64,000 nucleotides of DNA. Source: Hyphomicrobiaceae bacterium. Lineage in GTDB: Bacteria; Pseudomonadota; Alphaproteobacteria; Rhizobiales; Hyphomicrobiaceae. A program made the position numbers and the translations under genes. The stretch is from the NCBI GenBank assembly GCA_040080145.1, contig JBEBJA010000069.1, forward strand, positions 1,620-65,619, in the 5' to 3' direction. Below, one piece after another: positions 1 to 64,000 of the stretch. Numbering within the stretch: the first letter of the stretch is position 1; every line of letters starts with the position of its first letter. The notes under the pieces were generated by a model. That model was given only the letters and a program-made list of their open reading frames with translations, was not told where the DNA came from and did not search any database.

Positions 1-98
1 CGGATGGCTGGAAATTTTAAATTCAACACATTGAAAAGGTTCGCATTAATTCAAAGCAAGCGTATCATGTATGATCATGGCTGTCACCCCCATAATAT

Positions 99-145
99 GT
101 CTGGGGGACTAGGGGTCGCAGGTTCAAATCCTGTCGCTCCGACCA
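99..145 (+). pseudogene. 3' half of a tRNA-Pro(GGG)-like gene (anticodon loop to CCA) with no matching 5' half; att-site-like remnant
   Basis: From 101 to 145 the sequence reads CTGGGGG (anticodon loop, GGG), ACTAG, GGGTC (variable loop), GCAGG-TTCAAAT-CCTGT (T arm), then CGCTCCG + A + CCA. The C1:G72-type acceptor end and GGGTC variable loop match my memory of bacterial tRNA-Pro. The ~70 nt upstream cannot form acceptor or D arms. Confidence 0.55.
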
Positions 146-472
146 ATTCCAAAACCCCAATGAATACAGGCGAGTATGAGCGAAAATGGCTCTCGCCAGA
201 TACCTAACATTGTTGGTGCTGACTGGCCCGAATGCGGTGCCAGGCGTGCTCATGGAGCGTGCGCGCCGACGAAAGCAGCAGTGATGCTCCGCGATATCCA
301 CATCCTGCAAAGTGCAAGGCGGCTCCCGCGCCCCGTCCAAGTTCCACCCGCGCCGGTTTAATACCAATCCGCATCAGTACGCAGGAGGTCTGATTGTCAT
401 GTCGACTTTGCAGTCAGGCGCCCGCGTCGATCAACTTTGCCGGGGTAGTCGGTTGCCGGCCACAGCGGTACC

Positions 473-895
473 TTACGCCGCCGCCTGCCACGCCCGGAAC
501 GTGCGCGTTACGATCAAGCCCGCGACAAAGCCAGCAATAAACCAAAGCGGCGCAGCGTACCCGGTGGCCAGCATGGGAATGACGCCGCCCGGGCAAAAAC
601 CCGTGATCCCCCAACCGATCCCGAAGAATGCCGACCCAGCCAGCAAGGGGGTATCAATTTTGTTGCTGGTTGGCAGCGCGAACGAGGGCGCCAGGAACGG
701 CTGACCGCGTGGAAGCACGAACCGGTAACCGATCATCGTCACGAGTAGAGCGCCGCCCATCACGAAGGCAAGGCTTGGATCCCAGTGGCCCGCGACGTCG
801 AAGAAGTTGAGCACTTTGGCTGGATTGCCCATGCCCGAAATCAGAATGCCCAGACCGAAAATAGCGCCGAACAGACCTGCGAGAATAATCTGCAT
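473..895 (-). CDS. YeeE/YedE-family small membrane protein (sulfur-compound transport, half-size)
   Basis: 140 aa and hydrophobic. Contains GIGWGITGFCPGG-type motif typical of YeeE/YedE (Sulf_transp) halves. Sits 3 nt downstream of a paralogous half. Confidence 0.8.
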   Translation of the reverse strand: MQIILAGLFGAIFGLGILISGMGNPAKVLNFFDVAGHWDPSLAFVMGGALLVTMIGYRFVLPRGQPFLAPSFALPTSNKIDTPLLAGSAFFGIGWGITGFCPGGVIPMLATGYAAPLWFIAGFVAGLIVTRTFRAWQAAA

Positions 896-898
896 TTC

Positions 899-1327
899 TC
901 AACCTCCAAACACGTGACGGGTAACGAACACGGTGAGCGCCGTCGAGGCCATGAACGTCAACGTCGCTGCAAGCGAGCGGGGTGAAAAGCGAGCCAAACC
1001 ACACACGCCGTGACCGCTCGTGCAGCCTGATCCGTATGACACGCCAATCCCGACAATCACGCCTCCCAGAACGAGGATCGCGGCGGATGCAGAGGATTGA
1101 AATCCAATAGGTGTGCTGGAGATCGCCCGGTAAACCAAGGGCGCTGCAATCATGCCGCCAAGGAAGGCAACTCGCCATCCCCAATCTTTTGCCATGCCCG
1201 GCGGAAGCAGACCGCCGAGGATGCCAGTTGCGCCGGCAATCCGGCCGTGTACCGCCATTAACAGCACAGAGGCAAGGCCGATCAGCGACCCTCCAAGAAG
1301 TGATTGATATGGAGTGAAGTCCGTCAT
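899..1327 (-). CDS. YeeE/YedE-family small membrane protein (half-size, first of pair)
   Basis: 142 aa. Contains the GSGCTSGHGVCGLARFSPRS motif characteristic of YeeE/YedE-family proteins. Confidence 0.8.
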   Translation of the reverse strand: MTDFTPYQSLLGGSLIGLASVLLMAVHGRIAGATGILGGLLPPGMAKDWGWRVAFLGGMIAAPLVYRAISSTPIGFQSSASAAILVLGGVIVGIGVSYGSGCTSGHGVCGLARFSPRSLAATLTFMASTALTVFVTRHVFGG

Positions 1328-1577
1328 TTCCTAATCTCCAGCCTTGCTTGTCACAGCGAGAATCCCAACACGATAGCTAAACAGATCGCGCCACAGATCA
1401 TCATGTTGAGTAACCGCATGGAAACCTGGCGATGGGCGCTTTAGCCTTGAGCCCGAGCGCATTGCAGAGCAGATCCTCCGGCAGAAGAAAAGCCCTTGTC
1501 ATCCAATCGTTCGGGTCTTTACGCCGCAGGAGGTGGGTCGAACGACTGTAGTCAGCACGAACCGTTATACCAACCCG

Positions 1578-1591
1578 CATCAGTACTGATG
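1578..1591. promoter_or_regulatory. perfect 14-nt palindrome CATCAGTACTGATG upstream of the split yeeE pair
   Basis: Read directly from the sequence. Lies about 250 nt upstream of the 1327 start codon, inside the 3' copy of a 20-nt direct repeat (361-380 / 1567-1586). Confidence 0.35.
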
Positions 1592-1632
1592 GGTCGTCGC
1601 GGCGTGTCAGTCTGAAGCGGTCCTGCGTCCAC

Positions 1633-2583
1633 TTAGCGTTCGTGCCCGTCACGTCGCTTCTGGCGTCGTCCAGGGGGATTGGTTGGTAAAAAACGCAGGC
1701 CGTCCCCCAGGAAGAATCCCCAGAGTGCCAATGAAGGCGGCATCAGATGTTTGTTGGCATGGCGCACCACAAACCACTGGCGCATCAACGGCGTGCCGAC
1801 AACATCAAGGGTTACGAGCCGGTTGGCCTCCAATTCAGCAGAGATCGTGTGCGCCGATATGACGGCAATGCCAAGTCCTGCCATGACAGCCTGCTTGATC
1901 GTCTCGTTCGATGAAATCTCCATCGTCTTGCGCGGGCGCATGTCGCTGCCGGCGAAAAAATGATCCATCGCCACGCGCGTCCCTGATCCGGCCTCGCGAA
2001 CCAGCATCGTCTCATCAACCAGCTCTTCGATCTGGATTTTCCGCTTGTTGCAAAGGCGATGAAGTGGCGCAGCGATGATGACGAGCGGATGATCGCACAG
2101 GACCTCGCTCGCTAGCGGTATCGTCTCCGGCGGCCGCCCCATGACCGCAAAATCAACATCCATCGCAGCAAGCGACGCAATGAGTTCGGCCCGGTTGCTG
2201 ACGAACAAGCGCAGTTCGATATCTGGATGCGCCTGCTTAAAGGCACCAAGGATAGACGGCACAAAATACTTGGCGGTACTGACGACCCCGATCGCAACCC
2301 GGCCGCTTCGCAAACCGCGCAACTCATCGACCGCCTCGACCAGTCCGGCAATGCGGCTCTCGACGTCCCTTGAGCATTCACGAAGCAGTTCGCCTGCGGC
2401 GGTGAGCCGCAAACCACGGCGATCACGTTCGAACAGTACCATTCCAACAGTGGTCTCAAGCTGCTGCAGTTGAAGCGTGATCGCTGGCGGTGTGACGTTC
2501 AATGCTCTGGCAGCGCTGGCAATTTTACCAGTCGCCGCAATCGCCTCGACCATCCGCAAGTGCTTGAGCGTCAAATTTCGCAT
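1633..2583 (-). CDS. cbbR: LysR-family transcriptional regulator CbbR
   Basis: N-terminal HTH reads LKHLRMVEAIAATGKIASAARALNVTPPAITLQLQQLE. Divergent from the cbb operon. Start moved to the internal ATG at 2583 (MRNLTLKHL), which gives the usual LysR N-terminus. Confidence 0.9.
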   Translation of the reverse strand: MRNLTLKHLRMVEAIAATGKIASAARALNVTPPAITLQLQQLETTVGMVLFERDRRGLRLTAAGELLRECSRDVESRIAGLVEAVDELRGLRSGRVAIGVVSTAKYFVPSILGAFKQAHPDIELRLFVSNRAELIASLAAMDVDFAVMGRPPETIPLASEVLCDHPLVIIAAPLHRLCNKRKIQIEELVDETMLVREAGSGTRVAMDHFFAGSDMRPRKTMEISSNETIKQAVMAGLGIAVISAHTISAELEANRLVTLDVVGTPLMRQWFVVRHANKHLMPPSLALWGFFLGDGLRFLPTNPPGRRQKRRDGHER

Positions 2584-2628
2584 GAGGCAATACTTAGTAA
2601 AACTTTGCTCGTGGCACAGAATGTTTAA

Positions 2629-2644
2629 ATTTGAATATTCAAAT
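2629..2644. promoter_or_regulatory. perfect 16-nt palindrome ATTTGAATATTCAAAT in the cbbR-cbbF control region (LysR T-N11-A compatible)
   Basis: Read directly. Sits between the divergent cbbR (start 2583) and cbbF (start 2728). Confidence 0.55.
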
Positions 2645-2727
2645 ATATGAGCCATCGTCAACTGGAAACGACAAGCCGCAGTGAGCTCACAGGGCCCCAA
2701 GCGGAGGTGCGTCACGGGAGGCGAACA

Positions 2728-3768
2728 ATGCCACAGCCGAAGACACTCGACCTCGATCTTCTTGAATGGGCTGCAAACGACCCGCAGAAGACAGCGACGG
2801 CCCAGGCGCTTATCGCGATCTGTCAGGGTGCGATCGAGATCGCTCGGCTCATCTCCATGGGGCGGCTCGCTGGAAACCTGGGAGCCGCGCGCGGTGGAAA
2901 TACACAGGGCGACGTGCAGAAGGAGCTCGATGTCCGCTCCAACGATATTCTGATCGAAGCCTTGCGTGGCACACCAGTGGCAGCGCTCGCATCAGAAGAA
3001 CTCGAAAAGCCCCTGATCTTTGATGATCGACTCCCAGTCGTTGTCGCGCTCGACCCCCTTGATGGCTCGTCCAACATTGATACCAATGTTTCGATTGGTA
3101 CGATCTTTTCTATTCTCCCGGTATTGCAAGGTCAGCCAATTCAAGCCGCCTTCTTGCAGCCAGGATCGGCGCAGTGTGCCGCCGGATATGTGATCTACGG
3201 ACCCCATACCGCAATCGCATTCACGACCGGCAACGGCACCCAAATCTATACCCTGGATCGCGAAAAAGGTTCCTTTATAAAGTCACATCCTCCTGTATCC
3301 ATACCCGCCAGCGCCAACGAGTACGCAATAAACGCGTCTAACTATCGCCACTGGAGCGATAGCATTCGCAGTTACATTGACGACTGTATCGGCGGTAAGG
3401 ACGGACGTCGCGGCCAAGACGCAAATATGCGCTGGATTGGATCGCTCGTTGCTGATTGTCACCGCATTCTCGTTCGCGGCGGCGTCTTCTTATATCCCAG
3501 AGACCAACGCAAAACCTACGAAAATGGCCGGTTGCGGTTGACCTATGAAGCCAATCCAATTGCATTCCTGATCGAGCAATCAGGCGGCAAGGCAACTGAC
3601 GGATTTCGTCGCATTATGGATATCGAGCCTGAAACGATCCATCAGCGAACGCCTTTGATATTCGGCTCAGCCAGCGAAGTGGATCGAATATGCGCCTTCA
3701 AGCTGGATCCTAGTCCTGAATCTGACATCTCTCCGCTCTTCGCCAATCGCGGACTTCTGCGCTCGTAG
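2728..3768 (+). CDS. cbbF: fructose-1,6-/sedoheptulose-1,7-bisphosphatase, class 1
   Basis: Contains the DPLDGSSNIDTNVSIGTIFSI and YPRD...GRLRLTYEANPIAFLIEQSGG motifs. GGGAGG lies 7 nt upstream of the ATG at 2728. Confidence 0.9.
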   Translation: MPQPKTLDLDLLEWAANDPQKTATAQALIAICQGAIEIARLISMGRLAGNLGAARGGNTQGDVQKELDVRSNDILIEALRGTPVAALASEELEKPLIFDDRLPVVVALDPLDGSSNIDTNVSIGTIFSILPVLQGQPIQAAFLQPGSAQCAAGYVIYGPHTAIAFTTGNGTQIYTLDREKGSFIKSHPPVSIPASANEYAINASNYRHWSDSIRSYIDDCIGGKDGRRGQDANMRWIGSLVADCHRILVRGGVFLYPRDQRKTYENGRLRLTYEANPIAFLIEQSGGKATDGFRRIMDIEPETIHQRTPLIFGSASEVDRICAFKLDPSPESDISPLFANRGLLRS

Positions 3769-3789
3769 TCACCCTCAGCGAGATCCATT

Positions 3790-4683
3790 GTGTCGCAAAA
3801 ACACCCCATCATCTCCGTCATTGGATCCTCAGGTGCTGGCACCTCGACGGTCAAACATACGTTCGATCAGATCTTCCGCAGGGAGGGCATTGAAGCTGTC
3901 GCCATCGAAGGAGACGCCTTCCATCGCTTCGACCGCGTCAACATGAAGGAAGAAATGAAACGGCGTCAGGCGGCTGGCGACCAGAACTTCAGCCACTTCT
4001 CCATCGAAGCCAATCTACTGGACGAACTCGAAGCGCAGTTTAAGTCCTACGCTGCAACCGGTGCATGCAAGGCTCGCTACTATGTCCACAGCGAGGATGA
4101 AGCCAAGACCCTAGGTGTACCGCCTGGAAACTTCACATCCTGGCGCGATATCGGCGCAAAATCAGACTTGCTGTTTTATGAAGGTCTTCACGGCGCAGTT
4201 AAAGCCGGAGGCATAAACATTGCAGATAGCGCCGATCTGAAAATTGGCGTTGTTCCAGTCATAAACCTGGAATGGATTCAAAAAATCCATCGGGATCGCG
4301 CTTCCCGCGGCTACTCGACCGAAGCCGTTACCGACACGATACTTCGGCGTATGCACTCATATGTGAATGTGATTTGCCCGCAATTCACTGAAACCGACAT
4401 CAACTTCCAGCGTGTCCCCATCGTTGATACGTCGAATCCATTCATCGCGCGCTGGATTCCAACGGCTGGTGAATCTCTCGTTGTTATTAGATTTAAAAGC
4501 CCGCAGGGTATCGATTTTCCCTATCTGATTTCAATGCTCGACGGCAGCTGGATGAGCCGCGCCAATTCGATTGTCATTCCTGGAGATAAGACGGACCTCG
4601 CGATGCAGCTCATTCTGACGCCTATGATTAAGCGCATAGTCGAGCGCAGCCGCCGGTCCAAATCACACGGAGCAGCCCAATGA
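3790..4683 (+). CDS. cbbP: phosphoribulokinase
   Basis: N-terminal P-loop [15 protein letters not shown]. Full-length similarity to bacterial PRK by eye. GTG start. Confidence 0.93.
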
Positions 4684-6716
4684 CGAGCGTAGATCTGTTC
4701 AGGACCAACGCGGTCCATTCCGTAATCCCGCATTCACAAATGGCCAACGCCATTCGCGCCCTTGCCATGGACGCGGTCGAGAAGGCAAAGTCCGGCCACC
4801 CCGGCATGCCGATGGGCATGGCCGATGTCGCGACCGTACTGTTTCGCGATTTTATGAAGTTCGATGCGTCCGACCCTGGCTGGCCCGACCGCGACCGGTT
4901 CATCCTGTCCGCAGGTCATGGCTCGATGCTGCTATACGCCCTCCTCTACCTGACCGGCTATGACGGCGTCACGATCGACGAGATCAAGCGGTTCCGGCAA
5001 CTCGGCGCCAAGACGGCCGGTCATCCCGAATTTGGGCATTGCCCCGGCGTCGAAACGACGACAGGTCCGCTCGGTCAAGGCATCGCGACCGCAGTGGGAA
5101 TGGCCCTTGCCGAGCGCATGACGCAAGCAAAGTTCGGCACCACCGTCACTGACCACTACACCTACGTGATTGCCGGCGACGGTTGCCTCATGGAAGGCCT
5201 CAGCCACGAGGCGATTGACCTTGCCGGCCACCTGAACCTGAGCCGGTTGATCGTCCTGTGGGACGACAATTCCATCTCAATCGACGGCCCAACTTCGCTT
5301 TCAACCTCGACCGACCAGCTCAAGCGGTTCGCCGCAGCCAACTGGGATGTTCGCCGCGTCGACGGTCACGATCCCTTGGCCATCAAGGCCGCCATTGCGG
5401 AAGCCAAAGGTTCGGCGCGCCCCTCGCTCATCGCCTGCAAGACGGTGATCGGCTACGGCGCTCCAACCAAGCAGGGCACTGAAGGCGTTCATGGCGCACC
5501 TCTGGGTGCCGCAGAAATCACGGCTGCGCGCGAACGTCTTGGCTGGCCCCATGCACCCTTTGAGATCCCTTCAGATATTCTCGCGGCATGGCGCAAGATT
5601 GGTCAGCAGGGCCAGACCGCTCACGCAGCATGGCGCAAGTCTCTCGACGCACAACCAGCAGCACTCCAGGACGCCTATTCTGCAGCTTTGTCAGGCAGCC
5701 TGACCAATGCGACCGCGACGGCCCTGTCGCAATTAAGAGCGGAGTGGCTTGCGCAAAAGCCCATGCTGGCGACCCGCCAAGCGTCCAAGGCCGTGATCGA
5801 AGCGATTGCCCCTCACCAGCCCAACTTGATCGGCGGATCGGCCGACCTCACTCATTCAAACCTCACGCATGCCAAGGTCCAAAAGCCGGTTACGGCTGAC
5901 AGCTTTGCGGGCACCTATATTCACTACGGCATCCGCGAGCACGGCATGGCGGCGGCCATGAACGGCTTGGCGCTTCATGGCGGATTTATCCCTTATGGCG
6001 GCACGTTCCTCGTATTCGCCGACTACTGCCGCCCGTCGATCCGCATGTCGGCGCTTATGAACCAGCGGGTCATCTATGTGATGACTCACGACTCCATCGG
6101 CCTTGGCGAAGACGGGCCAACGCATCAGCCCGTCGAGCATCTTGCAAGTCTCAGGGCTATGCCAAACGTCCTCGTGTTCCGCCCAGCGGATGCAGTAGAG
6201 ACGGCCGCAGCGTGGGAGATGGCACTCACACAAAGCTCGCGGCCGTCTGTGCTGTGTCTGACGAGGCAGGCTTTGCCTGTGGTCGTGCCGCAGGCCATGA
6301 CGGAAAACCCCGTCGCTAAAGGTGCCTATGTTATCAAGCCTGCAACGGGCGAGCGGCAAGTCACCCTGATCGCGACGGGGTCTGAGGTCTCCTTGGCGGT
6401 AGCCGCTGCCGGGGAGCTTGAAAAGTCGGGTGTAGCGGCAGCAGTCGTATCCATGCCGTGCTGGGAATTGTTCGAGGAACAGCCGCGCGCCTACCGCGAC
6501 GCGGTCCTTGGAACCGCACCACGCATTGCCATTGAAGCAGCTGGCCGCCTGGGTTGGGATCGCTGGCTTGGCAGCGATGGCGAATTCATCGGAATGAACG
6601 GCTTTGGCGCGTCCGCTCCGATCGACGATCTCTACCAGCACTTCGGCATTACGGTCGCCGCCGTCACCGGCGCGGCAATGAACGCAATCAAAAAAGGCAC
6701 CGCCAATGCCTCATGA
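4680..6716 (+). CDS. cbbT: transketolase
   Basis: Contains the [27 protein letters not shown] and [16 protein letters not shown] motifs. ATGA overlap with the cbbP stop. Confidence 0.95.
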
Positions 6717-7959
6717 TTCAATGCCCGCAATTGCCCAAGCGGCGGTGGCACAAACGATTGGACGGCCAAAGCTGCGGACGCTCGACACGTCTGACCTTAC
6801 CGGCCAGACCGTCATCGTTCGAGCCGACCTCAACGTGCCAATGAAGAACGGCGCCGTCACCGACGATACGCGGCTCGAACGGACGCTGCCGACGCTAAGA
6901 GCGCTGATCGCCCGTAACGCTCGGGTGCTCGTCATGTCCCATCTCGGCCGGCCTTCGGGACCAGCTCCTGAGTTGTCGCTGGCCCCCGTCGCGGCGCGTC
7001 TTGGCGAACTCATGGGTGAAACGCCGGTGCGGTTTATCCCAGATTGCGTAGGCCCCACCGTGCGAGAAGGCATCGCTTGCCTGTTCCAGGGTGAAATAGC
7101 AGTCCTCGAAAACCTCAGGTTCCATGCCGCCGAAGAGCAAAACGACCCTGACTTCGCGCGCGAACTGGCAGCTCCAGCCGATATCTACATCAACGATGCG
7201 TTCTCCTGTTCCCATCGTGCGCATGCCTCCACGCATGCCATAGCGCAGCACCTGCCAGCATACGCAGGCCTGTCTTTACAGGCCGAACTTGAAGCCCTGG
7301 AGTCGGCGCTCGGCAAACCAAAGCGGCCCGTCGCGGCATTGGTCGGCGGGGCCAAGGTGTCGAGCAAGATTGACGTGCTCTCAAACTTGGTCGGCAAAGT
7401 CGATTGCATCATCATCGGCGGCGGCATGGCCAACACCTTTCTCGCAGCGCTTGGCAAACAGGTTGGCCGCTCACTCGTCGAACCCGATCAAATAGAAACG
7501 GCAAAGCGCATTCTGGAAAAAGCCGATGCTGCCCGCTGCAGAATCGTACTCCCAACCGACGTCGTCGTCGCGAGCGCTTTGGCAGCCAACGTCTGGAGCC
7601 TCGCAATTTCCGCCGACCACGTTCCAGCCGACCGCATGATCCTTGATGCCGGCCCGATCACGTCGCATGCGGTGTCGGCCCTCCTGTCAGACTATTCAAC
7701 ACTGCTGTGGAATGGCCCGCTCGGGGTCTTCGAAGTGCCCCCATTTGGCAATGCCACTTTCACGGTCGCCCGCGCAGCCGCCGCCCTGACCACCTCCGGT
7801 AAACTCGTCACCGTCGCTGGCGGCGGCGACACCGTCGCGGCACTCAATGCCGCCGGTGTGACCGATAAGTTCACCTACGTCTCAACCGCTGGCGGCGCAT
7901 TTCTCGAATGGCTCGAAGGCAGGCCACTTCCAGCAATCCAAGTTCTCATGACCCACTGA
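6706..7959 (+). CDS. pgk: phosphoglycerate kinase
   Basis: Contains [14 protein letters not shown] and GGGDT motifs. The start could instead be the second Met at 6721. Confidence 0.9.
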
Positions 7960-7998
7960 CCAATTCAGAACCGAATAAACACCATCAGGAGAGCCGCG

Positions 7999-9078
7999 AT
8001 GGCCCGCATCACCCTAAGACAGCTTCTCGATCACGCCGCCGAATATCGCTACGGAGTTCCAGCCTTTAATATCAACAACATGGAGCAGGGCCTCGCCATC
8101 ATGGAGGCGGCCAAGGCGACGAATTCGCCAGTGATCCTGCAAGTCTCGCGCGGAGCACGAACCTACGCCAACGACATCATGCTCGCAAAGATCATGGAAG
8201 CCCTGGAGTTGATGTATCCGTCGATCCCGATCTGCATTCATCAGGACCACGGCAACAACGTCGCGACATGCCTGTCTGCCATCCAGCACGGCTTCACGAG
8301 CGTGATGATGGACGGATCGCTGAAGGAAGATGCCAAGACGCCCGGCGACTATGACTACAACGTCGGCATCACCCGTATGGTATCCCGTTTGGCTCACATG
8401 GTGGGTGCGTCCGTCGAAGGTGAACTTGGCTGCTTGGGGTCGTTAGAATCGGGCGAAGGCGAGGCCGAAGACGGTCACGGCTTCGAGGGCAAACTCGACC
8501 GCTCGATGCTGCTGACCGATCCCGACGAAGCAATGCGCTTCGTGACCGAGACCAGGGTTGACGCCCTCGCCGTTGCAATCGGCACCAGCCATGGCGCTTA
8601 CAAATTTACCCAAAAGCCGACAGGTGCCGTCCTCGCCATGGACGTGATCGAAAAAATTCACGCCAAACTGCCCAACACCCACATCGTCATGCACGGCTCC
8701 TCGTCCGTTCCCGAAGAGTGGCAAGCGGTCTTCAACAATCACGGCGGCGAGATGCGCGAAACCTACGGCGTTCCCGTCGAGGAGATCGTGCGGGGCATCA
8801 AACACGGCGTGCGCAAGATCAATATCGACACCGATTTGCGGCTCGCAGGATCCGCTGAATTCCGCCGCATTGCTGCAACGAGCAAATCAGAGTTCGATCC
8901 GCGCAAGTTCTTAAAGCCCGCCATGGACGCCATGGGCAAAGTTTGCCGCGAGCGCTTCGAGGCCTTTGGCACTGCCGGACATGCGTCGCGGATCAGCGTG
9001 GTTCCGATGAGCGAAATGGCGAAGCGATATGCCAGCGGTGCGCTCGATCCAAAAGTCGAAATTGCGAAGGCAGCCTGA
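7999..9078 (+). CDS. cbbA: fructose-bisphosphate aldolase, class II (Calvin-cycle subtype)
   Basis: [30 protein letters not shown] followed by HQDHGN and SHGAYKF motifs. Confidence 0.95.
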
Positions 9079-10572
<1,494 letters not shown>

Positions 10573-10760
10573 TGTGGCTAAGGCGCACGCTGTTGGAAAA
10601 TGGCCTGACTCAAATTCTGGCGCGCCGTCCTATCCAAGCAAAGCCACTGACGGCACCAGCCGTTTCAAACCCTGACACTGCACCCGGGCAACCCGCGCCC
10701 GGGGCAAGCAACAAGCCCGTGACCGGACAACCGGGCATCAACGCAAGGAGAGATATTGCG

Positions 10761-11150
10761 ATGCGAGTGACCCAAGGCTGCTTTTCATTTCTACCCGACC
10801 TGTCCGACGCACAAATCTCGGCACAAGTCGATTACTGCCTCGCCCAGAACTGGTCGATCGGCATCGAATACACCGACGATCCGCATCCGCGAAATACCTA
10901 TTGGGAAATGTGGGGCAACCCCATGTTCGACCTCAAGGATGCCAAGGGCGTCATGATGGAACTCGATGCGTGCCGCAAGGTCAATCCGGGCACCTATATC
11001 CGCCTCAATGCCTTCGACAACACGCGCGGCTGGGAAACGGTGCGGATGTCGTTCCTGGTCAACCGGCCAGCCGTCGAACCTAGCATCGAGATGGTTCGCA
11101 CAGACACCGTGGGCCGTTCGCAGACATACAGCTGGCGAACAGTCCGCTGA
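10761..11150 (+). CDS. cbbS: RuBisCO small subunit (red-type, with C-terminal extension)
   Basis: MRVTQGCFSFLPDLSDAQI...YWEMWGNPMFD. AAGGAGAG lies 7 nt upstream of the ATG at 10761. Confidence 0.95.
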   Translation: MRVTQGCFSFLPDLSDAQISAQVDYCLAQNWSIGIEYTDDPHPRNTYWEMWGNPMFDLKDAKGVMMELDACRKVNPGTYIRLNAFDNTRGWETVRMSFLVNRPAVEPSIEMVRTDTVGRSQTYSWRTVR

Positions 11151-11223
11151 CTTACGGCTGCCGCTTCGACCTGAGTGACACGTTACTGACGGCTGTCCGC
11201 CGCTGGCGGACAGCAACTCAAGC

Positions 11224-12183
11224 ATGGGTGCCCAGATGAAAGATGCCGCGACGACATCAGACGCTGCGACCGGCACGGTCGATTTGGCGGAAGAGTTCCG
11301 GCAATCGGGTGTCAAAGAAATCCTCGATCAACTCGACCGCGAACTCACGGGTCTGAAGCCCGTGAAGCAGCGCATCCGTGAAACGGCGGCGCTGCTGCTG
11401 GTGGAGCGCGCACGCAAACAACTCGGTCTCGCCCATGGCGCACCTACCCTGCACATGAGCTTTACCGGCAATCCCGGCACCGGAAAGACGACCGTCGCGC
11501 TGAAGATGGCCGGCTTACTCCACAGCCTCGGCTATGTCCGCAAGGGCCACCTCGTCTCGGTCACGCGCGACGATCTCGTCGGTCAGTACATCGGTCACAC
11601 CGCACCCAAGACCAAGGAAGTTCTCAAGCGGGCGATGGGCGGCGTACTCTTCATCGACGAAGCCTATTACCTCTACCGCCCCGACAACGAGCGCGACTAC
11701 GGTCAGGAAGCAATCGAGATCCTCCTGCAGGTCATGGAAAACAACCGCGATGACATCGTGGTCATCATGGCCGGATATTCGGATCGGATGGACCGCTTCT
11801 TTGCAAGCAATCCCGGCTTCCGGTCCCGCATTGCCCACCACATCGAGTTTCCCGACTACAGCGATGATGAGTTACTCCACATCGCGACGACAATGCTCGC
11901 AGGCCAGGGCTATCAGCTCACATCTTCGGCACGCACGGCGATGCAGGAGTACATCAGCTATCGTCGGCCGCAACCCCACTTTGCCAACGCGCGCTCGATC
12001 CGCAATGCCATCGACCGGGCGAGGCTGCGCCAAGCCAACCGTCTGTTCGAAAGCGCCTCCGGTCCGCTCGATGCAACCGCCCTGTCAACCATCAATGATG
12101 CCGACATCAGGGCGAGTCGCGTCTTCCGCGGCGGCCTCGATCATGAACGTACGCCACGCTCTGACCAGGACCCAATCCAATGA
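11224..12183 (+). CDS. cbbX: CbbX, AAA+ red-type RuBisCO activase
   Basis: Walker [12 protein letters not shown] and Walker [13 protein letters not shown]. Sits directly after cbbLS. Confidence 0.95.
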
Positions 12184-12872
12184 CCACGCTCAACAACGAC
12201 ATCATCATCGCGCCGTCGATCCTCTCGGCCGACTTTGCCAAATTCGGCGACGAAGTTCGCGCAATTGACGAAGCCGGCTGCGACTGGGTTCATGTCGACG
12301 TCATGGATGGCCATTTCGTACCCAACATCACGTTTGGACCGCGCCTCGTCGAATGTATCCGCCCGCATACCAAAAAGATCCTTGATGTCCACTTGATGAT
12401 CTCTCCGTGCGACACCTACCTTGAGGCATTCGCAAAGGCTGGATCTGACATCATCACGGTGCACGCCGAAGCAGGTCCCCATCTCGACCGGTCCCTTCAG
12501 GCCATTCGCGCCCTCGGCAAGAAGGCCGGGGTGTCCCTCAATCCATCGACCCCTGAAAGCGTTATCGAATACGTGCTCGACCGGATCGACCTCGTATTGC
12601 TGATGACGGTCAATCCAGGCTTTGGCGGCCAGTCGTTCATTCCAGCGGTGGTCGAAAAGACCCGGCGCATCAAAGCGATGATTGGTGCGCGGCCGATCCA
12701 TATCGAGATCGACGGCGGCGTGACGCCCCAGACCGCGCCATTGGTCGTGGCGGCGGGTGCCAACGCGCTCGTCGCTGGCACGGCTGTATTCAAGGGCGGC
12801 ACCCGCGAAGCGTACGCCGCCAATATTCAATCCATTCGACAATCCGCCGGGCGCGCCCATCGCGCCGCATAA
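12180..12872 (+). CDS. rpe: ribulose-phosphate 3-epimerase
   Basis: [17 protein letters not shown]...[20 protein letters not shown] overlap with cbbX. Confidence 0.95.
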
Positions 12873-12888
12873 CTGGAGAAAAAGCAAT

Positions 12889-13560
12889 ATGACTTCCGAA
12901 AGAGTTGGAATCATTTTCGACCTCGACGGCACGCTGATCCACAGCGCACCAGACGTGACACGCATTTTAAATCAGGTGCTCGAAACCCAAAATCTCGAAG
13001 GGTTTTCGGAGCAGGACGCCGCCCATTTCATGGGTGATGGTATCGGAGCCATCATCGAGAAAGCCATGCGGGCACGCGGCGTGGACGTGACAGCGTCGCT
13101 GCTGAACCCGCTACGTGAAATGTTCCTGCAGATCTACATGGAGAACCCCGTAGTTGATACGGCCCCCTTTCCCATGGTCGTCAACGTACTCAGTGAACTC
13201 AAGCAGCAAGGCTATGCGATCGGCATTTGCACCAACAAGGCCGAACGCCCCGCGCGCCTCATTGTTGAGCGCGTTGGCTTGAAGCCACTGATCCAGGCCC
13301 TCGTCGGTGGCGATAGTGGCTATGGCTACAAGCCCAAGGCGGACCCTCTTCTGGCGTGCGCCCGCTTGCTCGGTGTTCAAATGAAACATGTAACGTATGT
13401 CGGCGATCTCGCGGTCGACCTGGCGGCCGGTCGCGCGGCAGGTGCCCACGTCGTTCTCGTCCGCTACGGCTATTCCATGACGAGCGTTGATGACCTTGGC
13501 GCAGATGCCGTGATCGGATGCCTCAGCGAGTTGCCTCAGCGTTTGCGCATCGCGGCTTGA
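12889..13560 (+). CDS. cbbZ: phosphoglycolate phosphatase (HAD superfamily)
   Basis: Contains the IIFDLDGTL, CTNK, KPKADPLL and VGDLAVD HAD motifs. Start taken at the internal ATG at 12889. Confidence 0.8.
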   Translation: MTSERVGIIFDLDGTLIHSAPDVTRILNQVLETQNLEGFSEQDAAHFMGDGIGAIIEKAMRARGVDVTASLLNPLREMFLQIYMENPVVDTAPFPMVVNVLSELKQQGYAIGICTNKAERPARLIVERVGLKPLIQALVGGDSGYGYKPKADPLLACARLLGVQMKHVTYVGDLAVDLAAGRAAGAHVVLVRYGYSMTSVDDLGADAVIGCLSELPQRLRIAA

Positions 13561-13571
13561 GGATCATAGAC

Positions 13572-14351
13572 GTGGTACTGAAAGCCCTGATCTTCGATGT
13601 CGATGGCACTTTGGCCGAAACCGAAGAAGCGCACAGAACAGCTTTCAATGCCGCCTTCAAGGAAGCAGGACTTGATTGGTTTTGGGATTACGCCCTTTAT
13701 GCAAATCTTCTCAAAACAACCGGTGGAAAAGAGCGTATCAGGCATTTCGTCAAACAGTATCGCACATCAGCTTCCGGCGACGATCTCGATGCGCTGATTG
13801 GAATGCTTCACCGCCGGAAGACAGCCATATATACGCAACTGGTTTCCAGTGGCCAAATTGATCTGCGTCCGGGAATTCGTGAATTAATCGAGGCAGCGCG
13901 GAGCGATGGTATTCGGCTTGCAATCGCGACAACAACCAGCATGCCAAACGTCGAGGCACTCCTTCTGGCAACCCTCGGCGCTGGCGGCGTAGAAGCATTC
14001 GAAATCATCGGCGCAGGCGACGACGTCCCGCAAAAAAAGCCAGCCCCAGACATTTATCTCAGCGTCTTGGCCCAGCTCGCCCTGCCAGCTTCTGCCTGCC
14101 TAGCCCTCGAAGATTCAAACAACGGTCTGCGGTCGGCTCTCGCAGCTCAGATCCCGGTCTTGATCACGACAAGCGCCTATTCGTGCGACGAAGATTTCGC
14201 TGATGCCCGCATAGTCGTGGCTCAACTGACGGACTTGATCCCGATGGGTTTGATCCTCAAGTCTGGCACGCCGGATGCCCCAAAGGTTGACGGCGGAGAA
14301 TTACTCCAGGCTGTCCGCAACCTGCATGCTGATAGTTATCAGCGTCCATAA
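13572..14351 (+). CDS. cbbY: CbbY-type HAD phosphatase (xylulose-1,5-bisphosphate phosphatase family)
   Basis: ALIFDVDGTLAETEEAHRTAFNAAFKEAGLDWFWD...TGGKERI. GTG at 13572 is preceded by GAGGA. Confidence 0.75.
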   Translation: MVLKALIFDVDGTLAETEEAHRTAFNAAFKEAGLDWFWDYALYANLLKTTGGKERIRHFVKQYRTSASGDDLDALIGMLHRRKTAIYTQLVSSGQIDLRPGIRELIEAARSDGIRLAIATTTSMPNVEALLLATLGAGGVEAFEIIGAGDDVPQKKPAPDIYLSVLAQLALPASACLALEDSNNGLRSALAAQIPVLITTSAYSCDEDFADARIVVAQLTDLIPMGLILKSGTPDAPKVDGGELLQAVRNLHADSYQRP

Positions 14352-14455
14352 ATCAACGGCATCGGCAGACGCTATCGCCCCCGCATATTTCAGAGTCCCT
14401 CAAACACGACAGGAAGCGAATCCGATATCATGCCGCGCCGTCGCTTGAAATAGAC

Positions 14456-14489
14456 CGGGGCGCTCCCTCCCCTTGGAAGAAGCGCCCCG
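14456..14489. terminator. stem-loop between convergent cbbY and fadL-like genes
   Basis: CGGGGCGCT pairs with AGCGCCCCG across a 16-nt loop. There is no clean U-tract. Confidence 0.35.
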
Positions 14490-14514
14490 ATCCCATATAA
14501 TTCTAATTCCCTGA

Positions 14515-15837
14515 TTAGTCGAATTTGTATTTCACGCCGATCGTTGCTTCGAACTGTTCCATGCTCAGATCGATCTTGTGGTTCGGGTTGCCAAACCCCG
14601 CAAGCTCACCCCCGACCACATGTGTTCGCGGCGCATACATTCCAGCAAACTCCAGCTCCAGTTTGCTTGTCATCTTGTATCCAAAGCCAGCAGTGATGTG
14701 ATTTTGAACCACGCCCGGCGCCAGGATATTGAACATCACATCGCGGGATTGGACAGGTTGCGTGTTGTAGGAGTATCCGGCACGGAGCGTGAGGGCCGGG
14801 GTCGTGCGCCACTCCACACCGACTTTGATCACGTCAACGTCTTTCCAGCCAAAGCCTGCACCGTTCTTCAAGCCGAGAAGTCCGCTTCCATCAGGCAACT
14901 GCAAGTTTGTTGATGGGTTTGAGATCGAAGCAACATCGGAATACCAGATGTGCTTGTAGTCCAGCATCGCCGTAATCGACGGCGTCACGTCGAACGCAAC
15001 ACCAGCCTGGATATTGGCAGGAATATCGAATCCGCCGCCTTCCGCGAACAGCCCTTTATAGTCTTCAAAGTCCTGCATGTAGATCTTCGTGCTGCCGGCA
15101 ACGCCGAGCCGGAGCGACGGAGTCACGGCCCATTCGAGGCCCGCGCGAAGTCCGCCGCCGAATGAAAGATCGTGGTTGTTGTTGGTGAGGCTGCCGGGGG
15201 CCGAAGATGCACCGAAGGCACCAAATGCCGCCAGCCCTTCAGCTTGGAAGCGCTGAATGCCGAGAACGGGCGCAACGCCGATGGCGATGTTGCCGATCTG
15301 CTTTGCGAACGCCAGCGAAACCAGCAACTGGTTCAAGTCAACACCGGCCTTGCCGCCGCAGAAGACGCCGCTGCTGAACGGACCGCCCGGGCAACGGCCC
15401 GCGCCACTCACGTTCGGATAAGTCGTGTTCATGCCGCCATTGCCGGAGAAGGAAAGTGCCACGGCATCGACAAACGAGTTGGCTGGCAATCGCTTGCTGA
15501 TCGCCATGTTGGGGATCTCAAACAGATTGAGATTGCTTTCGACTTTGCCCATGGGGGTGAACCCGGGCTGACCCGAACCTTCAAACTGACGGCGGGGACT
15601 GAACATCGACACAGCAAAGTCGATTTCGTCACCGGCGCGCAGGATGCCAGCGGGATTGAGTGCCGCTGACGTCGCATCGCGGCCATCAGCAACGCCTGCA
15701 CCGGCCAAAGCCTTGCCGCGAGCACCGATGCCATTTTGGAAGTAACCTTCGGTCGCCATTGCTGACGAACCCATCAGTACGCTACTAAGAAGGAGGGCAA
15801 CCCCGCCTACGGCCAGTGCTTTGTTGGAATTGGACAT
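14515..15837 (-). CDS. outer-membrane transport protein, OmpP1/FadL/TodX family
   Basis: Signal peptide, then ATEGYFQNGIGARGKALAGAG. Beta-barrel-like alternating pattern and C-terminal ...GVKYKFD. Start at the ATG at 15837, preceded by GGAGAG. Confidence 0.8.
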   Translation of the reverse strand: MSNSNKALAVGGVALLLSSVLMGSSAMATEGYFQNGIGARGKALAGAGVADGRDATSAALNPAGILRAGDEIDFAVSMFSPRRQFEGSGQPGFTPMGKVESNLNLFEIPNMAISKRLPANSFVDAVALSFSGNGGMNTTYPNVSGAGRCPGGPFSSGVFCGGKAGVDLNQLLVSLAFAKQIGNIAIGVAPVLGIQRFQAEGLAAFGAFGASSAPGSLTNNNHDLSFGGGLRAGLEWAVTPSLRLGVAGSTKIYMQDFEDYKGLFAEGGGFDIPANIQAGVAFDVTPSITAMLDYKHIWYSDVASISNPSTNLQLPDGSGLLGLKNGAGFGWKDVDVIKVGVEWRTTPALTLRAGYSYNTQPVQSRDVMFNILAPGVVQNHITAGFGYKMTSKLELEFAGMYAPRTHVVGGELAGFGNPNHKIDLSMEQFEATIGVKYKFD

Positions 15838-15963
15838 TACATAACTCTCCCCGGTGTCCATTCATATCCCCGCCGTTTGGCGGCGCGGCCTATTTCGTCA
15901 GTGTTCGCAAAGGGCGATGCCGAAACAAGATCGGCGTACATGTGCTGCGCCAATCGCATCAAC

Positions 15964-15975
15964 GTATTCGAATAC
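15964..15975. promoter_or_regulatory. 12-nt perfect palindrome GTATTCGAATAC followed by GAATCTAT, upstream of the fadL-like gene
   Basis: Read directly. Resembles the sites at 41444-41466 and 33449-33466. Confidence 0.35.
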
Positions 15976-16081
15976 TGGAATCTATCGCACACTGCAGCTA
16001 CTTTGACTGTGATAATTCCAGCACACGTCTTCCAAATCGCCCGCACTATTGTGCAATAATGCAATCCAGTTGATCTACCGG

Positions 16082-16438
16082 CTATTTAATCGTTCTTGCG
16101 CTGAAGCGAAGCGTTAAATATCCGGGCAGACTGAGCGCAAGTCCTATGATCCAGAACGGCCACTGGTTGCGATAGAGTGCCCGGTCGAAAGCATCGCTGG
16201 CAAACAGCAGGGTTGGCTCCATCCCGAGGAAGCGCCCGGCTAGCTCGCAGGCAATGAAAAACAAACCTACCCCTAGGGCTACCTTACCCGCCAGCATTGC
16301 GATATTGCCGCCACGTCCCCTCACCATATTGGCGACCGTAGCAAGCAACCCTAAAACCACCATCGCCAATCCTGCAGTGGCGATCGGCTTCATATACGGC
16401 ATCATTGCCGCCATCATATCAATCATGAGCTGTTTCAA
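16082..16438 (-). CDS. hypothetical small membrane protein
   Basis: 118 aa with 3-4 hydrophobic segments. No family recognised. Confidence 0.45.
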   Translation of the reverse strand: MKQLMIDMMAAMMPYMKPIATAGLAMVVLGLLATVANMVRGRGGNIAMLAGKVALGVGLFFIACELAGRFLGMEPTLLFASDAFDRALYRNQWPFWIIGLALSLPGYLTLRFSARTIK

Positions 16439-16555
16439 GGCATTGATCCTTCGTTGCTGCAGGTCTCATCCCCAATGAGAATGATGCCGTTGAAAAAGCG
16501 CCGAACGACTGAAGCATCCGGCGCTCTGGCTGCTTACTGTTAAGCGGGCTCTGGA

Positions 16556-16936
16556 CTACTTGATCCGGACAAAGTCACCCTTGGCGCAGACGTTCGCCGC
16601 AGTGCATCCGTCCATGCTCCAGGTGTCGGCACCCTTCATCGACAACTTGGTGTTGTAGATTTCCCCGGTCGCCGGGTGAGCAATCTGGCCGACGAAGTCA
16701 TCACCTTTCTTTTCGAGCTTCGAGCGGATCATCTCCATGCCGACATTCTTGGGGCCAGCGAGAACCGTTCCGCAAAGTCCAGCGCCTGCTGGGTTTGTCG
16801 CGCACTCCTTCACCTCAACGGTGTAGTCGGTCCATTTCCACTTGCCGACCATGTCCTTGCTCTCGACTGCCATTGCCGAAGCTGAAGAGCCAAGCACGAT
16901 CAACAGCGATGATATTAGGGTAGCCCTCAAAGTCAT
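16556..16936 (-). CDS. DUF2147-like secreted protein
   Basis: Signal peptide, then GKWKWTDYTVEVKEC...GLCGTVL...G.IYN. pattern. GGAGGA lies upstream of the ATG at 16936. Confidence 0.7.
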   Translation of the reverse strand: MTLRATLISSLLIVLGSSASAMAVESKDMVGKWKWTDYTVEVKECATNPAGAGLCGTVLAGPKNVGMEMIRSKLEKKGDDFVGQIAHPATGEIYNTKLSMKGADTWSMDGCTAANVCAKGDFVRIK

Positions 16937-17137
16937 GTCGTCCTCCCTGGACAGCCGATGCGAGAGCTGGCCAATTATGTTTGAACATTTGAACATTCGC
17001 ATTCTTGAATATGTTTAACGGAAATTGAAAGACCCGGCAAGGGCGTCTGCAGGGAGCGCTGCAACGAAAAACTTTCAACCCGGCTGCTGCAACGCGCAAC
17101 AGCGGCCATATCGCCGTTCAGAACCATTGCCTATATT

Positions 17138-17152
17138 TCTATATTCGCATAT
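17138..17152. promoter_or_regulatory. degenerate copy (TCTATATTCGCATAT) of the GAATATTCGAATAT-type motif upstream of the second DUF2147 gene
   Basis: Read directly. Lies about 80 nt upstream of the ATG at 17229. Confidence 0.25.
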
Positions 17153-17228
17153 TCTCATGTGATGTGTGAGGCCGGGTACAAGTCAAGGCACCGCATGCAG
17201 TTCGTTTGAACCCTACCGGAGGAAGAAA

Positions 17229-17588
17229 ATGCGTACCGTCTTGATGGCAACAGCACTCCTTGCATTCACCTTCGCGACGCCTGCAGCCGCAGCCGACGTG
17301 AACGGGACGTGGAAGCGCCCGAATGGCGATACGGTTGAAGTCTCGGGCTGTGGCGGGGGGCTGTGCGCCAGGATTACGGGTGGTGCCAAGAAGGGCATGG
17401 AAATGTTCCACGGCATGTCAAAGGCCGGCGGTACCAAGTGGAAGGGTGCAAAAATGAAACATCCCGACATGCCCGGCTTCATGACCTTCAATGGCACAGT
17501 CACCCACAGCGGTGACAAGCTCGAAGTCAAAGGTTGCGCCATTGGTGAATCGATGTGCGATGCCGAGACCTGGTCGCGTGGAAAATAA
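17229..17588 (+). CDS. DUF2147-like secreted protein (paralog)
   Basis: Signal peptide, then GTWKRPNGDTVEVSGCGGGLCARI. GGAGGAAG lies upstream of the ATG at 17229. Confidence 0.7.
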   Translation: MRTVLMATALLAFTFATPAAAADVNGTWKRPNGDTVEVSGCGGGLCARITGGAKKGMEMFHGMSKAGGTKWKGAKMKHPDMPGFMTFNGTVTHSGDKLEVKGCAIGESMCDAETWSRGK

Positions 17589-17682
17589 GAACCGAGTGCC
17601 GTTGGAACCGTACCCTTGGTCCGGCTCAAACGGCACTTTCGATGTCGTGCGAAACGGATCGCACCTAAGAGGGAGTGACGAC

Positions 17683-18183
17683 ATGACTGCCGCCGGCGAC
17701 TCAAATTCCAAACGTATGTCCATTATCGTAACCAAGGGCACCCTCGACTGGGCCTACCCGCCGTTCATTCTTGCAACCACTGCGGCCGCAATGGACGTCA
17801 AGGTCACGATGTTTTTTACGTTCTACGGACTGCAGCTCTTGAAGAAGAAATTAGATCTGCAGATTTCGCCGCTCGGCAAACCAGATATGGCAATGCCGAT
17901 GATGGGCATGCACATGAAGATGCCCAACATGCTGGCGATGCTGCCCGGCGTGAATGCTGCCTCGACCACAATGATGAAGAACTTGATCGCGAAGAAGGGC
18001 GTGGCTTCGATCCCTGATCTGCGCGATGCTGCCATCGAGGGCGACGTCGAGATGATCGGCTGCCAGATGACCCTTGACCTGTTTGAGTTCAGCAAGGACG
18101 ATCTGATCCCGGGCGTCAAACTCGCCGGCGCCGCAACCTACATGGAAAACGCACTCAAGTCGGATATCAATCTCTATATCTGA
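17683..18183 (+). CDS. DsrE/DsrF-like family protein (COG2210-type)
   Basis: MSIIVTKGTLDWAYPPFILATTAAAMDVKVTMFFTFYGL, a Met-rich insert, then IGCQMTLDLF and AGAATYME. AGAGGGAG lies upstream of the ATG at 17683. Confidence 0.75.
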   Translation: MTAAGDSNSKRMSIIVTKGTLDWAYPPFILATTAAAMDVKVTMFFTFYGLQLLKKKLDLQISPLGKPDMAMPMMGMHMKMPNMLAMLPGVNAASTTMMKNLIAKKGVASIPDLRDAAIEGDVEMIGCQMTLDLFEFSKDDLIPGVKLAGAATYMENALKSDINLYI

Positions 18184-18220
18184 CGTGCGCCGGTGTGCCG
18201 TTGACGGCTGTAAAATCTTT

Positions 18221-18254
18221 GAGGCTATGTCCGGTTGACTCCGGCCATAGCCTC
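18221..18254. terminator. bidirectional stem-loop between convergent genes
   Basis: GAGGCTATG-T-CCGG pairs with CCGG-C-CATAGCCTC. Confidence 0.4.
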
Positions 18255-18261
18255 AGTCCTA

Positions 18262-19725
18262 TCAACCGCGCGCAAGTCCCTTGCTCTGCAGTTCCGCCAG
18301 ATACTTGGCCCAGTGAGCGTCCTTGTCGCGACCAAGGTCATGAAGGTATGACCACGTGTACAGGCCCGTATCGTGGCCGTCATCGAACACGATTTTCGTC
18401 GCGTACTTGCCGACCGGCTTGAGGTCTTTGATCTTGACGTTCCGCTTCCCCGGCACGGTGACACGTTGCTCAGCCGAATGTCCCTGGACCTCAGCCGACG
18501 GGCTCATAACCCGCAGCATCTCAGCGGGAATATCGTATGAGAACCCGTCCTTGAACGTGATGTTGAGATTGTCGCGCGCAGGCGAAACCTTGATGAGGGG
18601 AATGTCCATGCCCTTTGCGCCGAGGATTTCGCCCCACGCCCTAGCAGCGATCTCTTTGTAGATTTGCGCTTGCGGGCTGTCGGGTGCAGTCGCGACAATC
18701 GGCAATCCTGAATCGGATTTTTCCCGGATGGACATGTGCAGCGGAATTTCGCCAAGGAAAGTCAGGCCAAGTTTTTCGGCTTCCCGTTCCGCACCGCCAT
18801 GTCCGAAAATTTCCGAACGGTCACCGCACGTCGGGCACAGGAAGTAACTCATGTTTTCGATGAGCCCGAGAACTGGCACGTCAACCTTGCGGAACATGTT
18901 GAGCCCTTTGCGGGCATCAATGAGCGCCAGATCCTGCGGCGTCGAGACGATGATCGCGCCCGACAAGGGAGCCTGCTGCGCCATGGTGAGCTGCACATCG
19001 CCCGTGCCCGGAGGCATGTCGATCACCAGCACGTCGAGTTCGCCGTCGCGGTCCCACGCAACGTCATAAAGCATTTGCTGAAGCGCCTGCACGACCATCG
19101 GTCCGCGCCAGACCACAGGAGTCGCCTCGTCAACGAGGAACCCCATCGACATGACCCGGATCCCGAACGCCGTGAACGGAATCAGTTTCGACTGGTCTTC
19201 GGTCGCCAGTGGCATCTCTCCGGCCAAGCCGAGAAGCCTGGGCTGCGACGGACCATAAATATCCGCGTCGAAAATCCCCACCCTCAGCCCCATCGCCCGG
19301 AACCCGAGTGCCAGATTGACGGCGGTGGTCGACTTGCCAACGCCGCCCTTGCCACTCGCCACAGCGACCAGATGCTTGATGCCGGGAAGCCCGGCAACTT
19401 GGCTGGAGCCTCGTTCACCCTTCGCCATCGCAGCCGACGGCTGACTGGCCGGAGTTGATTTGCGGTTCTCCCCCGCCGGTGCCTCTGCCGTCAAAACGGC
19501 ATTGACGGATGCGACGTCATCCAATTCGTTGACGACAGCTTCGGCTGCCTGGCGCAAGGGCTCGAGAGCTTCGGCCCGGTCGGCTGGCACGGTAATCGCG
19601 AAATAAACCCGGCCCTCCTTTATGATGACTTCCGAAACAAGGCCAAGTTCGACGACGTTCTGTGAGCCGTCAGGGCCTTTGATTTTGCGAAGCTGGTCGA
19701 GCACCTGATCCTTTGTGACACTCAT
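18262..19725 (-). CDS. apbC: Fe-S cluster carrier ATPase, DUF59-Mrp/ApbC/NBP35-DUF971 three-domain (HCF101-like) architecture
   Basis: N-terminus VLDQLRKIKGPDG..VVELGLV is DUF59-like. Followed by the deviant Walker A VASGKGGVGKST and a CPTC motif. The C-terminal 100 aa (ITFKDGFSYDIPAEMLRV.SPSAEVQGH...VFDDGHDTGLYTW.YL) is DUF971-like. Start at the ATG at 19725. Confidence 0.85.
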   Translation of the reverse strand: MSVTKDQVLDQLRKIKGPDGSQNVVELGLVSEVIIKEGRVYFAITVPADRAEALEPLRQAAEAVVNELDDVASVNAVLTAEAPAGENRKSTPASQPSAAMAKGERGSSQVAGLPGIKHLVAVASGKGGVGKSTTAVNLALGFRAMGLRVGIFDADIYGPSQPRLLGLAGEMPLATEDQSKLIPFTAFGIRVMSMGFLVDEATPVVWRGPMVVQALQQMLYDVAWDRDGELDVLVIDMPPGTGDVQLTMAQQAPLSGAIIVSTPQDLALIDARKGLNMFRKVDVPVLGLIENMSYFLCPTCGDRSEIFGHGGAEREAEKLGLTFLGEIPLHMSIREKSDSGLPIVATAPDSPQAQIYKEIAARAWGEILGAKGMDIPLIKVSPARDNLNITFKDGFSYDIPAEMLRVMSPSAEVQGHSAEQRVTVPGKRNVKIKDLKPVGKYATKIVFDDGHDTGLYTWSYLHDLGRDKDAHWAKYLAELQSKGLARG

Positions 19726-19822
19726 TCGGTTTGTTCCTTTTGATGGGTCGTCGCGTTCGCTCGTGCGGCTCAGGGGAAAGCCGCGATTGGGTCCAGCAGT
19801 CTGATGGTTGGGTTCGGCAGCG

Positions 19823-20467
19823 TTAGTCGATGGCCACTGCAGCAAGTTTTGCAAGAGCGTCGGCCTCGCGCGTGGCAGCGGCCATGATGAGGCGGCGCGT
19901 ATTGTCTGGAAGGTTCAAAGCAAGGGCGGCGGCATGCCCTTTTGGCGACATCTTGCGAAGCGTCTTGCCCACGATGTCGATCATCTTGGCTTCGTCGTAG
20001 GCGCTATACTTGGCCAGAAAGTCTTCGAAATAGTGCTCGACGAACACCACATCGACGACGTTCTCAAGCGCTTGGGATTCGCGATGCTTCTTGAGTTGCT
20101 CCTTTCGGATCAGCATTCCAGCATGTGCGACTTCATCCTGATTGTATCCGTTGGCCAACAAGATCTCACCCAGCAGCTTGGCATGGTGTTCACGGCACGC
20201 GCGGCGCCAGTCATTGTATCCATTGCGGCCCTCAGGGTAATTCGAGCGCGCCACATCGAACCGGCGTAGATGCTGGGCGCGGGCGGCAAGCCGCAGCAAT
20301 TCGGACGCCTCTGGGTACATGACGGCAAGCCGCGCCGTCATGCGTTCGGCATATACAATTTCATACGGCCGCAGTTGCCCGTCAATCTCGATAGACCGTG
20401 GATCACCCGCGTTGGCCAGATCAATCGCGGCCATCGAAGACTCAAATCTCGCAGTGCTTGGCGTCAT
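19823..20467 (-). CDS. DUF4202-family protein
   Basis: The RAQHLRRFDVARSNYPEGRNGYNDWRRACREHHA...LENVVDVVFVEHYFEDF pattern matches my memory of DUF4202. Confidence 0.65.
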   Translation of the reverse strand: MTPSTARFESSMAAIDLANAGDPRSIEIDGQLRPYEIVYAERMTARLAVMYPEASELLRLAARAQHLRRFDVARSNYPEGRNGYNDWRRACREHHAKLLGEILLANGYNQDEVAHAGMLIRKEQLKKHRESQALENVVDVVFVEHYFEDFLAKYSAYDEAKMIDIVGKTLRKMSPKGHAAALALNLPDNTRRLIMAAATREADALAKLAAVAID

Positions 20468-20495
20468 GTTTCGCCTCCTTTAAAATACGATGCGA

Positions 20496-21938
20496 TCAAG
20501 ACAGTTGCCTAACCGATGCCGATGCGATGTCACGTGCCGTCCGGGCTGGCAGGCGCGACCGCTTTAGTCCCCTCACGAATCCGACGAACCGCTCCGCCCA
20601 GCGGTTCGCCTCCGTGCTGCGCTGGTGGCTGAACGACGCGAGCACATTGTCCACGATGATCCCGTCGTGTTGGCCGTCAATGCCAAATCCACGAGCGACG
20701 CGCCACGCGAAGTTGGTTCCGGAGGCTATGTTGATCAATTGGGCGTGGTGGAATTCGTGCGCACGTATGTGCGAGACGGCATCTGGAGTTTGCGCGTTGC
20801 CAGACCAGCGGCACGTCCCCGTTGGTTCGAGCACAACGAGGCCGCGCCCTTGGGGACGGCTGTGCATGACCGTATCTGCGGCGATAACGCCGACCATTTC
20901 CCGGGTCTCATCCCGCCACCTGATCGAGCGCGTGAGGTACATCAGGCCACCGCATTCCGCGTAGATCGGAACGCCATTGCGGGCCGCTCTCTTGATCGCC
21001 CCGCGCATTGCCGCGTTGGCTTCGAGTGCCGCCATGTGGGTTTCGGGAAACCCGCCGCCAATAAAGATGCCGTCGGCCTCGGGCAGGTGCGTGTCCGAAA
21101 TCGGGCTGAAAAAGTTGAGCGTGGCACCCGCGCGCTCAAGGGCTTCAAGGTCGTCGGCATAGTAGAAACCAAAGGCAGAATCACGCGCCACAGCAATAGA
21201 AACGCCACGGCGAATACGCGGCGGAGCAGCAGTGACCTCATCGCTTGCAAGCGGCACGGCCGTTCCCGCAATATCGAGAATGCGGTTTAGATCAACATTT
21301 GCAGCGATCATGGAGCCGAGCAGCGCGATTTTGGCATCGTTGCCGGCGGTCTCGTTCGGCGTTGTCAGGCCAAGGTGGCGTTCGACGATGGTCAGTTCAG
21401 ACGAGCGCCGCAGCGCCCCGAGTACCGGAATATCGGTATACCGCTCAATGGCTGCAACGAGCTTTGCTTCCTGCCGCGCGGTGGCGACCCGATTGAGAAC
21501 CAGTCCCGCAATTTTGATGGTCCTGTCGAACGCCTGGAAGCCGAGCACAAGCGGTGCGACGCCTCGCGTCATGCCCTCGCAATCAACGGCCAGGACCACC
21601 GGAGCGCCGAGTAAACGGGCCAGCGCCGCCGTCGAATCGGCACCTTCCTCGTCCACACCGTCGTGCAATCCCATATTGCCTTCGATCAGCGCGACATCCG
21701 CCGTGCGGGCACGCGACGCAAACATCTGGCGGATTTCCGGATGTGTCTGCGTGTTGAAATCGAGGTTGAAACAGGGGCGGTTGCTGGCGCGGGATAACCA
21801 CATCGGGTCGATATAGTCCGGGCCCTTCTTGAAGGTCTGAACGCCATGGCCCTTAGCGGCAAGTGCCGCAGTAAGGCCAACCGAAATCGTTGTCTTGCCC
21901 GACGACTTATGGGAGGCCGATACGAGGAGGTGTGCCAC
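20496..21938 (-). CDS. dsrN: DsrN, cobyrinate a,c-diamide synthase-like siroheme amidase
   Basis: CobB/CbiA-type N-terminus SASHKSSGKTTISVGL, with a C-terminal glutamine amidotransferase motif (YAECGGLMYL). Positioned after dsrP. Confidence 0.85.
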   Translation of the reverse strand: MAHLLVSASHKSSGKTTISVGLTAALAAKGHGVQTFKKGPDYIDPMWLSRASNRPCFNLDFNTQTHPEIRQMFASRARTADVALIEGNMGLHDGVDEEGADSTAALARLLGAPVVLAVDCEGMTRGVAPLVLGFQAFDRTIKIAGLVLNRVATARQEAKLVAAIERYTDIPVLGALRRSSELTIVERHLGLTTPNETAGNDAKIALLGSMIAANVDLNRILDIAGTAVPLASDEVTAAPPRIRRGVSIAVARDSAFGFYYADDLEALERAGATLNFFSPISDTHLPEADGIFIGGGFPETHMAALEANAAMRGAIKRAARNGVPIYAECGGLMYLTRSIRWRDETREMVGVIAADTVMHSRPQGRGLVVLEPTGTCRWSGNAQTPDAVSHIRAHEFHHAQLINIASGTNFAWRVARGFGIDGQHDGIIVDNVLASFSHQRSTEANRWAERFVGFVRGLKRSRLPARTARDIASASVRQLS

Positions 21939-21946
21939 GGGCGCTC

Positions 21947-23194
21947 CTACCTTGCCGCTGCGGCGGGCACATTGGGCATCGCCCGTGCCACAGCCGCAGG
22001 CGCGCTCTTCGGACGGTCACTAGGCTCGTCAATGATGCGGTCCGGCAAGATCCTGAAAATCCGCGCACCAGCCAGCACAATTCCGAGTGAAATCGCAACG
22101 CCGCCTAGGCCCAGTAGCACTTCCGGCAGGCTTGGCGAATAGCTTGCAACACTGCCGTCCAGGAACGTCTTAGAGACTTCATACCCGGGAAACAGCATCA
22201 GCGGAAACGCCTGGCCGCCGATGATGATGACGTAGAGCTGAGCAAACCCACCAAGCAAAACAAGACCGGCCGCCAGCAAAGCGGCTGTTCGAGACGACGC
22301 CAGAAACACCAGCGCCAGAGGTATCAGAGCGCCGAGGGCAACCTGGACGATCCAGAACAGCAGCGGGAATATGCCACCGCTCCACAACAGGAAACTCGCG
22401 ACAGCCAAGCGCTGCGCCGCATAAAGATTGGTCAGATGCTGCACCGCCGTGAAATACAGCACGGCGGCAACGAAGACTCCCATCAGCCGGCCCAATCGGA
22501 TGACCAATCCCGACTGGAACGCGCGTCCCTCCAACGCAAACAGGCCCGCGGTCGCAAGGATGAAGGCGGCAGTTCCAAGCGCGAGCGACAGTGCGATAAA
22601 CAACGGTGCCATCACGGCGGCGTTATAGGCCTCGCGCGCAACCAGCCATCCGAAAATAGATCCGGTTCCCGTCGTCAATAACAGCCGCCAGACGAACGCA
22701 ACAAGCCCGACTGGCTTGGTGAGCCACGTAGTGCCGCGCGCCATCATGACGAAGAGATAGGCCGCAGCTACCGCCACGAAGCCCGAGTAAAGGAAGATGT
22801 TCCAAGTGAAAATCGACTTGAAATTGTAGTTCGTCATTGCAACGACCAAGCGCTCGGGTCGGCCAAGGTCGAGTACGAGGACGGCCAAGCCGCCGATCAA
22901 CAACGCCATGGCAAGCAGCGTCGAGAACCGGGCCAAGGGCTTGTAGGCTTCCCGGCCGAATACGGAGCCGACGGACGCCACATTGAGCGCCCCCGATGCA
23001 GCCACGATCAGGAAGATCGCAAAGACATGCGGCATGCCCCAAACGATCCGGTTATCCATTCCCGTAACGATATGGCCGCTATGCTCCATGAACAAAGCTG
23101 CACCCAATCCGGTCAGCGTCACAAGCGCGATCACGCCAAGCGCCAGCCAGAAGCCGCGTTCACTCTTCAACTCCTGGTATATGACGCGCTGCAT
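21947..23194 (-). CDS. dsrP: DsrP, NrfD/PsrC-like integral membrane quinone-interacting subunit
   Basis: 415 aa with about 10 transmembrane helices. Position between dsrO and dsrN. Confidence 0.85.
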   Translation of the reverse strand: MQRVIYQELKSERGFWLALGVIALVTLTGLGAALFMEHSGHIVTGMDNRIVWGMPHVFAIFLIVAASGALNVASVGSVFGREAYKPLARFSTLLAMALLIGGLAVLVLDLGRPERLVVAMTNYNFKSIFTWNIFLYSGFVAVAAAYLFVMMARGTTWLTKPVGLVAFVWRLLLTTGTGSIFGWLVAREAYNAAVMAPLFIALSLALGTAAFILATAGLFALEGRAFQSGLVIRLGRLMGVFVAAVLYFTAVQHLTNLYAAQRLAVASFLLWSGGIFPLLFWIVQVALGALIPLALVFLASSRTAALLAAGLVLLGGFAQLYVIIIGGQAFPLMLFPGYEVSKTFLDGSVASYSPSLPEVLLGLGGVAISLGIVLAGARIFRILPDRIIDEPSDRPKSAPAAVARAMPNVPAAAAR

Positions 23195-23207
23195 GAATTA
23201 AGATCCG

Positions 23208-24035
23208 TTAAAGGTTCTGATAGCGCACACCCAGATCGAGGCCGAGATCGGCGCGGATCTGGCGCGTAGGAAATTGTGCGATCCGTTTCGAAATCTCGCT
23301 AGACGGATCGTTGAGATCGCCGAAAATCATCGCGCCCCGGCCTGTTGCCGCGCAGGCTTCGACGCAGGCAGGCTGCCGTCCGGTATCGACGCGATGAACG
23401 CATAAGGTGCAGGATTCGACCGTGCCCTTGCCGCGCGGCGCATGTTCAACCTGATCGGTCAGCGGCTCATGCACAAACGAGCGCGCTCCATATGGACACG
23501 CCATCACGCAATAGCGGCAGCCAATGCAGATATGCTTGTCGACCAGCACGATTCCATCGGCCCGCTTGAACGAGGCACCCGTTGGACAGACATCGACACA
23601 CGGTGGTGACGCACAGTGCTGGCACATCACCGGCAGCGAGCGCGGCGCGCCACCCTTTTCGCCTTTGACGGTCACCTTGCGAATCCATTGCGCGTCGGTT
23701 CGCGGATGTCCCGTCGCAGCAACGCCGTGTTCTTTGGCGCAGGCCGAGACACACGCGCTGCAGTCCTCCGCGCATTTGGCAACGTCGATCAGCAGTCCCC
23801 AGCGTTGGGCGGACGTGACGGGGCCACGGCCAGCCTTCGCATCGGCAGGAGACGCACCAGCAAACGCCATCAAGGTCACGCCGGGAGCAAGCGTCAGGGT
23901 GGTGAACGCCGCAGCACTCTTCAAAAACCAGCGCCGCGCCGTGTCGATGGGCGTGTTCGCGTCAAGCACGGGTGAGGGATCGCCACCGCAACATTTCGAA
24001 TTCTCCTTCTTACCGCCGTTGCAGCATCCGCTCAT
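23208..24035 (-). CDS. dsrO: DsrO, periplasmic 4Fe-4S ferredoxin-like subunit with Tat signal
   Basis: Twin-arginine RRWFLKSAA. Several CxxCxxCxxxCP motifs. ATGA overlap with the dsrJ stop. Confidence 0.85.
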   Translation of the reverse strand: MSGCCNGGKKENSKCCGGDPSPVLDANTPIDTARRWFLKSAAAFTTLTLAPGVTLMAFAGASPADAKAGRGPVTSAQRWGLLIDVAKCAEDCSACVSACAKEHGVAATGHPRTDAQWIRKVTVKGEKGGAPRSLPVMCQHCASPPCVDVCPTGASFKRADGIVLVDKHICIGCRYCVMACPYGARSFVHEPLTDQVEHAPRGKGTVESCTLCVHRVDTGRQPACVEACAATGRGAMIFGDLNDPSSEISKRIAQFPTRQIRADLGLDLGVRYQNL

Positions 24036-24529
24036 GGGGTGAGCCCTTTGATATAGCGCGCGAGCGCTGCCACATCTGCACGCGATCCAGGCAGGTCCGC
24101 TGCCTTTGCGGGTTCCGGCGGGCGCGAGTTATGGCATTCAAAACAGTCGACCGAAACAGCTGCGTAATCGTGGCAGGACCGGCAGAAGTGTTTGGGGTCG
24201 GCGACTGTGACCGCACGTCCATTCGCGCCCTGGACGGCGTGACACGCGACGCAGCCTTTGAGACTGAACTGGCCCGAGCGGTCGCCCTCGTGAACCGTTG
24301 CGTCGCGCTGGTGGCCGAGCACGTTCATGTGGTTGCGGCGCATCCAATCGGTTGGCGCCACGCACTTATCACCCTTGCCCTTTGGGAGCACCGGCACGGG
24401 CGTAGCGGCTACCCGGCTTTGCGGCAACGCGCTGGAGTGCGGCGGGTCGGCAGCGCGGACGTCAGCCGACCCCAGGTGCACGCCGACGACCGCCAGCAAA
24501 GTTGCGAAAATTATGCGCTGCAGCAACAT
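24032..24529 (-). CDS. dsrJ: DsrJ, triheme cytochrome c
   Basis: Three CxxCH motifs (CVACH, CRSCH, CFECH) and an N-terminal signal anchor. Start taken at the ATG at 24529. Confidence 0.85.
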   Translation of the reverse strand: MLLQRIIFATLLAVVGVHLGSADVRAADPPHSSALPQSRVAATPVPVLPKGKGDKCVAPTDWMRRNHMNVLGHQRDATVHEGDRSGQFSLKGCVACHAVQGANGRAVTVADPKHFCRSCHDYAAVSVDCFECHNSRPPEPAKAADLPGSRADVAALARYIKGLTP

Positions 24530-24531
24530 CA

Positions 24532-26514
24532 CTAACCTAAGCCCATCTGGATATAACCGCTCGGACAGACGTCGGCGCAGATGTGGCAGCCGATGCACTT
24601 CGTATAATCCGTGTCGACATAGCGGCCGACGGCACGATCCTTTTTGGGCACACGAAACACCGCCGTCTGCGGGCAGAAGACGACGCAGTTATCGCATTCA
24701 AAGCACATGCCGCAGCTCATGCAGCGCTTGCCTTCAACGATGGCCTGCGCCTCCGTCAAACCCATGATGCGTTCATCGAAGTTGCCCAGCACCTGGTCGG
24801 CTTCGATGTGAACCTCAGAGCGCTTTCCGCGCGGCTCGTACTTGAAGTGCCCCTTAAAGAGTTTGCCATGCGGAATGATCTGCGTGGACGAGCGATCTTC
24901 GTAATTGTGAACGGCGAATTTTGCGCTGTCAGTCCCACGCGGCTGATCGTGCCCATATGGTGCGGGATTCAGCGAACGTTGATTGAGTTCCTTAAGCAGA
25001 TTGAAGTGGTGAACATCAACCTTCGGGCGCTTGTCCTGGGGACTTCCCGCCAGCATATGATCGATGCTTTCAGCGGCAATCCGGCCATGGCCGATTGCCG
25101 TCGTCAGCAGGTGCGGCCGGATAATATCGCCACCGGCGAAATGCTTCTCTTTGCCCTTGACCCGATACATCGAGTCGGCTGCGATAAAGCCCTTGCCGCC
25201 ATCCAAAGGATTGATACCTTCGAAATCGCCCATCTGCCCGATTGCAGAAATCACGATATCGCATGGAATTTCGAACTCGCTTCCAGGGACTGGAACGGGT
25301 GTCGTTCCCTTCATCGTGCACTTGCACATCTTCAGGGCCCGGGCTTGGCCCTGGTCGTCTTTCAAAACCTCAAGCGGCATAACGCTGCCGATGATGGTTA
25401 CCCCCTCGCGCGCAGCATCCGCCCGCTCGCGCTCTGAGGCCGTCATCTTTTCGATGGCAAACAGCGATGTCAGCGTGGCTTGCATCCCCTCGCGGCGCAT
25501 CGTGCCCGCCACATCGTGAGCGGTGTAGCCCAGCAGGTTATGGGGATCGGCGTCCTTCTCGGCCTTATGCGTGATGTGACCCAGGCGGCGCGCCACGGAC
25601 GCCACGTCGATAGACGTATCGCCACCGCCGACGACCACCACGCGCTTGGCCGTGCCGACAACCCAACCCTTATTGAAGGCGTCGAGAAACTCGACTCCGG
25701 TGATGCAGTTCTCGGTACCCTCCCAGCCGGGGACCGGCAAGCCCCGGCCCTTCTGCGCGCCGATTGCCCAAAAGATCGCGTCGAAGTTGCTTTCGAGTTC
25801 CTCGATGGAAACATGAACCCCGACGCGGGTGTTTGTACGCACCTCGACACCCATGGCGATGATGCGCCCGATTTCCTTGTCGAGCATGTCGCGCGGTGTC
25901 CGGTAGCCGGGAATTCCGTACCGCATCATTCCGCCGAGCTTCTCGTGCTCCTCAAAGATCGCAACGCCGTGCCCCTTGCGCCGCAAGAAGTAGGCTGCGG
26001 CCAAGCCAGCAGGTCCGCCACCGATGACCGCAACTGTCCGGCCCGAAAATTTCGCCTCGACCGGTAGTTTCACATTGTTTTCGTTGGCCCAATCGCCGAC
26101 ATACTGCTCGACCGCATTGATGCCGACGAAGTCATCAACCTCGTTGCGATTACAGCCATCCTCGCACGGCGCTGGGCAGACCCGCCCCATCGTCGCCGGA
26201 AATGGGTTGGCTTCGACCATGCGCTGGAACGCATATTCCTGCCACTTCGTATCCTTCGACGGTGCCTTGTCCATGCCGCGCGCAATTGCGAGCCATCCAC
26301 GGATCTCATGCCCCGACGGACAGCTGCCCTGGCATGGCGGCGTCTGATGGATATAGGTCGGACATTTATGCGTCTTGTCTGCCTGGAAGATCTTATCGGT
26401 AAGATCGTCCCACCCCTTCCACATATTCTCGCCGTCTTGGTACCGGCGGAACGTCGGCTTGGTCTTATCTGCGGCCTGTGCGCCACTCACCGGTTTGGTC
26501 TTGCTGTCGCTCAT
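24532..26514 (-). CDS. dsrL: DsrL, NAD(P)H:acceptor oxidoreductase (GltD-like with C-terminal ferredoxin domain)
   Basis: Contains VAVIGGGPAGLAAAYFL and two C-terminal CxxCxxCxxxC clusters. Position between dsrK and dsrJ. Confidence 0.9.
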   Translation of the reverse strand: MSDSKTKPVSGAQAADKTKPTFRRYQDGENMWKGWDDLTDKIFQADKTHKCPTYIHQTPPCQGSCPSGHEIRGWLAIARGMDKAPSKDTKWQEYAFQRMVEANPFPATMGRVCPAPCEDGCNRNEVDDFVGINAVEQYVGDWANENNVKLPVEAKFSGRTVAVIGGGPAGLAAAYFLRRKGHGVAIFEEHEKLGGMMRYGIPGYRTPRDMLDKEIGRIIAMGVEVRTNTRVGVHVSIEELESNFDAIFWAIGAQKGRGLPVPGWEGTENCITGVEFLDAFNKGWVVGTAKRVVVVGGGDTSIDVASVARRLGHITHKAEKDADPHNLLGYTAHDVAGTMRREGMQATLTSLFAIEKMTASERERADAAREGVTIIGSVMPLEVLKDDQGQARALKMCKCTMKGTTPVPVPGSEFEIPCDIVISAIGQMGDFEGINPLDGGKGFIAADSMYRVKGKEKHFAGGDIIRPHLLTTAIGHGRIAAESIDHMLAGSPQDKRPKVDVHHFNLLKELNQRSLNPAPYGHDQPRGTDSAKFAVHNYEDRSSTQIIPHGKLFKGHFKYEPRGKRSEVHIEADQVLGNFDERIMGLTEAQAIVEGKRCMSCGMCFECDNCVVFCPQTAVFRVPKKDRAVGRYVDTDYTKCIGCHICADVCPSGYIQMGLG

Positions 26515-28088
26515 TTTCGATCTCCATGCGGTGTGGCGGTAGTCGCGATTGCGTCTGCCTTTTCATCGAGCGCCCGAGCTTGGATCGAACCATCGAGAAC
26601 TATGGCGTTTGAAACCATTTGATGGACGCTCAGGATCGCATCCATTTTGAAGCCGTATGCAGGCAAGACCTTGGTGAACTGGGCCTTGCAAATGGCGCAA
26701 ATGGCGGCGAGGTGCGTCACGCCATGATCTCTGGCCACCTGCTGCATTGCGCGCATGCGCGGCTGCGCGCCCTTTAAGCGAAGATCCATCAAATCGTCGG
26801 TGAGAAGCCCACCGCCCCCGCCGCAACAGAATGTCGATTCTTTGATGGTATCGGGTGCCATATCGTAGAAGTGATTGCAGCTTGCCCGCAGAATTGCGCG
26901 GGGATACTCGAACTGCCCGCCAGGCTTGTCGCCCATCCGGCTTGCACGGGCGACATTGCAACTGTCGTGGAACGTGAGGCGGTATTTGTCGTTTCGCGAC
27001 TTATCGAACCGCAACTCACCCTTCTCGATCATGTCGTTAGTGAATTCGACGATGTGTTGCGGGATCGGGTAGCGTTGATCGAGGAAGTCGAATGGTCCAG
27101 CCAGCGTATTGAGATAGTTATAGGCGACCCGCCAGGCATGACCGCACTCGCCGAATACGATCCGCTTTACGCCGAGTTCCAGCGCTGCCTTGCGAATGCG
27201 CAGGGATACCTCCTGCATGTTCTCATAGGAGCCGATGAACAGGCCGAAATTCGCAGCCTCTGACGCATAGGAACTCAGTGTCCACGTGACACCCGCCTGA
27301 TGGAAAACTTTGGCGTAGCCCATCAGTCCGAGAATGTGGGGCTCAGCAAACAAATCCGCCGAGGGCGTGACCAGCATGATGTCAGCGCCAACCATATCCA
27401 GCGGCATCAGGATATCGAGCCCGGTCTCCTCTTTCATTTCCTCCTCGAGTCCATCAAGGGTCGAGCGGATTGCCTTCTTGGGGAGACCGAGATTGTTTCC
27501 AGTCTTGTAGACTTTGCCGATAATCTCGTTTGAATACTTCTGGCCCATCCCGATATGGTCCATGATCTCGCGCGCCGCCATCGACACTTCGGCGGTGTCA
27601 ATACCGATCGGGCAATATACGGAACAGCGACGGCATTGCGAACACTGGTGAAAATAGGTGTACCAATCGTCGAGAACTTCCTTGGTCAAGTCTTCCGCCC
27701 CGACCAGCCAAGGCATGTATTTGCCCGCGAACGTGAAGTAGCGCCGGTAGACCTTGCGCATGAGGTCCTGCCGCCCGACCGGCATATTCTTCGGATCGCC
27801 GGTGCCGAGGAAATAGTGGCACTTGTCGGTGCATGCTCCGCACTTGATGCAGGAATCCATATAGACTTGCAGCGACCGGTATTTGGTCAACAAGTCGCCC
27901 ATCTTGTCGATGGCTTTTTCCTGCCAATTCTCCACGAGCTCGCCAGGGTAGCCAAGCGGTGCCTGATGATCGCCTTTGGCGACGAAGGGTCGGCTCTTGG
28001 CCATAGCGCCGCACGCCAACGCAGGAATTGCGCTTGGATCTGGAATGTCATCGCCGTCGGCGATGATGTAGTCGCTCACTTTCGCCAT
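26511..28088 (-). CDS. dsrK: DsrK, HdrD-like catalytic Fe-S subunit
   Basis: Contains CIKCGACTDKCH and CSQCRRCSVYCP, plus CCG-domain motifs (FCCGGGGG). GAAGGAGG lies upstream of the ATG at 28088. Confidence 0.9.
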   Translation of the reverse strand: MAKVSDYIIADGDDIPDPSAIPALACGAMAKSRPFVAKGDHQAPLGYPGELVENWQEKAIDKMGDLLTKYRSLQVYMDSCIKCGACTDKCHYFLGTGDPKNMPVGRQDLMRKVYRRYFTFAGKYMPWLVGAEDLTKEVLDDWYTYFHQCSQCRRCSVYCPIGIDTAEVSMAAREIMDHIGMGQKYSNEIIGKVYKTGNNLGLPKKAIRSTLDGLEEEMKEETGLDILMPLDMVGADIMLVTPSADLFAEPHILGLMGYAKVFHQAGVTWTLSSYASEAANFGLFIGSYENMQEVSLRIRKAALELGVKRIVFGECGHAWRVAYNYLNTLAGPFDFLDQRYPIPQHIVEFTNDMIEKGELRFDKSRNDKYRLTFHDSCNVARASRMGDKPGGQFEYPRAILRASCNHFYDMAPDTIKESTFCCGGGGGLLTDDLMDLRLKGAQPRMRAMQQVARDHGVTHLAAICAICKAQFTKVLPAYGFKMDAILSVHQMVSNAIVLDGSIQARALDEKADAIATTATPHGDRK

Positions 28089-28122
28089 GCGCGACCTCCT
28101 TCTGCGATATTCTCGGACCCGC

Positions 28123-28875
28123 TCATTTGCGATCAGGCTCCATGGCAAGTTTCGCGGCCCCCAGTTTCGCGGCCCAAGGCGCGATATGGCGCTTTTCGCG
28201 AGGGTTATCGACTTGGTTGCGCGAGGGGCTGAAGAACAGCCCAGGTCCGTGCATCAGCTTGGAGAATGGGAAGATAATCATCAGCAGCGCCACCAGTGCT
28301 AAGTGCACAAGCAGCACCGGATCAGACGGGAGAGGCTTCAACTCGAAGTGCATCAGGCCTTGAAAGAATGCTTTCAATCCAACGATGTCGGTGTGCGCGA
28401 CGAACTTCATCAATAGTCCGCTGCAGCCGATCCCCAAGATCAGCGCAAGCATGAGATGGTCGGACGGCGCACTGATGTAGCGGATACGCGGCACGACGAT
28501 GCGCCGGGCCCACAGTCCAGCGAGTCCAGCAACCATTGCAAAGCCGGCATAAACACCGAATGGCTGCACCACGGTGACCCAGCCCCAGACCGGCTGCGTG
28601 AAATATCGCAAGTGACGCAACAGCACGAGCAAAAGTGCGGCGTGAAACACCCACCCAAACAGCCATATCCATTTGTTGGCCTTAAACAGGCTCTCGAATA
28701 GGACTGTCTCGCGCGCGAGACGGAAGGCGACCCCGCTCCGTGTTACCGGAGCGGGAGTTGTCGGAATTTTAAGCGGTGCGGGGCTTGCGGAAAACTGCCA
28801 AATCTTGCGGGCGAACCCGCCGACAAGAATAGCGGTCGCAACACTAAACAATGCAGCAAAAATTCCTGTCAGCAC
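28123..28875 (-). CDS. dsrM: DsrM, NarI-like diheme cytochrome b
   Basis: 250 aa with 5 transmembrane helices and conserved His residues. Position upstream of dsrK. Confidence 0.85.
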   Translation of the reverse strand: MLTGIFAALFSVATAILVGGFARKIWQFSASPAPLKIPTTPAPVTRSGVAFRLARETVLFESLFKANKWIWLFGWVFHAALLLVLLRHLRYFTQPVWGWVTVVQPFGVYAGFAMVAGLAGLWARRIVVPRIRYISAPSDHLMLALILGIGCSGLLMKFVAHTDIVGLKAFFQGLMHFELKPLPSDPVLLVHLALVALLMIIFPFSKLMHGPGLFFSPSRNQVDNPREKRHIAPWAAKLGAAKLAMEPDRK

Positions 28876-28926
28876 CAGCCTTCCTCCCCTCCGTCGCGTC
28901 GCACTTGCCTCAGTGTTCGTTGATGA

Positions 28927-29259
28927 TCAGACGCAGCCGGTTGGCTTGGGCAATCCAGCGATCTTGCAAGCCTGTTTGGCCGGGCCGTAAGGGAACAGCG
29001 TATAGAGATATTCGTTGCTGCTTTTGTCGGGCCCCATCGTCTTGGCGAGCGCTTTTGTGAGCACGCGGATCGCAGGAGCGACCTGATATTCTTCGTAGTA
29101 CGACCGCAAGAAGTTCACCACTTCCCAGCGTTCGTCATTCATTTCGAGATCTTCGCTCTGAGCGATTTGGAGCGCGAGTTCCGAATTCCATTGGCTGAGG
29201 TCGGTCAGATAGCCTTCCTCGTCGGCTTCGATTTCGCTTCCGTTGTATTGGTAGCCCAT
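28927..29259 (-). CDS. dsrC: DsrC, sulfur-carrier / heterodisulfide protein
   Basis: The C-terminus AKQACKIAGLPKPTGCV carries both conserved Cys. Start at the ATG at 29259, preceded by GAAGGGAA. Confidence 0.95.
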   Translation of the reverse strand: MGYQYNGSEIEADEEGYLTDLSQWNSELALQIAQSEDLEMNDERWEVVNFLRSYYEEYQVAPAIRVLTKALAKTMGPDKSSNEYLYTLFPYGPAKQACKIAGLPKPTGCV

Positions 29260-29303
29260 CAGATGTTCCCTTCTGTTTGATTGCGTCCGGCCGGCTAGAA
29301 TTT

Positions 29304-29366
29304 CAAAGCCAAACCTGATCGGTTTAAAGCCAAACCTGATCGTCTCAAAGCCAAGCCTGATTGGTT
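29304..29366. repeat. three tandem 21-nt direct repeats (CAAAGCCAAACCTGATCGGTT type) spanning the dsrH stop and the dsrH-dsrC spacer
   Basis: Units at 29304-29324, 29325-29345 and 29346-29366, with 2-4 mismatches. The third unit encodes the dsrH C-terminus. Confidence 0.9.
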
Positions 29367-29647
29367 TTATGCTGCGCGACGAGATCGACAAAACCGCCAT
29401 AGTCGACGATGCCAATGCCATCAATCAGGCGATCTTTCGTCAACCCGCGGGCAGCGAAATCCGGCCCGAGTACGTAGAATTGCACGTCTACCCGGCGCGC
29501 CCAGATGTCGCCTGATACGATGGTGCCCTTGATGGCACCCACCACTGCATCTTCGATCAAAAGGACGGCATCGCCTTTGGTGACGTGTTGCAGGCAGCTC
29601 TGCAGCGCGTTGGTCTGAAACGGAGATTTGTTTACGGTGTGCAGCAT
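29345..29647 (-). CDS. dsrH: DsrH (TusB-like)
   Basis: 100 aa. MLHTVNKSPF...LQSCLQ...DAVLLIEDAV pattern. Position after dsrF. Confidence 0.85.
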   Translation of the reverse strand: MLHTVNKSPFQTNALQSCLQHVTKGDAVLLIEDAVVGAIKGTIVSGDIWARRVDVQFYVLGPDFAARGLTKDRLIDGIGIVDYGGFVDLVAQHKTNQAWL

Positions 29648-29685
29648 TGATGTGTTTGGGCTCCTTCGCCCGTGTCGTATGTGGA

Positions 29686-30126
29686 TCAGAAGCTCAAAAT
29701 CACGTCCTGCTCGGCCATGACTTTGGCGAGTTCGGCGCGGGTGACGGGAATAAGTGAGGGCTTAACGGCGTAGCCGTCGTTTTCATCCTCAAACGTAATC
29801 GCCTGCAGGTCCGCAAGCGTGAGGCCGCGAGCATTCAGCGACTCTTTCTCGACATAAAGCTTTGTCACGCCATAGTCGCCTAGCGCTCGATAAGTATTGG
29901 CGAAACTTTTCATGCCGATACCTTTGGTGTCCTGCCCCTTGAAAAGCTGGAACACCCCATCGTCAAGGAATGCGAGACTGACGTGCTGATCGAATGCCGC
30001 CCCGATCAAAACAACTTCGAGGGCTTCCAGTGCGTAAATCGTACCGTAAGGCGCCTTCCGATTGACGTAGAGAAACTTCTTTGGCTTTAGAGGCACCGGG
30101 GCGGGCTTTGCTGCTTGCGTTGTCAT
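29686..30126 (-). CDS. dsrF: DsrF (TusC-like)
   Basis: DsrE/F fold pattern KKFLYVNRKAPYGTIYALEALEVVL. The ATG at 30126 is preceded by GAGGGA. Confidence 0.85.
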   Translation of the reverse strand: MTTQAAKPAPVPLKPKKFLYVNRKAPYGTIYALEALEVVLIGAAFDQHVSLAFLDDGVFQLFKGQDTKGIGMKSFANTYRALGDYGVTKLYVEKESLNARGLTLADLQAITFEDENDGYAVKPSLIPVTRAELAKVMAEQDVILSF

Positions 30127-30137
30127 ATGGATTTCCC

Positions 30138-30536
30138 TCAATCGCCGAATACGACAAGACGGTCGGCTTCAATTCCCATCTCGATGAGCTGGCCAAGGCC
30201 AGAGATGCGGAATCCGGGCGCGAGGTTTGCGGCGCCGTCGCCCTTCTTATGCCGCTTGGCTTCCCCATCATCGAGAATGCCGCGGCGTTGCGCTGCGGCG
30301 ATGCACACCACGAGATCCAACTTGTGAGCCTCGGCAAGATCGCTCCAGTTCTTCTGGATGTTGCGGTCATCCTGCGGGGGAACGGTCAATCGCGTGCCGT
30401 TGTTGACGCCGTCGTGATAGAAGAACACGCGATAAACCTCGTGCCCTTTTTCGAGTACGGCCTTTGTAAATTGATAAGCCGTATCGGACGCTTGATGGGT
30501 ATACGGCCCCTCATTGACCAAAATAGCGAACTTCAT
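30138..30536 (-). CDS. dsrE: DsrE (TusD-like), active-site Cys present
   Basis: MKFAILVNEGPYTHQ...LVVCIAAAQRRG. Start at the ATG at 30536. Confidence 0.9.
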   Translation of the reverse strand: MKFAILVNEGPYTHQASDTAYQFTKAVLEKGHEVYRVFFYHDGVNNGTRLTVPPQDDRNIQKNWSDLAEAHKLDLVVCIAAAQRRGILDDGEAKRHKKGDGAANLAPGFRISGLGQLIEMGIEADRLVVFGD

Positions 30537-30594
30537 ACTTAAACCCCGACTGATGACTGCGGTCACCCGCTCAGCGCGAGCCCTCCGATCCCGT

Positions 30595-30618
30595 GAGCAA
30601 GGCATCGCTGCCTTGCTC
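30595..30618 (-). other. intercistronic 10-bp GC-rich stem with GCGA (GNRA) tetraloop between dsrB and dsrE
   Basis: GAGCAAGGCA-TCGC-TGCCTTGCTC on the plus strand. No U-tract follows on the transcript strand. Confidence 0.5.
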
Positions 30619-30669
30619 TCATTCAGGACGAACGGCCCGCAGTTTTACGCTTGGCAAATGGAGCAAACC

Positions 30670-31785
30670 CTAGAAACGGACATGCGCCGACATGTTCATG
30701 GTGTGGCGGGCACCGACCCATGTATCGAGATGGTGCTTGGTGAAGGCGAGACCCGTTTTCTCGAAGAAGCGCGGCCAGCCGATCCGGTCGATCCACTCGC
30801 CCATGCGCTCCCAGTGCTTCGCGTCCTCTTTGTAGGCGTAGAGGATCTTGCGCACGATATCTTCCACCTCGGGCCAGCGCGGCGGATTGTTGGGCAGGTT
30901 GGCAACCACCAGCTTGTGGAACGTCGGCTTCGAGCGGGCATTCGAATGCTTGCCGCCAACCCAGATGGCCAGTTTCGTCGATTCAGCGCTGTTGATCTGC
31001 ATCGGTGGACATGGCGGATAACAGGCACCGCAGCACACGCACTTTTTCTCATCGACTTCCAGCGACGGCTTGCCGTTGACCATAGCAGGGCGGATAGCCG
31101 CCACTGGACAACGCGCGACCACCGAGGGTCGCTCGCAAACATTGCCCACCCGGTCATGGTCGATCTTGGGAGGCTTCGTGTACTGGACGTTGATGGAGAT
31201 GTCGCCTTGGCCGCCGCAATTGATCTGACAGCACGACGTCGTGATGCGGACGCGCGTCGGCATGTCTTCCTGAATGAATTCCTTGTGCAACATATCCATC
31301 AGGCTTTTGACCACGCCCGAGGCGTCGGTGCCTGGGATATCGCAATGCAACCATCCTTGAGTATGCGAAATCATCGACACCGAGTTACCAGTTCCGCCAA
31401 CCGGGAACCCTTCTTCGGTCAGCGCCTTGATAAGTGCGGGAACCTTGTCAAAGGCTGCGACCATGAATTCGATGTTGGAGCGCGTGGTAAATCGCACATG
31501 CCCTTCGCCGTGTTTGTCGGCTATGTCGCAAAGCTTGCGGATCGTATAGACGTCCATCTGCCGCTGCGTGCCGGCGCGAACCGTAAAGATTTCATCGCCG
31601 CTCTTGGCGACATGGCGCAGCACGCCTGGACGCGGCCGCTCATGCCAAGCCCAGTTCCCGTAGTTCTTACGCATGATCGGGTGCATGTACTGCAGCGGAT
31701 CAGGAACGCCGGATTCAATTGGCTTGCGCGGCTTGGGAGGTGCGGCTGGTTTTGCAGGCGTAAGGCTCGCGGTGGTTTCAGTCAT
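30670..31785 (-). CDS. dsrB: DsrB, sulfite reductase beta subunit (reverse-acting type by context)
   Basis: Full-length DsrB-like sequence with ferredoxin-insert Cys clusters (CVCCGACYPPCP). Confidence 0.95.
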   Translation of the reverse strand: MTETTASLTPAKPAAPPKPRKPIESGVPDPLQYMHPIMRKNYGNWAWHERPRPGVLRHVAKSGDEIFTVRAGTQRQMDVYTIRKLCDIADKHGEGHVRFTTRSNIEFMVAAFDKVPALIKALTEEGFPVGGTGNSVSMISHTQGWLHCDIPGTDASGVVKSLMDMLHKEFIQEDMPTRVRITTSCCQINCGGQGDISINVQYTKPPKIDHDRVGNVCERPSVVARCPVAAIRPAMVNGKPSLEVDEKKCVCCGACYPPCPPMQINSAESTKLAIWVGGKHSNARSKPTFHKLVVANLPNNPPRWPEVEDIVRKILYAYKEDAKHWERMGEWIDRIGWPRFFEKTGLAFTKHHLDTWVGARHTMNMSAHVRF

Positions 31786-31918
31786 GTGGCACTACTCGCT
31801 CTTTGATCCAAAAGCTGGTCGCCGCAACGCAGCTTCCTTGCCCGAAACTTTGCTATTGTGAGAAAGATACCGGCCCGCTGGCACCAACACCGCGAACCGG
31901 TATCGTCTCCCCCCGGAA

Positions 31919-33271
31919 CTACTCGGCAGCATCCTTTGCGCCGCCGTCTTTGCGCAACCCGCGGCGGGCAAAGTATTTCTCTGCCTCTTCTGTGAAGTCG
32001 TCCGTGCGGACATAGCTCGACGTGCGGGGGTGCTTGACCATGTTCGGGTCGGGCTCGATACCGAGCGCATCAAGGAAGGCCGGCAACCCGATACGATCCA
32101 GCGTCTCGCCGACACGTTCGTGCTCAAGTGCGTTGTCGGCAAAGAAGTCGATCACCTGACGGGCAAACGCTTTCAATTTTGCATAGTCGGCATCCGTCTC
32201 AAGCTTCATGAACGGCACAATCATTGTGCCCATGAGATCGCCCACCTTGAGCGACCGCTTGCCACCGATGAGGATCGACGCACCCTTGTCGTCTCCTGGT
32301 GCCAACGCTTTATGCATGACGTTGATACAATGCATGCAACGCACGCAGCTCTTGTTGTCGACATCCAGCGTATCGTCGTCGTTGAGACTGAGCGCGCGTG
32401 TCGGGCACATGGCGATCACGTGGTCAATCGTATACTTGCGGCCCTGCTTGGCGACGTATGCTTTAACTTCCTGCTGATCGACTTTCATGTCGTCGCGCCA
32501 CGTTCCGATCACGGCAAAGTCGGCGCGATGGATGGCGTTGACGCAGTCGTTGGGACAGCCAGAGAACTTGAATTTGAACTTGTAGGGCAATGCAGGCCGG
32601 TGAATTTCGCCGACGTTATCGTTGAGGATCGTGCGCAAAGCGCGCGCCTCGTCATAGTTCGACATTTCGCAGCGGGCATGTCCAACGCAGCTCATGCTGG
32701 TGCGCAGAGCAGGGCCAGCCCCGCCAAGGTCGAAGCCGATCTCGTTCAGTTCATCAAAGGCTTTCTGGCATCCAGCAGTCGTGGTGCCCTGCAGCATGAT
32801 ATCGCCCGACTGGCCGTGCAACGCGATCAGGCCCGAACCATGACGCTCCCAGATGTCGCAAATATTGCGCAAAACCTCGGTGTTGTAGTGAAAGCCAGGA
32901 GGCGGCATCACGCGAAGAGTGTGGAACTCCTTGGAAGCTGGAAACTTGTCGGCAACTTCGGAAAAACGCGGAATGATTCCGCCGCCATAGCCAAACACCG
33001 AAACGGTGCCGCCCTTCCAGAATCCAAGCCGCTCGGTGTAGGAGTGCTCGAGCTGACCAAGCAAATCGTTCATCATCGGCGCGTATTGTTTGTCGTCGCT
33101 GTCGCGAAGCCGCTTCAGCCCGGTAACGAAGCTCGGCCATGGACCACCCTCAAGCTGGTCAAGTCGCGGAGTCGCATGCTTGTTAGCGGAGGCACATCCG
33201 CAACCTGAGCCACAACCACCCTCCTTGCCGCCGTCTTTCCCTGCATCCTCGGTCTTGGACTTATCTGCCAT
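31919..33271 (-). CDS. dsrA: DsrA, sulfite reductase alpha subunit, with a Cys/Gly-rich N-terminal extension
   Basis: KHATPRLDQLEGGPWPSFVTG and siroheme/Fe-S Cys motifs. No alternative in-frame ATG/GTG/TTG lies between the ATG at 33271 and the conserved KHATP region. Confidence 0.95.
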   Translation of the reverse strand: MADKSKTEDAGKDGGKEGGCGSGCGCASANKHATPRLDQLEGGPWPSFVTGLKRLRDSDDKQYAPMMNDLLGQLEHSYTERLGFWKGGTVSVFGYGGGIIPRFSEVADKFPASKEFHTLRVMPPPGFHYNTEVLRNICDIWERHGSGLIALHGQSGDIMLQGTTTAGCQKAFDELNEIGFDLGGAGPALRTSMSCVGHARCEMSNYDEARALRTILNDNVGEIHRPALPYKFKFKFSGCPNDCVNAIHRADFAVIGTWRDDMKVDQQEVKAYVAKQGRKYTIDHVIAMCPTRALSLNDDDTLDVDNKSCVRCMHCINVMHKALAPGDDKGASILIGGKRSLKVGDLMGTMIVPFMKLETDADYAKLKAFARQVIDFFADNALEHERVGETLDRIGLPAFLDALGIEPDPNMVKHPRTSSYVRTDDFTEEAEKYFARRGLRKDGGAKDAAE

Positions 33272-33448
33272 TGTCTTGCTCCGTCCCTAGGCTTCCTGGC
33301 CACGCATCATCCGCTCGCGCGGGAATGGTTCTTTGTCCACGATCTGGCGGTCAGACAATTTTTCGGGCGTGAGGCGAGCTGCAAAGCCCTCACCTCAGCC
33401 CCTGCCCAAATGTCTGAGCGCACGTGGTTGACGAGATCATATCTATAA

Positions 33449-33466
33449 ATTCGAATATTGCAATAA
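33449..33466. promoter_or_regulatory. AT-rich partial palindrome ATTCGAATATTGCAATAA in the dsrA / tauD-like divergent control region
   Basis: Read directly. Shares ATTCGAATAT with 41449-41458 and fits ATT-N2-AATATT-N2-AAT, as does the cbb palindrome. Confidence 0.4.
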
Positions 33467-33567
33467 GAACTCAGCGGGGCGATAGTGTCGCTGGGAACGG
33501 TGGTGCCGAAAGCACGAATGCGGTGTGGAAAAAGCGGCCTGCCCGGTACGGCTAGCGGAGACGGTCA

Positions 33568-34530
33568 TTGAAACGGCGCGACGAAAATAGTGCTCTAAGG
33601 AACGGTGGTCCAAGAGGTGGCGGGCCGGTATCCCCGTTCGAACTTGGCAACGATGATTATTATCGTCAGTGGCGCGAGAAAAAGCTATCGGCATTTCCAA
33701 GGTCGGTAGCCGAATTGAAGGTTACCCTCGCCGATCTTGGTCAGCCTTCCGTTGCTGAACGTCAACGCATTATAGATGCCATCAAGCGCGCCAACATGGC
33801 GATCTATGTCAGTCAACCGCCTGCAAACGACGCCGATGGCCGCAAGCTTCGGCAAGACCTTACGGCCTTTTTGGCTGGCTTCGGACTGGCGAGCGTTGAA
33901 AAACACCGCTCAGCCGAGAGCGATGGGTTCGTTGCCATTGAGGTTTCGCAAACACCAGTCAAACGTGGGTTCATTCCTTATACGTCAAAGCCGCTGAGCT
34001 GGCACACCGACGGTTACTACAACCCACCGCAGGCCGCTATCCGGGCCATGTTGCTCCATTGCGCTCACGCGGCCACGTCAGGCGGCGAGAATGCGCTTCT
34101 TGATCCAGAGATTGCCTACATCCGGCTTCGCGACGCCAACCCGAAATGGGTGGAGGCACTGATGCGGCCTGACGCGATGACGATCCCGGTATCCATTGAG
34201 GAAGACGGCAGCGAGCGTCCGGTCAGCACCGGCCCCGTATTCGCGGTGGATGCTTCAGACGGCAGTCTGCTCATGCGCTACACCGCGCGGGGCCGCAATA
34301 TCCACTGGCGGGACGACGAGGATACGCGCGCTGCAACGGCCTTCCTGGAACGGGTGTTGAAAGACGAACAGGAGCCACTCGTCCTGCGGGCGCAGTTGGA
34401 ACCAGGAGAAGGATTGATCTGCAATAACGTGTTGCACACCAGAACAGCATTCGAAGATACCGGAACACCCCGCCGCCTTATCCTGCGTGCGCGGTTTGCC
34501 ACAAGAATTGCAACCCACGAACCCGAGTGA
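33568..34530 (+). CDS. TauD/TfdA-family Fe(II)/2-oxoglutarate dioxygenase-like protein
   Basis: HxD in LSWHTDGYY, distal His in NNVLHTRTAF, Arg in RRLILRARF. TTG start is uncertain. Confidence 0.7.
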   Translation: MKRRDENSALRNGGPRGGGPVSPFELGNDDYYRQWREKKLSAFPRSVAELKVTLADLGQPSVAERQRIIDAIKRANMAIYVSQPPANDADGRKLRQDLTAFLAGFGLASVEKHRSAESDGFVAIEVSQTPVKRGFIPYTSKPLSWHTDGYYNPPQAAIRAMLLHCAHAATSGGENALLDPEIAYIRLRDANPKWVEALMRPDAMTIPVSIEEDGSERPVSTGPVFAVDASDGSLLMRYTARGRNIHWRDDEDTRAATAFLERVLKDEQEPLVLRAQLEPGEGLICNNVLHTRTAFEDTGTPRRLILRARFATRIATHEPE

Positions 34531-34534
34531 GCCC

Positions 34535-34774
34535 ATGTCACAACGAGTTGAGCCTGTGCACGGCATGGTTGCCGTTAGCGACCTCATCATCAAGCATCCC
34601 GAGGTGGCGACGTTCGACGAGCTGCTCGTCATCGTCGCAATGGCGGCCAAGGACGGTGCCCGCTTTCTGAATTACGACATCAAGCCCGATTACCGCGATA
34701 CGCCAAAGCGCTGGGAAATGCTGCTTGAGAACGCGTTCAACCTTGGTCCGCGCTACCTTGGAGAGAGGCAGTGA
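34535..34774 (+). CDS. hypothetical small protein (79 aa)
   Basis: Starts 5 nt after the dioxygenase stop. Codon third positions look gene-like. No family recognised. Confidence 0.5.
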   Translation: MSQRVEPVHGMVAVSDLIIKHPEVATFDELLVIVAMAAKDGARFLNYDIKPDYRDTPKRWEMLLENAFNLGPRYLGERQ

Positions 34775-35022
34775 GCGACCCCGTCGTCACCGATATCGAG
34801 CGTATCGAAGCGCCGTTCCGGCGTCAGTTAGTGCTTCAAGACGTTGCTCACGAAAGCGGGCTGAAGATGCTGCGTATCCGCATCCGTGAAGGCACCCGCT
34901 TTACGATCCTTGACGTCGATGCACCGGTCGCGCGCCAATGGGGTGAGCTGATGCTCGCGTGGGCGCAAACGAACGAACAAACGAACCCGCAAGCCACCAT
35001 CATACCCAAGGACGTTCCATGA
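34771..35022 (+). CDS. hypothetical small protein (83 aa)
   Basis: GTGA overlap with the preceding ORF suggests translational coupling. No family recognised. Confidence 0.5.
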   Translation: MSDPVVTDIERIEAPFRRQLVLQDVAHESGLKMLRIRIREGTRFTILDVDAPVARQWGELMLAWAQTNEQTNPQATIIPKDVP

Positions 35023-35101
35023 CCGGCACCCTTGCGGCTTTGTGTTCAGCCAGTGCTCCAAGTGCGAGGCCAGCGCATGCCGGTTATGGGACCAGGATGT
35101 G

Positions 35102-36550
35102 ATGGAGCAGCTTCCGATCAGCCTCAACCTCAAAGGCAAAAAGGTCGTCGTGACCGGTGGCGGTTCGGTCGCGGCCCGAAAGTGCGAGGCGGCCCTCCGC
35201 GCCGGTGGTAACGTATTGGTCGTGACGCCGCGTTTAGGACCCGAGTTCCATGCGCTGGCGTTGCATCGAGACTTCCGCCACCGGGCGGGTCGTCCCGAGA
35301 GCCACGATTTCGACGATGCCGTCTTGGTGTTTGGGGCCAGTGAGAATGAAATAGAGGATAATCGCGTCCACGAATTGGCTAAGTCCAGGCGCGCGCTGGT
35401 CAACATCCCAGACCGGCCCGAACTTTGCGATTTCTCCATGCCTTCAATTCTCGACCGCTCGCCGTTGTTGATTGCCATCTCATCGGCTGGTTACTCACCC
35501 TTGCTGACACGGTTGATAAAACAGCGCCTTGAAAGCACCATTCCAGCCGCCTTCGGCAATCTTGCCAGGTTCTTCGGGGGCCTTCGCGAACATGTTGTTG
35601 CCCACATCCCTGATAATCGTAAGCGCCGTTATTTCCTTGAAAAAATGCTCGATGGTCCCGTCGCTGATCTGGTGCTTGCTGGCGATGAACCACGGGCGAA
35701 GGCGCTGCTCGACAGCGAACTTGCAGCTCTCGATACCCCTGAGCAAGGACCCGGATTGGGCGAAGTCTATCTCGTCGGTGGCGGTCCAGGCGACCCCGAT
35801 CTGCTGACGTTTCGCGCCCTGCGCCTCCTGCAGCGCGCTGATGTCGTGGTCTATGATCGCCTGATCGGTAGCCCCATCCTCGAACTGGTGCGCCGCGATG
35901 CCGTCCGCATTTATGTCGGCAAGATGAAGGACAAGCATGAGCTCTCCCAGGTCGAGATCAGCAAGCTGCTTGTGAAACTCGCGCGTGAAGGCAAGCGCGT
36001 GTTGCGCCTGAAGGGTGGAGATCCTTTCATATTCGGTCGCGGCGGCGAGGAAATCGAAATGCTGGCCGGCGAGGGAATCCCGTTTCAAGTGGTGCCTGGA
36101 ATTACGGCGGCCTCGGGATGCTCCAGTTATGCAGGCATTCCACTCACCCACCGCGATCATGCCCAGTCGTGTCTTTTCGTCACCGGTCACTCCAAAGATG
36201 GCCAGCTCATGCTCGATTGGAAGGCCGTGCTACAGCCCCGGCAGACGGTGGCAATTTATATGGGATTGGCGATGATGCCCGGCCTCGTGCGGGATTTTCT
36301 AGCGCATGGGGCCGATCCCGACCTGCCGGTCGCCGTCGTTGATAACGGGACTCGGCCCAACCAGACGGTCATTTCGGGAACCATCGCGTCGATTGCGCAA
36401 AAAGTCGCCGAGGCCGGCATCAAGGGACCGGCCATGATTCTGATCGGTTCGGTTGTGCGGCTTCGCGAAAAGCTCGCATGGTTCAAACCGGAAACGGGAA
36501 CGCCCTCGACAACGGCTGGCATAGCCCAGTCCGTGGCGCGGATAGATTAA
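35102..36550 (+). CDS. cysG: siroheme synthase (precorrin-2 dehydrogenase/ferrochelatase + uroporphyrinogen-III C-methyltransferase)
   Basis: N-terminal Rossmann KKVVVTGGGSVAARK. SUMT domain VYLVGGGPGDPDLLTFRALRLLQRADVVVYD. Start at the ATG at 35102. Confidence 0.9.
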   Translation: MEQLPISLNLKGKKVVVTGGGSVAARKCEAALRAGGNVLVVTPRLGPEFHALALHRDFRHRAGRPESHDFDDAVLVFGASENEIEDNRVHELAKSRRALVNIPDRPELCDFSMPSILDRSPLLIAISSAGYSPLLTRLIKQRLESTIPAAFGNLARFFGGLREHVVAHIPDNRKRRYFLEKMLDGPVADLVLAGDEPRAKALLDSELAALDTPEQGPGLGEVYLVGGGPGDPDLLTFRALRLLQRADVVVYDRLIGSPILELVRRDAVRIYVGKMKDKHELSQVEISKLLVKLAREGKRVLRLKGGDPFIFGRGGEEIEMLAGEGIPFQVVPGITAASGCSSYAGIPLTHRDHAQSCLFVTGHSKDGQLMLDWKAVLQPRQTVAIYMGLAMMPGLVRDFLAHGADPDLPVAVVDNGTRPNQTVISGTIASIAQKVAEAGIKGPAMILIGSVVRLREKLAWFKPETGTPSTTAGIAQSVARID

Positions 36551-36572
36551 ACCTCACAGAAGGAAGGAAAGC

Positions 36573-36911
36573 ATGTCACTTGAATTGAATGGACAGACGA
36601 TCGAAACAACGGCCAGCGGCTATATGGTCAACCTTGAGGATTGGAACGAGGAGTTGGCCCACGCGATCGCCGCGTTGGACGACATTACGCTCACGGAAGG
36701 GCACTGGGACGTCATCAACTACCTGCGCGATCAGTACATCAACAACAATCAGGTGCAGCCCAACACGCGCACCATCGTCAAAGCCATGAGCGAAAAATGG
36801 GGACGCGAAATCGACTCCAAGGATTTGTATGATCTCTTCCCAACTGACCCGTCAAAACAGGGCGGACGCATCGCCGGGTTACCCGAAAGCCGCCGCAAGG
36901 GTGGCTACTGA
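36573..36911 (+). CDS. DsrC/TusE-family protein lacking both conserved cysteines
   Basis: Aligns along its full length with the DsrC at 28927-29259. Its C-terminus is QGGRIAGLPESRRKGGY, versus QACKIAGLPKPTGCV in DsrC. GAAGGAAGGAAA RBS. Confidence 0.85.
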   Translation: MSLELNGQTIETTASGYMVNLEDWNEELAHAIAALDDITLTEGHWDVINYLRDQYINNNQVQPNTRTIVKAMSEKWGREIDSKDLYDLFPTDPSKQGGRIAGLPESRRKGGY

Positions 36912-36934
36912 CAACGCTGACCAAGGAGGCGCTC

Positions 36935-37273
36935 ATGGTTCCGCGCGAATTCATCTGCGACGCTTGTGGGTTGCCTCCGCACGCCGTTGAGGACGCGGCT
37001 TTGGCCGGCCAGGAGCGGTCTGCCGGTCAAGAACTTCCTGCTAAGTGGGTACGTCGCACCTTCGGACGCCGGAAGTTTATTCTCTGCGACTGTTGCGGCA
37101 GCACCCACCATTTCAAGGGTGGTCTATCGACGTATCTGCAGGAGACACTTGGGCTGGGTCCGTACGCAGTATGTGACTTCGCCGCCGATGCAGCGCCAGG
37201 CAGCGGTCTGCATCGCTTGAGGATCAAACAGCCAGACCCAACTGACGACCCACCAGAGGGAGCAGGTTCGTGA
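36935..37273 (+). CDS. hypothetical 4-Cys (zinc-ribbon-like) small protein, paralog A
   Basis: AAGGAGG RBS. CDAC ... LCDCCG...F.GGLS.YL motif shared with the next ORF. Confidence 0.6.
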   Translation: MVPREFICDACGLPPHAVEDAALAGQERSAGQELPAKWVRRTFGRRKFILCDCCGSTHHFKGGLSTYLQETLGLGPYAVCDFAADAAPGSGLHRLRIKQPDPTDDPPEGAGS

Positions 37274-37584
37274 AAGTTTCGTGCGACAGTTGCCAGACGG
37301 AATGCGATGTCACGGTCAGTGGACCAACGCTGCTCAGGCGAGCGCTCCCCAGGGGCTGGCGTCCGCGCCGCATTGATGGCCGGGTCTATGTTCTTTGCGA
37401 TATTTGTGGAAACTTACGACAGTTCGTTGGCGGGCTTTCGCCCTATCTCGCCGCACGGCTCAACCTTCCATCCAATGTCGAAATAGAATTTCCCGAATAC
37501 ACCGAGCTTCCAGACGCTTGGCTTGCGCGGGGAAAAATAGCGAAAGCAAATCCGGCTGCCACGAAGCTCGAGTCGGGCGAGTAA
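37270..37584 (+). CDS. hypothetical 4-Cys (zinc-ribbon-like) small protein, paralog B
   Basis: GTG start overlaps the upstream stop, with a GAGGGAG RBS. CDSC ... LCDICG...F.GGLS.YL. Confidence 0.55.
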   Translation: MKVSCDSCQTECDVTVSGPTLLRRALPRGWRPRRIDGRVYVLCDICGNLRQFVGGLSPYLAARLNLPSNVEIEFPEYTELPDAWLARGKIAKANPAATKLESGE

Positions 37585-37634
37585 TTCGCGTACAGCCGGG
37601 CGGCGAGTTCACAGCAGAGGGGGAGGGGGGAGGC

Positions 37635-39092
37635 ATGTCCCAGTCGATATCCTTAAGCCGGCTTGCGCGTCTGGTTGGGTTGCCAAGATCGACGCTGCAG
37701 CGGATGGCTCAAGCAGGTGAGTTCGCAACTTTCGATGGTCACGTAGAACTCGCGGAGGTAATGCGTGCCTTTCCTGGCGCACGGTTCGACAACGACAGTG
37801 AGATCCGCCGCGTCGAAGAAATCAAGAATGATGCGCTCAACAAGTCTGCGGAAAGACCAGAGTTGCCCGATGCCGCCGTGCTGATGGGACGCCTGCAGCA
37901 GATGGGGCGAGACTATGCCGGCCTCGCGGCACGGGTAAGGCATTATGCGCTGGTCCACCGGTGGCTCGTCGAAAAAGTCAAAGATTTGACAGCGGACGGC
38001 AAAATCGAGCCGGTGGTTGGCGATGGGCTGCTGCGCTGGTTCAAGCATGAACTCGAAGCAACGCCGCGCGAGGATGCGCGCTGGCAGCAACTTGTTACAC
38101 AGGAGCGCCTCATGCGCGTGATGTCTGCCCAGGTGACGGTCTTGCCGCGCGGGACGACTTTCGAGGCCCAGGGAAATGAAACGCTGCTTGATGCCGGTCT
38201 TCGCGCAGGATTATCGTTCGCCTACGGCTGTAGCAACGGCAACTGCGGCGACTGCAAGGCGCGGGTGATCGAAGGCGAGGTACTCAAGGTCCGCCCCCAC
38301 GATTTTGCGCTGAACGAGGCACAGAAGGCCAAGGGAATCACCCTGATGTGCTCGTATGCAGCCGTGGGCGACGTCGTTCTCGAAGCCGCGATGGCTGGAA
38401 CCCGCGATATTCCCCAGCAAACCATCATGGCCCGCGTCCGGGCAATCGAACCGCTCGGTAAGCACGTAACCGCCGTGCATCTGCTGACGCCGCGCAGTGA
38501 TCGTCTGCAGTTTTTGGCCGGCCAGCGATTGCGTGTAACGATTGGTGGTCAAGCTGCCGAGGTTTCGATTGCAAGCTGCCCGTGTGAGGAGCGCCGCATC
38601 GAGGTGCATGTGCGCGAAACAGACACCTGGTCGCCGTTTGCGAGTGCAGGCCTAAAACAAAATGACGAGGTCGAAATCGTAGGGCCATTCGGCGAATTCG
38701 TGCTGAACGAGGCGTCGGCGCGCCCGTTGGTTCTGATTGCGCAAGGCGAGGGGTACGCGCCCATCAAGAGCCTCGTGCAACATGCCCTGTCGCTCGATCT
38801 CGCACCCAACATTGCGCTCTATTGGCTCGCGGACGCCGGCGGGCATTACCAGGAAAACTTGCCGCGATCCTATGCTGCAGCATTGGACAACTTCGACTAT
38901 ATCCCGTTGACCATCAACGGCGATCACAAGGCAGCCCTGGCAGCAATTCTCGCCCGGCCGGACCTCGTATCGAGCGACGTCTATGCGGCCGGTGATGCCG
39001 CGTTCATCGAAACCATGCGGTCCGCATGGTTGACTGCCGGACTATCGCGGGACAACCTGCGCGTCGAGGCGTTCGGCAGCATCCCGGACTGA
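37635..39092 (+). CDS. fusion protein: N-terminal HTH (MerR/excisionase-like) + plant-type [2Fe-2S] ferredoxin domain + FNR-like domain with degenerate cofactor motifs
   Basis: HTH: ISLSRLARLVGLPRSTLQRMAQAGE. [2Fe-2S]: CSNGNCGDC...LMC. FNR-like: GQRLRV...VSIAS...GPFGEF...LIAQGEGYAPI. GGGAGGGGGGAGG lies upstream of the ATG at 37635. Confidence 0.7.
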   Translation: MSQSISLSRLARLVGLPRSTLQRMAQAGEFATFDGHVELAEVMRAFPGARFDNDSEIRRVEEIKNDALNKSAERPELPDAAVLMGRLQQMGRDYAGLAARVRHYALVHRWLVEKVKDLTADGKIEPVVGDGLLRWFKHELEATPREDARWQQLVTQERLMRVMSAQVTVLPRGTTFEAQGNETLLDAGLRAGLSFAYGCSNGNCGDCKARVIEGEVLKVRPHDFALNEAQKAKGITLMCSYAAVGDVVLEAAMAGTRDIPQQTIMARVRAIEPLGKHVTAVHLLTPRSDRLQFLAGQRLRVTIGGQAAEVSIASCPCEERRIEVHVRETDTWSPFASAGLKQNDEVEIVGPFGEFVLNEASARPLVLIAQGEGYAPIKSLVQHALSLDLAPNIALYWLADAGGHYQENLPRSYAAALDNFDYIPLTINGDHKAALAAILARPDLVSSDVYAAGDAAFIETMRSAWLTAGLSRDNLRVEAFGSIPD

Positions 39093-39128
39093 CGGCATTG
39101 CAACCCCCAGCAACGACGGGAACACCAA

Positions 39129-39530
39129 TCAGTTTTTCGAACCACGCTTCATAACGTCGGGGCAGAAGTAGGTCTGCAAAATCGCGACAATGTCGGCAAC
39201 GGGCGTGTTGGCCAACGAATAGTGCACGAAGTTGCCCCGCCGGTCAGCCTTCACAAGGCCACCTTGACGCAACCTGATGAGGTGTTGCGAAACGAGGCTT
39301 TGGCGAGCATCGATCGCTTCGCAGATCTCCGTCACCGATTTGGCACCGTCCATCAAGAAGCAGAGAATCATCAGCCGGTGTCCGCTGCCCATTGTGCGCA
39401 GGAACTCCGCAGCTACCTCTGCCGAATCCTTTGTTGCTGCCAATGCGTTCACATCAATCTGAGTCGATGACGCTACCGGCTTTGAGGAATCGCGCCGCTT
39501 TGCGTCAAGCCGCGTCCGAGTGTTGGCCAT
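39129..39530 (-). CDS. ArsR/SmtB-family transcriptional regulator, two-Cys SqrR/BigR-like
   Basis: HRLMILCFL...SVTEICEAIDARQSLVSQHLIRLRQGGLV...YFC. The Cys residues in ILC and YFC are 66 residues apart. Start at the ATG at 39530. Confidence 0.8.
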   Translation of the reverse strand: MANTRTRLDAKRRDSSKPVASSTQIDVNALAATKDSAEVAAEFLRTMGSGHRLMILCFLMDGAKSVTEICEAIDARQSLVSQHLIRLRQGGLVKADRRGNFVHYSLANTPVADIVAILQTYFCPDVMKRGSKN

Positions 39531-39695
39531 GGTTCTCTCAATTGCATCAGGATAAACCGTTGAACGGAATACCTTCCATGCTATCGAAGATAGCTCATGC
39601 CGTACTTTGCTGCAATGCAATAAATTAGCACACCAGCTCTGCCTGCAGCGGTTAGCTCGGGTCAGATCCGGTCAGTCACTGATTTCGTAGGCGCC

Positions 39696-39728
39696 AAACC
39701 CGCAAAAGACGGTTGCTTTTGCGGGTTT
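39696..39728 (-). terminator. 13-bp stem-loop downstream of tusA
   Basis: AAACCCGCAAAAG pairs with CTTTTGCGGGTTT. Lies about 55 nt after the tusA stop. Confidence 0.5.
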
Positions 39729-39782
39729 GAATGGTCAGGGCACAGCGAACGCCGCTTCATGGGAAGGGCATGCGCAAGTGGT

Positions 39783-40010
39783 TCAGCCACCGCGTTTTAT
39801 CAAGAACCGGTACACTCCAGCATCTTCAGATTGCTCCACGAGCGTATTGCCCGTGGTCCTGCAAAACGCCTGGAAGTCAGCGACCGATCCAGGATCGGTC
39901 GCGAGAATTTCAAGTGTACCGCCGGGCGCGACTTCCGTGATAGCCTTCTTGGCCTTGAGAATAGGAATCGGGCAATTCGCGCCCTTAGCGTCGAGTGTCT
40001 TGTCAGCCAT
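39783..40010 (-). CDS. tusA: TusA/SirA-family sulfurtransferase (YeeD-like)
   Basis: 75 aa with the LDAKGANCPIPILKAKKA CPxP motif. Downstream of yeeE. Confidence 0.9.
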   Translation of the reverse strand: MADKTLDAKGANCPIPILKAKKAITEVAPGGTLEILATDPGSVADFQAFCRTTGNTLVEQSEDAGVYRFLIKRGG

Positions 40011-40208
40011 TGTTTATCTCCCCGTGTGCGTTGATCACTATTTCATTTTGGGTCGGCACGTCTATGGTCCTCTCCGTGATCGGAGTCTGTCGGCACCTCC
40101 CTCATATTGACGTTTGCAAACAGACGAAGGTGGCCCGTCAAGGCCGGTGAACAGCGTAATCCGATCATGCCCCGAGCGGGCGGACACGCCGGCGTCAGAC
40201 TTCGTTCG

Positions 40209-41333
40209 TCAGACTTCGTTCATTAGGATCGTTTCCATCTTCTTCATGCCCAGCACACCGCCGGCAACAATCGCAGCAAATGTCAGGAACGAACCAATCG
40301 CCAAAGTAGAAACGCCGGTAACAGCTTGGCCGATTGTGCATCCAAGCGCCATCACGCCACCAATGCCCATGAGGGCTGCACCAAACAGAACGCGCTTGGT
40401 ATCGGCCACATTGGAGAACGTCGTGAACTTGAAGCGCCCCATTGACTTCGCGGCGATGAAAGCACCCAAAATAGCGCCAAACACGGACGCGACTCCGAAT
40501 CCTGGAACCATCGTTGCTGTAAATCGCTGCAGCCATTCAAGAGAGTCTGCTGTTGGCCGCACGTACGTCAGGGAGATTGGCGTCATCGGCTTGCCGCCCA
40601 TTTCATCATAGGCCAACCCGGTGAGCACCCAGCCCGCAATCGCACATAACGCGATACCGCCGCCCGCGAGGATGTGGATAGGCGAGTTTCGAAAGTTTGC
40701 ATCTTTAAAACAATAGATTGCGGCTGCTCCCGCAATCAAAACGGTTATGACCAGATTGCCCGTGTCTGGTCCGAGTTTCGTGACCACGCCCACGAGTTCG
40801 CCGATGCTCTGAGTTGAAACTTTCAGGCTACTCAGGTTAACGCTCGTCACTTGGTCAAACCAATTGCGCAGCGGTCCGATGATGCCGCCGATGGCCATGT
40901 AGGCGAACAGTCCCATAACGATGAGCGTTACCAAAGATCGAAGATCGCCCGCGCCGACGCGGGTTAGATTTCGACTGGCGCAGCCGCCCGCGAAAACCAT
41001 CCCAAACCCAAAGATCAGACCGCCGACGATGTTGCCAAACCAGTTTAATGTGGGGCTCAGATACATGGATTTTGCAAGCGGAACCACGCCTGCCCAGTTC
41101 AGCAGCTGAGCGCCCACGAGCGTTAGCGCGGCCGCCAGTATCCACGAACGAAAGCGGCGATAGTCTCCGAACGACATGATGTCGGAGATCGACCCCATAG
41201 TGCAGAAATTGGTCCGGAACACGATGTATCCGAATAGTGTCCCGATAATCAATCCGCCAACCGCAAGCCAAACATCTGGATTGCTTTGTATCAAATCCCT
41301 CAGTGCACCCATGTCACCCTCCAGCCTTACCAC
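40209..41333 (-). CDS. yeeE: full-length YeeE/YedE-family transporter (thiosulfate/sulfur-compound uptake type)
   Basis: 374 aa with about 9 transmembrane helices. Three Cys-containing motifs (FCTMGS, GGCASRNL, LGCTIGQ). Followed by a tusA-like gene. Confidence 0.85.
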   Translation of the reverse strand: MVRLEGDMGALRDLIQSNPDVWLAVGGLIIGTLFGYIVFRTNFCTMGSISDIMSFGDYRRFRSWILAAALTLVGAQLLNWAGVVPLAKSMYLSPTLNWFGNIVGGLIFGFGMVFAGGCASRNLTRVGAGDLRSLVTLIVMGLFAYMAIGGIIGPLRNWFDQVTSVNLSSLKVSTQSIGELVGVVTKLGPDTGNLVITVLIAGAAAIYCFKDANFRNSPIHILAGGGIALCAIAGWVLTGLAYDEMGGKPMTPISLTYVRPTADSLEWLQRFTATMVPGFGVASVFGAILGAFIAAKSMGRFKFTTFSNVADTKRVLFGAALMGIGGVMALGCTIGQAVTGVSTLAIGSFLTFAAIVAGGVLGMKKMETILMNEV

Positions 41334-41440
41334 CCCTAGGAAATGCGCGTTTCGAGAAGCGTCCCACCGCTTGACGAACCGCCCGCGCTAACTTCCCGCA
41401 ACCGCATTTAATCGAACAGAACACGTTTGGTCTAGCTTGT

Positions 41441-41466
41441 ATCTGAATATTCGAATATGAATCTAT
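41441..41466. promoter_or_regulatory. AT-rich site ATCTGAATATTCGAATATGAATCTAT containing the 12-nt palindrome ATATTCGAATAT
   Basis: Read directly. Lies about 110 nt upstream of yeeE (-) and about 250 nt upstream of the DUF302 gene (+). Confidence 0.4.
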
Positions 41467-41712
41467 GTTGCAACGCAGGTAGGGTAATGGACGCGGATTC
41501 AGACGGTCGCTTCAACGGGGGAACGTGGCTTGAACCGGGACGTTTTATCCTTGTGCTAGCAGCCCTCAAATCCGAAAGTATGCTGCTCTGGCGCCTTACG
41601 GGGCTGAGGCAACGGGCAACACGTGCTACGGTTGAAGCGGATGTACCAGAACATGTCACCTGATACGATCACCATCGAATTGACGGCCCAAAAAAACACA
41701 GGAGGAGACGCC

Positions 41713-42192
41713 ATGAATACACTGCGCAACCTAGCCACTGCCCTCGTAACCGCCACTATTTTCACAATCTTGCCGGGCACCGTTGCCTCGGCAGCAGACG
41801 CAACGCAATTCACGCGCAAGGGCGCAACTTTCGAGGACGTGAAGCTCGATCTGGAGAACGCGATAATCGCCGAGGGTCTGAAGATCGACTACAAGGGCGA
41901 CATCAACGGCATGCTCAAACGCACAGGTACCGATGTCGGCTCCAACCAGCCCATCTACCAGAACGCAGAGTTTATGACCTTCTGCTCGTCGAAGCTGTCG
42001 CGGGCAATGATGGAAGCTGATCCTGCAAACATGTCACAATGCCCCTACGTCGTGTTTATCTACCAACGCGCAACCACGCATAAGGAAGTCGTCGTAGGCT
42101 ATCGCAAGGTCGTGGTCGAAGGGCCGGGGAAGAAGTCACTCGAAGAAATCAACCGCCTGCTCGCTCGCATCGCACAAGCTGCAGCCAAGTAG
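41713..42192 (+). CDS. DUF302-domain protein with signal peptide
   Basis: The VKLDLENAIIAEGLKI...CPYVVFIYQ pattern resembles DUF302. AGGAGGAG RBS. Confidence 0.65.
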   Translation: MNTLRNLATALVTATIFTILPGTVASAADATQFTRKGATFEDVKLDLENAIIAEGLKIDYKGDINGMLKRTGTDVGSNQPIYQNAEFMTFCSSKLSRAMMEADPANMSQCPYVVFIYQRATTHKEVVVGYRKVVVEGPGKKSLEEINRLLARIAQAAAK

Positions 42193-42292
42193 GGCCAGTG
42201 CCAGACGTCAGTTCCCATACACAAATCCGCTGGAGCAGCATCAAGGGCATGCTCTCCAGCGTCTGCTGAAATTCCCCAACCAGAAATGTGTC

Positions 42293-42886
42293 ATGTCTGA
42301 ACCGATTGAAATTTCAGCACTGAATCAGCTCTTTCTCGAGGCTCGCACGCGCAATGGCTGGCGTGATGAGCCGGTCAGTGAGCAAAAGCTGCGTGAAATC
42401 TACGATCTGGCGAAGATGGGGCCGACCTCGGTCAATTCCTGTCCGGCACGCTTTGTATGGGTGCGCAGCACAGCGGGCAAGGAGAAGCTGGCCAATCTCG
42501 CCATGGACAGCAATCGCGCTAAAATACGAGCCGCGCCAGTGACCGTGATTATCGGTCAGGATCTCGATTTTGCAGACAGACTTCACCACCTTTTCCCGGC
42601 CCAATGGGAAGTGATGACGCCTATTTTTAAGCAGCAGCAACTCGCTGAAATAACCGCGTTCCGCAACAGTACGCTGCAAGGCGCATACCTGATGATCGCC
42701 GCGCGAGCGCTCGGACTGGACGCCGGGCCCATGTCCGGTTTCGACAATGCGGGCGTGGACGAGGCCTTCTTTGCTGGTTCCAGGATCAAGTCGAATTTCA
42801 TTTGCTCGCTTGGGTATGGCAATGATGAGGGCCTGTTCCCGCGCAATCCCCGCCTCGCCTTCGATGAGGCGGGCTGGCTGGCATAA
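42293..42886 (+). CDS. nitroreductase-family protein, RutE / malonic semialdehyde reductase-like
   Basis: LFLEARTRNGWRDEPVSEQKLREIYDLAKMGPTSVNSCPARFVWV. Confidence 0.75.
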   Translation: MSEPIEISALNQLFLEARTRNGWRDEPVSEQKLREIYDLAKMGPTSVNSCPARFVWVRSTAGKEKLANLAMDSNRAKIRAAPVTVIIGQDLDFADRLHHLFPAQWEVMTPIFKQQQLAEITAFRNSTLQGAYLMIAARALGLDAGPMSGFDNAGVDEAFFAGSRIKSNFICSLGYGNDEGLFPRNPRLAFDEAGWLA

Positions 42887-43070
42887 TCCCGTGCTCGCAA
42901 GTGCGATCCGCTCAATTTCGCATCTGCGAACCGCCCAGCGGCCGTCTGAGTAGCGGCCACGCACGTCAGTTTGCAGGTCGACTACATCCATACCGGTTCC
43001 AGCTCCAAGCTGTTCGGCACCCTCCGCAGTTCACATGTCCCCGACGCCGCGGACGCCAACAACCGAAGGC

Positions 43071-45128
43071 CTATCCGCCGCCCGCCCCCTCGCGCACTGC
43101 AAGTGCTTTGTCCGCAAGTCGTCCGGTCAACTCCGCATAATGATTGAGACGCGACACGAACGTGCCCACGCCCGATGTGGCCGACCGCAGCTCAACGATC
43201 AGATCGCCCATCTCAGACGCCGGGATGCGCGCCTCGACGACATCCCATCCCGGCCACCCCGGACGGGCGTCGAAGCCAACGATCTGCCCGCGCCGCTGTG
43301 AGATCATGCTGTTGACCCGTGGCGTCGCATCGTTGGGAACCGAAATCTCGATTGCCATGATCGGCTCCAGCAGCACCGGCTGACACTTCGGCATCCCTTC
43401 TGCCATCGCGATCCGCCCCGCTTGCCGGAACGCCATATCCGACGAGTCGACGCTATGCGTGCTGCCATCAATCAGCGTCACCGCGACATCGACCACATGG
43501 CAGCCGAGCGGGCCGGTCTGCAGATAATCCCGCACGCCAATTTCGACCGCCGATATGAAGTGCTTGGGCACCACCCCGCCGACGATTTTGTCGTGGAACT
43601 GAAACCCCTCGCCCCGCGCCAGCGGCTCGATCGTGACCACGACATCGCCAAATTGCCCGTGCCCGCCCGACTGCTTTTTGTGCCGCCCCCGGATCGTCGT
43701 CGCGGCCTGTATCGTCTCCCGGTATGGCACCCGCAGCGGCAGCCTTTCAATTGCCAAGCCATACTTGCGGTTCAGCCGTTCCAGCGTCACCCGCAAGTGC
43801 ATCTCGCCATGCCCGAGCAGCTGCGTCTGATGGGTTTCCGGGTCCTGCTGCACCTTGATGGACGGGTCTTCCTCGCTGAGCTTTGCGAGCGCCGTCGACA
43901 GCTTTACCTCGTCCGACCGGTCCTTCAAAATGATCGCCGTCCCGCTCACCGGCTCAGGCCGCACGATTGGCGTCACTGCCAACACCTGTCCCTTGTCTGC
44001 GCTGACCGTATCGCCCGTCTTGACATGCTCCAGCCGCCCGAACGCCACCGTATCGCCAGCAGTTGCGACCGCCCGCCTGCGCGCATCGGTGCCAAGCATC
44101 GAAAACAACCCGCCAATGCGCTCTTCACCGTGCGGCCCGAAGACCGCGCCGCCATCGGTAAAGTTTCCAGCCAGCATACGCGCCAGCGAAAGCTTCCCAC
44201 CGTGCGCCGTATGCATGGTCTTGAACACGTACGCTGCACTGCGCCCGCCAGTGATGCCCAGTCTGTGTGCTGTCTCCTCAACGCCTGCAACCTCGTGCCG
44301 CAACGCCTTGAGCAGTCGCCCAACCCCATTTCCGTTGTGCGCTGAACCCAGCAGCACTGGGCAGATCAACCCATCGCGGAATTCCTTCGCCAAGTCGCTG
44401 AACACGACCTCGCGCGCCGGGACCTCGTCCGACAGCAACTGCTCCATCAACACTTCATCGTAATCGGCGAGTTTTTCCAGCATCTGGAAACGTGCTTCCT
44501 GTTCGCGCTCCAATGCCGCCGCTGGAATATCAACCGCCTCTGACGGCGCGTTGGGCCGGTAGACGAACGCGCGCTCCAACGCAAGATCGATAAATCCCGC
44601 CGCAACACCGTTCTCCCAGATCGGAATCTGCCGCAGCACGAGCGGCCGTGCACTCGCCGGTTGCAGCATCGCTACGACATCGCGGACCCGCGTCGTGGCC
44701 TGATCAATTTTGTTCAAGAACAGAAAATGCGGAATCCCCTGGTCTTCCAGCAGTTTGAAGATCGCATGTAGTGCCGGCAGCCGCCGCGCATCCGGCTCGC
44801 AAACGATAACCGCCGCATCGCACGCCAATAGCGCCGTCGCCGTCTCCTGCGCGAACTCGATCGACCCTGGGCAATCGACGAACGTGAAGTTTTCACCAAG
44901 ATACGGCGCATCGGCCACCGTCAGCTCGACACTCATCCCGTGCTCGCGCGCCTCAATCGAACTGTCGCCGACGCTCGACTTATCGGTGACGCTGCCTTGG
45001 CGCTTGATCGCTCCCGTGCGCGCCAGGATAGCTTCGAGCAGCGTTGTCTTACCCGAGAGATACGGCCCCACCAGTGCAATGCATCTGGCTGAGCGGCCGC
45101 GGCCATTACGACCTTCTGACGACCCCAT
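43071..45128 (-). CDS. elongation factor G-like GTPase paralog
   Basis: G motifs are GPYLSGKTT, DCPG and NKID. EF-G domains III-V are recognisable (GHGEMHLRVTLERL, PYRETI). GGGAGGAAAC lies upstream of the ATG at 45128. Confidence 0.85.
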   Translation of the reverse strand: MGSSEGRNGRGRSARCIALVGPYLSGKTTLLEAILARTGAIKRQGSVTDKSSVGDSSIEAREHGMSVELTVADAPYLGENFTFVDCPGSIEFAQETATALLACDAAVIVCEPDARRLPALHAIFKLLEDQGIPHFLFLNKIDQATTRVRDVVAMLQPASARPLVLRQIPIWENGVAAGFIDLALERAFVYRPNAPSEAVDIPAAALEREQEARFQMLEKLADYDEVLMEQLLSDEVPAREVVFSDLAKEFRDGLICPVLLGSAHNGNGVGRLLKALRHEVAGVEETAHRLGITGGRSAAYVFKTMHTAHGGKLSLARMLAGNFTDGGAVFGPHGEERIGGLFSMLGTDARRRAVATAGDTVAFGRLEHVKTGDTVSADKGQVLAVTPIVRPEPVSGTAIILKDRSDEVKLSTALAKLSEEDPSIKVQQDPETHQTQLLGHGEMHLRVTLERLNRKYGLAIERLPLRVPYRETIQAATTIRGRHKKQSGGHGQFGDVVVTIEPLARGEGFQFHDKIVGGVVPKHFISAVEIGVRDYLQTGPLGCHVVDVAVTLIDGSTHSVDSSDMAFRQAGRIAMAEGMPKCQPVLLEPIMAIEISVPNDATPRVNSMISQRRGQIVGFDARPGWPGWDVVEARIPASEMGDLIVELRSATSGVGTFVSRLNHYAELTGRLADKALAVREGAGGG

Positions 45129-45229
45129 GTTTCCTCCCAAAAGGATTAAGCTGAGACGCATGGACTTTCTGCCGCCACCCCGCGCCCCATTGGAGTGCAC
45201 GCCGACCGATGTTCTACCCGCCCCGCGCC

Positions 45230-45305
45230 AAGCGCAAGCCCCTCAATAACGAGCGCAAGCCCCTCAATAACGAGCGCAAGCCCCTCAGTCACAAGCGCAA
45301 GCCCC
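45230..45305. repeat. about 3.6 tandem copies of a 21-nt unit (GAGCGCAAGCCCCTCAATAAC)
   Basis: Units at 45230, 45251 and 45272, plus a partial unit at 45293. Intergenic, between the divergent EF-G-like and saccharopine-dehydrogenase-like genes. Confidence 0.9.
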
Positions 45306-45510
45306 CCCAATTAAATGCGGTTGGGTTAAGGCCATTCAACGCAATCCAAGGAACCCACAGGAAACCCCACCGTCTGAGGTCATTCCAGCGAGCTCTGAGA
45401 CCCCGACAACCATCAGAATTAGCTCATATTTTGCGAGAAAATGCCGCCGCCATGTTCGTGGCGGCATGCTATAAGCGCCTGATGCCTGCTGCCGGTAACA
45501 GGAATAGTCC

Positions 45511-46569
45511 ATGCCCACCCCCTGGATGATCTACGGCGCGAACGGCTACACGGGCGAATTGATTGCTCGCGAAGCCGCCCGCCGCGGCATGAAACCCACT
45601 CTCGCCGGCCGCACCGCCGCCAAGCTCGAACCCCTCGCCGCAGCACTCGGCCTGCCCTTTAAAGCCTTCGCCCTCGACAACCCTGTCGCGATTGAGCATG
45701 CCATCGGTGGCATGTTTCTCGTCCTCCACTGCGCCGGCCCGTTCTCTAAAACCGCCGCCCCCATGATGGCCGCCTGCATCAATCAGCGCGCTCACTACCT
45801 TGACATTACCGGAGAAATCGCCGTCTTCGAGCACGCCCAAACCCTCGACAAGGCCGCCCGCGCCTCCGGCATCGTAATCTGCCCCGGAGCAGGCTTCGAC
45901 GTGATCCCAACGGACTGCATCGCCGCGCGCCTCAAGGCAGCGCTCCCCGACGCAACCCATTTGGCCCTCGGCTTTGACAGCCGTTCGGGCTTTTCCCCCG
46001 GCACCGCCAAAACCTCCGTCGAAGGCCTGGGTGCCGGCGGCAAAGTCCGCATACGCGGCGAAATAAAATCGGTCCCGCTCGCTTATAAAACCCGCCGCAT
46101 CGACTTCGGCGCGGGCGAAAAACGCGCCATGACGATTCCCTGGGGTGACATCTCCACCGCTTTTGCGACCACGCAGATCCCCAACATTGAATGTTATATT
46201 CCCGGCTCGCCGCGCATGATCGCCAATGCCCGCCGCGCAAACTGGTTACGCTGGCTCTTAAAGCTCGGCCCGGTCCAGGCCGTGCTGAAGCGCCGGATCG
46301 AAAAAACCGTACAGGGCCCCACTGAAACCACCAGGCAAGCGTCCGAGACCTACGTCTGGGGCGAAGTCACCAACGCCCGTGGCGACACCAAAACCGCCCG
46401 CATCAAAACTGCTAACGGTTACGCCCTCACCGTCACCGGTTCCCTCGCTCTCGTCGAACACCTCCAAACCAATAAAGGCGTCGAAGGCGGCACCTGCACC
46501 CCGTCCCAGCTCGCCGGCTCCGCCCTGATCAACCGCCTCCCCGGCTCCGGCCCCCTCACGATTTCCTGA
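45511..46569 (+). CDS. saccharopine dehydrogenase-like NAD(P)-binding oxidoreductase
   Basis: MIYGANGYTGELIAREAARRG Rossmann N-terminus with family-like length. Confidence 0.75.
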   Translation: MPTPWMIYGANGYTGELIAREAARRGMKPTLAGRTAAKLEPLAAALGLPFKAFALDNPVAIEHAIGGMFLVLHCAGPFSKTAAPMMAACINQRAHYLDITGEIAVFEHAQTLDKAARASGIVICPGAGFDVIPTDCIAARLKAALPDATHLALGFDSRSGFSPGTAKTSVEGLGAGGKVRIRGEIKSVPLAYKTRRIDFGAGEKRAMTIPWGDISTAFATTQIPNIECYIPGSPRMIANARRANWLRWLLKLGPVQAVLKRRIEKTVQGPTETTRQASETYVWGEVTNARGDTKTARIKTANGYALTVTGSLALVEHLQTNKGVEGGTCTPSQLAGSALINRLPGSGPLTIS

Positions 46570-46599
46570 GACCACGCCGCAATCGGCAGCACGTCGAGC

Positions 46600-46810
46600 A
46601 GAAGAGTCTTTCCGGAAAAGAGCTTTGCGATTTTCTTTGATGGAACCATTGAAATCATGGAGAAACTTTGCGGACAGACTCTAGAGTGCTTCCGGAAAAG
46701 CATGCCCCCGCGAAGGCGGGGGTGGGAACCGGTTTTCCGAAAAGAAGCACGACCAAACAGAGGCTTAGGGTCCGACTTTGATTCCATTAAAGTCAGACGG
46801 ACCCTAAGCC
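46600..46810. repeat. composite intergenic element with three TTCCG(G)AAAAG motifs and two hairpins
   Basis: TTCCGGAAAAG at about 46610 and 46690, TTCCGAAAAG at about 46735. CCCCCGC-GAAG-GCGGGGG hairpin at about 46706-46723. Long hairpin at 46762-46810 (GGCTTAGGGTCCG pairs with CGGACCCTAAGCC). Confidence 0.4.
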
Positions 46811-47490
46811 GCGATGGAATAACATCCCCCGGTATAGAATGCTGGAATGGGCGATAGGCAAAACTTTCCAGCCTCAATCACCGCTTGGGTCCGGGATGCC
46901 ACGTTCAATTTCAACAGTATCTTGCTCACGTGAGCCTTGACTGTACTTTCGCCCACGTGAAGTTCGAATGCGATCTGCTTGTTAAGCAACCCCTCGCACA
47001 ACAACTGAAGCACGCGAAGTTCTTGAGGCGTAAGACAATTCAACCTGCGGATGGCTGTTTGCAATTCATTCTCTGAAACATCCTTCGGGGGGAAATAACA
47101 CTCCGGGAGTGCGATGCCGCCATCAAGGACGCACGATATTGATCGCAATATGGAATTTCTTTTCTCAGATTTTGGAATAAAGCCAGACGCGCCGCAGGCC
47201 ATCGACTGGTGAATCACGTTGTGATCTTCAAAAGCCGAAATTACGATAATCGGAGTCCGGGGGCATTGCCGCCGAAGCTCTATAATGCCGCTGAGCCCGT
47301 GATTGTCTGGCAACCAAAGGTCCAGCATGACGAGATCGAAAGTGCTTTTTTCGTAAGCATTTTTTGCTTCGTATATCGAGCATGCATGCTCGAATTCGAT
47401 GGCGGGCAGGGCGCTGCGAATTGCGGTCTGTAAGGCCTCTGCAAACATCGGATGGTCGTCGACGATAAGGAAGTTTTGCGCCATCGCCAT
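46804..47490 (-). CDS. LuxR/FixJ(NarL)-family response regulator
   Basis: Receiver domain LIVDDHP...DLVMLDLWLPD. C-terminal LuxR HTH LTPQELRVLQLLCEGLLNKQIA. Confidence 0.85.
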   Translation of the reverse strand: MAMAQNFLIVDDHPMFAEALQTAIRSALPAIEFEHACSIYEAKNAYEKSTFDLVMLDLWLPDNHGLSGIIELRRQCPRTPIIVISAFEDHNVIHQSMACGASGFIPKSEKRNSILRSISCVLDGGIALPECYFPPKDVSENELQTAIRRLNCLTPQELRVLQLLCEGLLNKQIAFELHVGESTVKAHVSKILLKLNVASRTQAVIEAGKFCLSPIPAFYTGGCYSIAA

Positions 47491-47614
47491 CCCTGGGAAA
47501 CCTACAGACCATCGTAAAACAGGGATAAGGTTACAGATAGTGCGCTGCAACAGGACTATAGTGCAGTGCGACATTGTGCATGCTGTGATGGAGCGTTAGC
47601 GCGCCTCCCTTGGC

Positions 47615-48640
47615 TCAGGCTAATTCGGCAAAACCGATCAACTTATGCCGGTCCTCGTCCCACAGTTTCAATCGCACGCACGCGAGGCTCTGCCAAAGCG
47701 TAATTCGGTTGATCGACTTGAATTCGGGGATCGCGTCGAGGCAGGCGTTAAGCCGGTAGTTCGGAATCCGCCCGTTGAGGTGGTGGATGTGGTGCAGGCC
47801 TATGTGGCCGGTGAACCAGTTGATGACCGGCGGCAAGACGTAATATGAGCTACCGCACACGGCGGCATTCTTGAACTGCCAGCCGGTTGAGTGCTCCCAA
47901 TACGTGCCCTCGAATTGGTGTTGAACAAAGAACAGCCATCCCCCGGCGGCTGCTGCAATGAATACAATGGGGATGACGATCAAGGCCACTTCGGTCGCGC
48001 CAAACACATAGCCAAGCGACCCGTAAAAAGCGATCATCGCCAGATCGAGCGCGACCACGCTCTTCCAGCAATCGCGCGCGGGAAAGCCGTGAGTCCAAGG
48101 CAGCCGCTGCAGCACCAGAAAATACAACGGCGTACCGAAACCAAACAGAAACAGCGGATTGCGGTAGAGGCGATACCACAGGCGGCCGAACGTCGACAGC
48201 GCCTGATATTCCTTGACCGTCAGCGTCGTGATATCGCCAACGCCGCGCTTTTCGAGGTTGCCGCAACTGGCGTGATGGAATGCGTGCTCGCGCTTCCACA
48301 GCCCATAGGGCGTCATCGTGAACACCGACAGAATGCGCCCGCACAAATCATTGGCGGTCCGTGTCGGAAAAAACGAGTCATGCCCGCAATCGTGCTGGAA
48401 AATGAACAGCCGCACGACCAGAAGGGCCGCCGGAACCGCGAGCAGCAGCGTCAGCCACAGCGCATCATGGACCGTCGCAAACATGGCCGAAACGACCGCG
48501 AGCAGTAACACAGCCGTGACCGCCAGTTGCCCCAATGCATGCCGGGCATCGCCCCCGGCAAAGGCGGTGCATTGCTTCGCCAGATGATCGAGCTTTGCCG
48601 TCAGATCTGCAGTCCCAAAGTCGTGATCGTTCGCCAGCAT
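47615..48640 (-). CDS. membrane fatty-acid desaturase family protein
   Basis: His boxes HDCGH, HAFHH and HHIHH. Confidence 0.85.
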   Translation of the reverse strand: MLANDHDFGTADLTAKLDHLAKQCTAFAGGDARHALGQLAVTAVLLLAVVSAMFATVHDALWLTLLLAVPAALLVVRLFIFQHDCGHDSFFPTRTANDLCGRILSVFTMTPYGLWKREHAFHHASCGNLEKRGVGDITTLTVKEYQALSTFGRLWYRLYRNPLFLFGFGTPLYFLVLQRLPWTHGFPARDCWKSVVALDLAMIAFYGSLGYVFGATEVALIVIPIVFIAAAAGGWLFFVQHQFEGTYWEHSTGWQFKNAAVCGSSYYVLPPVINWFTGHIGLHHIHHLNGRIPNYRLNACLDAIPEFKSINRITLWQSLACVRLKLWDEDRHKLIGFAELA

Positions 48641-48689
48641 GGGCAGAATCTCCTAACATTTCCAATTTTCGTGAACCGCCAAACCGCCA

Positions 48690-49880
48690 TCAGGTCCGGG
48701 AGGCTTCGCATTCCGTCAACGTGTGAACCATGAACGATTTGACCGGCGGCAAGGCGTTGCCGATCCGCAGCAGGGCGTGCCGCGCCAGATGAGCGAGCGG
48801 CCCGCTTCCGGTGTAAAGCCCAACCATTGCGTTGGTCGCCAGGTAGAGCGGATAGGTCGACCGGCGGTGCGTCGTGTCATAGGCAGCGAGCACCCGGTCC
48901 GCCGCGAAGTCGCCGCCCGCGTCCTTGGTCTTGCGCATTTCGCAGGCCAGGGTTTCGGCACCGCGAAGGCCGAAGTTGAACCCGTGCGCGGTGACCGGAT
49001 GCATGCCAACCGCCGCATCGCCCACCAATGCAAACCGGCGCGCAAAAAACGCATGCGCATAGACCGCAACAAGCGGATAGGCGTAACGCTCACCCAGAAG
49101 TTCCATGCGGCCCCACTGTCCGCGAAACCGGCGCTCGATATCCAGCGCGAAAGCATCCCGAGCTTGCGCCAATGCGGCAGGCGCAGCACGCGACGGCAGC
49201 GTCAACACAATCGACGACGTACGATCCCGAAGCGGCAGCACCGCGAGCGTCTGCTCGGTGTCGAACCACTCATACGCCGTTTCGTCATGCGCGTTCTCGT
49301 GCGTCATCTGGCACACGATGCAGACGCGCCCGAAATCGCGCAGGTCTGCGCCGATGCCGGCTCTGCGCCGCGTCTCCGAAAACCGGCTGTCGGCAGCAAC
49401 GACCAGCGACGCTTCGATTGTGGCCCCCGATGACAGCGTGAGTGCCGGACGCGCCGCCGCTAGATCAAGCCCCGTGACGCTGATCCCAGTCGCAAGGTCA
49501 ATCGAGGCTTGTTGTCTGGCCTGCCGGTAGAGTGCCCGGCGGATCACGTGATTGCTGACCAGATACCCGAGCGCATCAGCCCCAGTTCCCGCAGAGTCCA
49601 GCTTCAAGAGGTCGGCAGACGATCCATTGCGAACGCAGGCCCGCCTGATCGGCGCGATTTCCTCAGGCCCAAGGCCATCCCACACATTCAGACGCTTCAG
49701 GCTTTGCACCGACCGGTGGGTCAACGCGATGTCGCGTCCGTCGCGCGGCGGGTCGGCTAGAACCGCCTCCGCTTCCTTTTCAACAACGGCAACACGCAAG
49801 CCCAGCGAACTTGCAAGACACGCAAACGAAAGCCCAGCCGGTCCCGCCCCAACAATCGCAACGTCGTAACTGATCCGCAT
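48690..49880 (-). CDS. FAD-dependent monooxygenase, UbiH/UbiF/VisC/Coq6 family
   Basis: YDVAIVGAGPAGLS Rossmann motif and GDAAVGMHPVTAHGFN motif. Confidence 0.85.
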   Translation of the reverse strand: MRISYDVAIVGAGPAGLSFACLASSLGLRVAVVEKEAEAVLADPPRDGRDIALTHRSVQSLKRLNVWDGLGPEEIAPIRRACVRNGSSADLLKLDSAGTGADALGYLVSNHVIRRALYRQARQQASIDLATGISVTGLDLAAARPALTLSSGATIEASLVVAADSRFSETRRRAGIGADLRDFGRVCIVCQMTHENAHDETAYEWFDTEQTLAVLPLRDRTSSIVLTLPSRAAPAALAQARDAFALDIERRFRGQWGRMELLGERYAYPLVAVYAHAFFARRFALVGDAAVGMHPVTAHGFNFGLRGAETLACEMRKTKDAGGDFAADRVLAAYDTTHRRSTYPLYLATNAMVGLYTGSGPLAHLARHALLRIGNALPPVKSFMVHTLTECEASRT

Positions 49881-50004
49881 GCGCCCCCCGTTCACAGGTG
49901 CGCAACCTAAACGGCTTTACCGCCAGCCATTTGAGTGAGGTCAAGCGCTCCCGCCCCGCCTTGTCGCAGCCGCCGCCATCTCAGGCCCCGATATGGGCCG
50001 GCGG

Positions 50005-50691
50005 CTACCCCTGCGCCTTTTGCCCGTACGACTTGAACTTATCGAGCACCACCGCCATCTCGGCCTCGCTCAACACATGCGCGGGCCCAACCGACAGCAC
50101 CTTCAAATACTGCTCGGCCAAAAGTTCGACTTCGCTGGCCAGCTCGAGCGCCGCCGCCAAATCCACACCTAATGCCACCACCCCGTGATTGGCCATCAAA
50201 CACGCATCCCGCACAGCCACCCCCTTGGCTACCAGAACCGCCAGCTCCTGCGTCCCAAACGTCGCGTACGGCACGAGTGGAATGTCCGTCCCGCCCGCCG
50301 CCGCCACCATGTAGTGAAACGCCGGAATCCCCCGGTGCGCGCAAGCCAGCACCGTCGCGTTCAACGAATGCGTATGGACGAGCGCGTTGCGGTCGGGTCG
50401 CGCCGCATAGGCCGCCAGATGAAAGTGCCACTCGCTCGACGGCTTCCGGCTGCCTATCCGCACGCTGCCGTCATGCGCCATATACGCAATGTCATCCGGA
50501 CCGATCTCGTCATACGCCATGCCCGACGGCGTAATCAGCATCCCCTCGCCAAAACGCATGGAGACATTGCCCGAGCGTCCCGGTGATAGCTTCTGCCGCG
50601 ACATGGCCAGCGCCGTCGCAACCACGGCCTGACGCGCCTCCAACTCGCCTCGTTTGGCCCCGCTTCGTCCAGAAGTCTTCGTCTGTGCCAT
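50005..50691 (-). CDS. class II aldolase/adducin-family protein (Ald2- or MtnB-like)
   Basis: GNVSMR, HTHS and HGVVALG motifs. Lies 3 nt downstream of mtnA. Confidence 0.8.
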   Translation of the reverse strand: MAQTKTSGRSGAKRGELEARQAVVATALAMSRQKLSPGRSGNVSMRFGEGMLITPSGMAYDEIGPDDIAYMAHDGSVRIGSRKPSSEWHFHLAAYAARPDRNALVHTHSLNATVLACAHRGIPAFHYMVAAAGGTDIPLVPYATFGTQELAVLVAKGVAVRDACLMANHGVVALGVDLAAALELASEVELLAEQYLKVLSVGPAHVLSEAEMAVVLDKFKSYGQKAQG

Positions 50692-50693
50692 GC

Positions 50694-51812
50694 CTATGCC
50701 GTCTGCTTATTGGCAGCCGCCTGCGCCCGCTCGGGATAGAGCGACGCCAGCCCCGCCGTATCCGCGCTGCAAACCCCGCGCTCGGTAATGAACCCGGTCA
50801 CGAGCCGGGCAGGTGTTACGTCAAACGCTGGATTTCCGGCAGGCGACCCCGGTGCACCGATCTCGCTGACGACAACCGCCCCGCTCGCCAGCCGTCCTTG
50901 GATCTTTAAAACTTCATCCCCCGAGCGTTCCTCGATAGGAATGTCGCGCCCGTTGTCGAGCGTCCAGTCGATGGTCGAAAACGGCAGCGCCACATAGAAC
51001 GGCACGCCGGTATCCTGCGCCGCCAATGCTTTGAGATAGGTGCCGATCTTGTTGGCGACATCGCCGTTGCGCGTAACCCGGTCCGTTCCCACAATGCAAA
51101 GATCAACCGCGCCCTGCTGCATGTAGTGGCCGCCCGCGTTATCGCAGATGATCGTATGCGGCACGCCATGCGCGCCAAGCTCGAACGCCGTCAGAAACGC
51201 CCCTTGATTGCGCGGCCGCGTTTCGTCGACCCACACATGAACTTCGATGCCCTTGTTGTGTGCGTGATAGATCGGCGACGTAGCCGTTCCCCAATCCACA
51301 CACGCCAGCCAACCGGCATTGCAGTGGGTAAGAATGTTGACCGGCTCACCCGGCTTTTTCTTGGCAGCAATTGCCTCAATCAAACCAAGTCCATGCACCC
51401 CGATCCGGCGGCAATTTTCGACATCCTCGTCACAAATCTCCCCCGCCCGCGCGTACGCCGCCGCCGCCCGCCGTGCAGGCGAAAACATCCGCAGCGTCGT
51501 GCTCATTTCGTTGAGGGCCCAGGCCAGATTGATCGCTGTCGGCCGCTGCTTGGCCAGATGCGCAATTGCATGATCAAGGCAGGCGTCTGATGGATCGGAC
51601 CGCATGGCAAGTGCCACGCCGTAAGCAGCTGTCGCCCCGATCAGCGGCGCGCCGCGCACCTGCATGATCGCGATTGCGCGCGCCGCCTGCTCCATGCTCG
51701 ACAATGCAAGCATCTCGAATCTGAACGGCAGCAGCGTCTGATCAATGATCTCGACCGACCAAGTGTCGGGCCGCAACCGGATGGTACGATGATGGCGGCC
51801 ATTGATCTTCAT
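50694..51812 (-). CDS. mtnA: S-methyl-5-thioribose-1-phosphate isomerase
   Basis: [22 protein letters not shown] and CNAGWLA motifs. Start at the ATG at 51812. Confidence 0.9.
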
Positions 51813-52004
51813 ATGACGTTTCCTTGAAGGGCGGTGACGCCCTTCACACACCTTGGATGAAGCCACCAGCGAACGGCTGACCGCCAAGGTATATTAAGAA
51901 CTGATTGTGACAGTTCTTATGGGCACCAATATGTGCCCCAGGTGTCGTCCGGTCTGCGGCCAACGTCAAGCCCAGTCAAACGCCGGCGGGGTTGGTAATT
52001 GCGA

Positions 52005-53141
52005 TCAAAAAGCCTCGCCCTCATAGGGCGTAACCTTGCAATCCATGCCGCGCGTCGCCAGCGTCTTGCAGATTTTCTTTGCATCCGCAGCCGTCTTCAC
52101 GGGGCCGGCGATGAGGTCATATGTTTGGCCAGCCGCCACCGTTCCCGTCGACGTAACCCGCGGTGCAAGTTTCGCCAGCGTATCGGCGTGCTGGGTCGAT
52201 AAAATCGACCAATTATAGCGGATATCGTCGAGCGACGACCCCGACCCCAGCTGCACCGCAAATGGCTTGGCTTCGGCCTTCACCACCGCCGGACCAAACC
52301 CGATAGGCGTCAGCGCAGGTGCTGCGGCCTGCTGCGCGGTCGCCGCCGCTGTCACCGCCGGATGCACTTGACCCGGAGTAGCAGGCACCTGCGCCGATCC
52401 CGCTATCGCCTTTGGCAACTGACCAGCCATTTTTCCCGCCGCGCCTGCCGCCGCTGGAATGCTGCCCGTTTCAATCGGGGTCACCATCTTTTCGAGCGCG
52501 GGCGGTGCCAGCTTGATCGCGCGCGGTTCGGCTTGCCCTTGCGCTGTCTCCTGCACGCCGCCAACTTTCACCGCCGCCGGAACCGCAACTGTCGCCTCTG
52601 GCACCACCTGCGCGACACTGACCGGCGCCGCACCGCTCTTGGCCAGCGCAAGGCCCGTTGTCATCGACATCCGCTCTTCAATTGCCGACAGCCCAGCGAT
52701 AACGCCAGCATCTTGCTTACGCACTTCCATCTCGGCTCGCACCCGTCCGACGTCGCGCTGGAAATCACCCAGATTATGCCGCAGGGTTGCAAGCTCGGCC
52801 TGTAGCGCAGCGTTAGGTACTGCCACCGGCGTTATCGGCCCGTCCGCCACAAATTTAGGCATATTGATCACATGAAGGCTGACCTGCGTCAGATAAGCCC
52901 CTGCGACGCACGTCAGGCCTGCCCAAAGTGCAAGATATCCGCGCGGAAGCGCTGGCTTGCTCGATCCGAGCGCGGTTGCAGGTGTTTGCGTGCTGTCGAT
53001 GGCCGGAGCGTCGAACATGAATGCCGCCTCTTGTAAATCGCTTAGAGGATCAGGTGCTGATCCTGGAAATTCGCCTGATTGCTGAAATTGGTCCGCTGAG
53101 TCGCGTTGCCGGGTCAACGCTGCGTTGCCATAGCTGGGCAC
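52005..53141 (-). CDS. SPOR-domain protein, Ala/Pro-rich with one transmembrane segment
   Basis: C-terminal FAVQLGSGSSLDDIRYNW...YDLIAGPVKTAADAKKICKTL is SPOR-like. Start is uncertain: GTG at 53141 or ATG at 53018. Confidence 0.65.
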   Translation of the reverse strand: MPSYGNAALTRQRDSADQFQQSGEFPGSAPDPLSDLQEAAFMFDAPAIDSTQTPATALGSSKPALPRGYLALWAGLTCVAGAYLTQVSLHVINMPKFVADGPITPVAVPNAALQAELATLRHNLGDFQRDVGRVRAEMEVRKQDAGVIAGLSAIEERMSMTTGLALAKSGAAPVSVAQVVPEATVAVPAAVKVGGVQETAQGQAEPRAIKLAPPALEKMVTPIETGSIPAAAGAAGKMAGQLPKAIAGSAQVPATPGQVHPAVTAAATAQQAAAPALTPIGFGPAVVKAEAKPFAVQLGSGSSLDDIRYNWSILSTQHADTLAKLAPRVTSTGTVAAGQTYDLIAGPVKTAADAKKICKTLATRGMDCKVTPYEGEAF

Positions 53142-53167
53142 TCATCCTGTGGATGAACCAATGCTGA

Positions 53168-53246
53168 CTAGTGTAGCGCACCTGACGTTTGGTACCCGCG
53201 AGCGGCTCGTCTCAGAACCAAACGTCAGGTGCTAAAGCTACACTAG
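53168..53246. repeat. long imperfect inverted repeat (hairpin 1)
   Basis: CTAGTGTAGC-GCACCTGACGTTTGGT pairs with ACCAAACGTCAGGTGC-TAAA-GCTACACTAG. Confidence 0.8.
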
Positions 53247-53263
53247 AATCATAGGGTTGCTAG

Positions 53264-53332
53264 TGTTCCTTATGGTTCTGACATTTGCTCAAAACCTAGC
53301 CGCACCGGGAAGCAAATGTCAGAACCGGAACA
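53264..53332. repeat. long imperfect inverted repeat (hairpin 2), related in sequence to hairpin 1
   Basis: TGTTCC-TTAT-GGTTCTGACATTTGC pairs with GCAAATGTCAGAACC-GGAACA. Preceded by CTAGTGT, as in hairpin 1. Confidence 0.8.
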
Positions 53333-53528
53333 CGAGCGCAGGGCTGAATGCCCGCGCCGCTCGTTAGCCAATTTAAAGCGATTGCAAGCTAATGTCTGAG
53401 CCGTGCAACGCGGTGAAAGCGTTTCGCCTGGAACTGTTGACCAACTTGCGCTTTGTTAACGCTTGCCGGTATGAACCCGCTCGGTTTTGTCATTACGTGC
53501 GCCTAACTGCCTTTATCCGGGAACCTCA

Positions 53529-54893
53529 ATGACTGCATCATCGTCCAAACGTCAGCTGCTCATTATCGTGCTCGCCGCCGGCAAAGGCACACGCATGAAA
53601 TCGGCGATGCCGAAAGTTCTGCACGCCGTCGGCGGCCGCTCCATGCTGGGTCACGTTCTGGCGCTGAGCGAATGCGTACAGGCCGATAAGTTAGCCGTCG
53701 TGATCGGCCCCGGCATGGACACCGTTGCCAAGGAAGTCGCCAAGCTCGCCCCCAACGCCGCCGTTTATATCCAGCACAACCAGCGCGGCACCGCTGATGC
53801 AGTCCTTGCCGCCCGCGAAGCAATGGCTGGCTGGCAGGGCGACACCCTCGTCCTTTACGCGGATACGCCCCTCATCCAGGCGCCAACCATCTTCAAGCTG
53901 CGCGAGGCGCTGGCCGCCGGTGCCGGCGTCGCAGTCCTCGGTTTCAATGCCGCCGATCCCACCGGCTATGGCCGCCTCCTCACCGATACCGGCGGCCAGC
54001 TCGTTGCCATCCGCGAAGAAAAGGACGCGAGCGCCGATGAACGCGCCGTGCGCCTCTGCAACTCGGGCGTAATGGCATTTGCCCTCGAAGACACCGTCGC
54101 CGTCCTCGAATCCGTCGGCAATGCCAATGCCAAGGGCGAGTACTACCTGACCGACGCCGTCGAGATTGCCCGCGCCAACGGTGCCAAGACCGCCGTCGTC
54201 GTCTGCCCCGAGACGGAAGTGCTCGGCGTAAATGCCCGCGATCAACTCGCCGTCGCCGAACACCTTTATCAATCCGCCGCCCGCGCCCGCGCAATGGCCG
54301 ATGGCGCAACCCTGATCGCACCTGAAACCGTCTGGTTCAGCTACGACACCCGCATCGGCGGCGACGTCATCATCGAGCCCAACGTCTTCTTCGGCCCCGG
54401 CGTGACCGTCGCCGATAATGTGCATATTCGAGCCAACTGCCACATTGAGGGCGCGTCCATCGGTGAGGGTGCCCGGATCGGTCCATTCGCGCGCCTCCGG
54501 CCGGGTGCAAAACTGGGCCACGACGTCCACATCGGCAATTTCGTCGAGGTCAAAAATGTCGCCATGGCCGCCGGATCCAAAGCCAATCATCTGGCCTACG
54601 TTGGCGACGGCAGCGTTGGCGCAGGTGCCAACATCGGCGCAGGAACCATTTTCTGCAACTACGACGGCTTCAACAAGCACCGCACCGAAATCGGCGACGG
54701 CGCATTCATAGGCTCGAATTCCTCGCTCGTCGCCCCCGTCAAAATTGGCGCCGGTGCCTACGTCGGCTCGGGCAGCGTGATCACCAAAAACGTCTCGCCG
54801 GGCAGCCTCGCGGTGGAACGCTCAGCTCAGGAAGAGCGCCCTGGTTGGGCGGAGAAATTCCGCACCATGATGGGTCGCCGTAATAAAACGTGA
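53529..54893 (+). CDS. glmU: bifunctional UDP-N-acetylglucosamine pyrophosphorylase / glucosamine-1-phosphate N-acetyltransferase
   Basis: LAAGKGTRMKS motif and C-terminal hexapeptide repeats. Start at the ATG at 53529. Confidence 0.95.
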   Translation: MTASSSKRQLLIIVLAAGKGTRMKSAMPKVLHAVGGRSMLGHVLALSECVQADKLAVVIGPGMDTVAKEVAKLAPNAAVYIQHNQRGTADAVLAAREAMAGWQGDTLVLYADTPLIQAPTIFKLREALAAGAGVAVLGFNAADPTGYGRLLTDTGGQLVAIREEKDASADERAVRLCNSGVMAFALEDTVAVLESVGNANAKGEYYLTDAVEIARANGAKTAVVVCPETEVLGVNARDQLAVAEHLYQSAARARAMADGATLIAPETVWFSYDTRIGGDVIIEPNVFFGPGVTVADNVHIRANCHIEGASIGEGARIGPFARLRPGAKLGHDVHIGNFVEVKNVAMAAGSKANHLAYVGDGSVGAGANIGAGTIFCNYDGFNKHRTEIGDGAFIGSNSSLVAPVKIGAGAYVGSGSVITKNVSPGSLAVERSAQEERPGWAEKFRTMMGRRNKT

Positions 54894-55007
54894 ATTGTCA
54901 TATGGTCTTCCCGCAACTCAGCCTGATGCAGCGCTGACACCAGAAATTGAGCGTCGAAGGCCTCCCCAACCTCGCCCTTCCCAAATCATAACCTCAGGAC
55001 TCCCAGC

Positions 55008-56828
55008 ATGTGCGGTATCGTCGGAATTATCAGCTCCCGGCCGGTTGCAGCCGACCTTGTGGACGCGCTCCGCAGGCTTGAGTATCGCGGCTATGACTCG
55101 GCTGGCATCGCCACCGTTGAAAACGGCCACCTTGAGCGCCGTCGCGCCGAGGGCAAACTTCGCAACCTGGAAACCCGCCTGCTGACCGAACCGCTGACCG
55201 GCCACACCGGCATCGGCCACACCCGCTGGGCAACCCACGGCCGCCCGACCGAGCGCAACGCCCACCCCCACATGACCCCGGTCGTGTCGGTGGTCCATAA
55301 CGGCATCATTGAGAACTACCGCGAGCTCAAGAACGAGCTGGCCGCCAAAGGCCATGTCTTCGAATCCGAAACCGACACCGAAGCCGTGGTCCATCTCATC
55401 ACCGAAAAAATGAGCTCGGGCCTATCGCCCCAGGATGCCGTCAAAGCGGCGCTGAAGCGCCTCCAGGGCGCGTTCGCCCTCGGCATCATTTTCGCAGGCA
55501 ACGACGACCTCATGATCGCCGCCCGCCAAGGCAGCCCCCTGGCCCTCGGCCACGGCAAGGACGAAATGTACTTGGGCTCTGACGCCATAGCGCTCGCCCC
55601 GTTCACCGACGCCATCACCTACCTTGAAGAAGGCGATTGGGCCGTTCTCACGCGCCAGGGCGCTGAAATCTTTGACAGTAACGACAACAAAGTTAAGCGG
55701 CCGATGGTCAAGTCGATCGCATCGTCGCTGCTCGTCGACAAGGGTAACCACCGCCACTTCATGGCCAAGGAAATCCACGAGCAGCCCGAAGTCATCAGCC
55801 ACACGCTGTCGAACTATCTCGACCTCGCCACCGGCGGCATCTCGTTCCCCGACCTCGGTATCGACCTCTCAAAAATCACCCGCGTCACGCTCTCGGCCTG
55901 CGGCACCGCCTATTATGCGGGTCTCGTCGGCAAATACTGGATCGAGCGCTACGCCCGCATTCCTGTTGAAATCGACGTCGCCTCCGAAATGCGCTACCGC
56001 GAGCCCCCGCTCCTGCCGGGCGGCTTGGCGCTGTTCGTCTCCCAGTCGGGCGAAACCGCCGACACCCTGGCAACGCTGCGCTACTGCAAAGCCGGTGGCC
56101 AGCAGATCGCGGCCATCGTCAACGTCCGCACCTCGACCATCGCGCGGGAAAGCCACGCCATCCTGCCGACGCTGGCTGGCCCCGAAATCGGTGTCGCCTC
56201 GACCAAAGCCTTCACCTGCCAGCTCTCGGTTCTTGCCTGCCTCGCCATCGCCATCGGCAAAGCGCGCGGCACCATAGACGACAAGCTGCAGGAAGAACTC
56301 ATCACTGCCTTGACCGAAGTCCCGCGTCATATCTCGACCATGCTGCGTGATGAAAAGGCCTACGAGCACATCGCCCACGACCTGTCGAAGGCCAAGGACG
56401 TTATCTATCTCGGCCGTGGCGTCAGCTATCCGCTCGCGCTGGAAGGCGCATTGAAGCTCAAGGAAATCTCCTACATCCACGCCGAAGGCTACGCCGCCGG
56501 AGAGCTGAAGCACGGCCCGATCGCCCTCATTGACGAAGCGGTCCCCGTCGTGGTCGTTGCCCCCGATGACGAACTCTTCGACAAGACCGTCTCCAACATG
56601 CAGGAAGTTGCAGCCCGCGGCGGCCAGATCATCCTGATATCGAGCGCAGCACCCGAAAAGATCGGCTGCAAAGTGCTCGCCCACTTAGCCATCCCCAAGG
56701 CGCACCCCTTCGTTAGCCCGCTGCTATGTGCCATCCCCATCCAGTTGCTCGCCTATCACACGGCCGTCATCATGGGCACCGACGTCGACCAGCCCCGCAA
56801 CCTTGCCAAGTCCGTCACTGTCGAGTAA
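55008..56828 (+). CDS. glmS: glutamine--fructose-6-phosphate aminotransferase
   Basis: MCGIVG N-terminal nucleophile, two SIS domains, and C-terminal KSVTVE. Confidence 0.97.
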   Translation: MCGIVGIISSRPVAADLVDALRRLEYRGYDSAGIATVENGHLERRRAEGKLRNLETRLLTEPLTGHTGIGHTRWATHGRPTERNAHPHMTPVVSVVHNGIIENYRELKNELAAKGHVFESETDTEAVVHLITEKMSSGLSPQDAVKAALKRLQGAFALGIIFAGNDDLMIAARQGSPLALGHGKDEMYLGSDAIALAPFTDAITYLEEGDWAVLTRQGAEIFDSNDNKVKRPMVKSIASSLLVDKGNHRHFMAKEIHEQPEVISHTLSNYLDLATGGISFPDLGIDLSKITRVTLSACGTAYYAGLVGKYWIERYARIPVEIDVASEMRYREPPLLPGGLALFVSQSGETADTLATLRYCKAGGQQIAAIVNVRTSTIARESHAILPTLAGPEIGVASTKAFTCQLSVLACLAIAIGKARGTIDDKLQEELITALTEVPRHISTMLRDEKAYEHIAHDLSKAKDVIYLGRGVSYPLALEGALKLKEISYIHAEGYAAGELKHGPIALIDEAVPVVVVAPDDELFDKTVSNMQEVAARGGQIILISSAAPEKIGCKVLAHLAIPKAHPFVSPLLCAIPIQLLAYHTAVIMGTDVDQPRNLAKSVTVE

Positions 56829-56832
56829 TCGC

Positions 56833-56883
56833 GTCCCCTCTCCCCATCGCTGCACTTGACGGGGAGAGGATTACGGTGAGGGC
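56833..56883 (+). repeat. hairpin plus tail element (CCCCTCTCCCC...GGGGAGAGGATTACGGTGAGGGC) just after glmS; divergent member of the repeat family at 62073 and 63537
   Basis: Read directly. It may also act as the glmS terminator. Confidence 0.45.
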
Positions 56884-57049
56884 CGACGGCACGTCGAGCG
56901 TGCGAAGACGCCCCCTTATCGCCCTACAATGACCCCGTTTGCCGTGGAAAATCAACTTTGATCAATGCATAAGTCCTTGTTTGCGACATACTCAGCAAAC
57001 AAACATCCTATGCTGTGGTTGATTCTCACGTTTGAATGAAAGGCGCGCA

Positions 57050-58135
57050 ATGCGCAGGGTCCGGCTCAAGTTTGGGGTTCATGGTTTGGCCGTTGCGCTC
57101 GTGTGCGCTGCATGCCTATGCGATGACCTTCTACCATCAGCCCACGCCCAAACGACGCCTGAGCCAGCCGCGCCTAAAGTCGCCAAAGCCAAGCGCGCCA
57201 AGGCGCCCGCAGCAGCTACGGCCCAGCAACAAGACGCCGCCCCGGCAGCGAAAGATCCAGCCGTCGCGCTCGCCGCCTACACCAGCGGCGTCAAAGCCTA
57301 TCAGGCCGGCAAATTCGATTCAGCCATCCTGTCGCTCAACAGCGCCATCAACAACGGCGGACTTACCTCCAACCTCATGGCGAAGGCGCTCTATTATCGG
57401 GGCGGTGCCAGCCAGCAAACGGGCAAATCCGGCCAGGCGATCTCCGACCTCACGAGTGCGCTGTGGTTTAAAACCGGCCTTGATACCGCAGAACGCGCCG
57501 AAGCTACCAAGTTCCGGTCCGCCGCCTACCGCGACGCAGGCCTCCCTGAAACTGCGGTCGGCGGGCAGTCCGCACCGCCCGAAACCGGCGCCCTGTCGTC
57601 TGGCCTGACAACCTCGAAACCGGCTCCGTCGTCTGGCCTTGGCAACGTGTTCGGCAACCTGTTTGGCGGTTCGAACTCGCAAAGCGCGTCCCCGCCTGCT
57701 CCCGCTGTCACCGCGCCTCCGCCGCCTGCCCCCGTCGCCGTTGCCGCCACCGGTGAGTCCGAAGTTCTGCCGTGGGCCAACCGCCCAGCTCAACCGGCAA
57801 CTCAAGACGCTGCTCCCGCCGAACCACCAGCCGCACCCGCGAAAGCCGCCAAAGCGCCTCCGGTCAAACCTGCTAAAGCTGCAAAACCCGGTGATTTCCG
57901 CGTCCAGGTCGCCGCCGTCAAGACGCGCGACGAGGCAAGCGCCATCGTCTCAAAGCTCCAAACCCTCGGCGGCGCAATTGCCACAACGCCGTCCGCCGTC
58001 GACGAAACGACCTTCGGCTCCATGGGCAAATTCTTCCGCGTTCGCCTCGGCCCCTACGCCAGCGCCGCCGATGCTAAAGCCCCCTGCGAAACCCTCAAAT
58101 CCAGCGGCCTCGACTGCCTCGTCACCGGCAAGTAA
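57050..58135 (+). CDS. SPOR-domain protein with TPR-like N-terminal region and Pro/Ala-rich linker
   Basis: C-terminal FRVQVAAVKTRDEASAIVSKL...FRVRLGPYASAADAKAPCETLK is SPOR-like. Start is uncertain: TTG ORF start at 57032 or the Met about 18 nt later. Confidence 0.65.
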   Translation: MRRVRLKFGVHGLAVALVCAACLCDDLLPSAHAQTTPEPAAPKVAKAKRAKAPAAATAQQQDAAPAAKDPAVALAAYTSGVKAYQAGKFDSAILSLNSAINNGGLTSNLMAKALYYRGGASQQTGKSGQAISDLTSALWFKTGLDTAERAEATKFRSAAYRDAGLPETAVGGQSAPPETGALSSGLTTSKPAPSSGLGNVFGNLFGGSNSQSASPPAPAVTAPPPPAPVAVAATGESEVLPWANRPAQPATQDAAPAEPPAAPAKAAKAPPVKPAKAAKPGDFRVQVAAVKTRDEASAIVSKLQTLGGAIATTPSAVDETTFGSMGKFFRVRLGPYASAADAKAPCETLKSSGLDCLVTGK

Positions 58136-58147
58136 CGTCCCTTGTAG

Positions 58148-58183
58148 GTTGGGTTAGGATGCCCCTTGCATCCCTAACCCAAC
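58148..58183. terminator. 11-bp stem-loop between convergent SPOR and cupin genes
   Basis: GTTGGGTTAGG pairs with CCTAACCCAAC. Confidence 0.45.
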
Positions 58184-58193
58184 GCTTGGTCGC

Positions 58194-58706
58194 CTACCCC
58201 AAAAACGCCGCCACCGCCGGGTTCGCCCGCAACGCCGCCAAATCCGCCTCATCCGGCAGCTCCGGCTTGTCCCGCACCGCATCCACTAAGCACAAAAACC
58301 CAAGCGCCTGATCCGCCCCGGCCCTGAACTGGTGCCACGTCATTGGCGGCACCGTCACGAGATCGTTGTGCTTAAGCGCAATCACCTGGTCCCCAACGAG
58401 CGCCCGCCCGCCGCCGCGCAGGATCAGCACGGCATGCACATGCTCATGCCGTTCGAGCGTCGAAAACCCGCCGGCCGCCACCTCGAAATACCGCAGCTCG
58501 CCCGCAAGATCGGGCCGCGAAAACAACGTCTGCCGCGAAATATCGGCAAACAGCGCTCGCTCGTCTTCTTTGTAGGGCTTGTGCTCGACCCCTTCCCACC
58601 GGAAACCGTCCGGCGTGGATCGAAAGGCGCGATGATGCGTATCGTCATGATCGGTCATCGCTAGCAAATACCCCGTATCGAGGTGCCGCATCAACCCCGC
58701 ACTCAC
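58194..58706 (-). CDS. cupin-domain protein (candidate 1-methylthioxylulose-5-phosphate methylsulfurylase-type partner of the RLP)
   Basis: Cupin motifs FSTLERHEHVHAVLILRG and VTVPPMTWHQF. The GTG start overlaps the RLP stop (GTGA). Confidence 0.7.
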   Translation of the reverse strand: MSAGLMRHLDTGYLLAMTDHDDTHHRAFRSTPDGFRWEGVEHKPYKEDERALFADISRQTLFSRPDLAGELRYFEVAAGGFSTLERHEHVHAVLILRGGGRALVGDQVIALKHNDLVTVPPMTWHQFRAGADQALGFLCLVDAVRDKPELPDEADLAALRANPAVAAFLG

Positions 58707-59809
58707 GCAGCGTACTCAAACCCCTCGACCGCCGCCTGAAACGCCCTTGCCTGCTTCGGCATATCATCCCGCGCCGCCAGCAGATCGCCGCCGATCAGCA
58801 GCATCGCATCAGCGCCATAAAACGCCAGCGCCTCAGGCAACGTCGCGAGCTTCATCCCGCCCGCCGGCACCGGCATGCTGCCTTTCACGTTGCCCCACGG
58901 TGCAAGCGCCACATCGGCAATCCCCCGGCACGTTTCCAGCGAATAGCCAAACCGCCCGCCCGCATTCGGATAGATCACCCCGTCGGCCCCGATCATGCGG
59001 AAAATCCGCCCAAACAGCGCCGCCGGTGCAATCCGGCTCGCCCCCGCCAACGCCGGATGCGCGATGAACGCGATGTCGGCATTCTCCCGCACGATAGTCT
59101 GGAACGACGCCAGCCCGATCACCATCGGCGCCACCAGCACGCTGTCGACCCCGTGATCGCGCGCGACCCGGATCTGCAGCCGCAGCGCATCGAGGTTGCC
59201 GCTGACATTGGGCAGATACCGCGTCAGCTTCCCCGTGCGCGTTTCCGCCGCCCGCAGCGCCGCTGAAACGGCCTTCACCCGCTCGGCAAACGGCGCCCGC
59301 ACCTGATCTGCCAGCCCGTGATCGTCCTTGAGATAATCGAGCCCGCCCAACGCAAGCTTCCCCGCCAAAGCGCCAAGCTTGTCCGCGCTCAGCCCCAGCG
59401 GCTTCAACGCCGAACACGTCAACGCCCGCCGCTTGGCGCCAAAGCGCGCCCGCAGTCCCTCCGGCCCAAACCGCGGCCCGGTAAAGCGCGCCGAGAGCTC
59501 AACCGGAACCACAATATCCTGCAACGTCACATCGTCATGAATCGAGCTGTTCCCGAACACGATGTTCATCAGCTGCCCGGCTTCGAACCCCGTCGTCCCC
59601 AGATCAAGGCTCACGGACACATCGAACGCCCCACCGCCCGCGTCGCAGATATCGTCCACGCGGCCCACGATATCGGCCAGCACGCCTTCGTCGTCGATTG
59701 CCCCAAGCGGCATCTCGACGCTCTGCTCGACAGCGACGGCATGCGCCCGCTCCTTGATCCGCGCAGCGTCGCAGCGGATGCGGTAGATAACTGTAAATCG
59801 GATCGTCAC
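58703..59809 (-). CDS. RuBisCO-like protein (form IV RuBisCO large-subunit family)
   Basis: GGLDYLKDDHGL aligns with the [11 protein letters not shown] of cbbL. C-terminal half PVPAGGM...GGDLL is RuBisCO-like. Several form I catalytic-loop residues are not evident. Start taken at GTG 59809 (GAGG upstream); the ORF extends to TTG 59863. Confidence 0.85.
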   Translation of the reverse strand: MTIRFTVIYRIRCDAARIKERAHAVAVEQSVEMPLGAIDDEGVLADIVGRVDDICDAGGGAFDVSVSLDLGTTGFEAGQLMNIVFGNSSIHDDVTLQDIVVPVELSARFTGPRFGPEGLRARFGAKRRALTCSALKPLGLSADKLGALAGKLALGGLDYLKDDHGLADQVRAPFAERVKAVSAALRAAETRTGKLTRYLPNVSGNLDALRLQIRVARDHGVDSVLVAPMVIGLASFQTIVRENADIAFIAHPALAGASRIAPAALFGRIFRMIGADGVIYPNAGGRFGYSLETCRGIADVALAPWGNVKGSMPVPAGGMKLATLPEALAFYGADAMLLIGGDLLAARDDMPKQARAFQAAVEGFEYAA

Positions 59810-59954
59810 GGGAAGCGGATACCTCGATGGATGGCGCAACTCAATCGCGCGACCTTGAAACAAGCCACCCCCTTTGTCGAGTAGCAGTGCCGCTTGCTAG
59901 GTCCAAATGTCATGGGGTCCAGGGGATGAATCCCCTGGCCTTCACTTCACTGGA

Positions 59955-61103
59955 CTACCCCAGTTTACCCCGGAAATCCTGATACCCAAACGACTTGACA
60001 ACCCGGTATGTCCCGTCCGCCGAAAGCACGCCCAAGTCCGGCAATGGCTGCCCGTTGAACGTGTTATTCTTGACGAACGAATACTGCATCATGTCGCCGA
60101 ACACGACCCGGTCGCCAATCTTGAGCGGCGCACCAAAGCTGTATTCCCCGATCACATCGCCGGTCATGCAGGTGTTCCCCGCCAGAATGTACGTATGCGC
60201 CAATACGCCCGGCTTTTCCGCCCCAAGAACCGGCGGCGAATACGGCACTTCCAGCACGTCCGGCATATGGCAGCTCGCCGACGCATCCAGAATGGCAATT
60301 TCCCCCCCGTTGCGATGAATGTCGAGCACGCGCGCGACCAGATACCCGGTATCGACCACGAGGCCCGCGCCCGGCTCAAGGATCACCTCGACACCAAACC
60401 GCGCCTTGAACGCCTTAATCGCAGCAATCAGCGCATCGACATCGTACGATGCCTTGTTGACGAAATGCCCGCCGCCGAAGTTGACCGCCTTCACCTTCGA
60501 CACATACGGCGCAAGCTCCCGCCCAACGTGCTCGATGAGCCCAACCGACCCGGCCTGGTTCGCCTCGCACAGCGCATGAACGTGCAGAATGTCAATCGCG
60601 TCCCACGGCGCATCCGCCAGCGTGTCCATCGTCGCCCCAAACCGCGAATTCGGCGCGCACGGGTCATACAGCGCCCCGCCCAGCGTCGCCATCGAGAACC
60701 CCGGATTGACGCGCAGCCCCACATGAATGCCCGGCGTCTTGCGCACCAGCGGCAGGAACCGGCGCACCTGTTCGACCGAGTTGAAATAGATGTGCTCGGA
60801 GATCTTCGTCAGCTCGGTGAGTTCGTCCGCCGTAAACGCAGGTGCAAACACATGCACCTCTTTGCCGAAGTCCGCATGCCCCATCCGCGCTTCATAGAGC
60901 CCGCTGGCCGTCGATCCATCGAGCACCTTGGCCATCATCGGGAAAGCAGCCGGCATCGAAAACGCTTTGGTAGCCAGCAGCACCTTTGCCCCGCTCTCAC
61001 GCTTGATCCGCGCCGCCGTCTCTAAATTGCGCGCGAGCTTGGCCTCGTCCAGCACATAGGCCGGCGTGCGAATGTTGGCGGAAAGTACAGGATGCTGCGG
61101 CAT
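59955..61103 (-). CDS. nspC: carboxynorspermidine/carboxyspermidine decarboxylase
   Basis: TPAYVLDEAKL...ATKAF and ILEPGAG motifs of the PLP fold-III decarboxylase family, with NspC-like length. Start at the ATG at 61103. Confidence 0.88.
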   Translation of the reverse strand: MPQHPVLSANIRTPAYVLDEAKLARNLETAARIKRESGAKVLLATKAFSMPAAFPMMAKVLDGSTASGLYEARMGHADFGKEVHVFAPAFTADELTELTKISEHIYFNSVEQVRRFLPLVRKTPGIHVGLRVNPGFSMATLGGALYDPCAPNSRFGATMDTLADAPWDAIDILHVHALCEANQAGSVGLIEHVGRELAPYVSKVKAVNFGGGHFVNKASYDVDALIAAIKAFKARFGVEVILEPGAGLVVDTGYLVARVLDIHRNGGEIAILDASASCHMPDVLEVPYSPPVLGAEKPGVLAHTYILAGNTCMTGDVIGEYSFGAPLKIGDRVVFGDMMQYSFVKNNTFNGQPLPDLGVLSADGTYRVVKSFGYQDFRGKLG

Positions 61104-61403
61104 GAAAAACCTCGTTGACGCTCCGCTCGATCTCGCGGCGCAATCGCGCCTATATGGCAGGCGATCAACATAATCGCCAGTGGAAGACCAGCGCGCTCTC
61201 GCGGCAGAAAAACACTCTATGCGGATCGAAAGCAGGCCGAAATACACCCATTGGTAACTGTTAATGTGCTATCAACATGCTGTGGTTGCTGTTAGCAGCC
61301 CATTTGGACGGGGAGCCCATCCTGTACCCGCGTAGGGCTCCCTGTTTCACGTAAAGTGCTGCAACCTTGGCCGTTGCATCCGCTGTGAACTAAGTTCATA
61401 AGC

Positions 61404-62030
61404 GTGCATATGAACGATCACCCTCCCCCGCCATCCCCGGCCATACAACGAAAGTTTCGCGACCGTCAGCGTTGCGCTCTGATCGAGTTCGCGGAAGCTG
61501 TGCTGGCGAGCGACGGTCTCGCCGCCGTCCAGGCACGCCGCATCGCCAAGGACGCAGGTTGCGCGGTCGGCACGCTCTACAACATCTTCGGCGACATCGA
61601 CGGCCTGATCCTTGCCGCCAACGAACGCACGCTCCATGCGCTGGGCACTGTCCTGCAATCCGCCGCCAGCCAAGCCAGTACAGAAAGCCTGAACGCCCGC
61701 CTTATCGCGCTGGCCTCGGCCTACCTGGACTTCGCCACCGCCAACCCCAAACGCTGGCGCGCCGTCTTCGAACACCGCTTGCCCGATGGCCGCGAAATCC
61801 CAGCCTCCTATGTCGAAGACCGCCGCCGCCTGCTCGCCCTCATCGAGCACCAGCTCACCGCCGCGATTGCAGACCCGCAACAGCGCTCCGACGCCGCCCA
61901 CGCCCTGTTCTGCGCCGTCCACGGCATCGTCCAGCTCTCGCTCGACGAAAAGCTGAGCACGTTCGACCCCGTAACCTGCCAGCGCCAAATCCACTTCATC
62001 ATCGGCAACGTCACCCGCGGATTGGGGTAA
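61404..62030 (+). CDS. TetR/AcrR-family transcriptional regulator
   Basis: HTH: VQARRIAKDAGCAVGTLYNIFGDIDGL. Confidence 0.85.
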   Translation: MHMNDHPPPPSPAIQRKFRDRQRCALIEFAEAVLASDGLAAVQARRIAKDAGCAVGTLYNIFGDIDGLILAANERTLHALGTVLQSAASQASTESLNARLIALASAYLDFATANPKRWRAVFEHRLPDGREIPASYVEDRRRLLALIEHQLTAAIADPQQRSDAAHALFCAVHGIVQLSLDEKLSTFDPVTCQRQIHFIIGNVTRGLG

Positions 62031-62072
62031 CGCCACCACGGCCTCTTGTAGCCGACCTGATGAAGCGGGAAG

Positions 62073-62111
62073 TTCCCCTCCCCCTTGCGGGGAGGGGTTA
62101 GGGGTGGGGGT
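62073..62111 (+). repeat. CCCCTCCCCC-TTGC-GGGGAGGGG hairpin followed by TTAGGGGTGGGGG
   Basis: Near-identical copy at 63537-63571. Confidence 0.7.
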
Positions 62112-62187
62112 CCCACCGATTGCGGGGGCTGGCCCTGTTCATCTCAAATCGCAGCACTGTACGCCGAGCCCCACGAACGGGGAGAAC

Positions 62188-63429
62188 TCAGGTCTTCACC
62201 GCAAACAACTCAGCCTGCTCGTCCGCCTTGAGCTCTTTGATGTGCCACGGCAGTCCCTGCTTGGCCAATTCTTCCAGGAACGGCTTCGACGGCAGTTGCT
62301 CGACGTTGAGCACGCCCGTGCCGCCCCAGACGCCGGTGAACAGCATCTTCGCGCCGACAATCGGCGGCACACCGGTGGTGTACGACACCGCCTGCGCCTG
62401 TACTTCCTTGTAGCATTCGGCGTGGTCGCACACCTGATAGATGAACACGCGCTTGCTCTTGCCGTCCTTCACGCCGTCAAAGATGACGCCAATCGACGTC
62501 CGGCCCGTATAATTCTCTCCAAGCGACGACGGCGGCGGCAAAAGCTCCTTCAAGAACTCGATCGGTATCACCGGATTGCCCTTGTACATCACGGGATCAA
62601 TGCGGGTCATGCCGACGCTCTGCAGCACATCGAGATGCTTGATGTAGTTGTCGCCAAAGGTCATCCAGAACCGGATCTGCTTCAAGCCCTTGATATTCTT
62701 GACGAGGCTCTCTTCTTCCTCGTGATAGATGAGGTACGACTTGCGCGGGCCCACTTCCGGGTAATCGACCATGCACGAGATCGACAAAGGGTCGATCTCG
62801 ATGAACGTGCCGTCTTTCCAATACTTGCCGCGCTGGGTCACTTCGCGCAGGTTGATTTCCGGATTGAAGTTGGTCGCAAACGACTTGCCGTGGTTGCCGT
62901 CGTTGCAGTCGACGATGTCGATGGTGTGGATTTCATCGAACAGATGCTCCTGCGCATAGGCGCAGAAAATGTTCGACACGCCGGGGTCAAACCCGCAGCC
63001 GAGAATGCCGAGAATTCCCGCCGCCTTGTACTTGGGATCATACGGCCACTGCCAGGAATACGAAAACTTCGCTTCCTCGCGCGGCTCGTAGTTCGCCGTA
63101 TCCATGTAGTGAACGCCAGTCGCCAAACACGCATCCATGATCGTCAGATCCTGATACGGCAGCGCCATGTTAATGACGAGGTCCGGCTTGACCTTGTTGA
63201 TCAGCGCGATCACCTGATCGGTGTGGTCCGCATCGACTTGATGCACCTCGATCCTGGACTTGGCGCTCGCAGCCACCGCCTCGCACGACGCAATCCGCCG
63301 CGACGCTAAATGCACATGCTTGAACACATCCCGGTTCAGCGCCGCCTTCTTAGCCGTCACCGACCCCGCCGCACCCGCACCAATGATCAACAGCGTATCC
63401 AAAGCAGTTCTCCCGCACATCAAATCCAT
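62188..63429 (-). CDS. carboxynorspermidine synthase (saccharopine dehydrogenase family)
   Basis: LLIIGAGAAGSV...VINMALPYQDLTIMDACLATGVHYMDTANYEP. Confidence 0.88.
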   Translation of the reverse strand: MDLMCGRTALDTLLIIGAGAAGSVTAKKAALNRDVFKHVHLASRRIASCEAVAASAKSRIEVHQVDADHTDQVIALINKVKPDLVINMALPYQDLTIMDACLATGVHYMDTANYEPREEAKFSYSWQWPYDPKYKAAGILGILGCGFDPGVSNIFCAYAQEHLFDEIHTIDIVDCNDGNHGKSFATNFNPEINLREVTQRGKYWKDGTFIEIDPLSISCMVDYPEVGPRKSYLIYHEEEESLVKNIKGLKQIRFWMTFGDNYIKHLDVLQSVGMTRIDPVMYKGNPVIPIEFLKELLPPPSSLGENYTGRTSIGVIFDGVKDGKSKRVFIYQVCDHAECYKEVQAQAVSYTTGVPPIVGAKMLFTGVWGGTGVLNVEQLPSKPFLEELAKQGLPWHIKELKADEQAELFAVKT

Positions 63430-63536
63430 CAGCCCCGCAAGTAGTAGAAACCCCTGTCATTTACAACAGGATTACACCCGCTCAGCTGCAACGCCTGCCC
63501 CTCCCTGGCAGTGTCTCAGTTTGAAATCCTCACGTG

Positions 63537-63571
63537 TTCCCTCCCCCTTGTGGGGAGGGTTAGGGTGGGGG
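63537..63571 (+). repeat. CCCTCCCCC-TTGT-GGGGAGGG hairpin followed by TTAGGGTGGGGG
   Basis: Second copy of the 62073 element, in the same orientation. Confidence 0.7.
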
Positions 63572-64000
63572 TTAATGTGCTCATCATCGGGTTCCGAGCG
63601 ACCCCCTCCCTTTGTCATCCTCGGGCTTGCCTGCCCTGGAGCTCGACCCGTGGGTCCCAAGGACCAATCCCTCCGCGAAGTCGATCACAACATAAGCCTC
63701 TACAACTCACATCACCCACAAACCCATCCACAATAAAACGAGGGGAGGAGCAGCGCGGCAAGCGCGCGGGTAGTCCCGCAGTTGGTTAGAGAGCACCTAC
63801 GGCGCCGCTCCGAGTGTCAGAGTTGTTTTGCTAGCTCAAGGCTAGCGTGGGTCCGCTAGTTCCACGGGGCGTCTGGCGGAAATGCTCAGTCGGACTGCGT
63901 TGCCCGCTTCGCTCAACTCAAACATCCGTCTCCACTTACCAAGAACGCCTCCGGAAAGCGCCCCTCACGAAACGGACCAGCGCAAATTACCGGACGCACG

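Follow-up and report, generated by a model that had tools for sequence, protein, structure and literature searches.

What does the run of eight genes transcribed away from dsrA in this Hyphomicrobiaceae genome represent? The earlier note took it for one uncharacterised operon, a candidate accessory or regulatory module of the sulfur-oxidising Dsr system, possibly serving maturation, redox sensing or transcriptional control. In the window (the whole 64,000-nucleotide stretch analysed), dsrAB for an oxidative-type dissimilatory sulfite reductase lies at 30670..33271 on the minus strand, with dsrA called at 31919-33271, and is divergent from g1. A canonical DsrC ending in ...TGCV is encoded at 28927-29260 on the same strand. 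The window's DsrA is 64-92% identical to the DsrA of 80 proteobacterial genome loci and of related loci found otherwise.

The eight tightly packed plus-strand ORFs occupy 33568-39092 as described, with gaps of 4, 19-79, 22, 23 and 50 nt and GTGA stop/start overlaps at 34771 and 37270. A purine-rich Shine-Dalgarno-like stretch precedes every start from g1 to g8 and homologues were found for each; all eight are genuine genes. Profile searches bore out the domain make-up given for them (TauD/TfdA for g1, CysG, the DsrC fold and Fer2/FNR-like domains). We found no convincing terminator inside the block, where terminator-like matches (10, against 6.6 +/- 2.5 in shuffles) were all weak.

This arrangement could reflect a single-purpose operon made up of all eight, since the genes are co-directional with gaps of no more than 80 nt in the window and in two related loci (L007 and L092). 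The comparative data contradict this, and we consider it extremely improbable. Among the 80 genome loci, which are a biased sample of the closest DsrA relatives only, g1-g5 occurred without g6-g8 in every one and g6-g8 were upstream of dsrA in none. Elsewhere g6-g8 form a block of their own without adjoining g1-g5 (L005, L006, L168-170, L172 and L174), usually as g6-g7-DsrC2-g8, where DsrC2 is a second Cys-less DsrC. This block can lie at either end of a dsr cluster, at the dsrN end or convergent, is inverted in L094, and in L005 is about 100 kb from L008 on the same contig. The reading we favour, with moderate confidence, is that the block comprises two independently conserved dsr-associated modules, g1-g5 (module 1) and g6-g8 (module 2), contiguous in this Hyphomicrobiaceae lineage, probably co-transcribed, and acting as modulator and sensor as set out below. 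Co-transcription across g5/g6 is suggested by their spacing of 23 nt and the lack of a terminator. The proposed dsr linkage of g6-g8 holds within the Hyphomicrobiaceae but not beyond that family.

For g1-g5 the gene-neighbourhood test was strongly positive: of the 75 informative rDsr loci of Alpha-, Beta- and Gammaproteobacteria, 63 have g1, g2 or both transcribed away from dsrA. Upstream of dsrA in the 80 closest relatives we found dsrQ (55 loci), g2 (45), DUF6967 (26), cysG (22) and a DsrC-like gene (28). In the reverse test, dsrA lay beside g2 in 47/47 metagenome contigs found through g2 and reaching far enough to be informative. Module 1 is a conserved set, linked exclusively to dsrA, and most non-phototrophic proteobacterial sulfur oxidisers have it alongside oxidative dsrAB. 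Six loci (L068, L070, L071, L074, L084 and L087) lack dsrQ while retaining g2 and g5, and the Rhodobacteraceae-type loci lack g5, so the parts of module 1 are not strictly interdependent. Module 1 is absent altogether from ten rDsr loci and is therefore not essential for rDsr.

The divergent intergenic region between dsrA and dsrQ (33272..33567) is also conserved in part. An AT-rich element at about 33436-33466, ATCATATCTATAAATTCGAATATTGCAA, aligns with the intergenic regions of L007, L089 and L091, and a related direct repeat, TTGCATATT, is found in those of L008, L009, L010, L096 and L097. The dsrA strand carries a sigma-70-like match (TTGCAA, 16 nt, TATGAT). Module 1 has this predicted promoter region in common with dsrA.

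The first gene, g1 (33568-34530, plus strand), encodes a predicted Fe(II)/2-oxoglutarate dioxygenase of the TauD/TfdA superfamily (Pfam TauD, E = 4e-22). It is not new: the TauD-like gene divergent from dsrA was named dsrQ by Lenk et al. 2012 (ISME J 6:2178), as cited in PMC7596348, which reports it in most aerobic chemotrophic sulfur oxidisers. The g1 orthologue of Myxococcales SURF_8 (L043), 45% identical, is the very gene called tauD/dsrQ there. The WHTDGYYN motif (HxD), the distal histidine and the arginine residues are invariant in 54 orthologues, and DsrQ is probably a catalytically competent, O2-requiring Fe/2OG oxygenase.

The literature speculates that DsrQ is a sulfonate dioxygenase (PMC7596348, PMC9371685), releasing sulfite from taurine-like organosulfonates, so that the module would feed the sulfite pool from organosulfur compounds, as an input or a side branch. 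Superfamily membership and the intact HxD...H...R set fit this idea, but g1 matched no NCBIfam taurine-dioxygenase model at E <= 0.1 and no E. coli TauD structure at E <= 0.01. Its best matches were the trimethylammonium-substrate enzymes TmpA, TMLD and BBOX (no more than 50 bits, against cutoffs of 268-415), and among solved structures it matched only TmpA and At3g21360. The module has neither a sulfonate transporter nor a sulfonate regulator, the genes conserved beside dsrQ encode a DsrC paralogue and tiny proteins and are not catabolic, and dsrQ was not found apart from dsrA in the g2-anchored sample. We consider a sulfonate-derived input improbable, and DsrQ does not seem to be a taurine dioxygenase in the strict sense.

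The next two genes had been described as small ORFs without families. For g2 (34535-34774, plus strand; conserved core from Met11 at 34565) this is correct in that no Pfam or NCBIfam model matched, yet its homologues make up 85 clusters at 50% identity, a conserved family that carries the motif D[VIL]KPxYxDTPxxWE and whose members are almost always free-standing proteins of 60-100 aa (65-79 aa in module 1). Its AF2 model (pLDDT 84.7, beta-alpha-alpha-beta-alpha) had no PDB fold match. For g3 (34771-35022, plus strand), coupled translationally to g2 through the GTGA overlap, the description fails, as it matches PF22295 (DUF6967) at E = 5e-27. A g3 homologue follows g2 in 26 genome loci and most metagenome loci; g3 had no PDB sequence match and a literature search on DUF6967 gave nothing. 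The count of five products with no assignable function was thus overstated. We would guess that g2 and the DUF6967 protein are small partner proteins of module 1; partner roles for these two, as for g6 and g7, are guesses because no fold or family assignment was obtained.

The fourth gene, g4 (35102-36550, plus strand; the ORF is open from a GTG at 35042), scores 577 bits against the CysG model NF007922 (cutoff 400) with four of four Pfam domains present, and family membership shows it to be a siroheme synthase, which makes the cofactor of DsrAB. The same place is taken by cysG in 22 genome loci, which are of the Alpha/Woeseiaceae type.

The last gene of module 1, g5 (36573-36911, plus strand), has the DsrC fold (PF04358, E = 1e-33) and aligns along its length to A. 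vinosum DsrC, with both C-terminal cysteines replaced and the conserved tail ...AGLPESRRKGGY. Orthologues in Beta/Gamma loci are 57-69% identical and all end in LPE[ST]xRKGGY. Cys-less DsrC copies beside dsrQ have already been called RspA (PMC9371685, PMC8477390), for instance MHY1_00075 of Methylovirgula thiovorans (PMC9371685), so this kind of gene too had been described; their regulatory function is a proposal rather than a demonstration (PMC8477390, PMC9371685). With its DsrC body apparently retained and its C-terminal arm conserved, g5 could dock at the DsrC site, on DsrAB or a partner, without carrying sulfur.

On the favoured reading, module 1 as a whole, with CysG as the source of siroheme, would tune rDsrAB or help it mature when cells are exposed to oxygen, acting as a modulator or in assembly rather than as a catalytic step of the core pathway. 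A rival reading would make module 1 a cofactor maturation set: siroheme would come from CysG, chaperones or placeholders for siroheme/siroamide insertion would be provided by the small proteins together with the Cys-less DsrC, and DsrQ would carry out an O2-dependent modification. That cysG lies inside the module in those 22 genome loci, and likewise in the majority of Alpha-type metagenome loci, fits this, as do the siroheme amidase homologue dsrN, which closes the window's dsr cluster, and the DsrC body of g5, which docks at the siroheme cleft. However, the Beta/Gamma module has a 237-aa protein and an orphan Cas6/Cmx6 homologue in place of DUF6967 and cysG, rDsrAB is active even in organisms that lack the module, and siroheme chemistry is not known to involve an Fe/2OG oxygenase. 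A cofactor maturation set seems fairly unlikely.

Module 2 is an undescribed gene set found only in Hyphomicrobiaceae. Its first two genes, g6 (36935-37273) and g7 (37270-37584), both on the plus strand and joined by the second GTGA overlap, encode four-Cys zinc-ribbon-like mini-proteins. They are indeed paralogues (36% identity over 70 aa, E = 7e-12), with four invariant cysteines in common (C5, C8, C43 and C46 in g7) and divergence biased to the third codon position. Orthologues of g6 are found in L005, L006, L007, L092 and L094, and searches gave it no fold or family assignment; g6 carries no annotation in the GenBank record. For g7 there are 47 homologous clusters, all the named ones from Hyphomicrobiaceae or Alphaproteobacteria, and an AF2 model (pLDDT 69.5, four short strands) with no significant PDB match. 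Our guess is that they form a heteromeric metal-binding partner pair.

The final gene, g8 (37635-39092, plus strand), encodes a fusion protein that starts with an HTH-like segment and a helical linker and continues into a plant-type [2Fe-2S] ferredoxin and an FNR-like domain. The reported HTH-[2Fe-2S]-FNR-like fusion stands for the ferredoxin domain (Fer2, E = 2e-12) and the FNR-like part, residues 177-480 aligning to a BenC-like model below its cutoff, but the HTH had only sub-threshold matches (E about 0.006). There are at least 120 full-length homologues, in which the Cx4Cx2C...C cysteines and an ASCPCEERR motif are invariant.

The CxxCG knuckles of g6 and g7, the [2Fe-2S] cysteines and retained GxGxxP-like nucleotide loop of g8, and its alignment to BenC, MmoC and Fre-type reductases would suit an electron-transfer chain, in which an NAD(P)H:ferredoxin-type reductase would pass electrons to rubredoxin-like carriers. 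Against this, the flavin-binding RxYS motif is not conserved in the g8 family, which has the invariant SCPCEERR in its place, and all g8 homologues keep the HTH-like N-terminal domain. In Betaproteobacteria (Gallionella, Thiobacillaceae), and on one other contig, g8 occurs alone, without g6 or g7. An electron-transfer chain is decidedly unlikely. With the cluster and nucleotide loop kept and the canonical flavin site lost, g8 is probably a sensor of redox state or of NAD(P)H that binds DNA.

Compared with known systems, g8 follows the BenC/MmoC/Fre/AscD-type reductases in its order of Fer2 then FNR-like domain, its cluster cysteines and its nucleotide-binding glycine loop, but starts with 160 additional residues, HTH-like and helical, and has an invariant CPC motif, without a conserved RxYS. 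All its NCBIfam scores are far under the cutoffs (no more than 97 bits, against 230-500). DsrQ has the HxD...H facial triad of the TmpA/TMLH/BBOX branch of the TauD superfamily, the source of its best sequence matches, but scores far under the family cutoffs and lacks the GBBH-like N-terminal (DUF971) domain. In the window a DUF971 domain is instead fused to an Mrp/NUBPL protein at 18262-19854.

Like RspA, g5 has a DsrC fold without redox cysteines, and its gene has dsrQ on one side and other sulfur genes on the other; within RspA at large it falls in a sharply delimited subgroup with an invariant ...LPE[ST]xRKGGY end and 57-69% identity across proteobacterial classes. By analogy only, a precedent for small DsrAB modulators is DsrD, the small allosteric activator of reductive DsrAB (PMC8794893), which is very small, has no catalytic residues and is encoded beside dsrAB. 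However, it sits in reductive-type clusters and the g2 model matched no DsrD-like PDB structure.

The closest counterpart is the dsrQ locus itself (Lenk 2012, via Loeffler et al. 2020, PMC7596348), with the same TauD-family gene directly upstream of and divergent from oxidative dsrA, and orthologues placed likewise in Rhodobacteraceae/Paracoccaceae loci and Myxococcales SURF_8. In the accessible literature on that locus only the tauD-like gene is named, whereas here g2, DUF6967, cysG and a GGY-tailed DsrC come after it and, in this lineage, the second module (g6-g8) as well.

The eight plus-strand ORFs facing dsrA (33568-39092, numbered g1 to g8) form two separable conserved modules. Module 1 consists of g1 (dsrQ), the small protein g2, g3 (DUF6967), g4 (cysG) and g5, a Cys-less DsrC paralogue, and its link with dsrA extends across classes. 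Module 2 consists of the four-cysteine paralogues g6 and g7 and the HTH-[2Fe-2S]-FNR-like fusion g8, and is tied to dsr islands within one family only. The earlier note had read the block as one new eight-gene operon linked to dsr. The ORFs are exactly where it placed them, and neighbourhood tests showed that the linkage is real and much wider than could have been known from one stretch of DNA. The block is nevertheless composite, so that interpretation is, overall, partly supported.

The layout would by itself suit a single operon. Gene g1 starts at 33568 on the plus strand, and dsrA, which spans 31919-33271, starts at 33271 on the minus strand, making a divergent pair. The g1 to g8 junctions have gaps of 4-79 nt and two GTGA stop/start overlaps (g2/g3 and g6/g7), a purine-rich stretch lies upstream of all eight starts, and a terminator scan found no convincing terminator within the block. 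The neighbourhoods of the two modules in other genomes differ, and we gave the single-operon reading lower weight. Rfam and tRNA scans of the 64-kb window gave no matches.

A conserved AT-rich element lies between dsrA and dsrQ (33436-33466) and is also found in comparison loci L007, L089, L091, L008-L010, L096 and L097; in some loci it is a direct repeat of TTGCATATT, 16 nt apart. A sigma-70-like site on the dsrA strand overlaps with this element, which is a candidate shared promoter or operator.

To define module 1 we fetched the 80 closest dsrA loci with the window’s DsrA from one-genome-per-species contigs, covering Alpha-, Beta- and Gammaproteobacteria and a few MAGs labelled Myxococcales or Bacteroidota. 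These were searched with all eight window proteins and the ORFs upstream of dsrA were clustered. A g1 homologue was divergent from dsrA in 55 of the 80 loci, and upstream of dsrA we found g2 in 45, DUF6967 in 26, cysG in 22 and a DsrC-like gene in 28. Where more than 1.5 kb of upstream sequence was available, g1 and/or g2 was present in 63 of 75 loci. Ten loci, including those of Thiomargarita, Marithrix, Sulfuricaulis and Azospirillum halopraeferens, had none of the module 1 genes, and some others lacked dsrQ while keeping g2 and g5.

Two architectures emerged. Type A, seen in Alphaproteobacteria, Woeseiaceae and others, is dsrQ-g2-DUF6967-cysG, with g5 added in the Hyphomicrobiaceae; Maritimibacter fusiformis HY14 (L025) carries the four-gene form. 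Type B, seen in Beta- and Gammaproteobacteria, is dsrQ-g2 followed by a family-less 237-aa protein, a Cas6/Cmx6 homologue, g5 and often a rhodanese. In the type B locus L066 the 237-aa protein (7572-8285) precedes the Cas6/Cmx6 homologue (6870-7562, minus strand; PF09559 E = 1e-61; TIGR02807 132 bits against a cutoff of 99). This putatively orphan Cas6 adjoins the DsrC relative with the GGY tail described below, both here and in 26 other Beta/Gamma loci. A profile-profile comparison rejected the idea that DUF6967 is contained in the 237-aa protein (probability 0.06%). Two more 2OG-Fe(II) oxygenase genes (PF13640, one with a PKHD C-terminal domain) lie at 3472-5357 of L066, and such genes recur a few kb past the type B module in other Beta/Gamma loci (clusters 8 and 11). 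In eight loci (L088, L089, L093, L094, L120, L128, L131 and L143) the DUF6967/cysG interval holds an extra DsrC-like gene on the opposite strand, with 30-40% identity to g5, which is absent from the window.

The reverse test started from g2 alone, using a scan profile built from a 12-sequence subset of the family to fetch 80 metagenome loci. All 47 contigs reaching at least 2.6 kb upstream of g2 contained a divergent dsrA, and dsrQ lay between g2 and dsrA in 58 of 61 contigs with at least 1 kb upstream. A profile search of 1.84 billion representatives found 85 g2 clusters at 50% identity, nearly all standalone proteins of 60-100 aa, and no informative domain fusions; two long repetitive proteins that matched are probable artefacts. 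As dsrA was present in all 47 informative contigs and the family is small and standalone, g2 is, as far as sampled, a dsr-exclusive gene.

The AF2 model of g2 (pLDDT 84.7) has a beta-alpha-alpha-beta-alpha unit with a conserved KPxYxDTPxxWE loop, and Foldseek found no solved structure matching it at E < 1. The g2 and DUF6967 profiles gave chance-level matches only against PDB sequences, and g2 and g3 were rejected as paralogues (probability 1.2%). NCBI names g2 (34535-34774) ‘sulfur relay protein DsrC’. We rejected this name because g2 has no DsrC/TusE similarity in Pfam or NCBIfam; it is probably a misnomer based on position. Gene g3 had been called family-less, but its match places it in DUF6967. 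The other domain calls of the earlier note held: TauD/TfdA for g1, CysG for g4, a Cys-less DsrC fold for g5, and Fer2 with an FNR-like region for g8. The literature covered, in which Lenk et al. 2012 was represented by papers citing it, held nothing relevant on DUF6967, g2 or the Cas6 link.

Gene g4 passes the CysG equivalog (NF007922, 577 bits against a cutoff of 400) and has all four domains, NAD_binding_7, Sirohm_synth_M, CysG_dimeriser and TP_methylase. It would supply siroheme, which is also part of the reading of module 1 as cofactor maturation. The module has a second form in which DUF6967 and cysG are replaced by the 237-aa protein and Cas6, and this reading was given lower weight.

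Gene g1 belongs to the TauD/TfdA family (PF02668, E = 4e-22, 79.8 bits against a cutoff of 27). It is 45% identical to its positional counterpart in Myxococcales SURF_8 (L043), the genome discussed for dsrQ in PMC7596348, and 43-49% identical to those of Rhodobacteraceae/Paracoccaceae loci (L020-L029). The WHTDGYYN motif (HxD), the distal histidine (NNVLHxR) and downstream arginines are invariant across 54 orthologues. Because both the metal triad and these arginines are invariant, DsrQ is probably an active Fe(II)/2OG oxygenase. According to the literature the gene is typical of aerobic chemotrophic sulfur oxidisers, and its speculated role is to release sulfite from sulfonates (PMC7596348; repeated in PMC9371685); dsrQ goes unmentioned in a recent preprint on rDsr in Ruegeria. 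Membership of the TauD/TfdA family fits the sulfonate proposal. Among NCBIfam models (E <= 0.1), however, g1 did not match the strict-sense taurine dioxygenase TauD equivalog, and its only PDB matches were TmpA (E = 1e-5) and At3g21360. The best matches of g1 are TmpA, TMLD and BBOX, yet it falls far under their cutoffs, and TauD is not close. We gave the sulfonate reading lower weight.

Sulfur-carrying DsrC has two conserved C-terminal cysteines (CysB-X10-CysA), and it is with its C-terminal arm that it reaches into the cleft of DsrAB. Gene g5 has the DsrC fold (PF04358, E = 1e-33) with an arm that contains no cysteine: its tail, ...KQGGRIAGLPESRRKGGY, lacks both of the cysteines in the DsrC tail, ...KQACRFAGLPKPTGCV. 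It is thus predicted not to be a functional sulfur-carrying DsrC. It aligns over its full length to Allochromatium vinosum DsrC, but ends in ...AGLPESRRKGGY, and all g5 orthologues, from three classes, share the C-terminus LPE[ST]xRKGGY. The orthologues are 57-69% identical, a higher conservation than that of DsrQ. As the DsrC arm has been replaced by another invariant arm, we infer from the sequences that g5 is a DsrC mimic. In Methylovirgula thiovorans a Cys-less DsrC relative (MHY1_00075) lies between dsrE2 and dsrQ and has been suggested to be regulatory (PMC9371685).

Module 2 has a very different distribution. None of g6 to g8 was found upstream of dsrA in any of the 80 genome loci, and g7 homologues form just 47 clusters, the named ones all from Hyphomicrobiaceae or Alphaproteobacteria. 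At other loci the genes run g6-g7-DsrC2-g8. The window lacks DsrC2, a second Cys-less DsrC that differs from g5 and has about 123 aa. The module follows g5 co-directionally in the window, L007 and L092, and convergently in L094. In L006, L168-170, L172 and L174 it adjoins the dsr cluster at its dsrN/DUF4202/Mrp end, and in L005/L008 it shares a contig with dsrA at a distance of about 100 kb. In L171 the g6-g7 pair occurs alone inside an sdh operon (9707-10279, between sdhA/creD and sdhB), with neither DsrC2 nor g8, about 6 kb from dsrN and dsrP. In Gallionella and Thiobacillaceae, full-length g8 homologues with 48-50% identity occur singly in housekeeping contexts, as does one with 53% identity on a further contig.

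Genes g6 and g7 (36935-37584) are unannotated in GenBank, where MEQ1695682 (g5) is followed by MEQ1695683 (g8), and are present in Logan gene calls only; the g7 orthologue of L007 (9221-9499) was likewise missed by its gene caller. We rejected the possibility that they are spurious ORFs, because they are conserved, have invariant cysteines and show codon-position-biased substitutions. The two are paralogues, and their four cysteines are invariant. Neither matched Pfam. The AF2 model of g7 (pLDDT 69.5) has four short strands and looks like a zinc ribbon, and Foldseek found no PDB match with E < 1.

In g8 the cysteines C199, C204, C207 and C239 are invariant across 29 sequences. This plant-type ferredoxin motif, Cx4Cx2C...C, is shared with [2Fe-2S]-FNR reductases and would suit a role in electron transfer. 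The flavin motif of those reductases, RxYS(T), is, in contrast, not conserved in the same 29 sequences: depending on the member, the position is occupied by AEVS, SRVP or GRYA, followed by an invariant ASCPCEERR. We gave the electron-transfer reading lower weight. The ASCPCEERR sequence (38550-38600, residues about 310-325) sits where FNR-type proteins bind flavin (RxYS), and may be a CxC redox or metal site. A GxGxxP-like loop, AxGxG[FY]APIKS, is conserved in all 29 and is a candidate for NAD(P)H binding. The N-terminal LSRxARLVGxxRxxLQxM...TFDG resembles an excisionase/MerR-type HTH with sub-threshold scores, and the g8 N-terminus gave no meaningful match to the PDB. We read g8 as a probable DNA-binding sensor of redox or NAD(P)H, to which g6 and g7 would be metal-binding partners.

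Taken together, the region between 17 and 41 kb makes up a sulfur-oxidation island. DsrE2 lies at 17491-18183 on the plus strand, and genes for an ArsR-family regulator (163 aa), TusA (75 aa) and a YeeE/YedE-type sulfur transporter (374 aa) lie at 39129-41333 on the minus strand, convergent with g8. Downstream of dsrN, at 18262-20467 on the minus strand, are a DUF4202 gene and a Mrp/NUBPL Fe-S carrier fused to a GBBH-like N-terminal domain (DUF971); dsrN is followed by the same trio in L006, L168, L172 and L174. DUF971 is carried by BBOX-type relatives of DsrQ and absent from DsrQ itself.

Module 1 probably tunes or matures rDsrAB, the oxidative-type enzyme, in oxygen-exposed sulfur oxidisers, with CysG as the source of siroheme, DsrQ providing an O2-dependent step, the GGY-tailed DsrC acting as a non-carrying mimic, and g2 and g3 as small partners. 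A more specific picture, which we consider unlikely, is that DsrQ, the 65-aa g2 and the GGY-tailed DsrC form an O2-responsive control device with a direct action on rDsrAB, with a g8 layer added in the Hyphomicrobiaceae. The mimic would occupy the DsrC docking cleft, and DsrQ would hydroxylate the mimic, g2 or DsrC/DsrAB when O2 is available, so that the enzyme, or else its expression, would shift between an oxic and an anoxic regime. The second layer would feed the cellular redox state into the same island through g8, as a flavin-less [2Fe-2S]/NAD(P)H-sensing transcription factor that works with two zinc-ribbon proteins and another DsrC mimic.

Many environmentally dominant bacteria oxidise sulfur in the cytoplasm mainly through rDsr, a pathway whose textbook gene list (dsrABEFHCMKLJOPNRS) was drawn from an anaerobic phototroph. 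Across the dsrA promoter, the majority of the 80 closest rDsr loci have a further conserved gene set, which could account for the working of an oxygen-sensitive siroheme enzyme in oxic habitats. Its core can be defined as dsrQ, the dsr-exclusive 65-aa protein and the DsrC mimic with an invariant tail, in two alternative forms, and this precise definition provides deletion and binding targets in cultured carriers. Module 2 adds a widespread, unstudied HTH-ferredoxin-FNR-like family as a candidate redox sensor.

Part of this was already known. Gene g1 shares with the dsrQ locus of the literature its TauD/TfdA family, its position divergent from dsrA and its orthology to published dsrQ, a name given to the TauD-like gene by Lenk et al. 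2012, as cited by Loeffler et al. 2020 (PMC7596348). Cys-less DsrC relatives form the RspA class (PMC8477390), and g5 resembles them in having the DsrC fold without both cysteines. The earlier note did not recognise the block as described; two of its genes, the flagship dsrQ and the one for the Cys-less DsrC, have appeared in earlier papers, although they are uncharacterised. The new elements are the core of the dsrQ module, now defined, with its two alternative architectures, a g2 family that is dsr-exclusive, a GGY tail that is invariant, and the g6-g7-(DsrC2)-g8 module of the Hyphomicrobiaceae.

Follow-up and report, generated by a model that had tools for sequence, protein, structure and literature searches.

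Cys-less paralogues of DsrC/TusE, the RspA type, are common in sulfur-metabolising genomes. The RspA class was reportedly proposed to be regulatory by Venceslau and colleagues in 2014, and to our knowledge no function has been assigned to any RspA-type DsrC paralogue. DsrD, a small dsr-encoded protein, is a winged-helix protein of sulfite reducers and has no metal site. The Cys-less DsrC-like proteins discussed below correspond to the RspA class named in PMC8477390, and they are encoded beside two genes, here called A and B, for four-Cys mini-proteins. A small-protein family that adjoins, and in some lineages is fused to, an RspA-type DsrC provides a concrete candidate for a binding partner and makes the function of Cys-less DsrC paralogues experimentally approachable.

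The window, the whole 64,000-nucleotide stretch of a Hyphomicrobiaceae contig that was analysed, carries a complete rDsr cluster, dsrABEF(H)CMKLJOPN plus DUF4202 as assigned with Pfam, on the minus strand (19823–33271); the operon containing A and B diverges from it. On the plus strand the order is a TauD-like gene, a small ORF, DUF6967, cysG, the Cys-less DsrC/TusE-family paralogue DsrC1, A, B and a gene for a 485-aa Fer2/FNR-like protein. The siroheme synthase gene cysG (35042–36550, Pfam) is followed after 22 nt by the RspA-like DsrC1 (36573–36911; Pfam DsrC E=1e-33, TIGR03342 102 bits), after 23 nt more by A (36935–37273), by B (37270–37584) with a 4-nt overlap, and after a further 50 nt by the 485-aa protein (37635–39092). 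The same DsrC1 gene takes the same position behind cysG in loci L017 and L128. No convincing terminator was found between cysG and the Fer2 gene, the promoter and terminator scan staying within shuffled expectation, and A and B are predicted to be co-transcribed.

Several features around this operon deserve mention in their own right. The plus-strand genes upstream of cysG (33568–35022), which encode the TauD-like dioxygenase, the small conserved ORF (~79–95 aa, no family) and DUF6967, diverge from dsrA; L017, L128 and L130 repeat all or most of the set, a recurrence that points to uncharacterised dsr-accessory genes. Convergent to the A/B genes on the minus strand (39129–41333) are genes for an ArsR-type regulator, TusA and a YeeE/YedE-type sulfur transporter, a trio that also follows the Fer2 gene in L048 and L049. 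DsrA of the window has a Gly/Cys-rich N-terminal extension (33180–33271, minus strand; …GGKEGGCGSGCGCASANKH…) ahead of its conserved body; the members of its cluster are 439–451 aa long.

Gene A encodes 112 aa from an ATG start, with a CxxC...CxCCG four-Cys domain, an F-x-GG-L-S-x-YL helix and a GLHRxR tail. Gene B encodes 104 aa from a GTG start, with a CxxC...CxxCG domain, an Arg-rich hairpin (LPRGWRPRRIDGR), a GGLSPYL helix and an acidic tail. Each is preceded on the plus strand by a Shine-Dalgarno sequence, AAGGAGG for A (36923–36929, 5 nt before the ATG) and GAGGGAG for B (37256–37262, within the 3' end of A and 7 nt before the GTG), and the GTG start is supported by B orthologues, which likewise begin MK(V/I)xC. 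The two proteins are paralogues, sharing 36% identity over 70 aa (BLASTP, E=7e-12), and a family HMM finds A and B as its sole matches among the ORFs of the 64-kb window. The first-pass annotation, made from the letters alone, had described two mutually alignable ORFs of these lengths, each with a strong Shine-Dalgarno sequence and both with an LCDxCG-x4-F-x-GGLSxYL signature. Its coordinates and ribosome-binding sites were confirmed, and the signature residues are invariant or nearly so when 35 A and B members are aligned, the invariant columns being C8, C11, P35, W38, R41, L50, C51, C54, G55, F60, G63, S65, Y67, L68 and L72 (numbered as in A).

Homologues of B fall into 47 clusters (59–88% identity) and those of A into 17 (46–62% identity, its own sequence apart); the named ones come from Hyphomicrobiaceae or other alphaproteobacterial MAGs and are labelled 'hypothetical'. 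In codon alignments of 20 orthologues each, the median pairwise dN/dS is 0.19 for A and 0.20 for B, and third codon positions are ~2–3 times more variable than first and second positions. A and B are real genes under purifying selection, whose absence would have told against the original proposal. The contrary reading, that they are chance ORFs in GC-rich DNA and no genes, could point to their omission from the GenBank annotation of the contig, yet it is refuted by the dozens of orthologues with invariant motifs, by a dN/dS of ~0.2 with variation concentrated at third positions, by the Shine-Dalgarno site on both and by a confident AlphaFold2 model of B; its probability is negligible. In the deposited annotation the flanking proteins are numbered consecutively (MEQ1695682.1 and MEQ1695683.1), and records of A and B come solely from Logan assemblies, from which it follows that the two genes went uncalled. 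Short conserved genes can escape automatic annotation, and A and B are an example.

The proposal that the pair is translationally coupled stands for the window but does not generalise. Here the last 4 nt of A, with its TGA stop, are also the first 4 of B (GTGA, 37270–37273, plus strand), whereas most orthologous pairs are separated by a spacer of 20–130 nt. An overlap recurs within the window's sub-lineage, as ATGA in L129, and in L036 the stop of A and the start of B abut without overlapping (TAGATG). Translational coupling of A and B is a lineage-specific trait of the window's sub-lineage.

The first ~65 residues of A and B are predicted to form a four-Cys metal domain of zinc-ribbon/treble-clef type, followed by the conserved F-x-GG-[LIV]-S-x-YL helix. 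An AlphaFold2 model of B built on a 61-sequence alignment reaches a mean pLDDT of 82, with residues 1–70 mostly at 85–95; in it, strands 2–4/11–13 and 31–35/38–42 flank the two Cys knuckles, and short helices span residues 49–52 and 58–63, the latter being the GGLSPYL element. A is modelled less well (pLDDT 70). Two CxxC or CxxC-like knuckles at beta-hairpins, formed by cysteines (C8, C11, C51 and C54) that are invariant in 35 sequences, are what a zinc ribbon or C4 knuckle would show. No curated family or solved structure matches significantly. The best Pfam match is Zn_ribbon_4 (E=0.18; 12 bits, cutoff 30), the best PHROG match, also not significant, is a 'lipoprotein' family (E=0.005), and scans of A and B against Pfam, NCBIfam, PHROG and PADLOC returned nothing significant, including any anti-phage defence or phage family model in PADLOC or PHROG. 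A profile search of PDB sequences gave only E>=0.25, and Foldseek comparison of both models with PDB and BFVD gave nothing below E=0.1 (E>=2.8 against PDB), its weak, non-significant matches being zinc-ribbon ribosomal proteins and TFIIE. No PF00301 match appeared in Pfam at E<=1 and no rubredoxin among the Foldseek matches, and A and B themselves do not match PF04358 or TIGR03342.

From the lack of a match in Pfam, NCBIfam, PHROG, PADLOC, PDB and Foldseek it follows that the family is undescribed in those libraries, in agreement with the earlier admission that the pair could be placed in no family; no characterised family unrelated to sulfur metabolism claims it there either. Of the two metal sites first suggested, the zinc ribbon is the one that fits, as a C4 knuckle/zinc-ribbon-type module in which zinc is the presumptive metal; the rubredoxin-like alternative finds no match in sequence or fold. 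The two paralogues differ in detail. A carries an extra invariant Cys beside a ligand Cys (CDCCG). B combines an Arg-rich hairpin with an acidic, aromatic tail, and its charge, averaged over orthologues, is +2.5 in the core and −3.6 in the tail, a contrast that the orthologues conserve.

The gene directly upstream of A had been taken for a Cys-less DsrC paralogue, and so it is: DsrC1 falls within the DsrC family, contains no Cys in the whole protein and ends GLPESRRKGGY, and it is acidic (pI 4.7). The true DsrC of the window's dsr operon retains both C-terminal Cys and ends ...KQACKIAGLPKPTGCV. DsrC1, with the DsrC-family domain and neither conserved C-terminal Cys, is of the RspA type. Both C-terminal Cys are likewise missing from the cassette's DsrC-like proteins in all 22 loci with A or B, which implies that these proteins are unable to carry sulfur as DsrC does.

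The link between the mini-proteins and Cys-less DsrC is supported more strongly than proximity could suggest, for in the window's closest relatives B is fused to it. An in-frame ORF of 226 aa encodes B, a linker and the second paralogue, RspA2, in L129 (929–1609), and the same fusion ORF is present on an independent JGI contig (L128, 8318–8998), where the gene caller annotated the DsrC half only. A second B::RspA2 variant is found in L049 (64–765) and L048, followed as in the window by Fer2, ArsR, TusA and YeeE genes; its B part is ~88% like the window's B, going by a reading of two sequences. P0078 is a third B::Cys-less-DsrC variant. Fusion that recurs in this way, in three sequence variants, is a classical sign of a joint complex, making a Cys-less DsrC the likely partner of B. 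The window itself has no RspA2, tblastn matching DsrC1 and the true DsrC only; it has apparently lost RspA2 and keeps DsrC1 directly upstream of A.

Among GTDB species representatives, 33 loci were found, all from MAGs, and 22 of these (L015–L036) contain A or B; the A–B pair is found in Hyphomicrobiaceae MAGs. The order A, B, Cys-less DsrC (RspA2), Fer2 protein is kept in 20 of the 22, with the Fer2 gene last. Genes of the dsr system lie within 10 kb in 13 of the 22, usually with DUF4202, dsrN and dsrP convergent and 3–5 kb downstream of the cassette. Two loci (L025 and L031) have at least 6 kb of downstream flank free of dsr genes, and the rest of the 22 end too early for linkage to be judged. 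The cassette also adjoins dsr genes in L128 and L130, and in other loci it sits between aprBA and dsr or cysG genes. The connection to sulfur metabolism originally drawn from a single neighbourhood is borne out by this synteny, which defines a four-gene module beside the rDsr, apr and cysG genes of widespread uncultured alphaproteobacterial sulfur oxidisers. Within it, B, at 60–88% identity to the window's copy, is better conserved than DsrN, DsrP and the Fer2 protein are (47–65%).

Departures from the usual layout occur. L017 has cysG, DsrC1, a single A-like gene and then Fer2. In L036, from one Hyphomicrobiaceae MAG, A and B have neither a DsrC-like nor a Fer2 gene near them and lie 6 kb from dsrN. 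Here (L036 / L005, ~5500–11200) a succinate dehydrogenase operon is interrupted by the pair and a CreD-like gene, so that A and B stand between sdhA/creD and sdhB. No palindromic operator is shared upstream of A across 19 loci. A GTTCGAC/GTTGGAC-N(1-2)-CGATAATG element, which could be a promoter or operator, lies upstream of the cassette in seven related loci, L019, L020, L021, L026, L027, L034 and L035, mostly 80–110 nt from A (~200 nt in L020), and is absent upstream of A in the window.

The last gene of the cassette had been read as an HTH-[2Fe-2S] protein. Its ferredoxin domain is well matched (Fer2 E=2e-12, BenC-like, with all four [2Fe-2S] cysteines kept) and is joined to an FNR-like module, but the putative N-terminal HTH is matched weakly, with a Pfam E of ~0.006 and, in a PDB profile search, the TtgV HTH at E=0.06. 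In the FNR-like module a conserved A-x-C-P-C-x-x-R-R (CPC motif) occupies the site of the FAD-binding RxYS, and the GxGxxP (NAD) motif is degenerate in most orthologues. Full-length metagenomic homologues (46–51% identity; L050–L127) are abundant next to recJ and lemA-like genes, and no mini-protein or DsrC-like gene lies beside these. A constant association of the HTH-Fer2 protein with A and B was rejected, since most of 80 metagenomic homologues lie apart from the mini-proteins. The 485-aa protein looks like a member of a widespread uncharacterised family, and since this family is widespread alone, A, B and RspA must have been added to a more general protein in a particular lineage and are not its obligate partners.

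The range of A and B is narrow, covering uncultured Hyphomicrobiaceae and relatives. An exhaustive profile search of 1.84 billion representatives returned 63 proteins at E<=0.001. Outside the A and B clades these are proteins of 68–87 aa with a C-x2-C...P-x-G-W...LC-x2-CG...F-x-GG-x-S-x-x-L pattern, P0080 for example (E=2.5e-11; BLASTP identity to B 41%), and they match nothing significantly in Pfam, NCBIfam, PHROG or PADLOC. The Arg residues of the B hairpin are not conserved in them. Three ~70-aa relatives could be assigned to contigs, each time in the company of phage or mobile-element genes: integrase, RNase T, lysozyme, holin and HNH on one, HicAB, a primase zinc ribbon, an AAA_25 helicase, HTH_17 and GpA terminase on another, and DUF3987, HTH_17 and PIN on the third. 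In L008 and L010–L014, ~70-aa relatives occur in early, replication or lysis regions of phages or mobile elements, with no consistent small partner gene. Searches by tblastn found no match to P0080 in cultured phages (INPHARED) and none to B in plasmids (PLSDB). Eleven further Hyphomicrobiales loci (L037–L047) have a single family member each in unrelated contexts, with no consistent conserved neighbour; in a rough NJ tree of 85 columns these genes group mostly with the B clade, and the L017 gene groups with the A clade.

The explanation preferred here, tentatively and with slightly less than even confidence, is that A and B serve Cys-less DsrC-type proteins as zinc-ribbon binding partners or adaptors, in a sensing or regulatory module linked to rDsr. 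In rDsr-carrying Hyphomicrobiaceae a conserved module joins the pair to the putative HTH-[2Fe-2S]-FNR-like protein and to one or two RspA-type, Cys-less paralogues of DsrC/TusE. B would bind the Cys-less DsrC-type protein as a small zinc-stabilised adaptor, as by its paralogy would A, and the resulting complex might act together with the [2Fe-2S] protein in the sensing or control of sulfur oxidation without itself carrying sulfur or electrons. The partnership of B with Cys-less DsrC is supported by the gene fusions; the regulatory output, zinc as the metal, and physical A–B and B–DsrC-like complexes are what we infer beyond it. A binding role for B fits its high conservation, its basic core and Arg-rich hairpin with an acidic tail, and the acidity of DsrC1. 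Against the adaptor reading stand the window's want of RspA2, the very partner fused to B elsewhere; the A–B pair of L036, with neither a DsrC-like nor a Fer2 gene nearby; the eleven single-copy Hyphomicrobiales loci in unrelated contexts; the distant relatives on phage or mobile-element contigs that have no DsrC gene at all; and the HTH-Fer2 family, widespread without A, B or RspA and with an HTH that is statistically unsupported. That A and B form an anti-regulator pair, one of the two roles offered by the first-pass annotation, is a possible reading.

The phage and mobile-element relatives lend some weight to a rather unlikely alternative, in which A and B are autonomous nucleic-acid-binding zinc ribbons domesticated from mobile elements, acting on DNA, RNA or the transcription machinery in a sulfur neighbourhood that is largely historical. 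The ~70-aa relatives near primase, helicase, excisionase and lysis genes, the single copies in varied chromosomal contexts, the Arg-rich hairpin and very strong conservation of B, and the weak Foldseek matches to zinc-ribbon ribosomal proteins and TFIIE would all suit it, yet the Arg residues vary in distant relatives, every Foldseek match is non-significant (E>0.1), and the order A–B–DsrC-like–Fer2 is kept over deep divergence, with B fused to the DsrC-like protein. The same mobile ancestry enters a quite improbable extension in which A and B are zinc-thiolate switches from phage or mobile-element zinc-ribbon genes that joined Cys-less DsrC in a new sensor complex, one that would report sulfane sulfur or redox state to the HTH-[2Fe-2S] transcription factor and so control rDsr sulfur oxidation; if true, it would provide the first defined partners, and a first function, for the enigmatic RspA-type DsrC proteins.

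Gene neighbourhood speaks to a different role, in the maturation of DsrAB. A and B might be accessory or chaperone factors for the insertion of siroheme/siroamide or Fe-S clusters, and the Cys-less DsrC, which they would partner in assembly, would hold the place of the substrate in the DsrAB channel. The position of the genes in the window, L017 and L128 is just downstream of cysG and on its strand, and in type I loci they adjoin a Mrp/ApbC-like gene, DUF4202 and dsrN; these neighbours are cofactor-biosynthesis genes, and a maturation role fits them about as well as a regulatory one does. As a whole the proposal is nonetheless unlikely, as A and B resemble no assembly factor so far known, the available flanks of the cassette in L031 and L025 show no dsr genes, and the single-copy and phage relatives lack such a context. 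The first-pass annotation had also offered a small metal/redox relay, and a rubredoxin-like Fe(Cys)4 carrier passing electrons between the [2Fe-2S]-FNR-like protein and a sulfur-metabolism acceptor would be its concrete form. CxxC...CxxCG does resemble the rubredoxin knuckles, and the next gene does encode a ferredoxin/FNR-type protein. That protein, however, has A-x-CPC in place of the RxYS motif for FAD, has a degenerate NAD motif in most orthologues and belongs to a family widespread without the mini-proteins, while relatives of A and B occur in phage replication or early-gene regions and rubredoxin is matched neither in Pfam (E<=1) nor by Foldseek. On these grounds the relay finds no support, and electron transfer, very doubtful, is the least supported of the three rivals (maturation, nucleic-acid binding and rubredoxin).

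The fold type of A and B is ordinary; the libraries and literature searched contain no earlier account of this family, of the way its members pair or of their association with, and fusion to, RspA-type proteins, nor does that literature describe the A and B genes themselves. Generic zinc-ribbon mini-proteins (Zn_ribbon_4 PF13717, HVO_2753-type) are alike in size, in having two CxxC knuckles on beta-hairpins and probably in a structural metal site; A and B differ from them in matching no such family significantly and in a P-x-G-W hairpin and F-x-GG-x-S-x-x-L helix specific to their own family. Rubredoxin (PF00301) shares the four Cys as CxxC...CxxCG, but A and B, which it matches in neither sequence nor fold, have ~30–40 residues between the knuckles, an insert and an extra helix, and their context does not demand an electron carrier. 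Like ZAS anti-sigma factors of the RsrA type, they are small Cys-rich, putatively zinc-binding proteins paired with a candidate regulator, and A has the extra Cys (CDCCG); they differ in the absence of HxxxCxxC from both proteins and of a sigma factor gene from the annotated neighbourhood, and no homology was detected. The DsrC/TusE/RspA family (PF04358) supplies the neighbour and fusion partner of the pair, members by Pfam and TIGR03342 that differ from the window's true DsrC in lacking both conserved C-terminal Cys. DsrD, a small allosteric activator of DsrAB (PMC8794893) with no homology to A or B, is a parallel in function only, as a small, non-catalytic, dsr-encoded protein that binds a Dsr protein, as A and B might.

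Follow-up and report, generated by a model that had tools for sequence, protein, structure and literature searches.

Which function might be served by a protein that joins a putative DNA-binding head to an iron-sulfur ferredoxin and a reductase fold, and what does the position of its gene beside the dsr genes of a Hyphomicrobiaceae bacterium say about that function? To address this question, we analyzed the gene within the 64,000-nucleotide stretch of DNA in which it resides (referred to here as the window) and compared its product with relatives from other genomes. An earlier note on this DNA had proposed the protein as a redox-sensing regulator of the adjacent dsr genes. The reading that we favor, with a probability of about 0.5, is that of a transcription factor that senses through an Fe-S cluster or a dithiol mounted on a pseudo-reductase shell, and that is a candidate regulator of dsr acting with a partner of the RspA type.

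Domain layout of the 485-residue protein

The open reading frame is preceded by a GGAGG Shine-Dalgarno sequence 5' of the ATG at position 37635, and its span to position 39092 takes in the stop codon. The choice of start codon is supported by the homologues, which begin with the same Met. The gene and the parts of its product are as follows:

37635..39092, + strand: whole gene, 485-aa putative winged HTH / helical linker / [2Fe-2S] ferredoxin / FNR-like protein (ORF and translation)
37635..37775, + strand: putative N-terminal winged helix-turn-helix, aa 1-47, with MerR/Xis/BldC-like topology (AlphaFold2, Foldseek, HTH_17, TtgV profile match)
37794..38123, + strand: helical linker, aa 54-163, with a 41-residue helix at 80-120 (AlphaFold2 secondary structure)
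38124..38390, + strand: plant-type [2Fe-2S] ferredoxin domain (Pfam Fer2, E 2e-12, aa 167-241)
38229-38255 and 38349-38351, + strand: [2Fe-2S] ligands C199, C204, C207 and C239, respectively (Cys invariant in the family)
38418..38690, + strand: FAD-binding-type beta-barrel of the FNR fold, without flavin motifs (Foldseek and HMMER: BenC, GcoB, T4moF, Fre)
38556..38567, + strand: AEVS, aa 308-311, at the positions of the flavin motif R-x-Y-S(T) (alignments to solved reductases)
38577..38585, + strand: Cys315-Pro316-Cys317, located in the hairpin loop that follows what used to be the flavin strand (invariance across the family)
38712..39074, + strand: Rossmann-type (NAD-binding-like) domain of the FNR fold (AlphaFold2, Foldseek, conservation tables)
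38742..38762, + strand: QGEGYAP, aa 370-376, at the positions of the nucleotide motif G-G-T-G-x-A-P (alignments to solved reductases)

The protein thus consists of four parts, and their order is the one given in the earlier note, whose HTH-linker-[2Fe-2S]-FNR-like arrangement is upheld by Pfam/NCBIfam, HMMER, AlphaFold2 and Foldseek. The linker, estimated there at about 150 aa, proved to be shorter (about 110-118 aa; aa 48-165). In the AlphaFold2 model (pLDDT 86.8), a b-a-a-b-b-a unit at aa 4-45 is followed by helices at 54-71, 80-120, 126-141 and 146-163, and then by the Fer2 domain, the beta-barrel and the Rossmann domain. The model and Foldseek agree on a two-domain FNR fold (six-stranded barrel plus Rossmann domain) preceded by a plant-type ferredoxin, with CarAd reductase, GcoB, BenC and T4moF as the best structural matches (7c3a, 5ogx, 1krh, 4wqm; E 5.5e-25 to 8e-22). 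The NCBIfam model for BenC covers aa 177-480 (E 8e-28) and that for Fre aa 262-480. The cluster motif, C199-x4-C204-x2-C207-x31-C239, fits the pattern Cx4Cx2Cx~29-31C, and the Rossmann-type domain carries a set of conserved but non-canonical residues (K378, S379, Q382, H383, Y405, N408, R411, D448, Y450, G453).

The call of an N-terminal HTH stands on weaker evidence than that of the other domains, its matches being consistent but weak. Pfam HTH_17 matches the window protein with an E value of 0.006, under the gathering threshold; it is the recurrent top HTH match in the relatives (E 4e-5 to 2.5e-3), its scores never reach the 27-bit cut-off, and all five stand-alone N-domain proteins match it as well. 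Secondary structure in the AlphaFold2 model runs as strand 4-6, helix 7-14, helix 18-26, strand 36-38 and helix 39-45. A Foldseek search with this part of the model returned BldC, Xis and MerR-family proteins with probabilities of 0.85-1.0 but E values of at least 0.03. Among these, BldC (6ama) reached a TM score of 0.69-0.71 at a probability of 0.99-1.0 and Xis (4j2n) a probability of 0.99, yet with E values of 0.06-0.6; the MerR-family matches included 3hh0, CarH and CadR, all at E 0.03 or above. A profile search of PDB sequences with the N-terminus found the HTH of TtgV (E 0.006). Pfam MerR did not match the window protein, and with Pfam under gathering and Foldseek at E 0.03 or above, the N-terminus gave no statistically strong match to a curated DNA-binding family. 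Three of its residues are invariant, R18, Q22 and G35, the first two of which sit in the second helix. DNA binding would be the task of this HTH head.

An exhaustive phmmer search with the N-terminal domain recovered only proteins of the same architecture, along with short, possibly stand-alone versions; the N-terminal 165 aa are also found as apparently stand-alone proteins of 143-157 aa. The 41-residue helix at aa 80-120 is predicted with a pLDDT above 90 (83-96 over aa 80-140). This predicted helix could form a dimerization coiled coil in the style of MerR proteins, and the long helical stalk as a whole probably dimerizes.

Cofactor motifs and cysteines across the family

The window protein belongs to a large, widespread and uncharacterized proteobacterial family. 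An identical protein (P0001) is present in a Hyphomicrobiaceae MAG, 120 homologues among the matches listed are full length with 48-66% identity, and we retrieved 80 species genomes with near-full-length matches and confirmed up to 528 relatives. Members are often annotated as "CDP-4-dehydro-6-deoxyglucose reductase" or "2Fe-2S cluster-binding protein"; the first of these labels arises because automatic annotation follows the similarity to BenC/Fre-type reductases. Full-text literature searches for the HTH-Fer2-FNR-like architecture returned nothing.

Reductases of the FNR family usually carry R-x-Y-S(T) for the flavin and G-G-T-G-x-A-P for the nucleotide. In HMMER alignments to 5OGX, 1KRH, 4WQM and 1QFJ, the AEVS of the window protein faces R-x-Y-S (RRQYS in 5OGX, RSYS in 1KRH, RPFS in 1QFJ) and its QGEGYAP faces GGTGxAP. 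Since the degenerate residues lie exactly opposite the canonical motifs, these have been replaced and not shifted. A shift as such was considered and ruled out by the four independent HMMER alignments together with a regex search, which found RxY/F-S/T anywhere in the adjacent 17 residues in only 1/183 sequences of the family set used for motif counts. At the aligned columns, R-x-[YF]-[ST] occurs in none of the 183 sequences; these columns are variable, with R-x-V-P in alphaproteobacterial and G-E/R-Y-A in betaproteobacterial members. In place of the flavin motif GxxS/T, the family reads D-A-F-A. GG[TS]G is likewise found in 0/183, xGxG in 135/183, and the pattern of the family in this place is x-[G/D]-x-G-F/Y-A-P; some distant members possess a nucleotide loop without any Gly (e.g., MDDNFAA). 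The earlier note had read the Arg/Tyr and the glycine-rich motif of this single protein as lost, and had named alignment with reductase families as a way to check it; the alignments bear this out, and the loss of both canonical motifs is a property of the entire family. One further candidate sign of inactivity, the loss of a "CG" motif, was dropped because the active Fre enzyme also has A-G there.

In keeping with these alignments, the window protein gave no Pfam match to FAD_binding_6 (PF00970) or NAD_binding_1 (PF00175) at E <= 0.1, and its NCBIfam scores stay far under every equivalog cut-off (BenC 97.6 vs 430 bits; PRK05713 86 vs 338; Fre 83 vs 230). Flavin binding itself may well have been lost with the motif. 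The Tyr present at the stacking position in about a third of the members (67/183) and weak matches to FAD_binding_6 in 18/35 members make some flavin binding possible.

The window protein contains six cysteines in all, every one of them invariant: the four cluster ligands (C199, C204, C207 and C239; 183/183 sequences) and a Cys-Pro-Cys (CPC) pair (C315 and C317 in 183/183, P316 in 182/183). CPC lies 4-6 residues past the lost flavin motif, at a place where Fre has TPD, BenC QPG and GcoB TAD. It is kept even in distant members with 27-40% N-terminal identity and is the hallmark of the family. As a candidate sensor, we prefer CPC to the Fe-S cluster on its own. The loss of the flavin and NAD(P)H motifs, combined with the gain of the invariant CPC, makes the protein a good candidate for a redox or sulfur sensor of dsr genes. 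This replacement of the flavin-site loop by an invariant CPC had been overlooked in the earlier note.

These features have to be weighed against the alternative that the protein is still a working electron-transfer enzyme, in which a non-canonical flavin site or a CPC disulfide exchanges electrons with the [2Fe-2S] cluster, as CPC does in ferredoxin:thioredoxin reductase, while the N-terminus serves for docking or oligomerization. Support for an enzyme comes from the highly confident prediction of an FNR fold, from a retained structural motif (GP-G-F) and a partly retained G-loop (xGxGFAP), and from a former nucleotide crevice still lined by conserved residues; weak matches to NAD_binding_1 (7/35 members) come on top of the Tyr and FAD_binding_6 findings. 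Yet RxYS and GG[TS]G are incomplete in every member, the glycine loop has wholly gone in some, and fold and sequence of the N-terminus are HTH-like. We consider an enzyme of this kind unlikely, although it is the most serious competitor of a sensor on a pseudo-reductase shell; its possible partners are found among the neighboring genes.

Genomic neighborhood and the link to dsr

Adjoining dsr, the target gene and cysG belong to a single run of co-oriented genes. The relevant genes in its vicinity are:

30670-31785: dsrB (Pfam NIR_SIR); downstream of it, further ORFs of dsr-like size
31919..33271, - strand: dsrA, first gene of the divergent dsr cluster (Pfam NIR_SIR, ORF layout)
36573..36911, + strand: cysteine-free DsrC/TusE-family protein (RspA type), co-oriented and upstream (Pfam DsrC, E 1e-33; TIGR03342 above cut-off)
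36935..37273, + strand: 4-Cys mini-protein 1, CxxC ... CDCCG ... HFKGGLSTYL (translation)
37270..37584, + strand: 4-Cys mini-protein 2, CxxC ... CDICG ... QFVGGLSPYL (paralogue of mini-protein 1)
39129..39620, - strand: SqrR/BigR-type ArsR-family persulfide repressor, convergent and directly downstream (Pfam HTH_5)
39783-40010: tusA, after the SqrR-type gene (Pfam TusA)
40209-41333: yeeE-type transporter gene, after tusA (Pfam Sulf_transp)

The DsrC-like gene, the two mini-protein genes and the SqrR-type repressor gene had escaped the earlier note. Proteins of this family that lack both C-terminal cysteines are termed RspA type in the literature (family name DsrC/TusE/RspA from PMC8477390). 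The RspA-type homologue encoded here has zero Cys and the C-terminus GLPESRRKGGY; the canonical DsrC of the dsr operon ends in ACKIAGLPKPTGCV. Mini-protein 1, for which Pfam and NCBIfam gave no match, is conserved upstream of the target gene in alphaproteobacterial loci. The gene for mini-protein 2 overlaps that of mini-protein 1 by 4 nt, and its product has only 47 homologous clusters in 5.8 billion proteins; all clusters with a named source come from Hyphomicrobiaceae or Alphaproteobacteria. The SqrR-type protein has an ArsR-family chain (6o8k-6o8o) as its best PDB match (E 4e-16), with which both Cys positions align (LMILCFL to LMIMCYL; YFCP to QFCS).

We inspected the synteny of 17 alphaproteobacterial and about 65 betaproteobacterial loci. 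At 14 of the 17 alphaproteobacterial loci, which amount to 13 distinct ones (L005 and L006 are the same place), the target was accompanied by both the 4-Cys mini-protein gene(s) and the cysteine-free DsrC-like gene. The latter is located upstream of the target at these 14/17 loci, and alphaproteobacterial loci have one or two mini-protein genes upstream as well; at L013 the DsrC-like gene was missed by tblastn and is present in the ORF listing, and at L019 all partner genes are absent. In 9/17 cases dsrN, dsrL or dsrAB fell within the fetched flank. In another lineage, a family protein (P0242) is fused to a DsrC-like domain from the same subfamily as the Hyphomicrobiaceae partner, with 42% identity to it, and its gene is located directly beside dsrN/P/O/J/L/K/M/C/H/E. 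An operon or fusion of a DsrC/TusE/RspA protein with a HTH-Fer2-FNR-like protein was not described in the searchable literature. Betaproteobacterial family genes (Thiobacillus, Gallionella) occur singly amid housekeeping genes, and no dsr, RspA or mini-protein genes occur within about 6 kb at the roughly 65 loci. The function of the family can therefore not solely be that of a "dsr regulator". Of the interpretation put forward in the earlier note, the architecture, the degenerate motifs and the tie to dsr stand, the last of these backed by the alphaproteobacterial synteny and by the independent DsrC-like fusion beside dsr. Control of the dsr genes by the window protein would fit this arrangement.

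The same neighborhood also bears on the electron-transfer enzyme, which would be partnered by the DsrC-like/RspA protein, by the 4-Cys mini-proteins or by some other protein of sulfur metabolism. DsrC-family proteins are normally redox or sulfur carriers, so the fusion and the operon with such a protein speak for this option, as does the co-oriented run with cysG beside dsr. Against it, the DsrC-like partners are devoid of redox-active cysteines and therefore cannot be heterodisulfide substrates.

Alternatively, the protein might be a transcription factor with another regulon, such as a general redox or iron-sulfur response, with dsr adjacency in Alphaproteobacteria reflecting co-localization or lineage-specific recruitment and the SqrR-type repressor acting as the sulfide-responsive regulator of the region. 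This repressor, which has both sensing Cys positions and is encoded next to tusA and yeeE, is a rival regulator right beside the target, and L005/L006 carry an ArsR-type gene and a SQR-like Pyr_redox_2 gene upstream of the unit. Moreover, betaproteobacterial members are found alone, with their own promoter, beside recJ, rluA-like, hemA/prfA and similar genes, and one distant member lies beside an MMPL transporter gene. However, adjacency to dsr recurs in two distant lineages, one of them with the DsrC-like fusion, and we hold a regulon unrelated to dsr to be improbable.

Promoter regions were scanned for potential operators. In the dsrA/tauD intergenic region, inverted-repeat and promoter scans revealed nothing beyond a single sigma-70-like site and short palindromes (ATTCGAAT/AATATT); a candidate TTGACG-N20-AATATT was read there by eye and is absent from the N16-18 scan listing. 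When the upstream regions of 13 alphaproteobacterial operons were aligned by eye, a common promoter, CTTGCC-N17/18-GATAAT, became apparent, with ordinary spacers of 17-18 bp and no conserved dyad; these promoters show no MerR-type dyad within a 19-20 bp spacer. The GAATCnnnGATTC repeats in upstream regions from Thiobacillus are without an equivalent in the window. These scans give no grounds for claiming an operator.

Proposed mechanism and related systems

For the Fe-S/dithiol-sensing transcription factor that we favor, we propose that a winged HTH of the MerR/Xis type, together with a long helical stalk, would carry a [2Fe-2S]-ferredoxin/FNR-fold module derived from BenC/Fre-type enzymes. 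The FNR fold would have been retained as a shell from which the canonical flavin and NAD(P)H motifs are gone, with CPC placed in the loop that formerly followed the flavin-contacting strand. The signal may be the oxidation state of the [2Fe-2S] cluster, the CPC dithiol (as a disulfide, a persulfide or metal-bound), or both; it would alter the conformation of the C-terminal module, and the helical stalk would transmit this alteration to the heads that bind DNA. In Hyphomicrobiaceae, the protein probably acts with the co-transcribed, cysteine-free DsrC homologue of the RspA type and the two 4-Cys mini-proteins. Both the sensing by cluster or CPC and a complex with RspA and the mini-proteins are what we infer from domain architecture, conservation and gene order. 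A pure pseudo-enzyme scaffold would sense nothing: its cluster and CPC would serve structural purposes, CPC for instance by binding Zn or by bridging a dimer, and it would act constitutively as an adaptor or by binding DNA. Such a scaffold would accord with the lost catalytic motifs and with the frequent use of Cys pairs as structural metal sites, but it is highly improbable, given that cluster ligands and CPC are strictly invariant across members only 27-50% identical and that a CPC with a purely structural role would be unusual in an exposed loop by a redox cluster.

A bolder version of the sensing transcription factor would make it the founder of a new class: a flavin-less FNR shell with [2Fe-2S] and CPC as a two-center sensor, a signal relayed by RspA, and a dedicated role in controlling oxidative dsr genes. 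Electrons or sulfane sulfur would pass between the cluster and a CPC disulfide or persulfide and, in dsr-bearing Alphaproteobacteria, the cysteine-free DsrC mimic (RspA) would report on the DsrC/DsrEFH/DsrAB machinery. We rate this version as speculative and doubtful as a whole. If true, the long search for a regulator dedicated to oxidative dsr genes would end with this protein. To our knowledge, little is understood of how the oxidative Dsr pathway is regulated, and the known regulators of sulfur oxidation are small persulfide sensors of the ArsR or CsoR type. The family offers a concrete, testable candidate of unusual design, in which an enzyme fold would act as sensor with an Fe-S cluster and a CPC dithiol, and a protein resembling DsrC would be the partner. 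Since the family is present in the cultivable Thiobacillus denitrificans and T. thioparus, genetics and biochemistry are feasible. Its recognition would also correct the systematic mis-annotation of members in many genomes, and give RspA-type DsrC homologues and the lineage-specific pair of 4-Cys mini-proteins a first functional context.

With BenC/GcoB/T4moF/CarAd/AscD(E3)/Fre-type reductases, the window protein shares the fold and the order of Fer2, FAD-type barrel and Rossmann domain (HMMER E values to 1e-31). It differs from them by 165 additional N-terminal residues (HTH and helical domain), by the absence of RxYS, GxxS/T and GG[TS]G from the 183 members, by CPC in place of TPD, QPG or TAD, and by its sub-cut-off NCBIfam scores. 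SoxR offers a precedent: it unites a MerR-like HTH, a long helix and a [2Fe-2S] cluster in one polypeptide, as the window protein with its putative HTH would do, and the redox state of its cluster gates transcription. However, the cluster of SoxR is bound by a short C-terminal CX2CXCX5C segment, whereas that of the window protein is housed in an entire plant-type ferredoxin domain that precedes the FNR fold. A SoxR-type segment is absent from the window protein, whose cysteines are confined to the ferredoxin four and the CPC pair, and, apart from the HTH class, the two sequences are unrelated. The N-terminus resembles BldC and Xis in its predicted b-a-a-b-b-a winged HTH (TM 0.66-0.71 over about 50 aa, weak Foldseek E), and full-length MerR proteins (3hh0, CarH, CadR) align over the HTH and the long helix, again with weak Foldseek E; unlike the MerR superfamily, it stays below the Pfam threshold for HTH_17 and no operator with a 19-20 bp spacer was identified.

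The candidate sensor role of a cysteine pair near sulfur oxidation genes recalls SqrR/BigR, CstR and sHdrR/SoxR of Hyphomicrobium. These are not homologous; they are small ArsR-/CsoR-family proteins with two Cys from distant positions, whereas the window protein has a vicinal CPC in an FNR shell along with an Fe-S cluster. Elsewhere, Cys-Pro-Cys serves as a redox-active disulfide by an Fe-S cluster (ferredoxin:thioredoxin reductase, FTR), works in the disulfide relay of Mia40, or binds soft metals in CopA and ZntA; the folds of FTR, Mia40 and the P1B-ATPases are unrelated to that of the window protein, and the likeness in CPC is one of analogy only. The partner protein, by comparison, resembles DsrC/TusE/RspA closely enough to pass TIGR03342, and it lacks both C-terminal cysteines in the manner of the RspA type.

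Gene, relatives and domain architecture

The gene at window positions 37635-39092 (+ strand) has an uninterrupted reading frame of 485 codons, whose ATG is preceded at 4-8 nt by a GGAGG Shine-Dalgarno sequence. We rejected an alternative TTG start at 37395, since the resulting longer ORF overlaps the upstream gene and is used by no homologue. A protein identical to its product is present in a Hyphomicrobiaceae MAG at NCBI, and the best 120 matches in a search of 5.8 billion proteins were all full length (~484 aa, 48-66% identity), came from Hyphomicrobiaceae, Gallionella and Thiobacillus, and were labelled either '2Fe-2S cluster-binding protein' or 'CDP-4-dehydro-6-deoxyglucose reductase'. The family is common: near-full-length matches were retrieved from 80 species genomes, of up to 528 confirmed relatives in 185,579 genomes, and the N-terminal domain alone recovered 267 clusters at 50% identity. 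Neither Pfam nor NCBIfam holds a curated family that covers this N-terminal domain or the whole protein, and a full-text literature search found no paper on the HTH-Fer2-FNR-like architecture.

Domain matches of the HTH-Fer2-FNR-like protein
aa 167-241: Fer2 (Pfam, E 2e-12)
aa 177-480: BenC match (NCBIfam, E 8e-28, 98 bits against a 430-bit cut-off)
aa 262-480: Fre and LuxG matches (NCBIfam)

The AlphaFold2 model of the whole protein, built with 116 family sequences (pLDDT 86.8, pTM 0.73), predicts a small b-a-a-b-b-a domain (aa 4-45), four helices (54-71, 80-120, 126-141, 146-163), and then a ferredoxin fold, a six-stranded barrel and a Rossmann domain. With this model, Foldseek retrieved the CarAd reductase, GcoB, BenC and T4moF from the PDB (E 5.5e-25 to 8e-22). 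The helical linker, estimated at about 150 aa in the earlier note, is actually ~110-118 aa long. The same note had assigned the N-terminus to the MerR/excisionase type of HTH. Foldseek on aa 1-165, modelled separately (pLDDT 80.5), gave weak E-values throughout and a coherent list of matches: BldC and mycobacteriophage Xis (TM ~0.7, probability 0.99-1.0 over ~50 residues, E weak) and the full-length MerR-family proteins 3hh0, CarH, SkgA, NmlR, CadR, MtaN and BmrR. By sequence, HTH_17 was the recurrent best HTH family, under Pfam's threshold in the target (E 0.006), in 5 of 35 close members and in all five short relatives consisting of the N-domain only (E 4e-5 to 2e-3). A profile from 44 N-termini matched the TtgV HTH (E 0.006) and phage P2 Cox. 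Invariant residues of the region are R18 and Q22, both of the second helix, and G35 of the wing. From these weak but coherent matches, an HTH is probable, and the MerR/Xis subclass is likely only.

Five proteins of 143-157 aa (P0183, P0192, P0234, P0245, P0265) comprise just the family's HTH plus the initial long helices that follow it; they may represent this module as an independent protein, or fragments from short contigs.

Cofactor motifs and invariant cysteines

HMMER alignments of the target and the family profile to four solved reductases (5OGX, GcoB; 4WQM, T4moF; 1KRH, BenC; 1QFJ, Fre) bear out the proposal that the FNR cofactor motifs have been lost. A308-E-V-S311 lies opposite the R-R-Q-Y-S, R-S-Y-S or R-P-F-S of the enzymes, T-D-T-W-S (family consensus D-A-F-A) opposite the 'GKMS'-type pyrophosphate motif, and Q370-G-E-G-Y-A-P376 opposite G-G-T-G-L/I/F-A/S-P/Y; these correspondences rule out motifs that are merely shifted. 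We then aligned 183 family sequences: 121 close members plus 62 sequences that each represent a 50%-identity cluster recovered with the N-terminal domain as sole query. R-x-[YF]-[ST] occurs in 0/183 at the aligned columns and in 1/183 anywhere in the adjacent 17 residues; GG[TS]G occurs in none. The pattern xGxG is kept in 135/183; in some distant members, glycine is absent from this site altogether (e.g., MDDNFAA). Relics of the flavin motif differ by lineage: Arg in Alphaproteobacteria (R-x-V-P), Tyr in Betaproteobacteria (G-E/R-Y-A), and Ser only in the target. Pfam finds neither FAD_binding_6 nor NAD_binding_1 in the target and gives weak matches in just some of 35 relatives (18 and 7, respectively), consistent with motif loss. 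A missing 'CG' cysteine is uninformative as a sign of inactivity because the active Fre also has A-G there.

All six cysteines of the target are invariant in 183/183 family sequences. The cluster is ligated by C199, C204, C207 and C239; the remaining two, C315 and C317, belong to an A-S-C-P-C-E/D motif (P316 in 182/183). By alignment and AlphaFold2 model, this CPC site is the hairpin loop directly after the strand that bears RxYS in real enzymes, where Fre, BenC and GcoB instead have T-P-D, Q-P-G and T-A-D. The motif is kept in members with N-terminal regions just 27-40% identical, and is specific enough for family retrieval from 185,579 genomes. The former nucleotide crevice is lined by non-canonical (near-)invariant residues (K378, S379, Q/E382, H383, Y405, N408, R411, D448, Y450), and therefore it is possible that this surface retains some ligand or interface function.

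Position 410 is a third conserved Cys (N-L-C-R) in most betaproteobacterial and 58/62 distant members, and Leu or Pro in Alphaproteobacteria (Pro in the target). This hints at distinct sensing chemistry in the two groups.

By its fold the protein is a 'reductase'; its conserved chemistry is that of a [2Fe-2S] cluster and a vicinal dithiol carried by a putative DNA-binding stalk. Overall, the most economical reading is that of a redox- or sulfur-responsive transcription factor, to which we give a probability of about one half. By analogy with SoxR, the oxidation state of the cluster could gate DNA distortion. The CPC could be the reactive site, as in persulfide sensors or ferredoxin:thioredoxin reductase, and might trade electrons with the cluster. 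Ferredoxin:thioredoxin reductase has an Fe-S/disulfide pair.

Gene neighborhoods and competing explanations

The target gene is the last of a co-oriented run that is divergent from dsrAB and further dsr-sized ORFs beyond.

Genes around the target in the window
33568-34530, +: TauD-like (TauD/TfdA-family dioxygenase) gene, first of the run
between this gene and cysG, +: two small ORFs, one DUF6967, the other 79 aa without family
35042-36550, +: cysG, in the run
36573-36911, +: DsrC/TusE-family gene of the RspA (cysteine-free) type, in the run
36935-37273 and 37270-37584, +: mini-proteins, two paralogues (112 and 104 aa), in the run
39129-39620, -: ArsR-family gene, SqrR/BigR-type, downstream of and convergent with the target
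39783-40010, -: tusA, beyond the ArsR-family gene
40209-41333, -: yeeE-type (YeeE/SoxT-like sulfur) transporter, beyond tusA

The dioxygenase, 79-aa ORF and DUF6967 genes (33568-35022, +) occupy the stretch from the dsrA promoter region to cysG; they have the same orientation as the target and may share one long transcription unit with it.

The window holds both kinds of DsrC: a canonical one in the dsr operon (28927-29262, - strand; C-terminus ACKIAGLPKPTGCV) and the RspA-type paralogue, which has zero cysteines and ends in GLPESRRKGGY. Other Hyphomicrobiaceae possess a second RspA subtype (C-terminus AGVPAPHDTRDLSFGSTY). The mini-proteins have a zinc-ribbon-like look (CxxC ... CDxCG ... F-x-GG-L/I-S-x-YL) and match no Pfam or NCBIfam family. 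Their own family is tiny: 47 homologous clusters among 5.8 billion proteins, all of those with a named source belonging to Hyphomicrobiaceae or Alphaproteobacteria. At the alphaproteobacterial loci analyzed, the mini-protein genes adjoin the HTH-Fer2-FNR-like gene.

In Alphaproteobacteria, mini-protein(s), cysteine-free DsrC-like gene and target are kept together in 14/17 loci, of which 13 are distinct (L005 and L006 are one place). At L013, a DsrC-like gene missed by tblastn is visible in the ORF listing, and inspection of the C-terminus left out L014. Locus L019 has neither a mini-protein nor a DsrC-like gene by the target homologue. At nine of the 17, dsrN, dsrL or dsrAB falls inside the fetched flank. 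A Phaeovulum MAG (L011, Rhodobacteraceae) has dsrBA, cysG, rspA (65% identity to the window's), one mini-protein, target and tusA as in the window; such near-identical order in different alphaproteobacterial families points to lateral transfer of the block as a unit.

The strongest evidence that family protein and RspA act together, in a dsr context, is a Rosetta-stone fusion predicted from an independent lineage. P0242 (672 aa; L089, 10001-12019; JGI 3300051197) is a family protein with a fused C-terminal RspA-type domain, 42% identical to the Hyphomicrobiaceae partner, distinctive tail included. Its gene directly adjoins an IscA-like gene and a complete-looking dsr cluster (dsrN/P/O/J/L/K/M/C/H/E). 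A 384-aa protein without a recorded Pfam match is encoded 4 nt upstream. The partnership and the invariant dithiol would also suit an oxidoreductase of non-canonical type that is still active and acts on the DsrC-like partner; in view of the lost cofactor motifs, we consider this explanation unlikely. On the transcription factor reading, the sensing complex of Alphaproteobacteria probably includes both the RspA-type mimic of DsrC and the 4-Cys mini-proteins. Transcription factors with an enzyme fold have precedents, as do MerR-like regulators that contain Fe-S clusters; the combination of flavin-less FNR shell, CPC and RspA partner is new.

About 65 betaproteobacterial loci, including those of the cultured strains Thiobacillus denitrificans RG and T. 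thioparus DSM 505, have none of the dsr, rspA or mini-protein genes within ~6 kb; the family gene neighbors recJ, an rluA-like gene or hemA/prfA, and its product seems to work alone. One distant member adjoins an MMPL transporter. The window itself offers a rival regulator. Its ArsR-family protein has as best PDB match the 6o8k-6o8o ArsR-family chain, which we take to be Rhodobacter capsulatus SqrR, and both persulfide-sensing Cys positions are conserved (LMILCFL, YFCP); judged from sequence, repressor, tusA and transporter form a canonical sulfide-responsive module. A regulator with a non-dsr regulon, the SqrR homologue controlling dsr instead, would fit these data, less so the dsr-linked alphaproteobacterial loci and the fusion, and is somewhat less likely still than the oxidoreductase. 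A purely structural pseudo-enzyme is highly improbable. Within the transcription factor reading, dsr as direct target is a tentative proposal.

Candidate operators and promoters

A search for the target's operator in the dsrA intergenic region and in Thiobacillus and alphaproteobacterial upstream regions identified none. The dsrA/tauD-like intergenic region has an AT-rich core (33428-33464) with overlapping divergent promoter-like elements, TTGCAA-N16-TATGAT towards dsrA (minus strand) and a putative TTGACG-N20-AATATT (plus strand) with a MerR-like 20-bp spacer, and two palindromes, ATTCGAAT and AATATT. At 39695-39729, tusA and the SqrR-like gene flank an inverted repeat with perfect 14-nt arms (CAAACCCGCAAAAG / CTTTTGCGGGTTTG, 7-nt loop); it may serve as a terminator hairpin or as the operator of the SqrR-like repressor. 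In Thiobacillus (L026-L088), the stretch that separates the family gene from the divergent recJ carries conserved GAATCnnnGATTC / GAATC...GATTC inverted repeats ~45-85 nt before the ATG, a possible operator, perhaps for autoregulation.

Within the 30 nt before the ATG, a -10-like TAnnnT hexamer (TAAGAT, TACCAT, TAACAT, TAGACT) has its end 5-8 nt ahead of the start codon in 59/64 distinct non-alphaproteobacterial upstream sequences (betaproteobacterial loci L001, L003, L025-L088) and in 0/16 alphaproteobacterial ones. In Thiobacillus and Gallionella, the mRNA of the family gene is probably leaderless.
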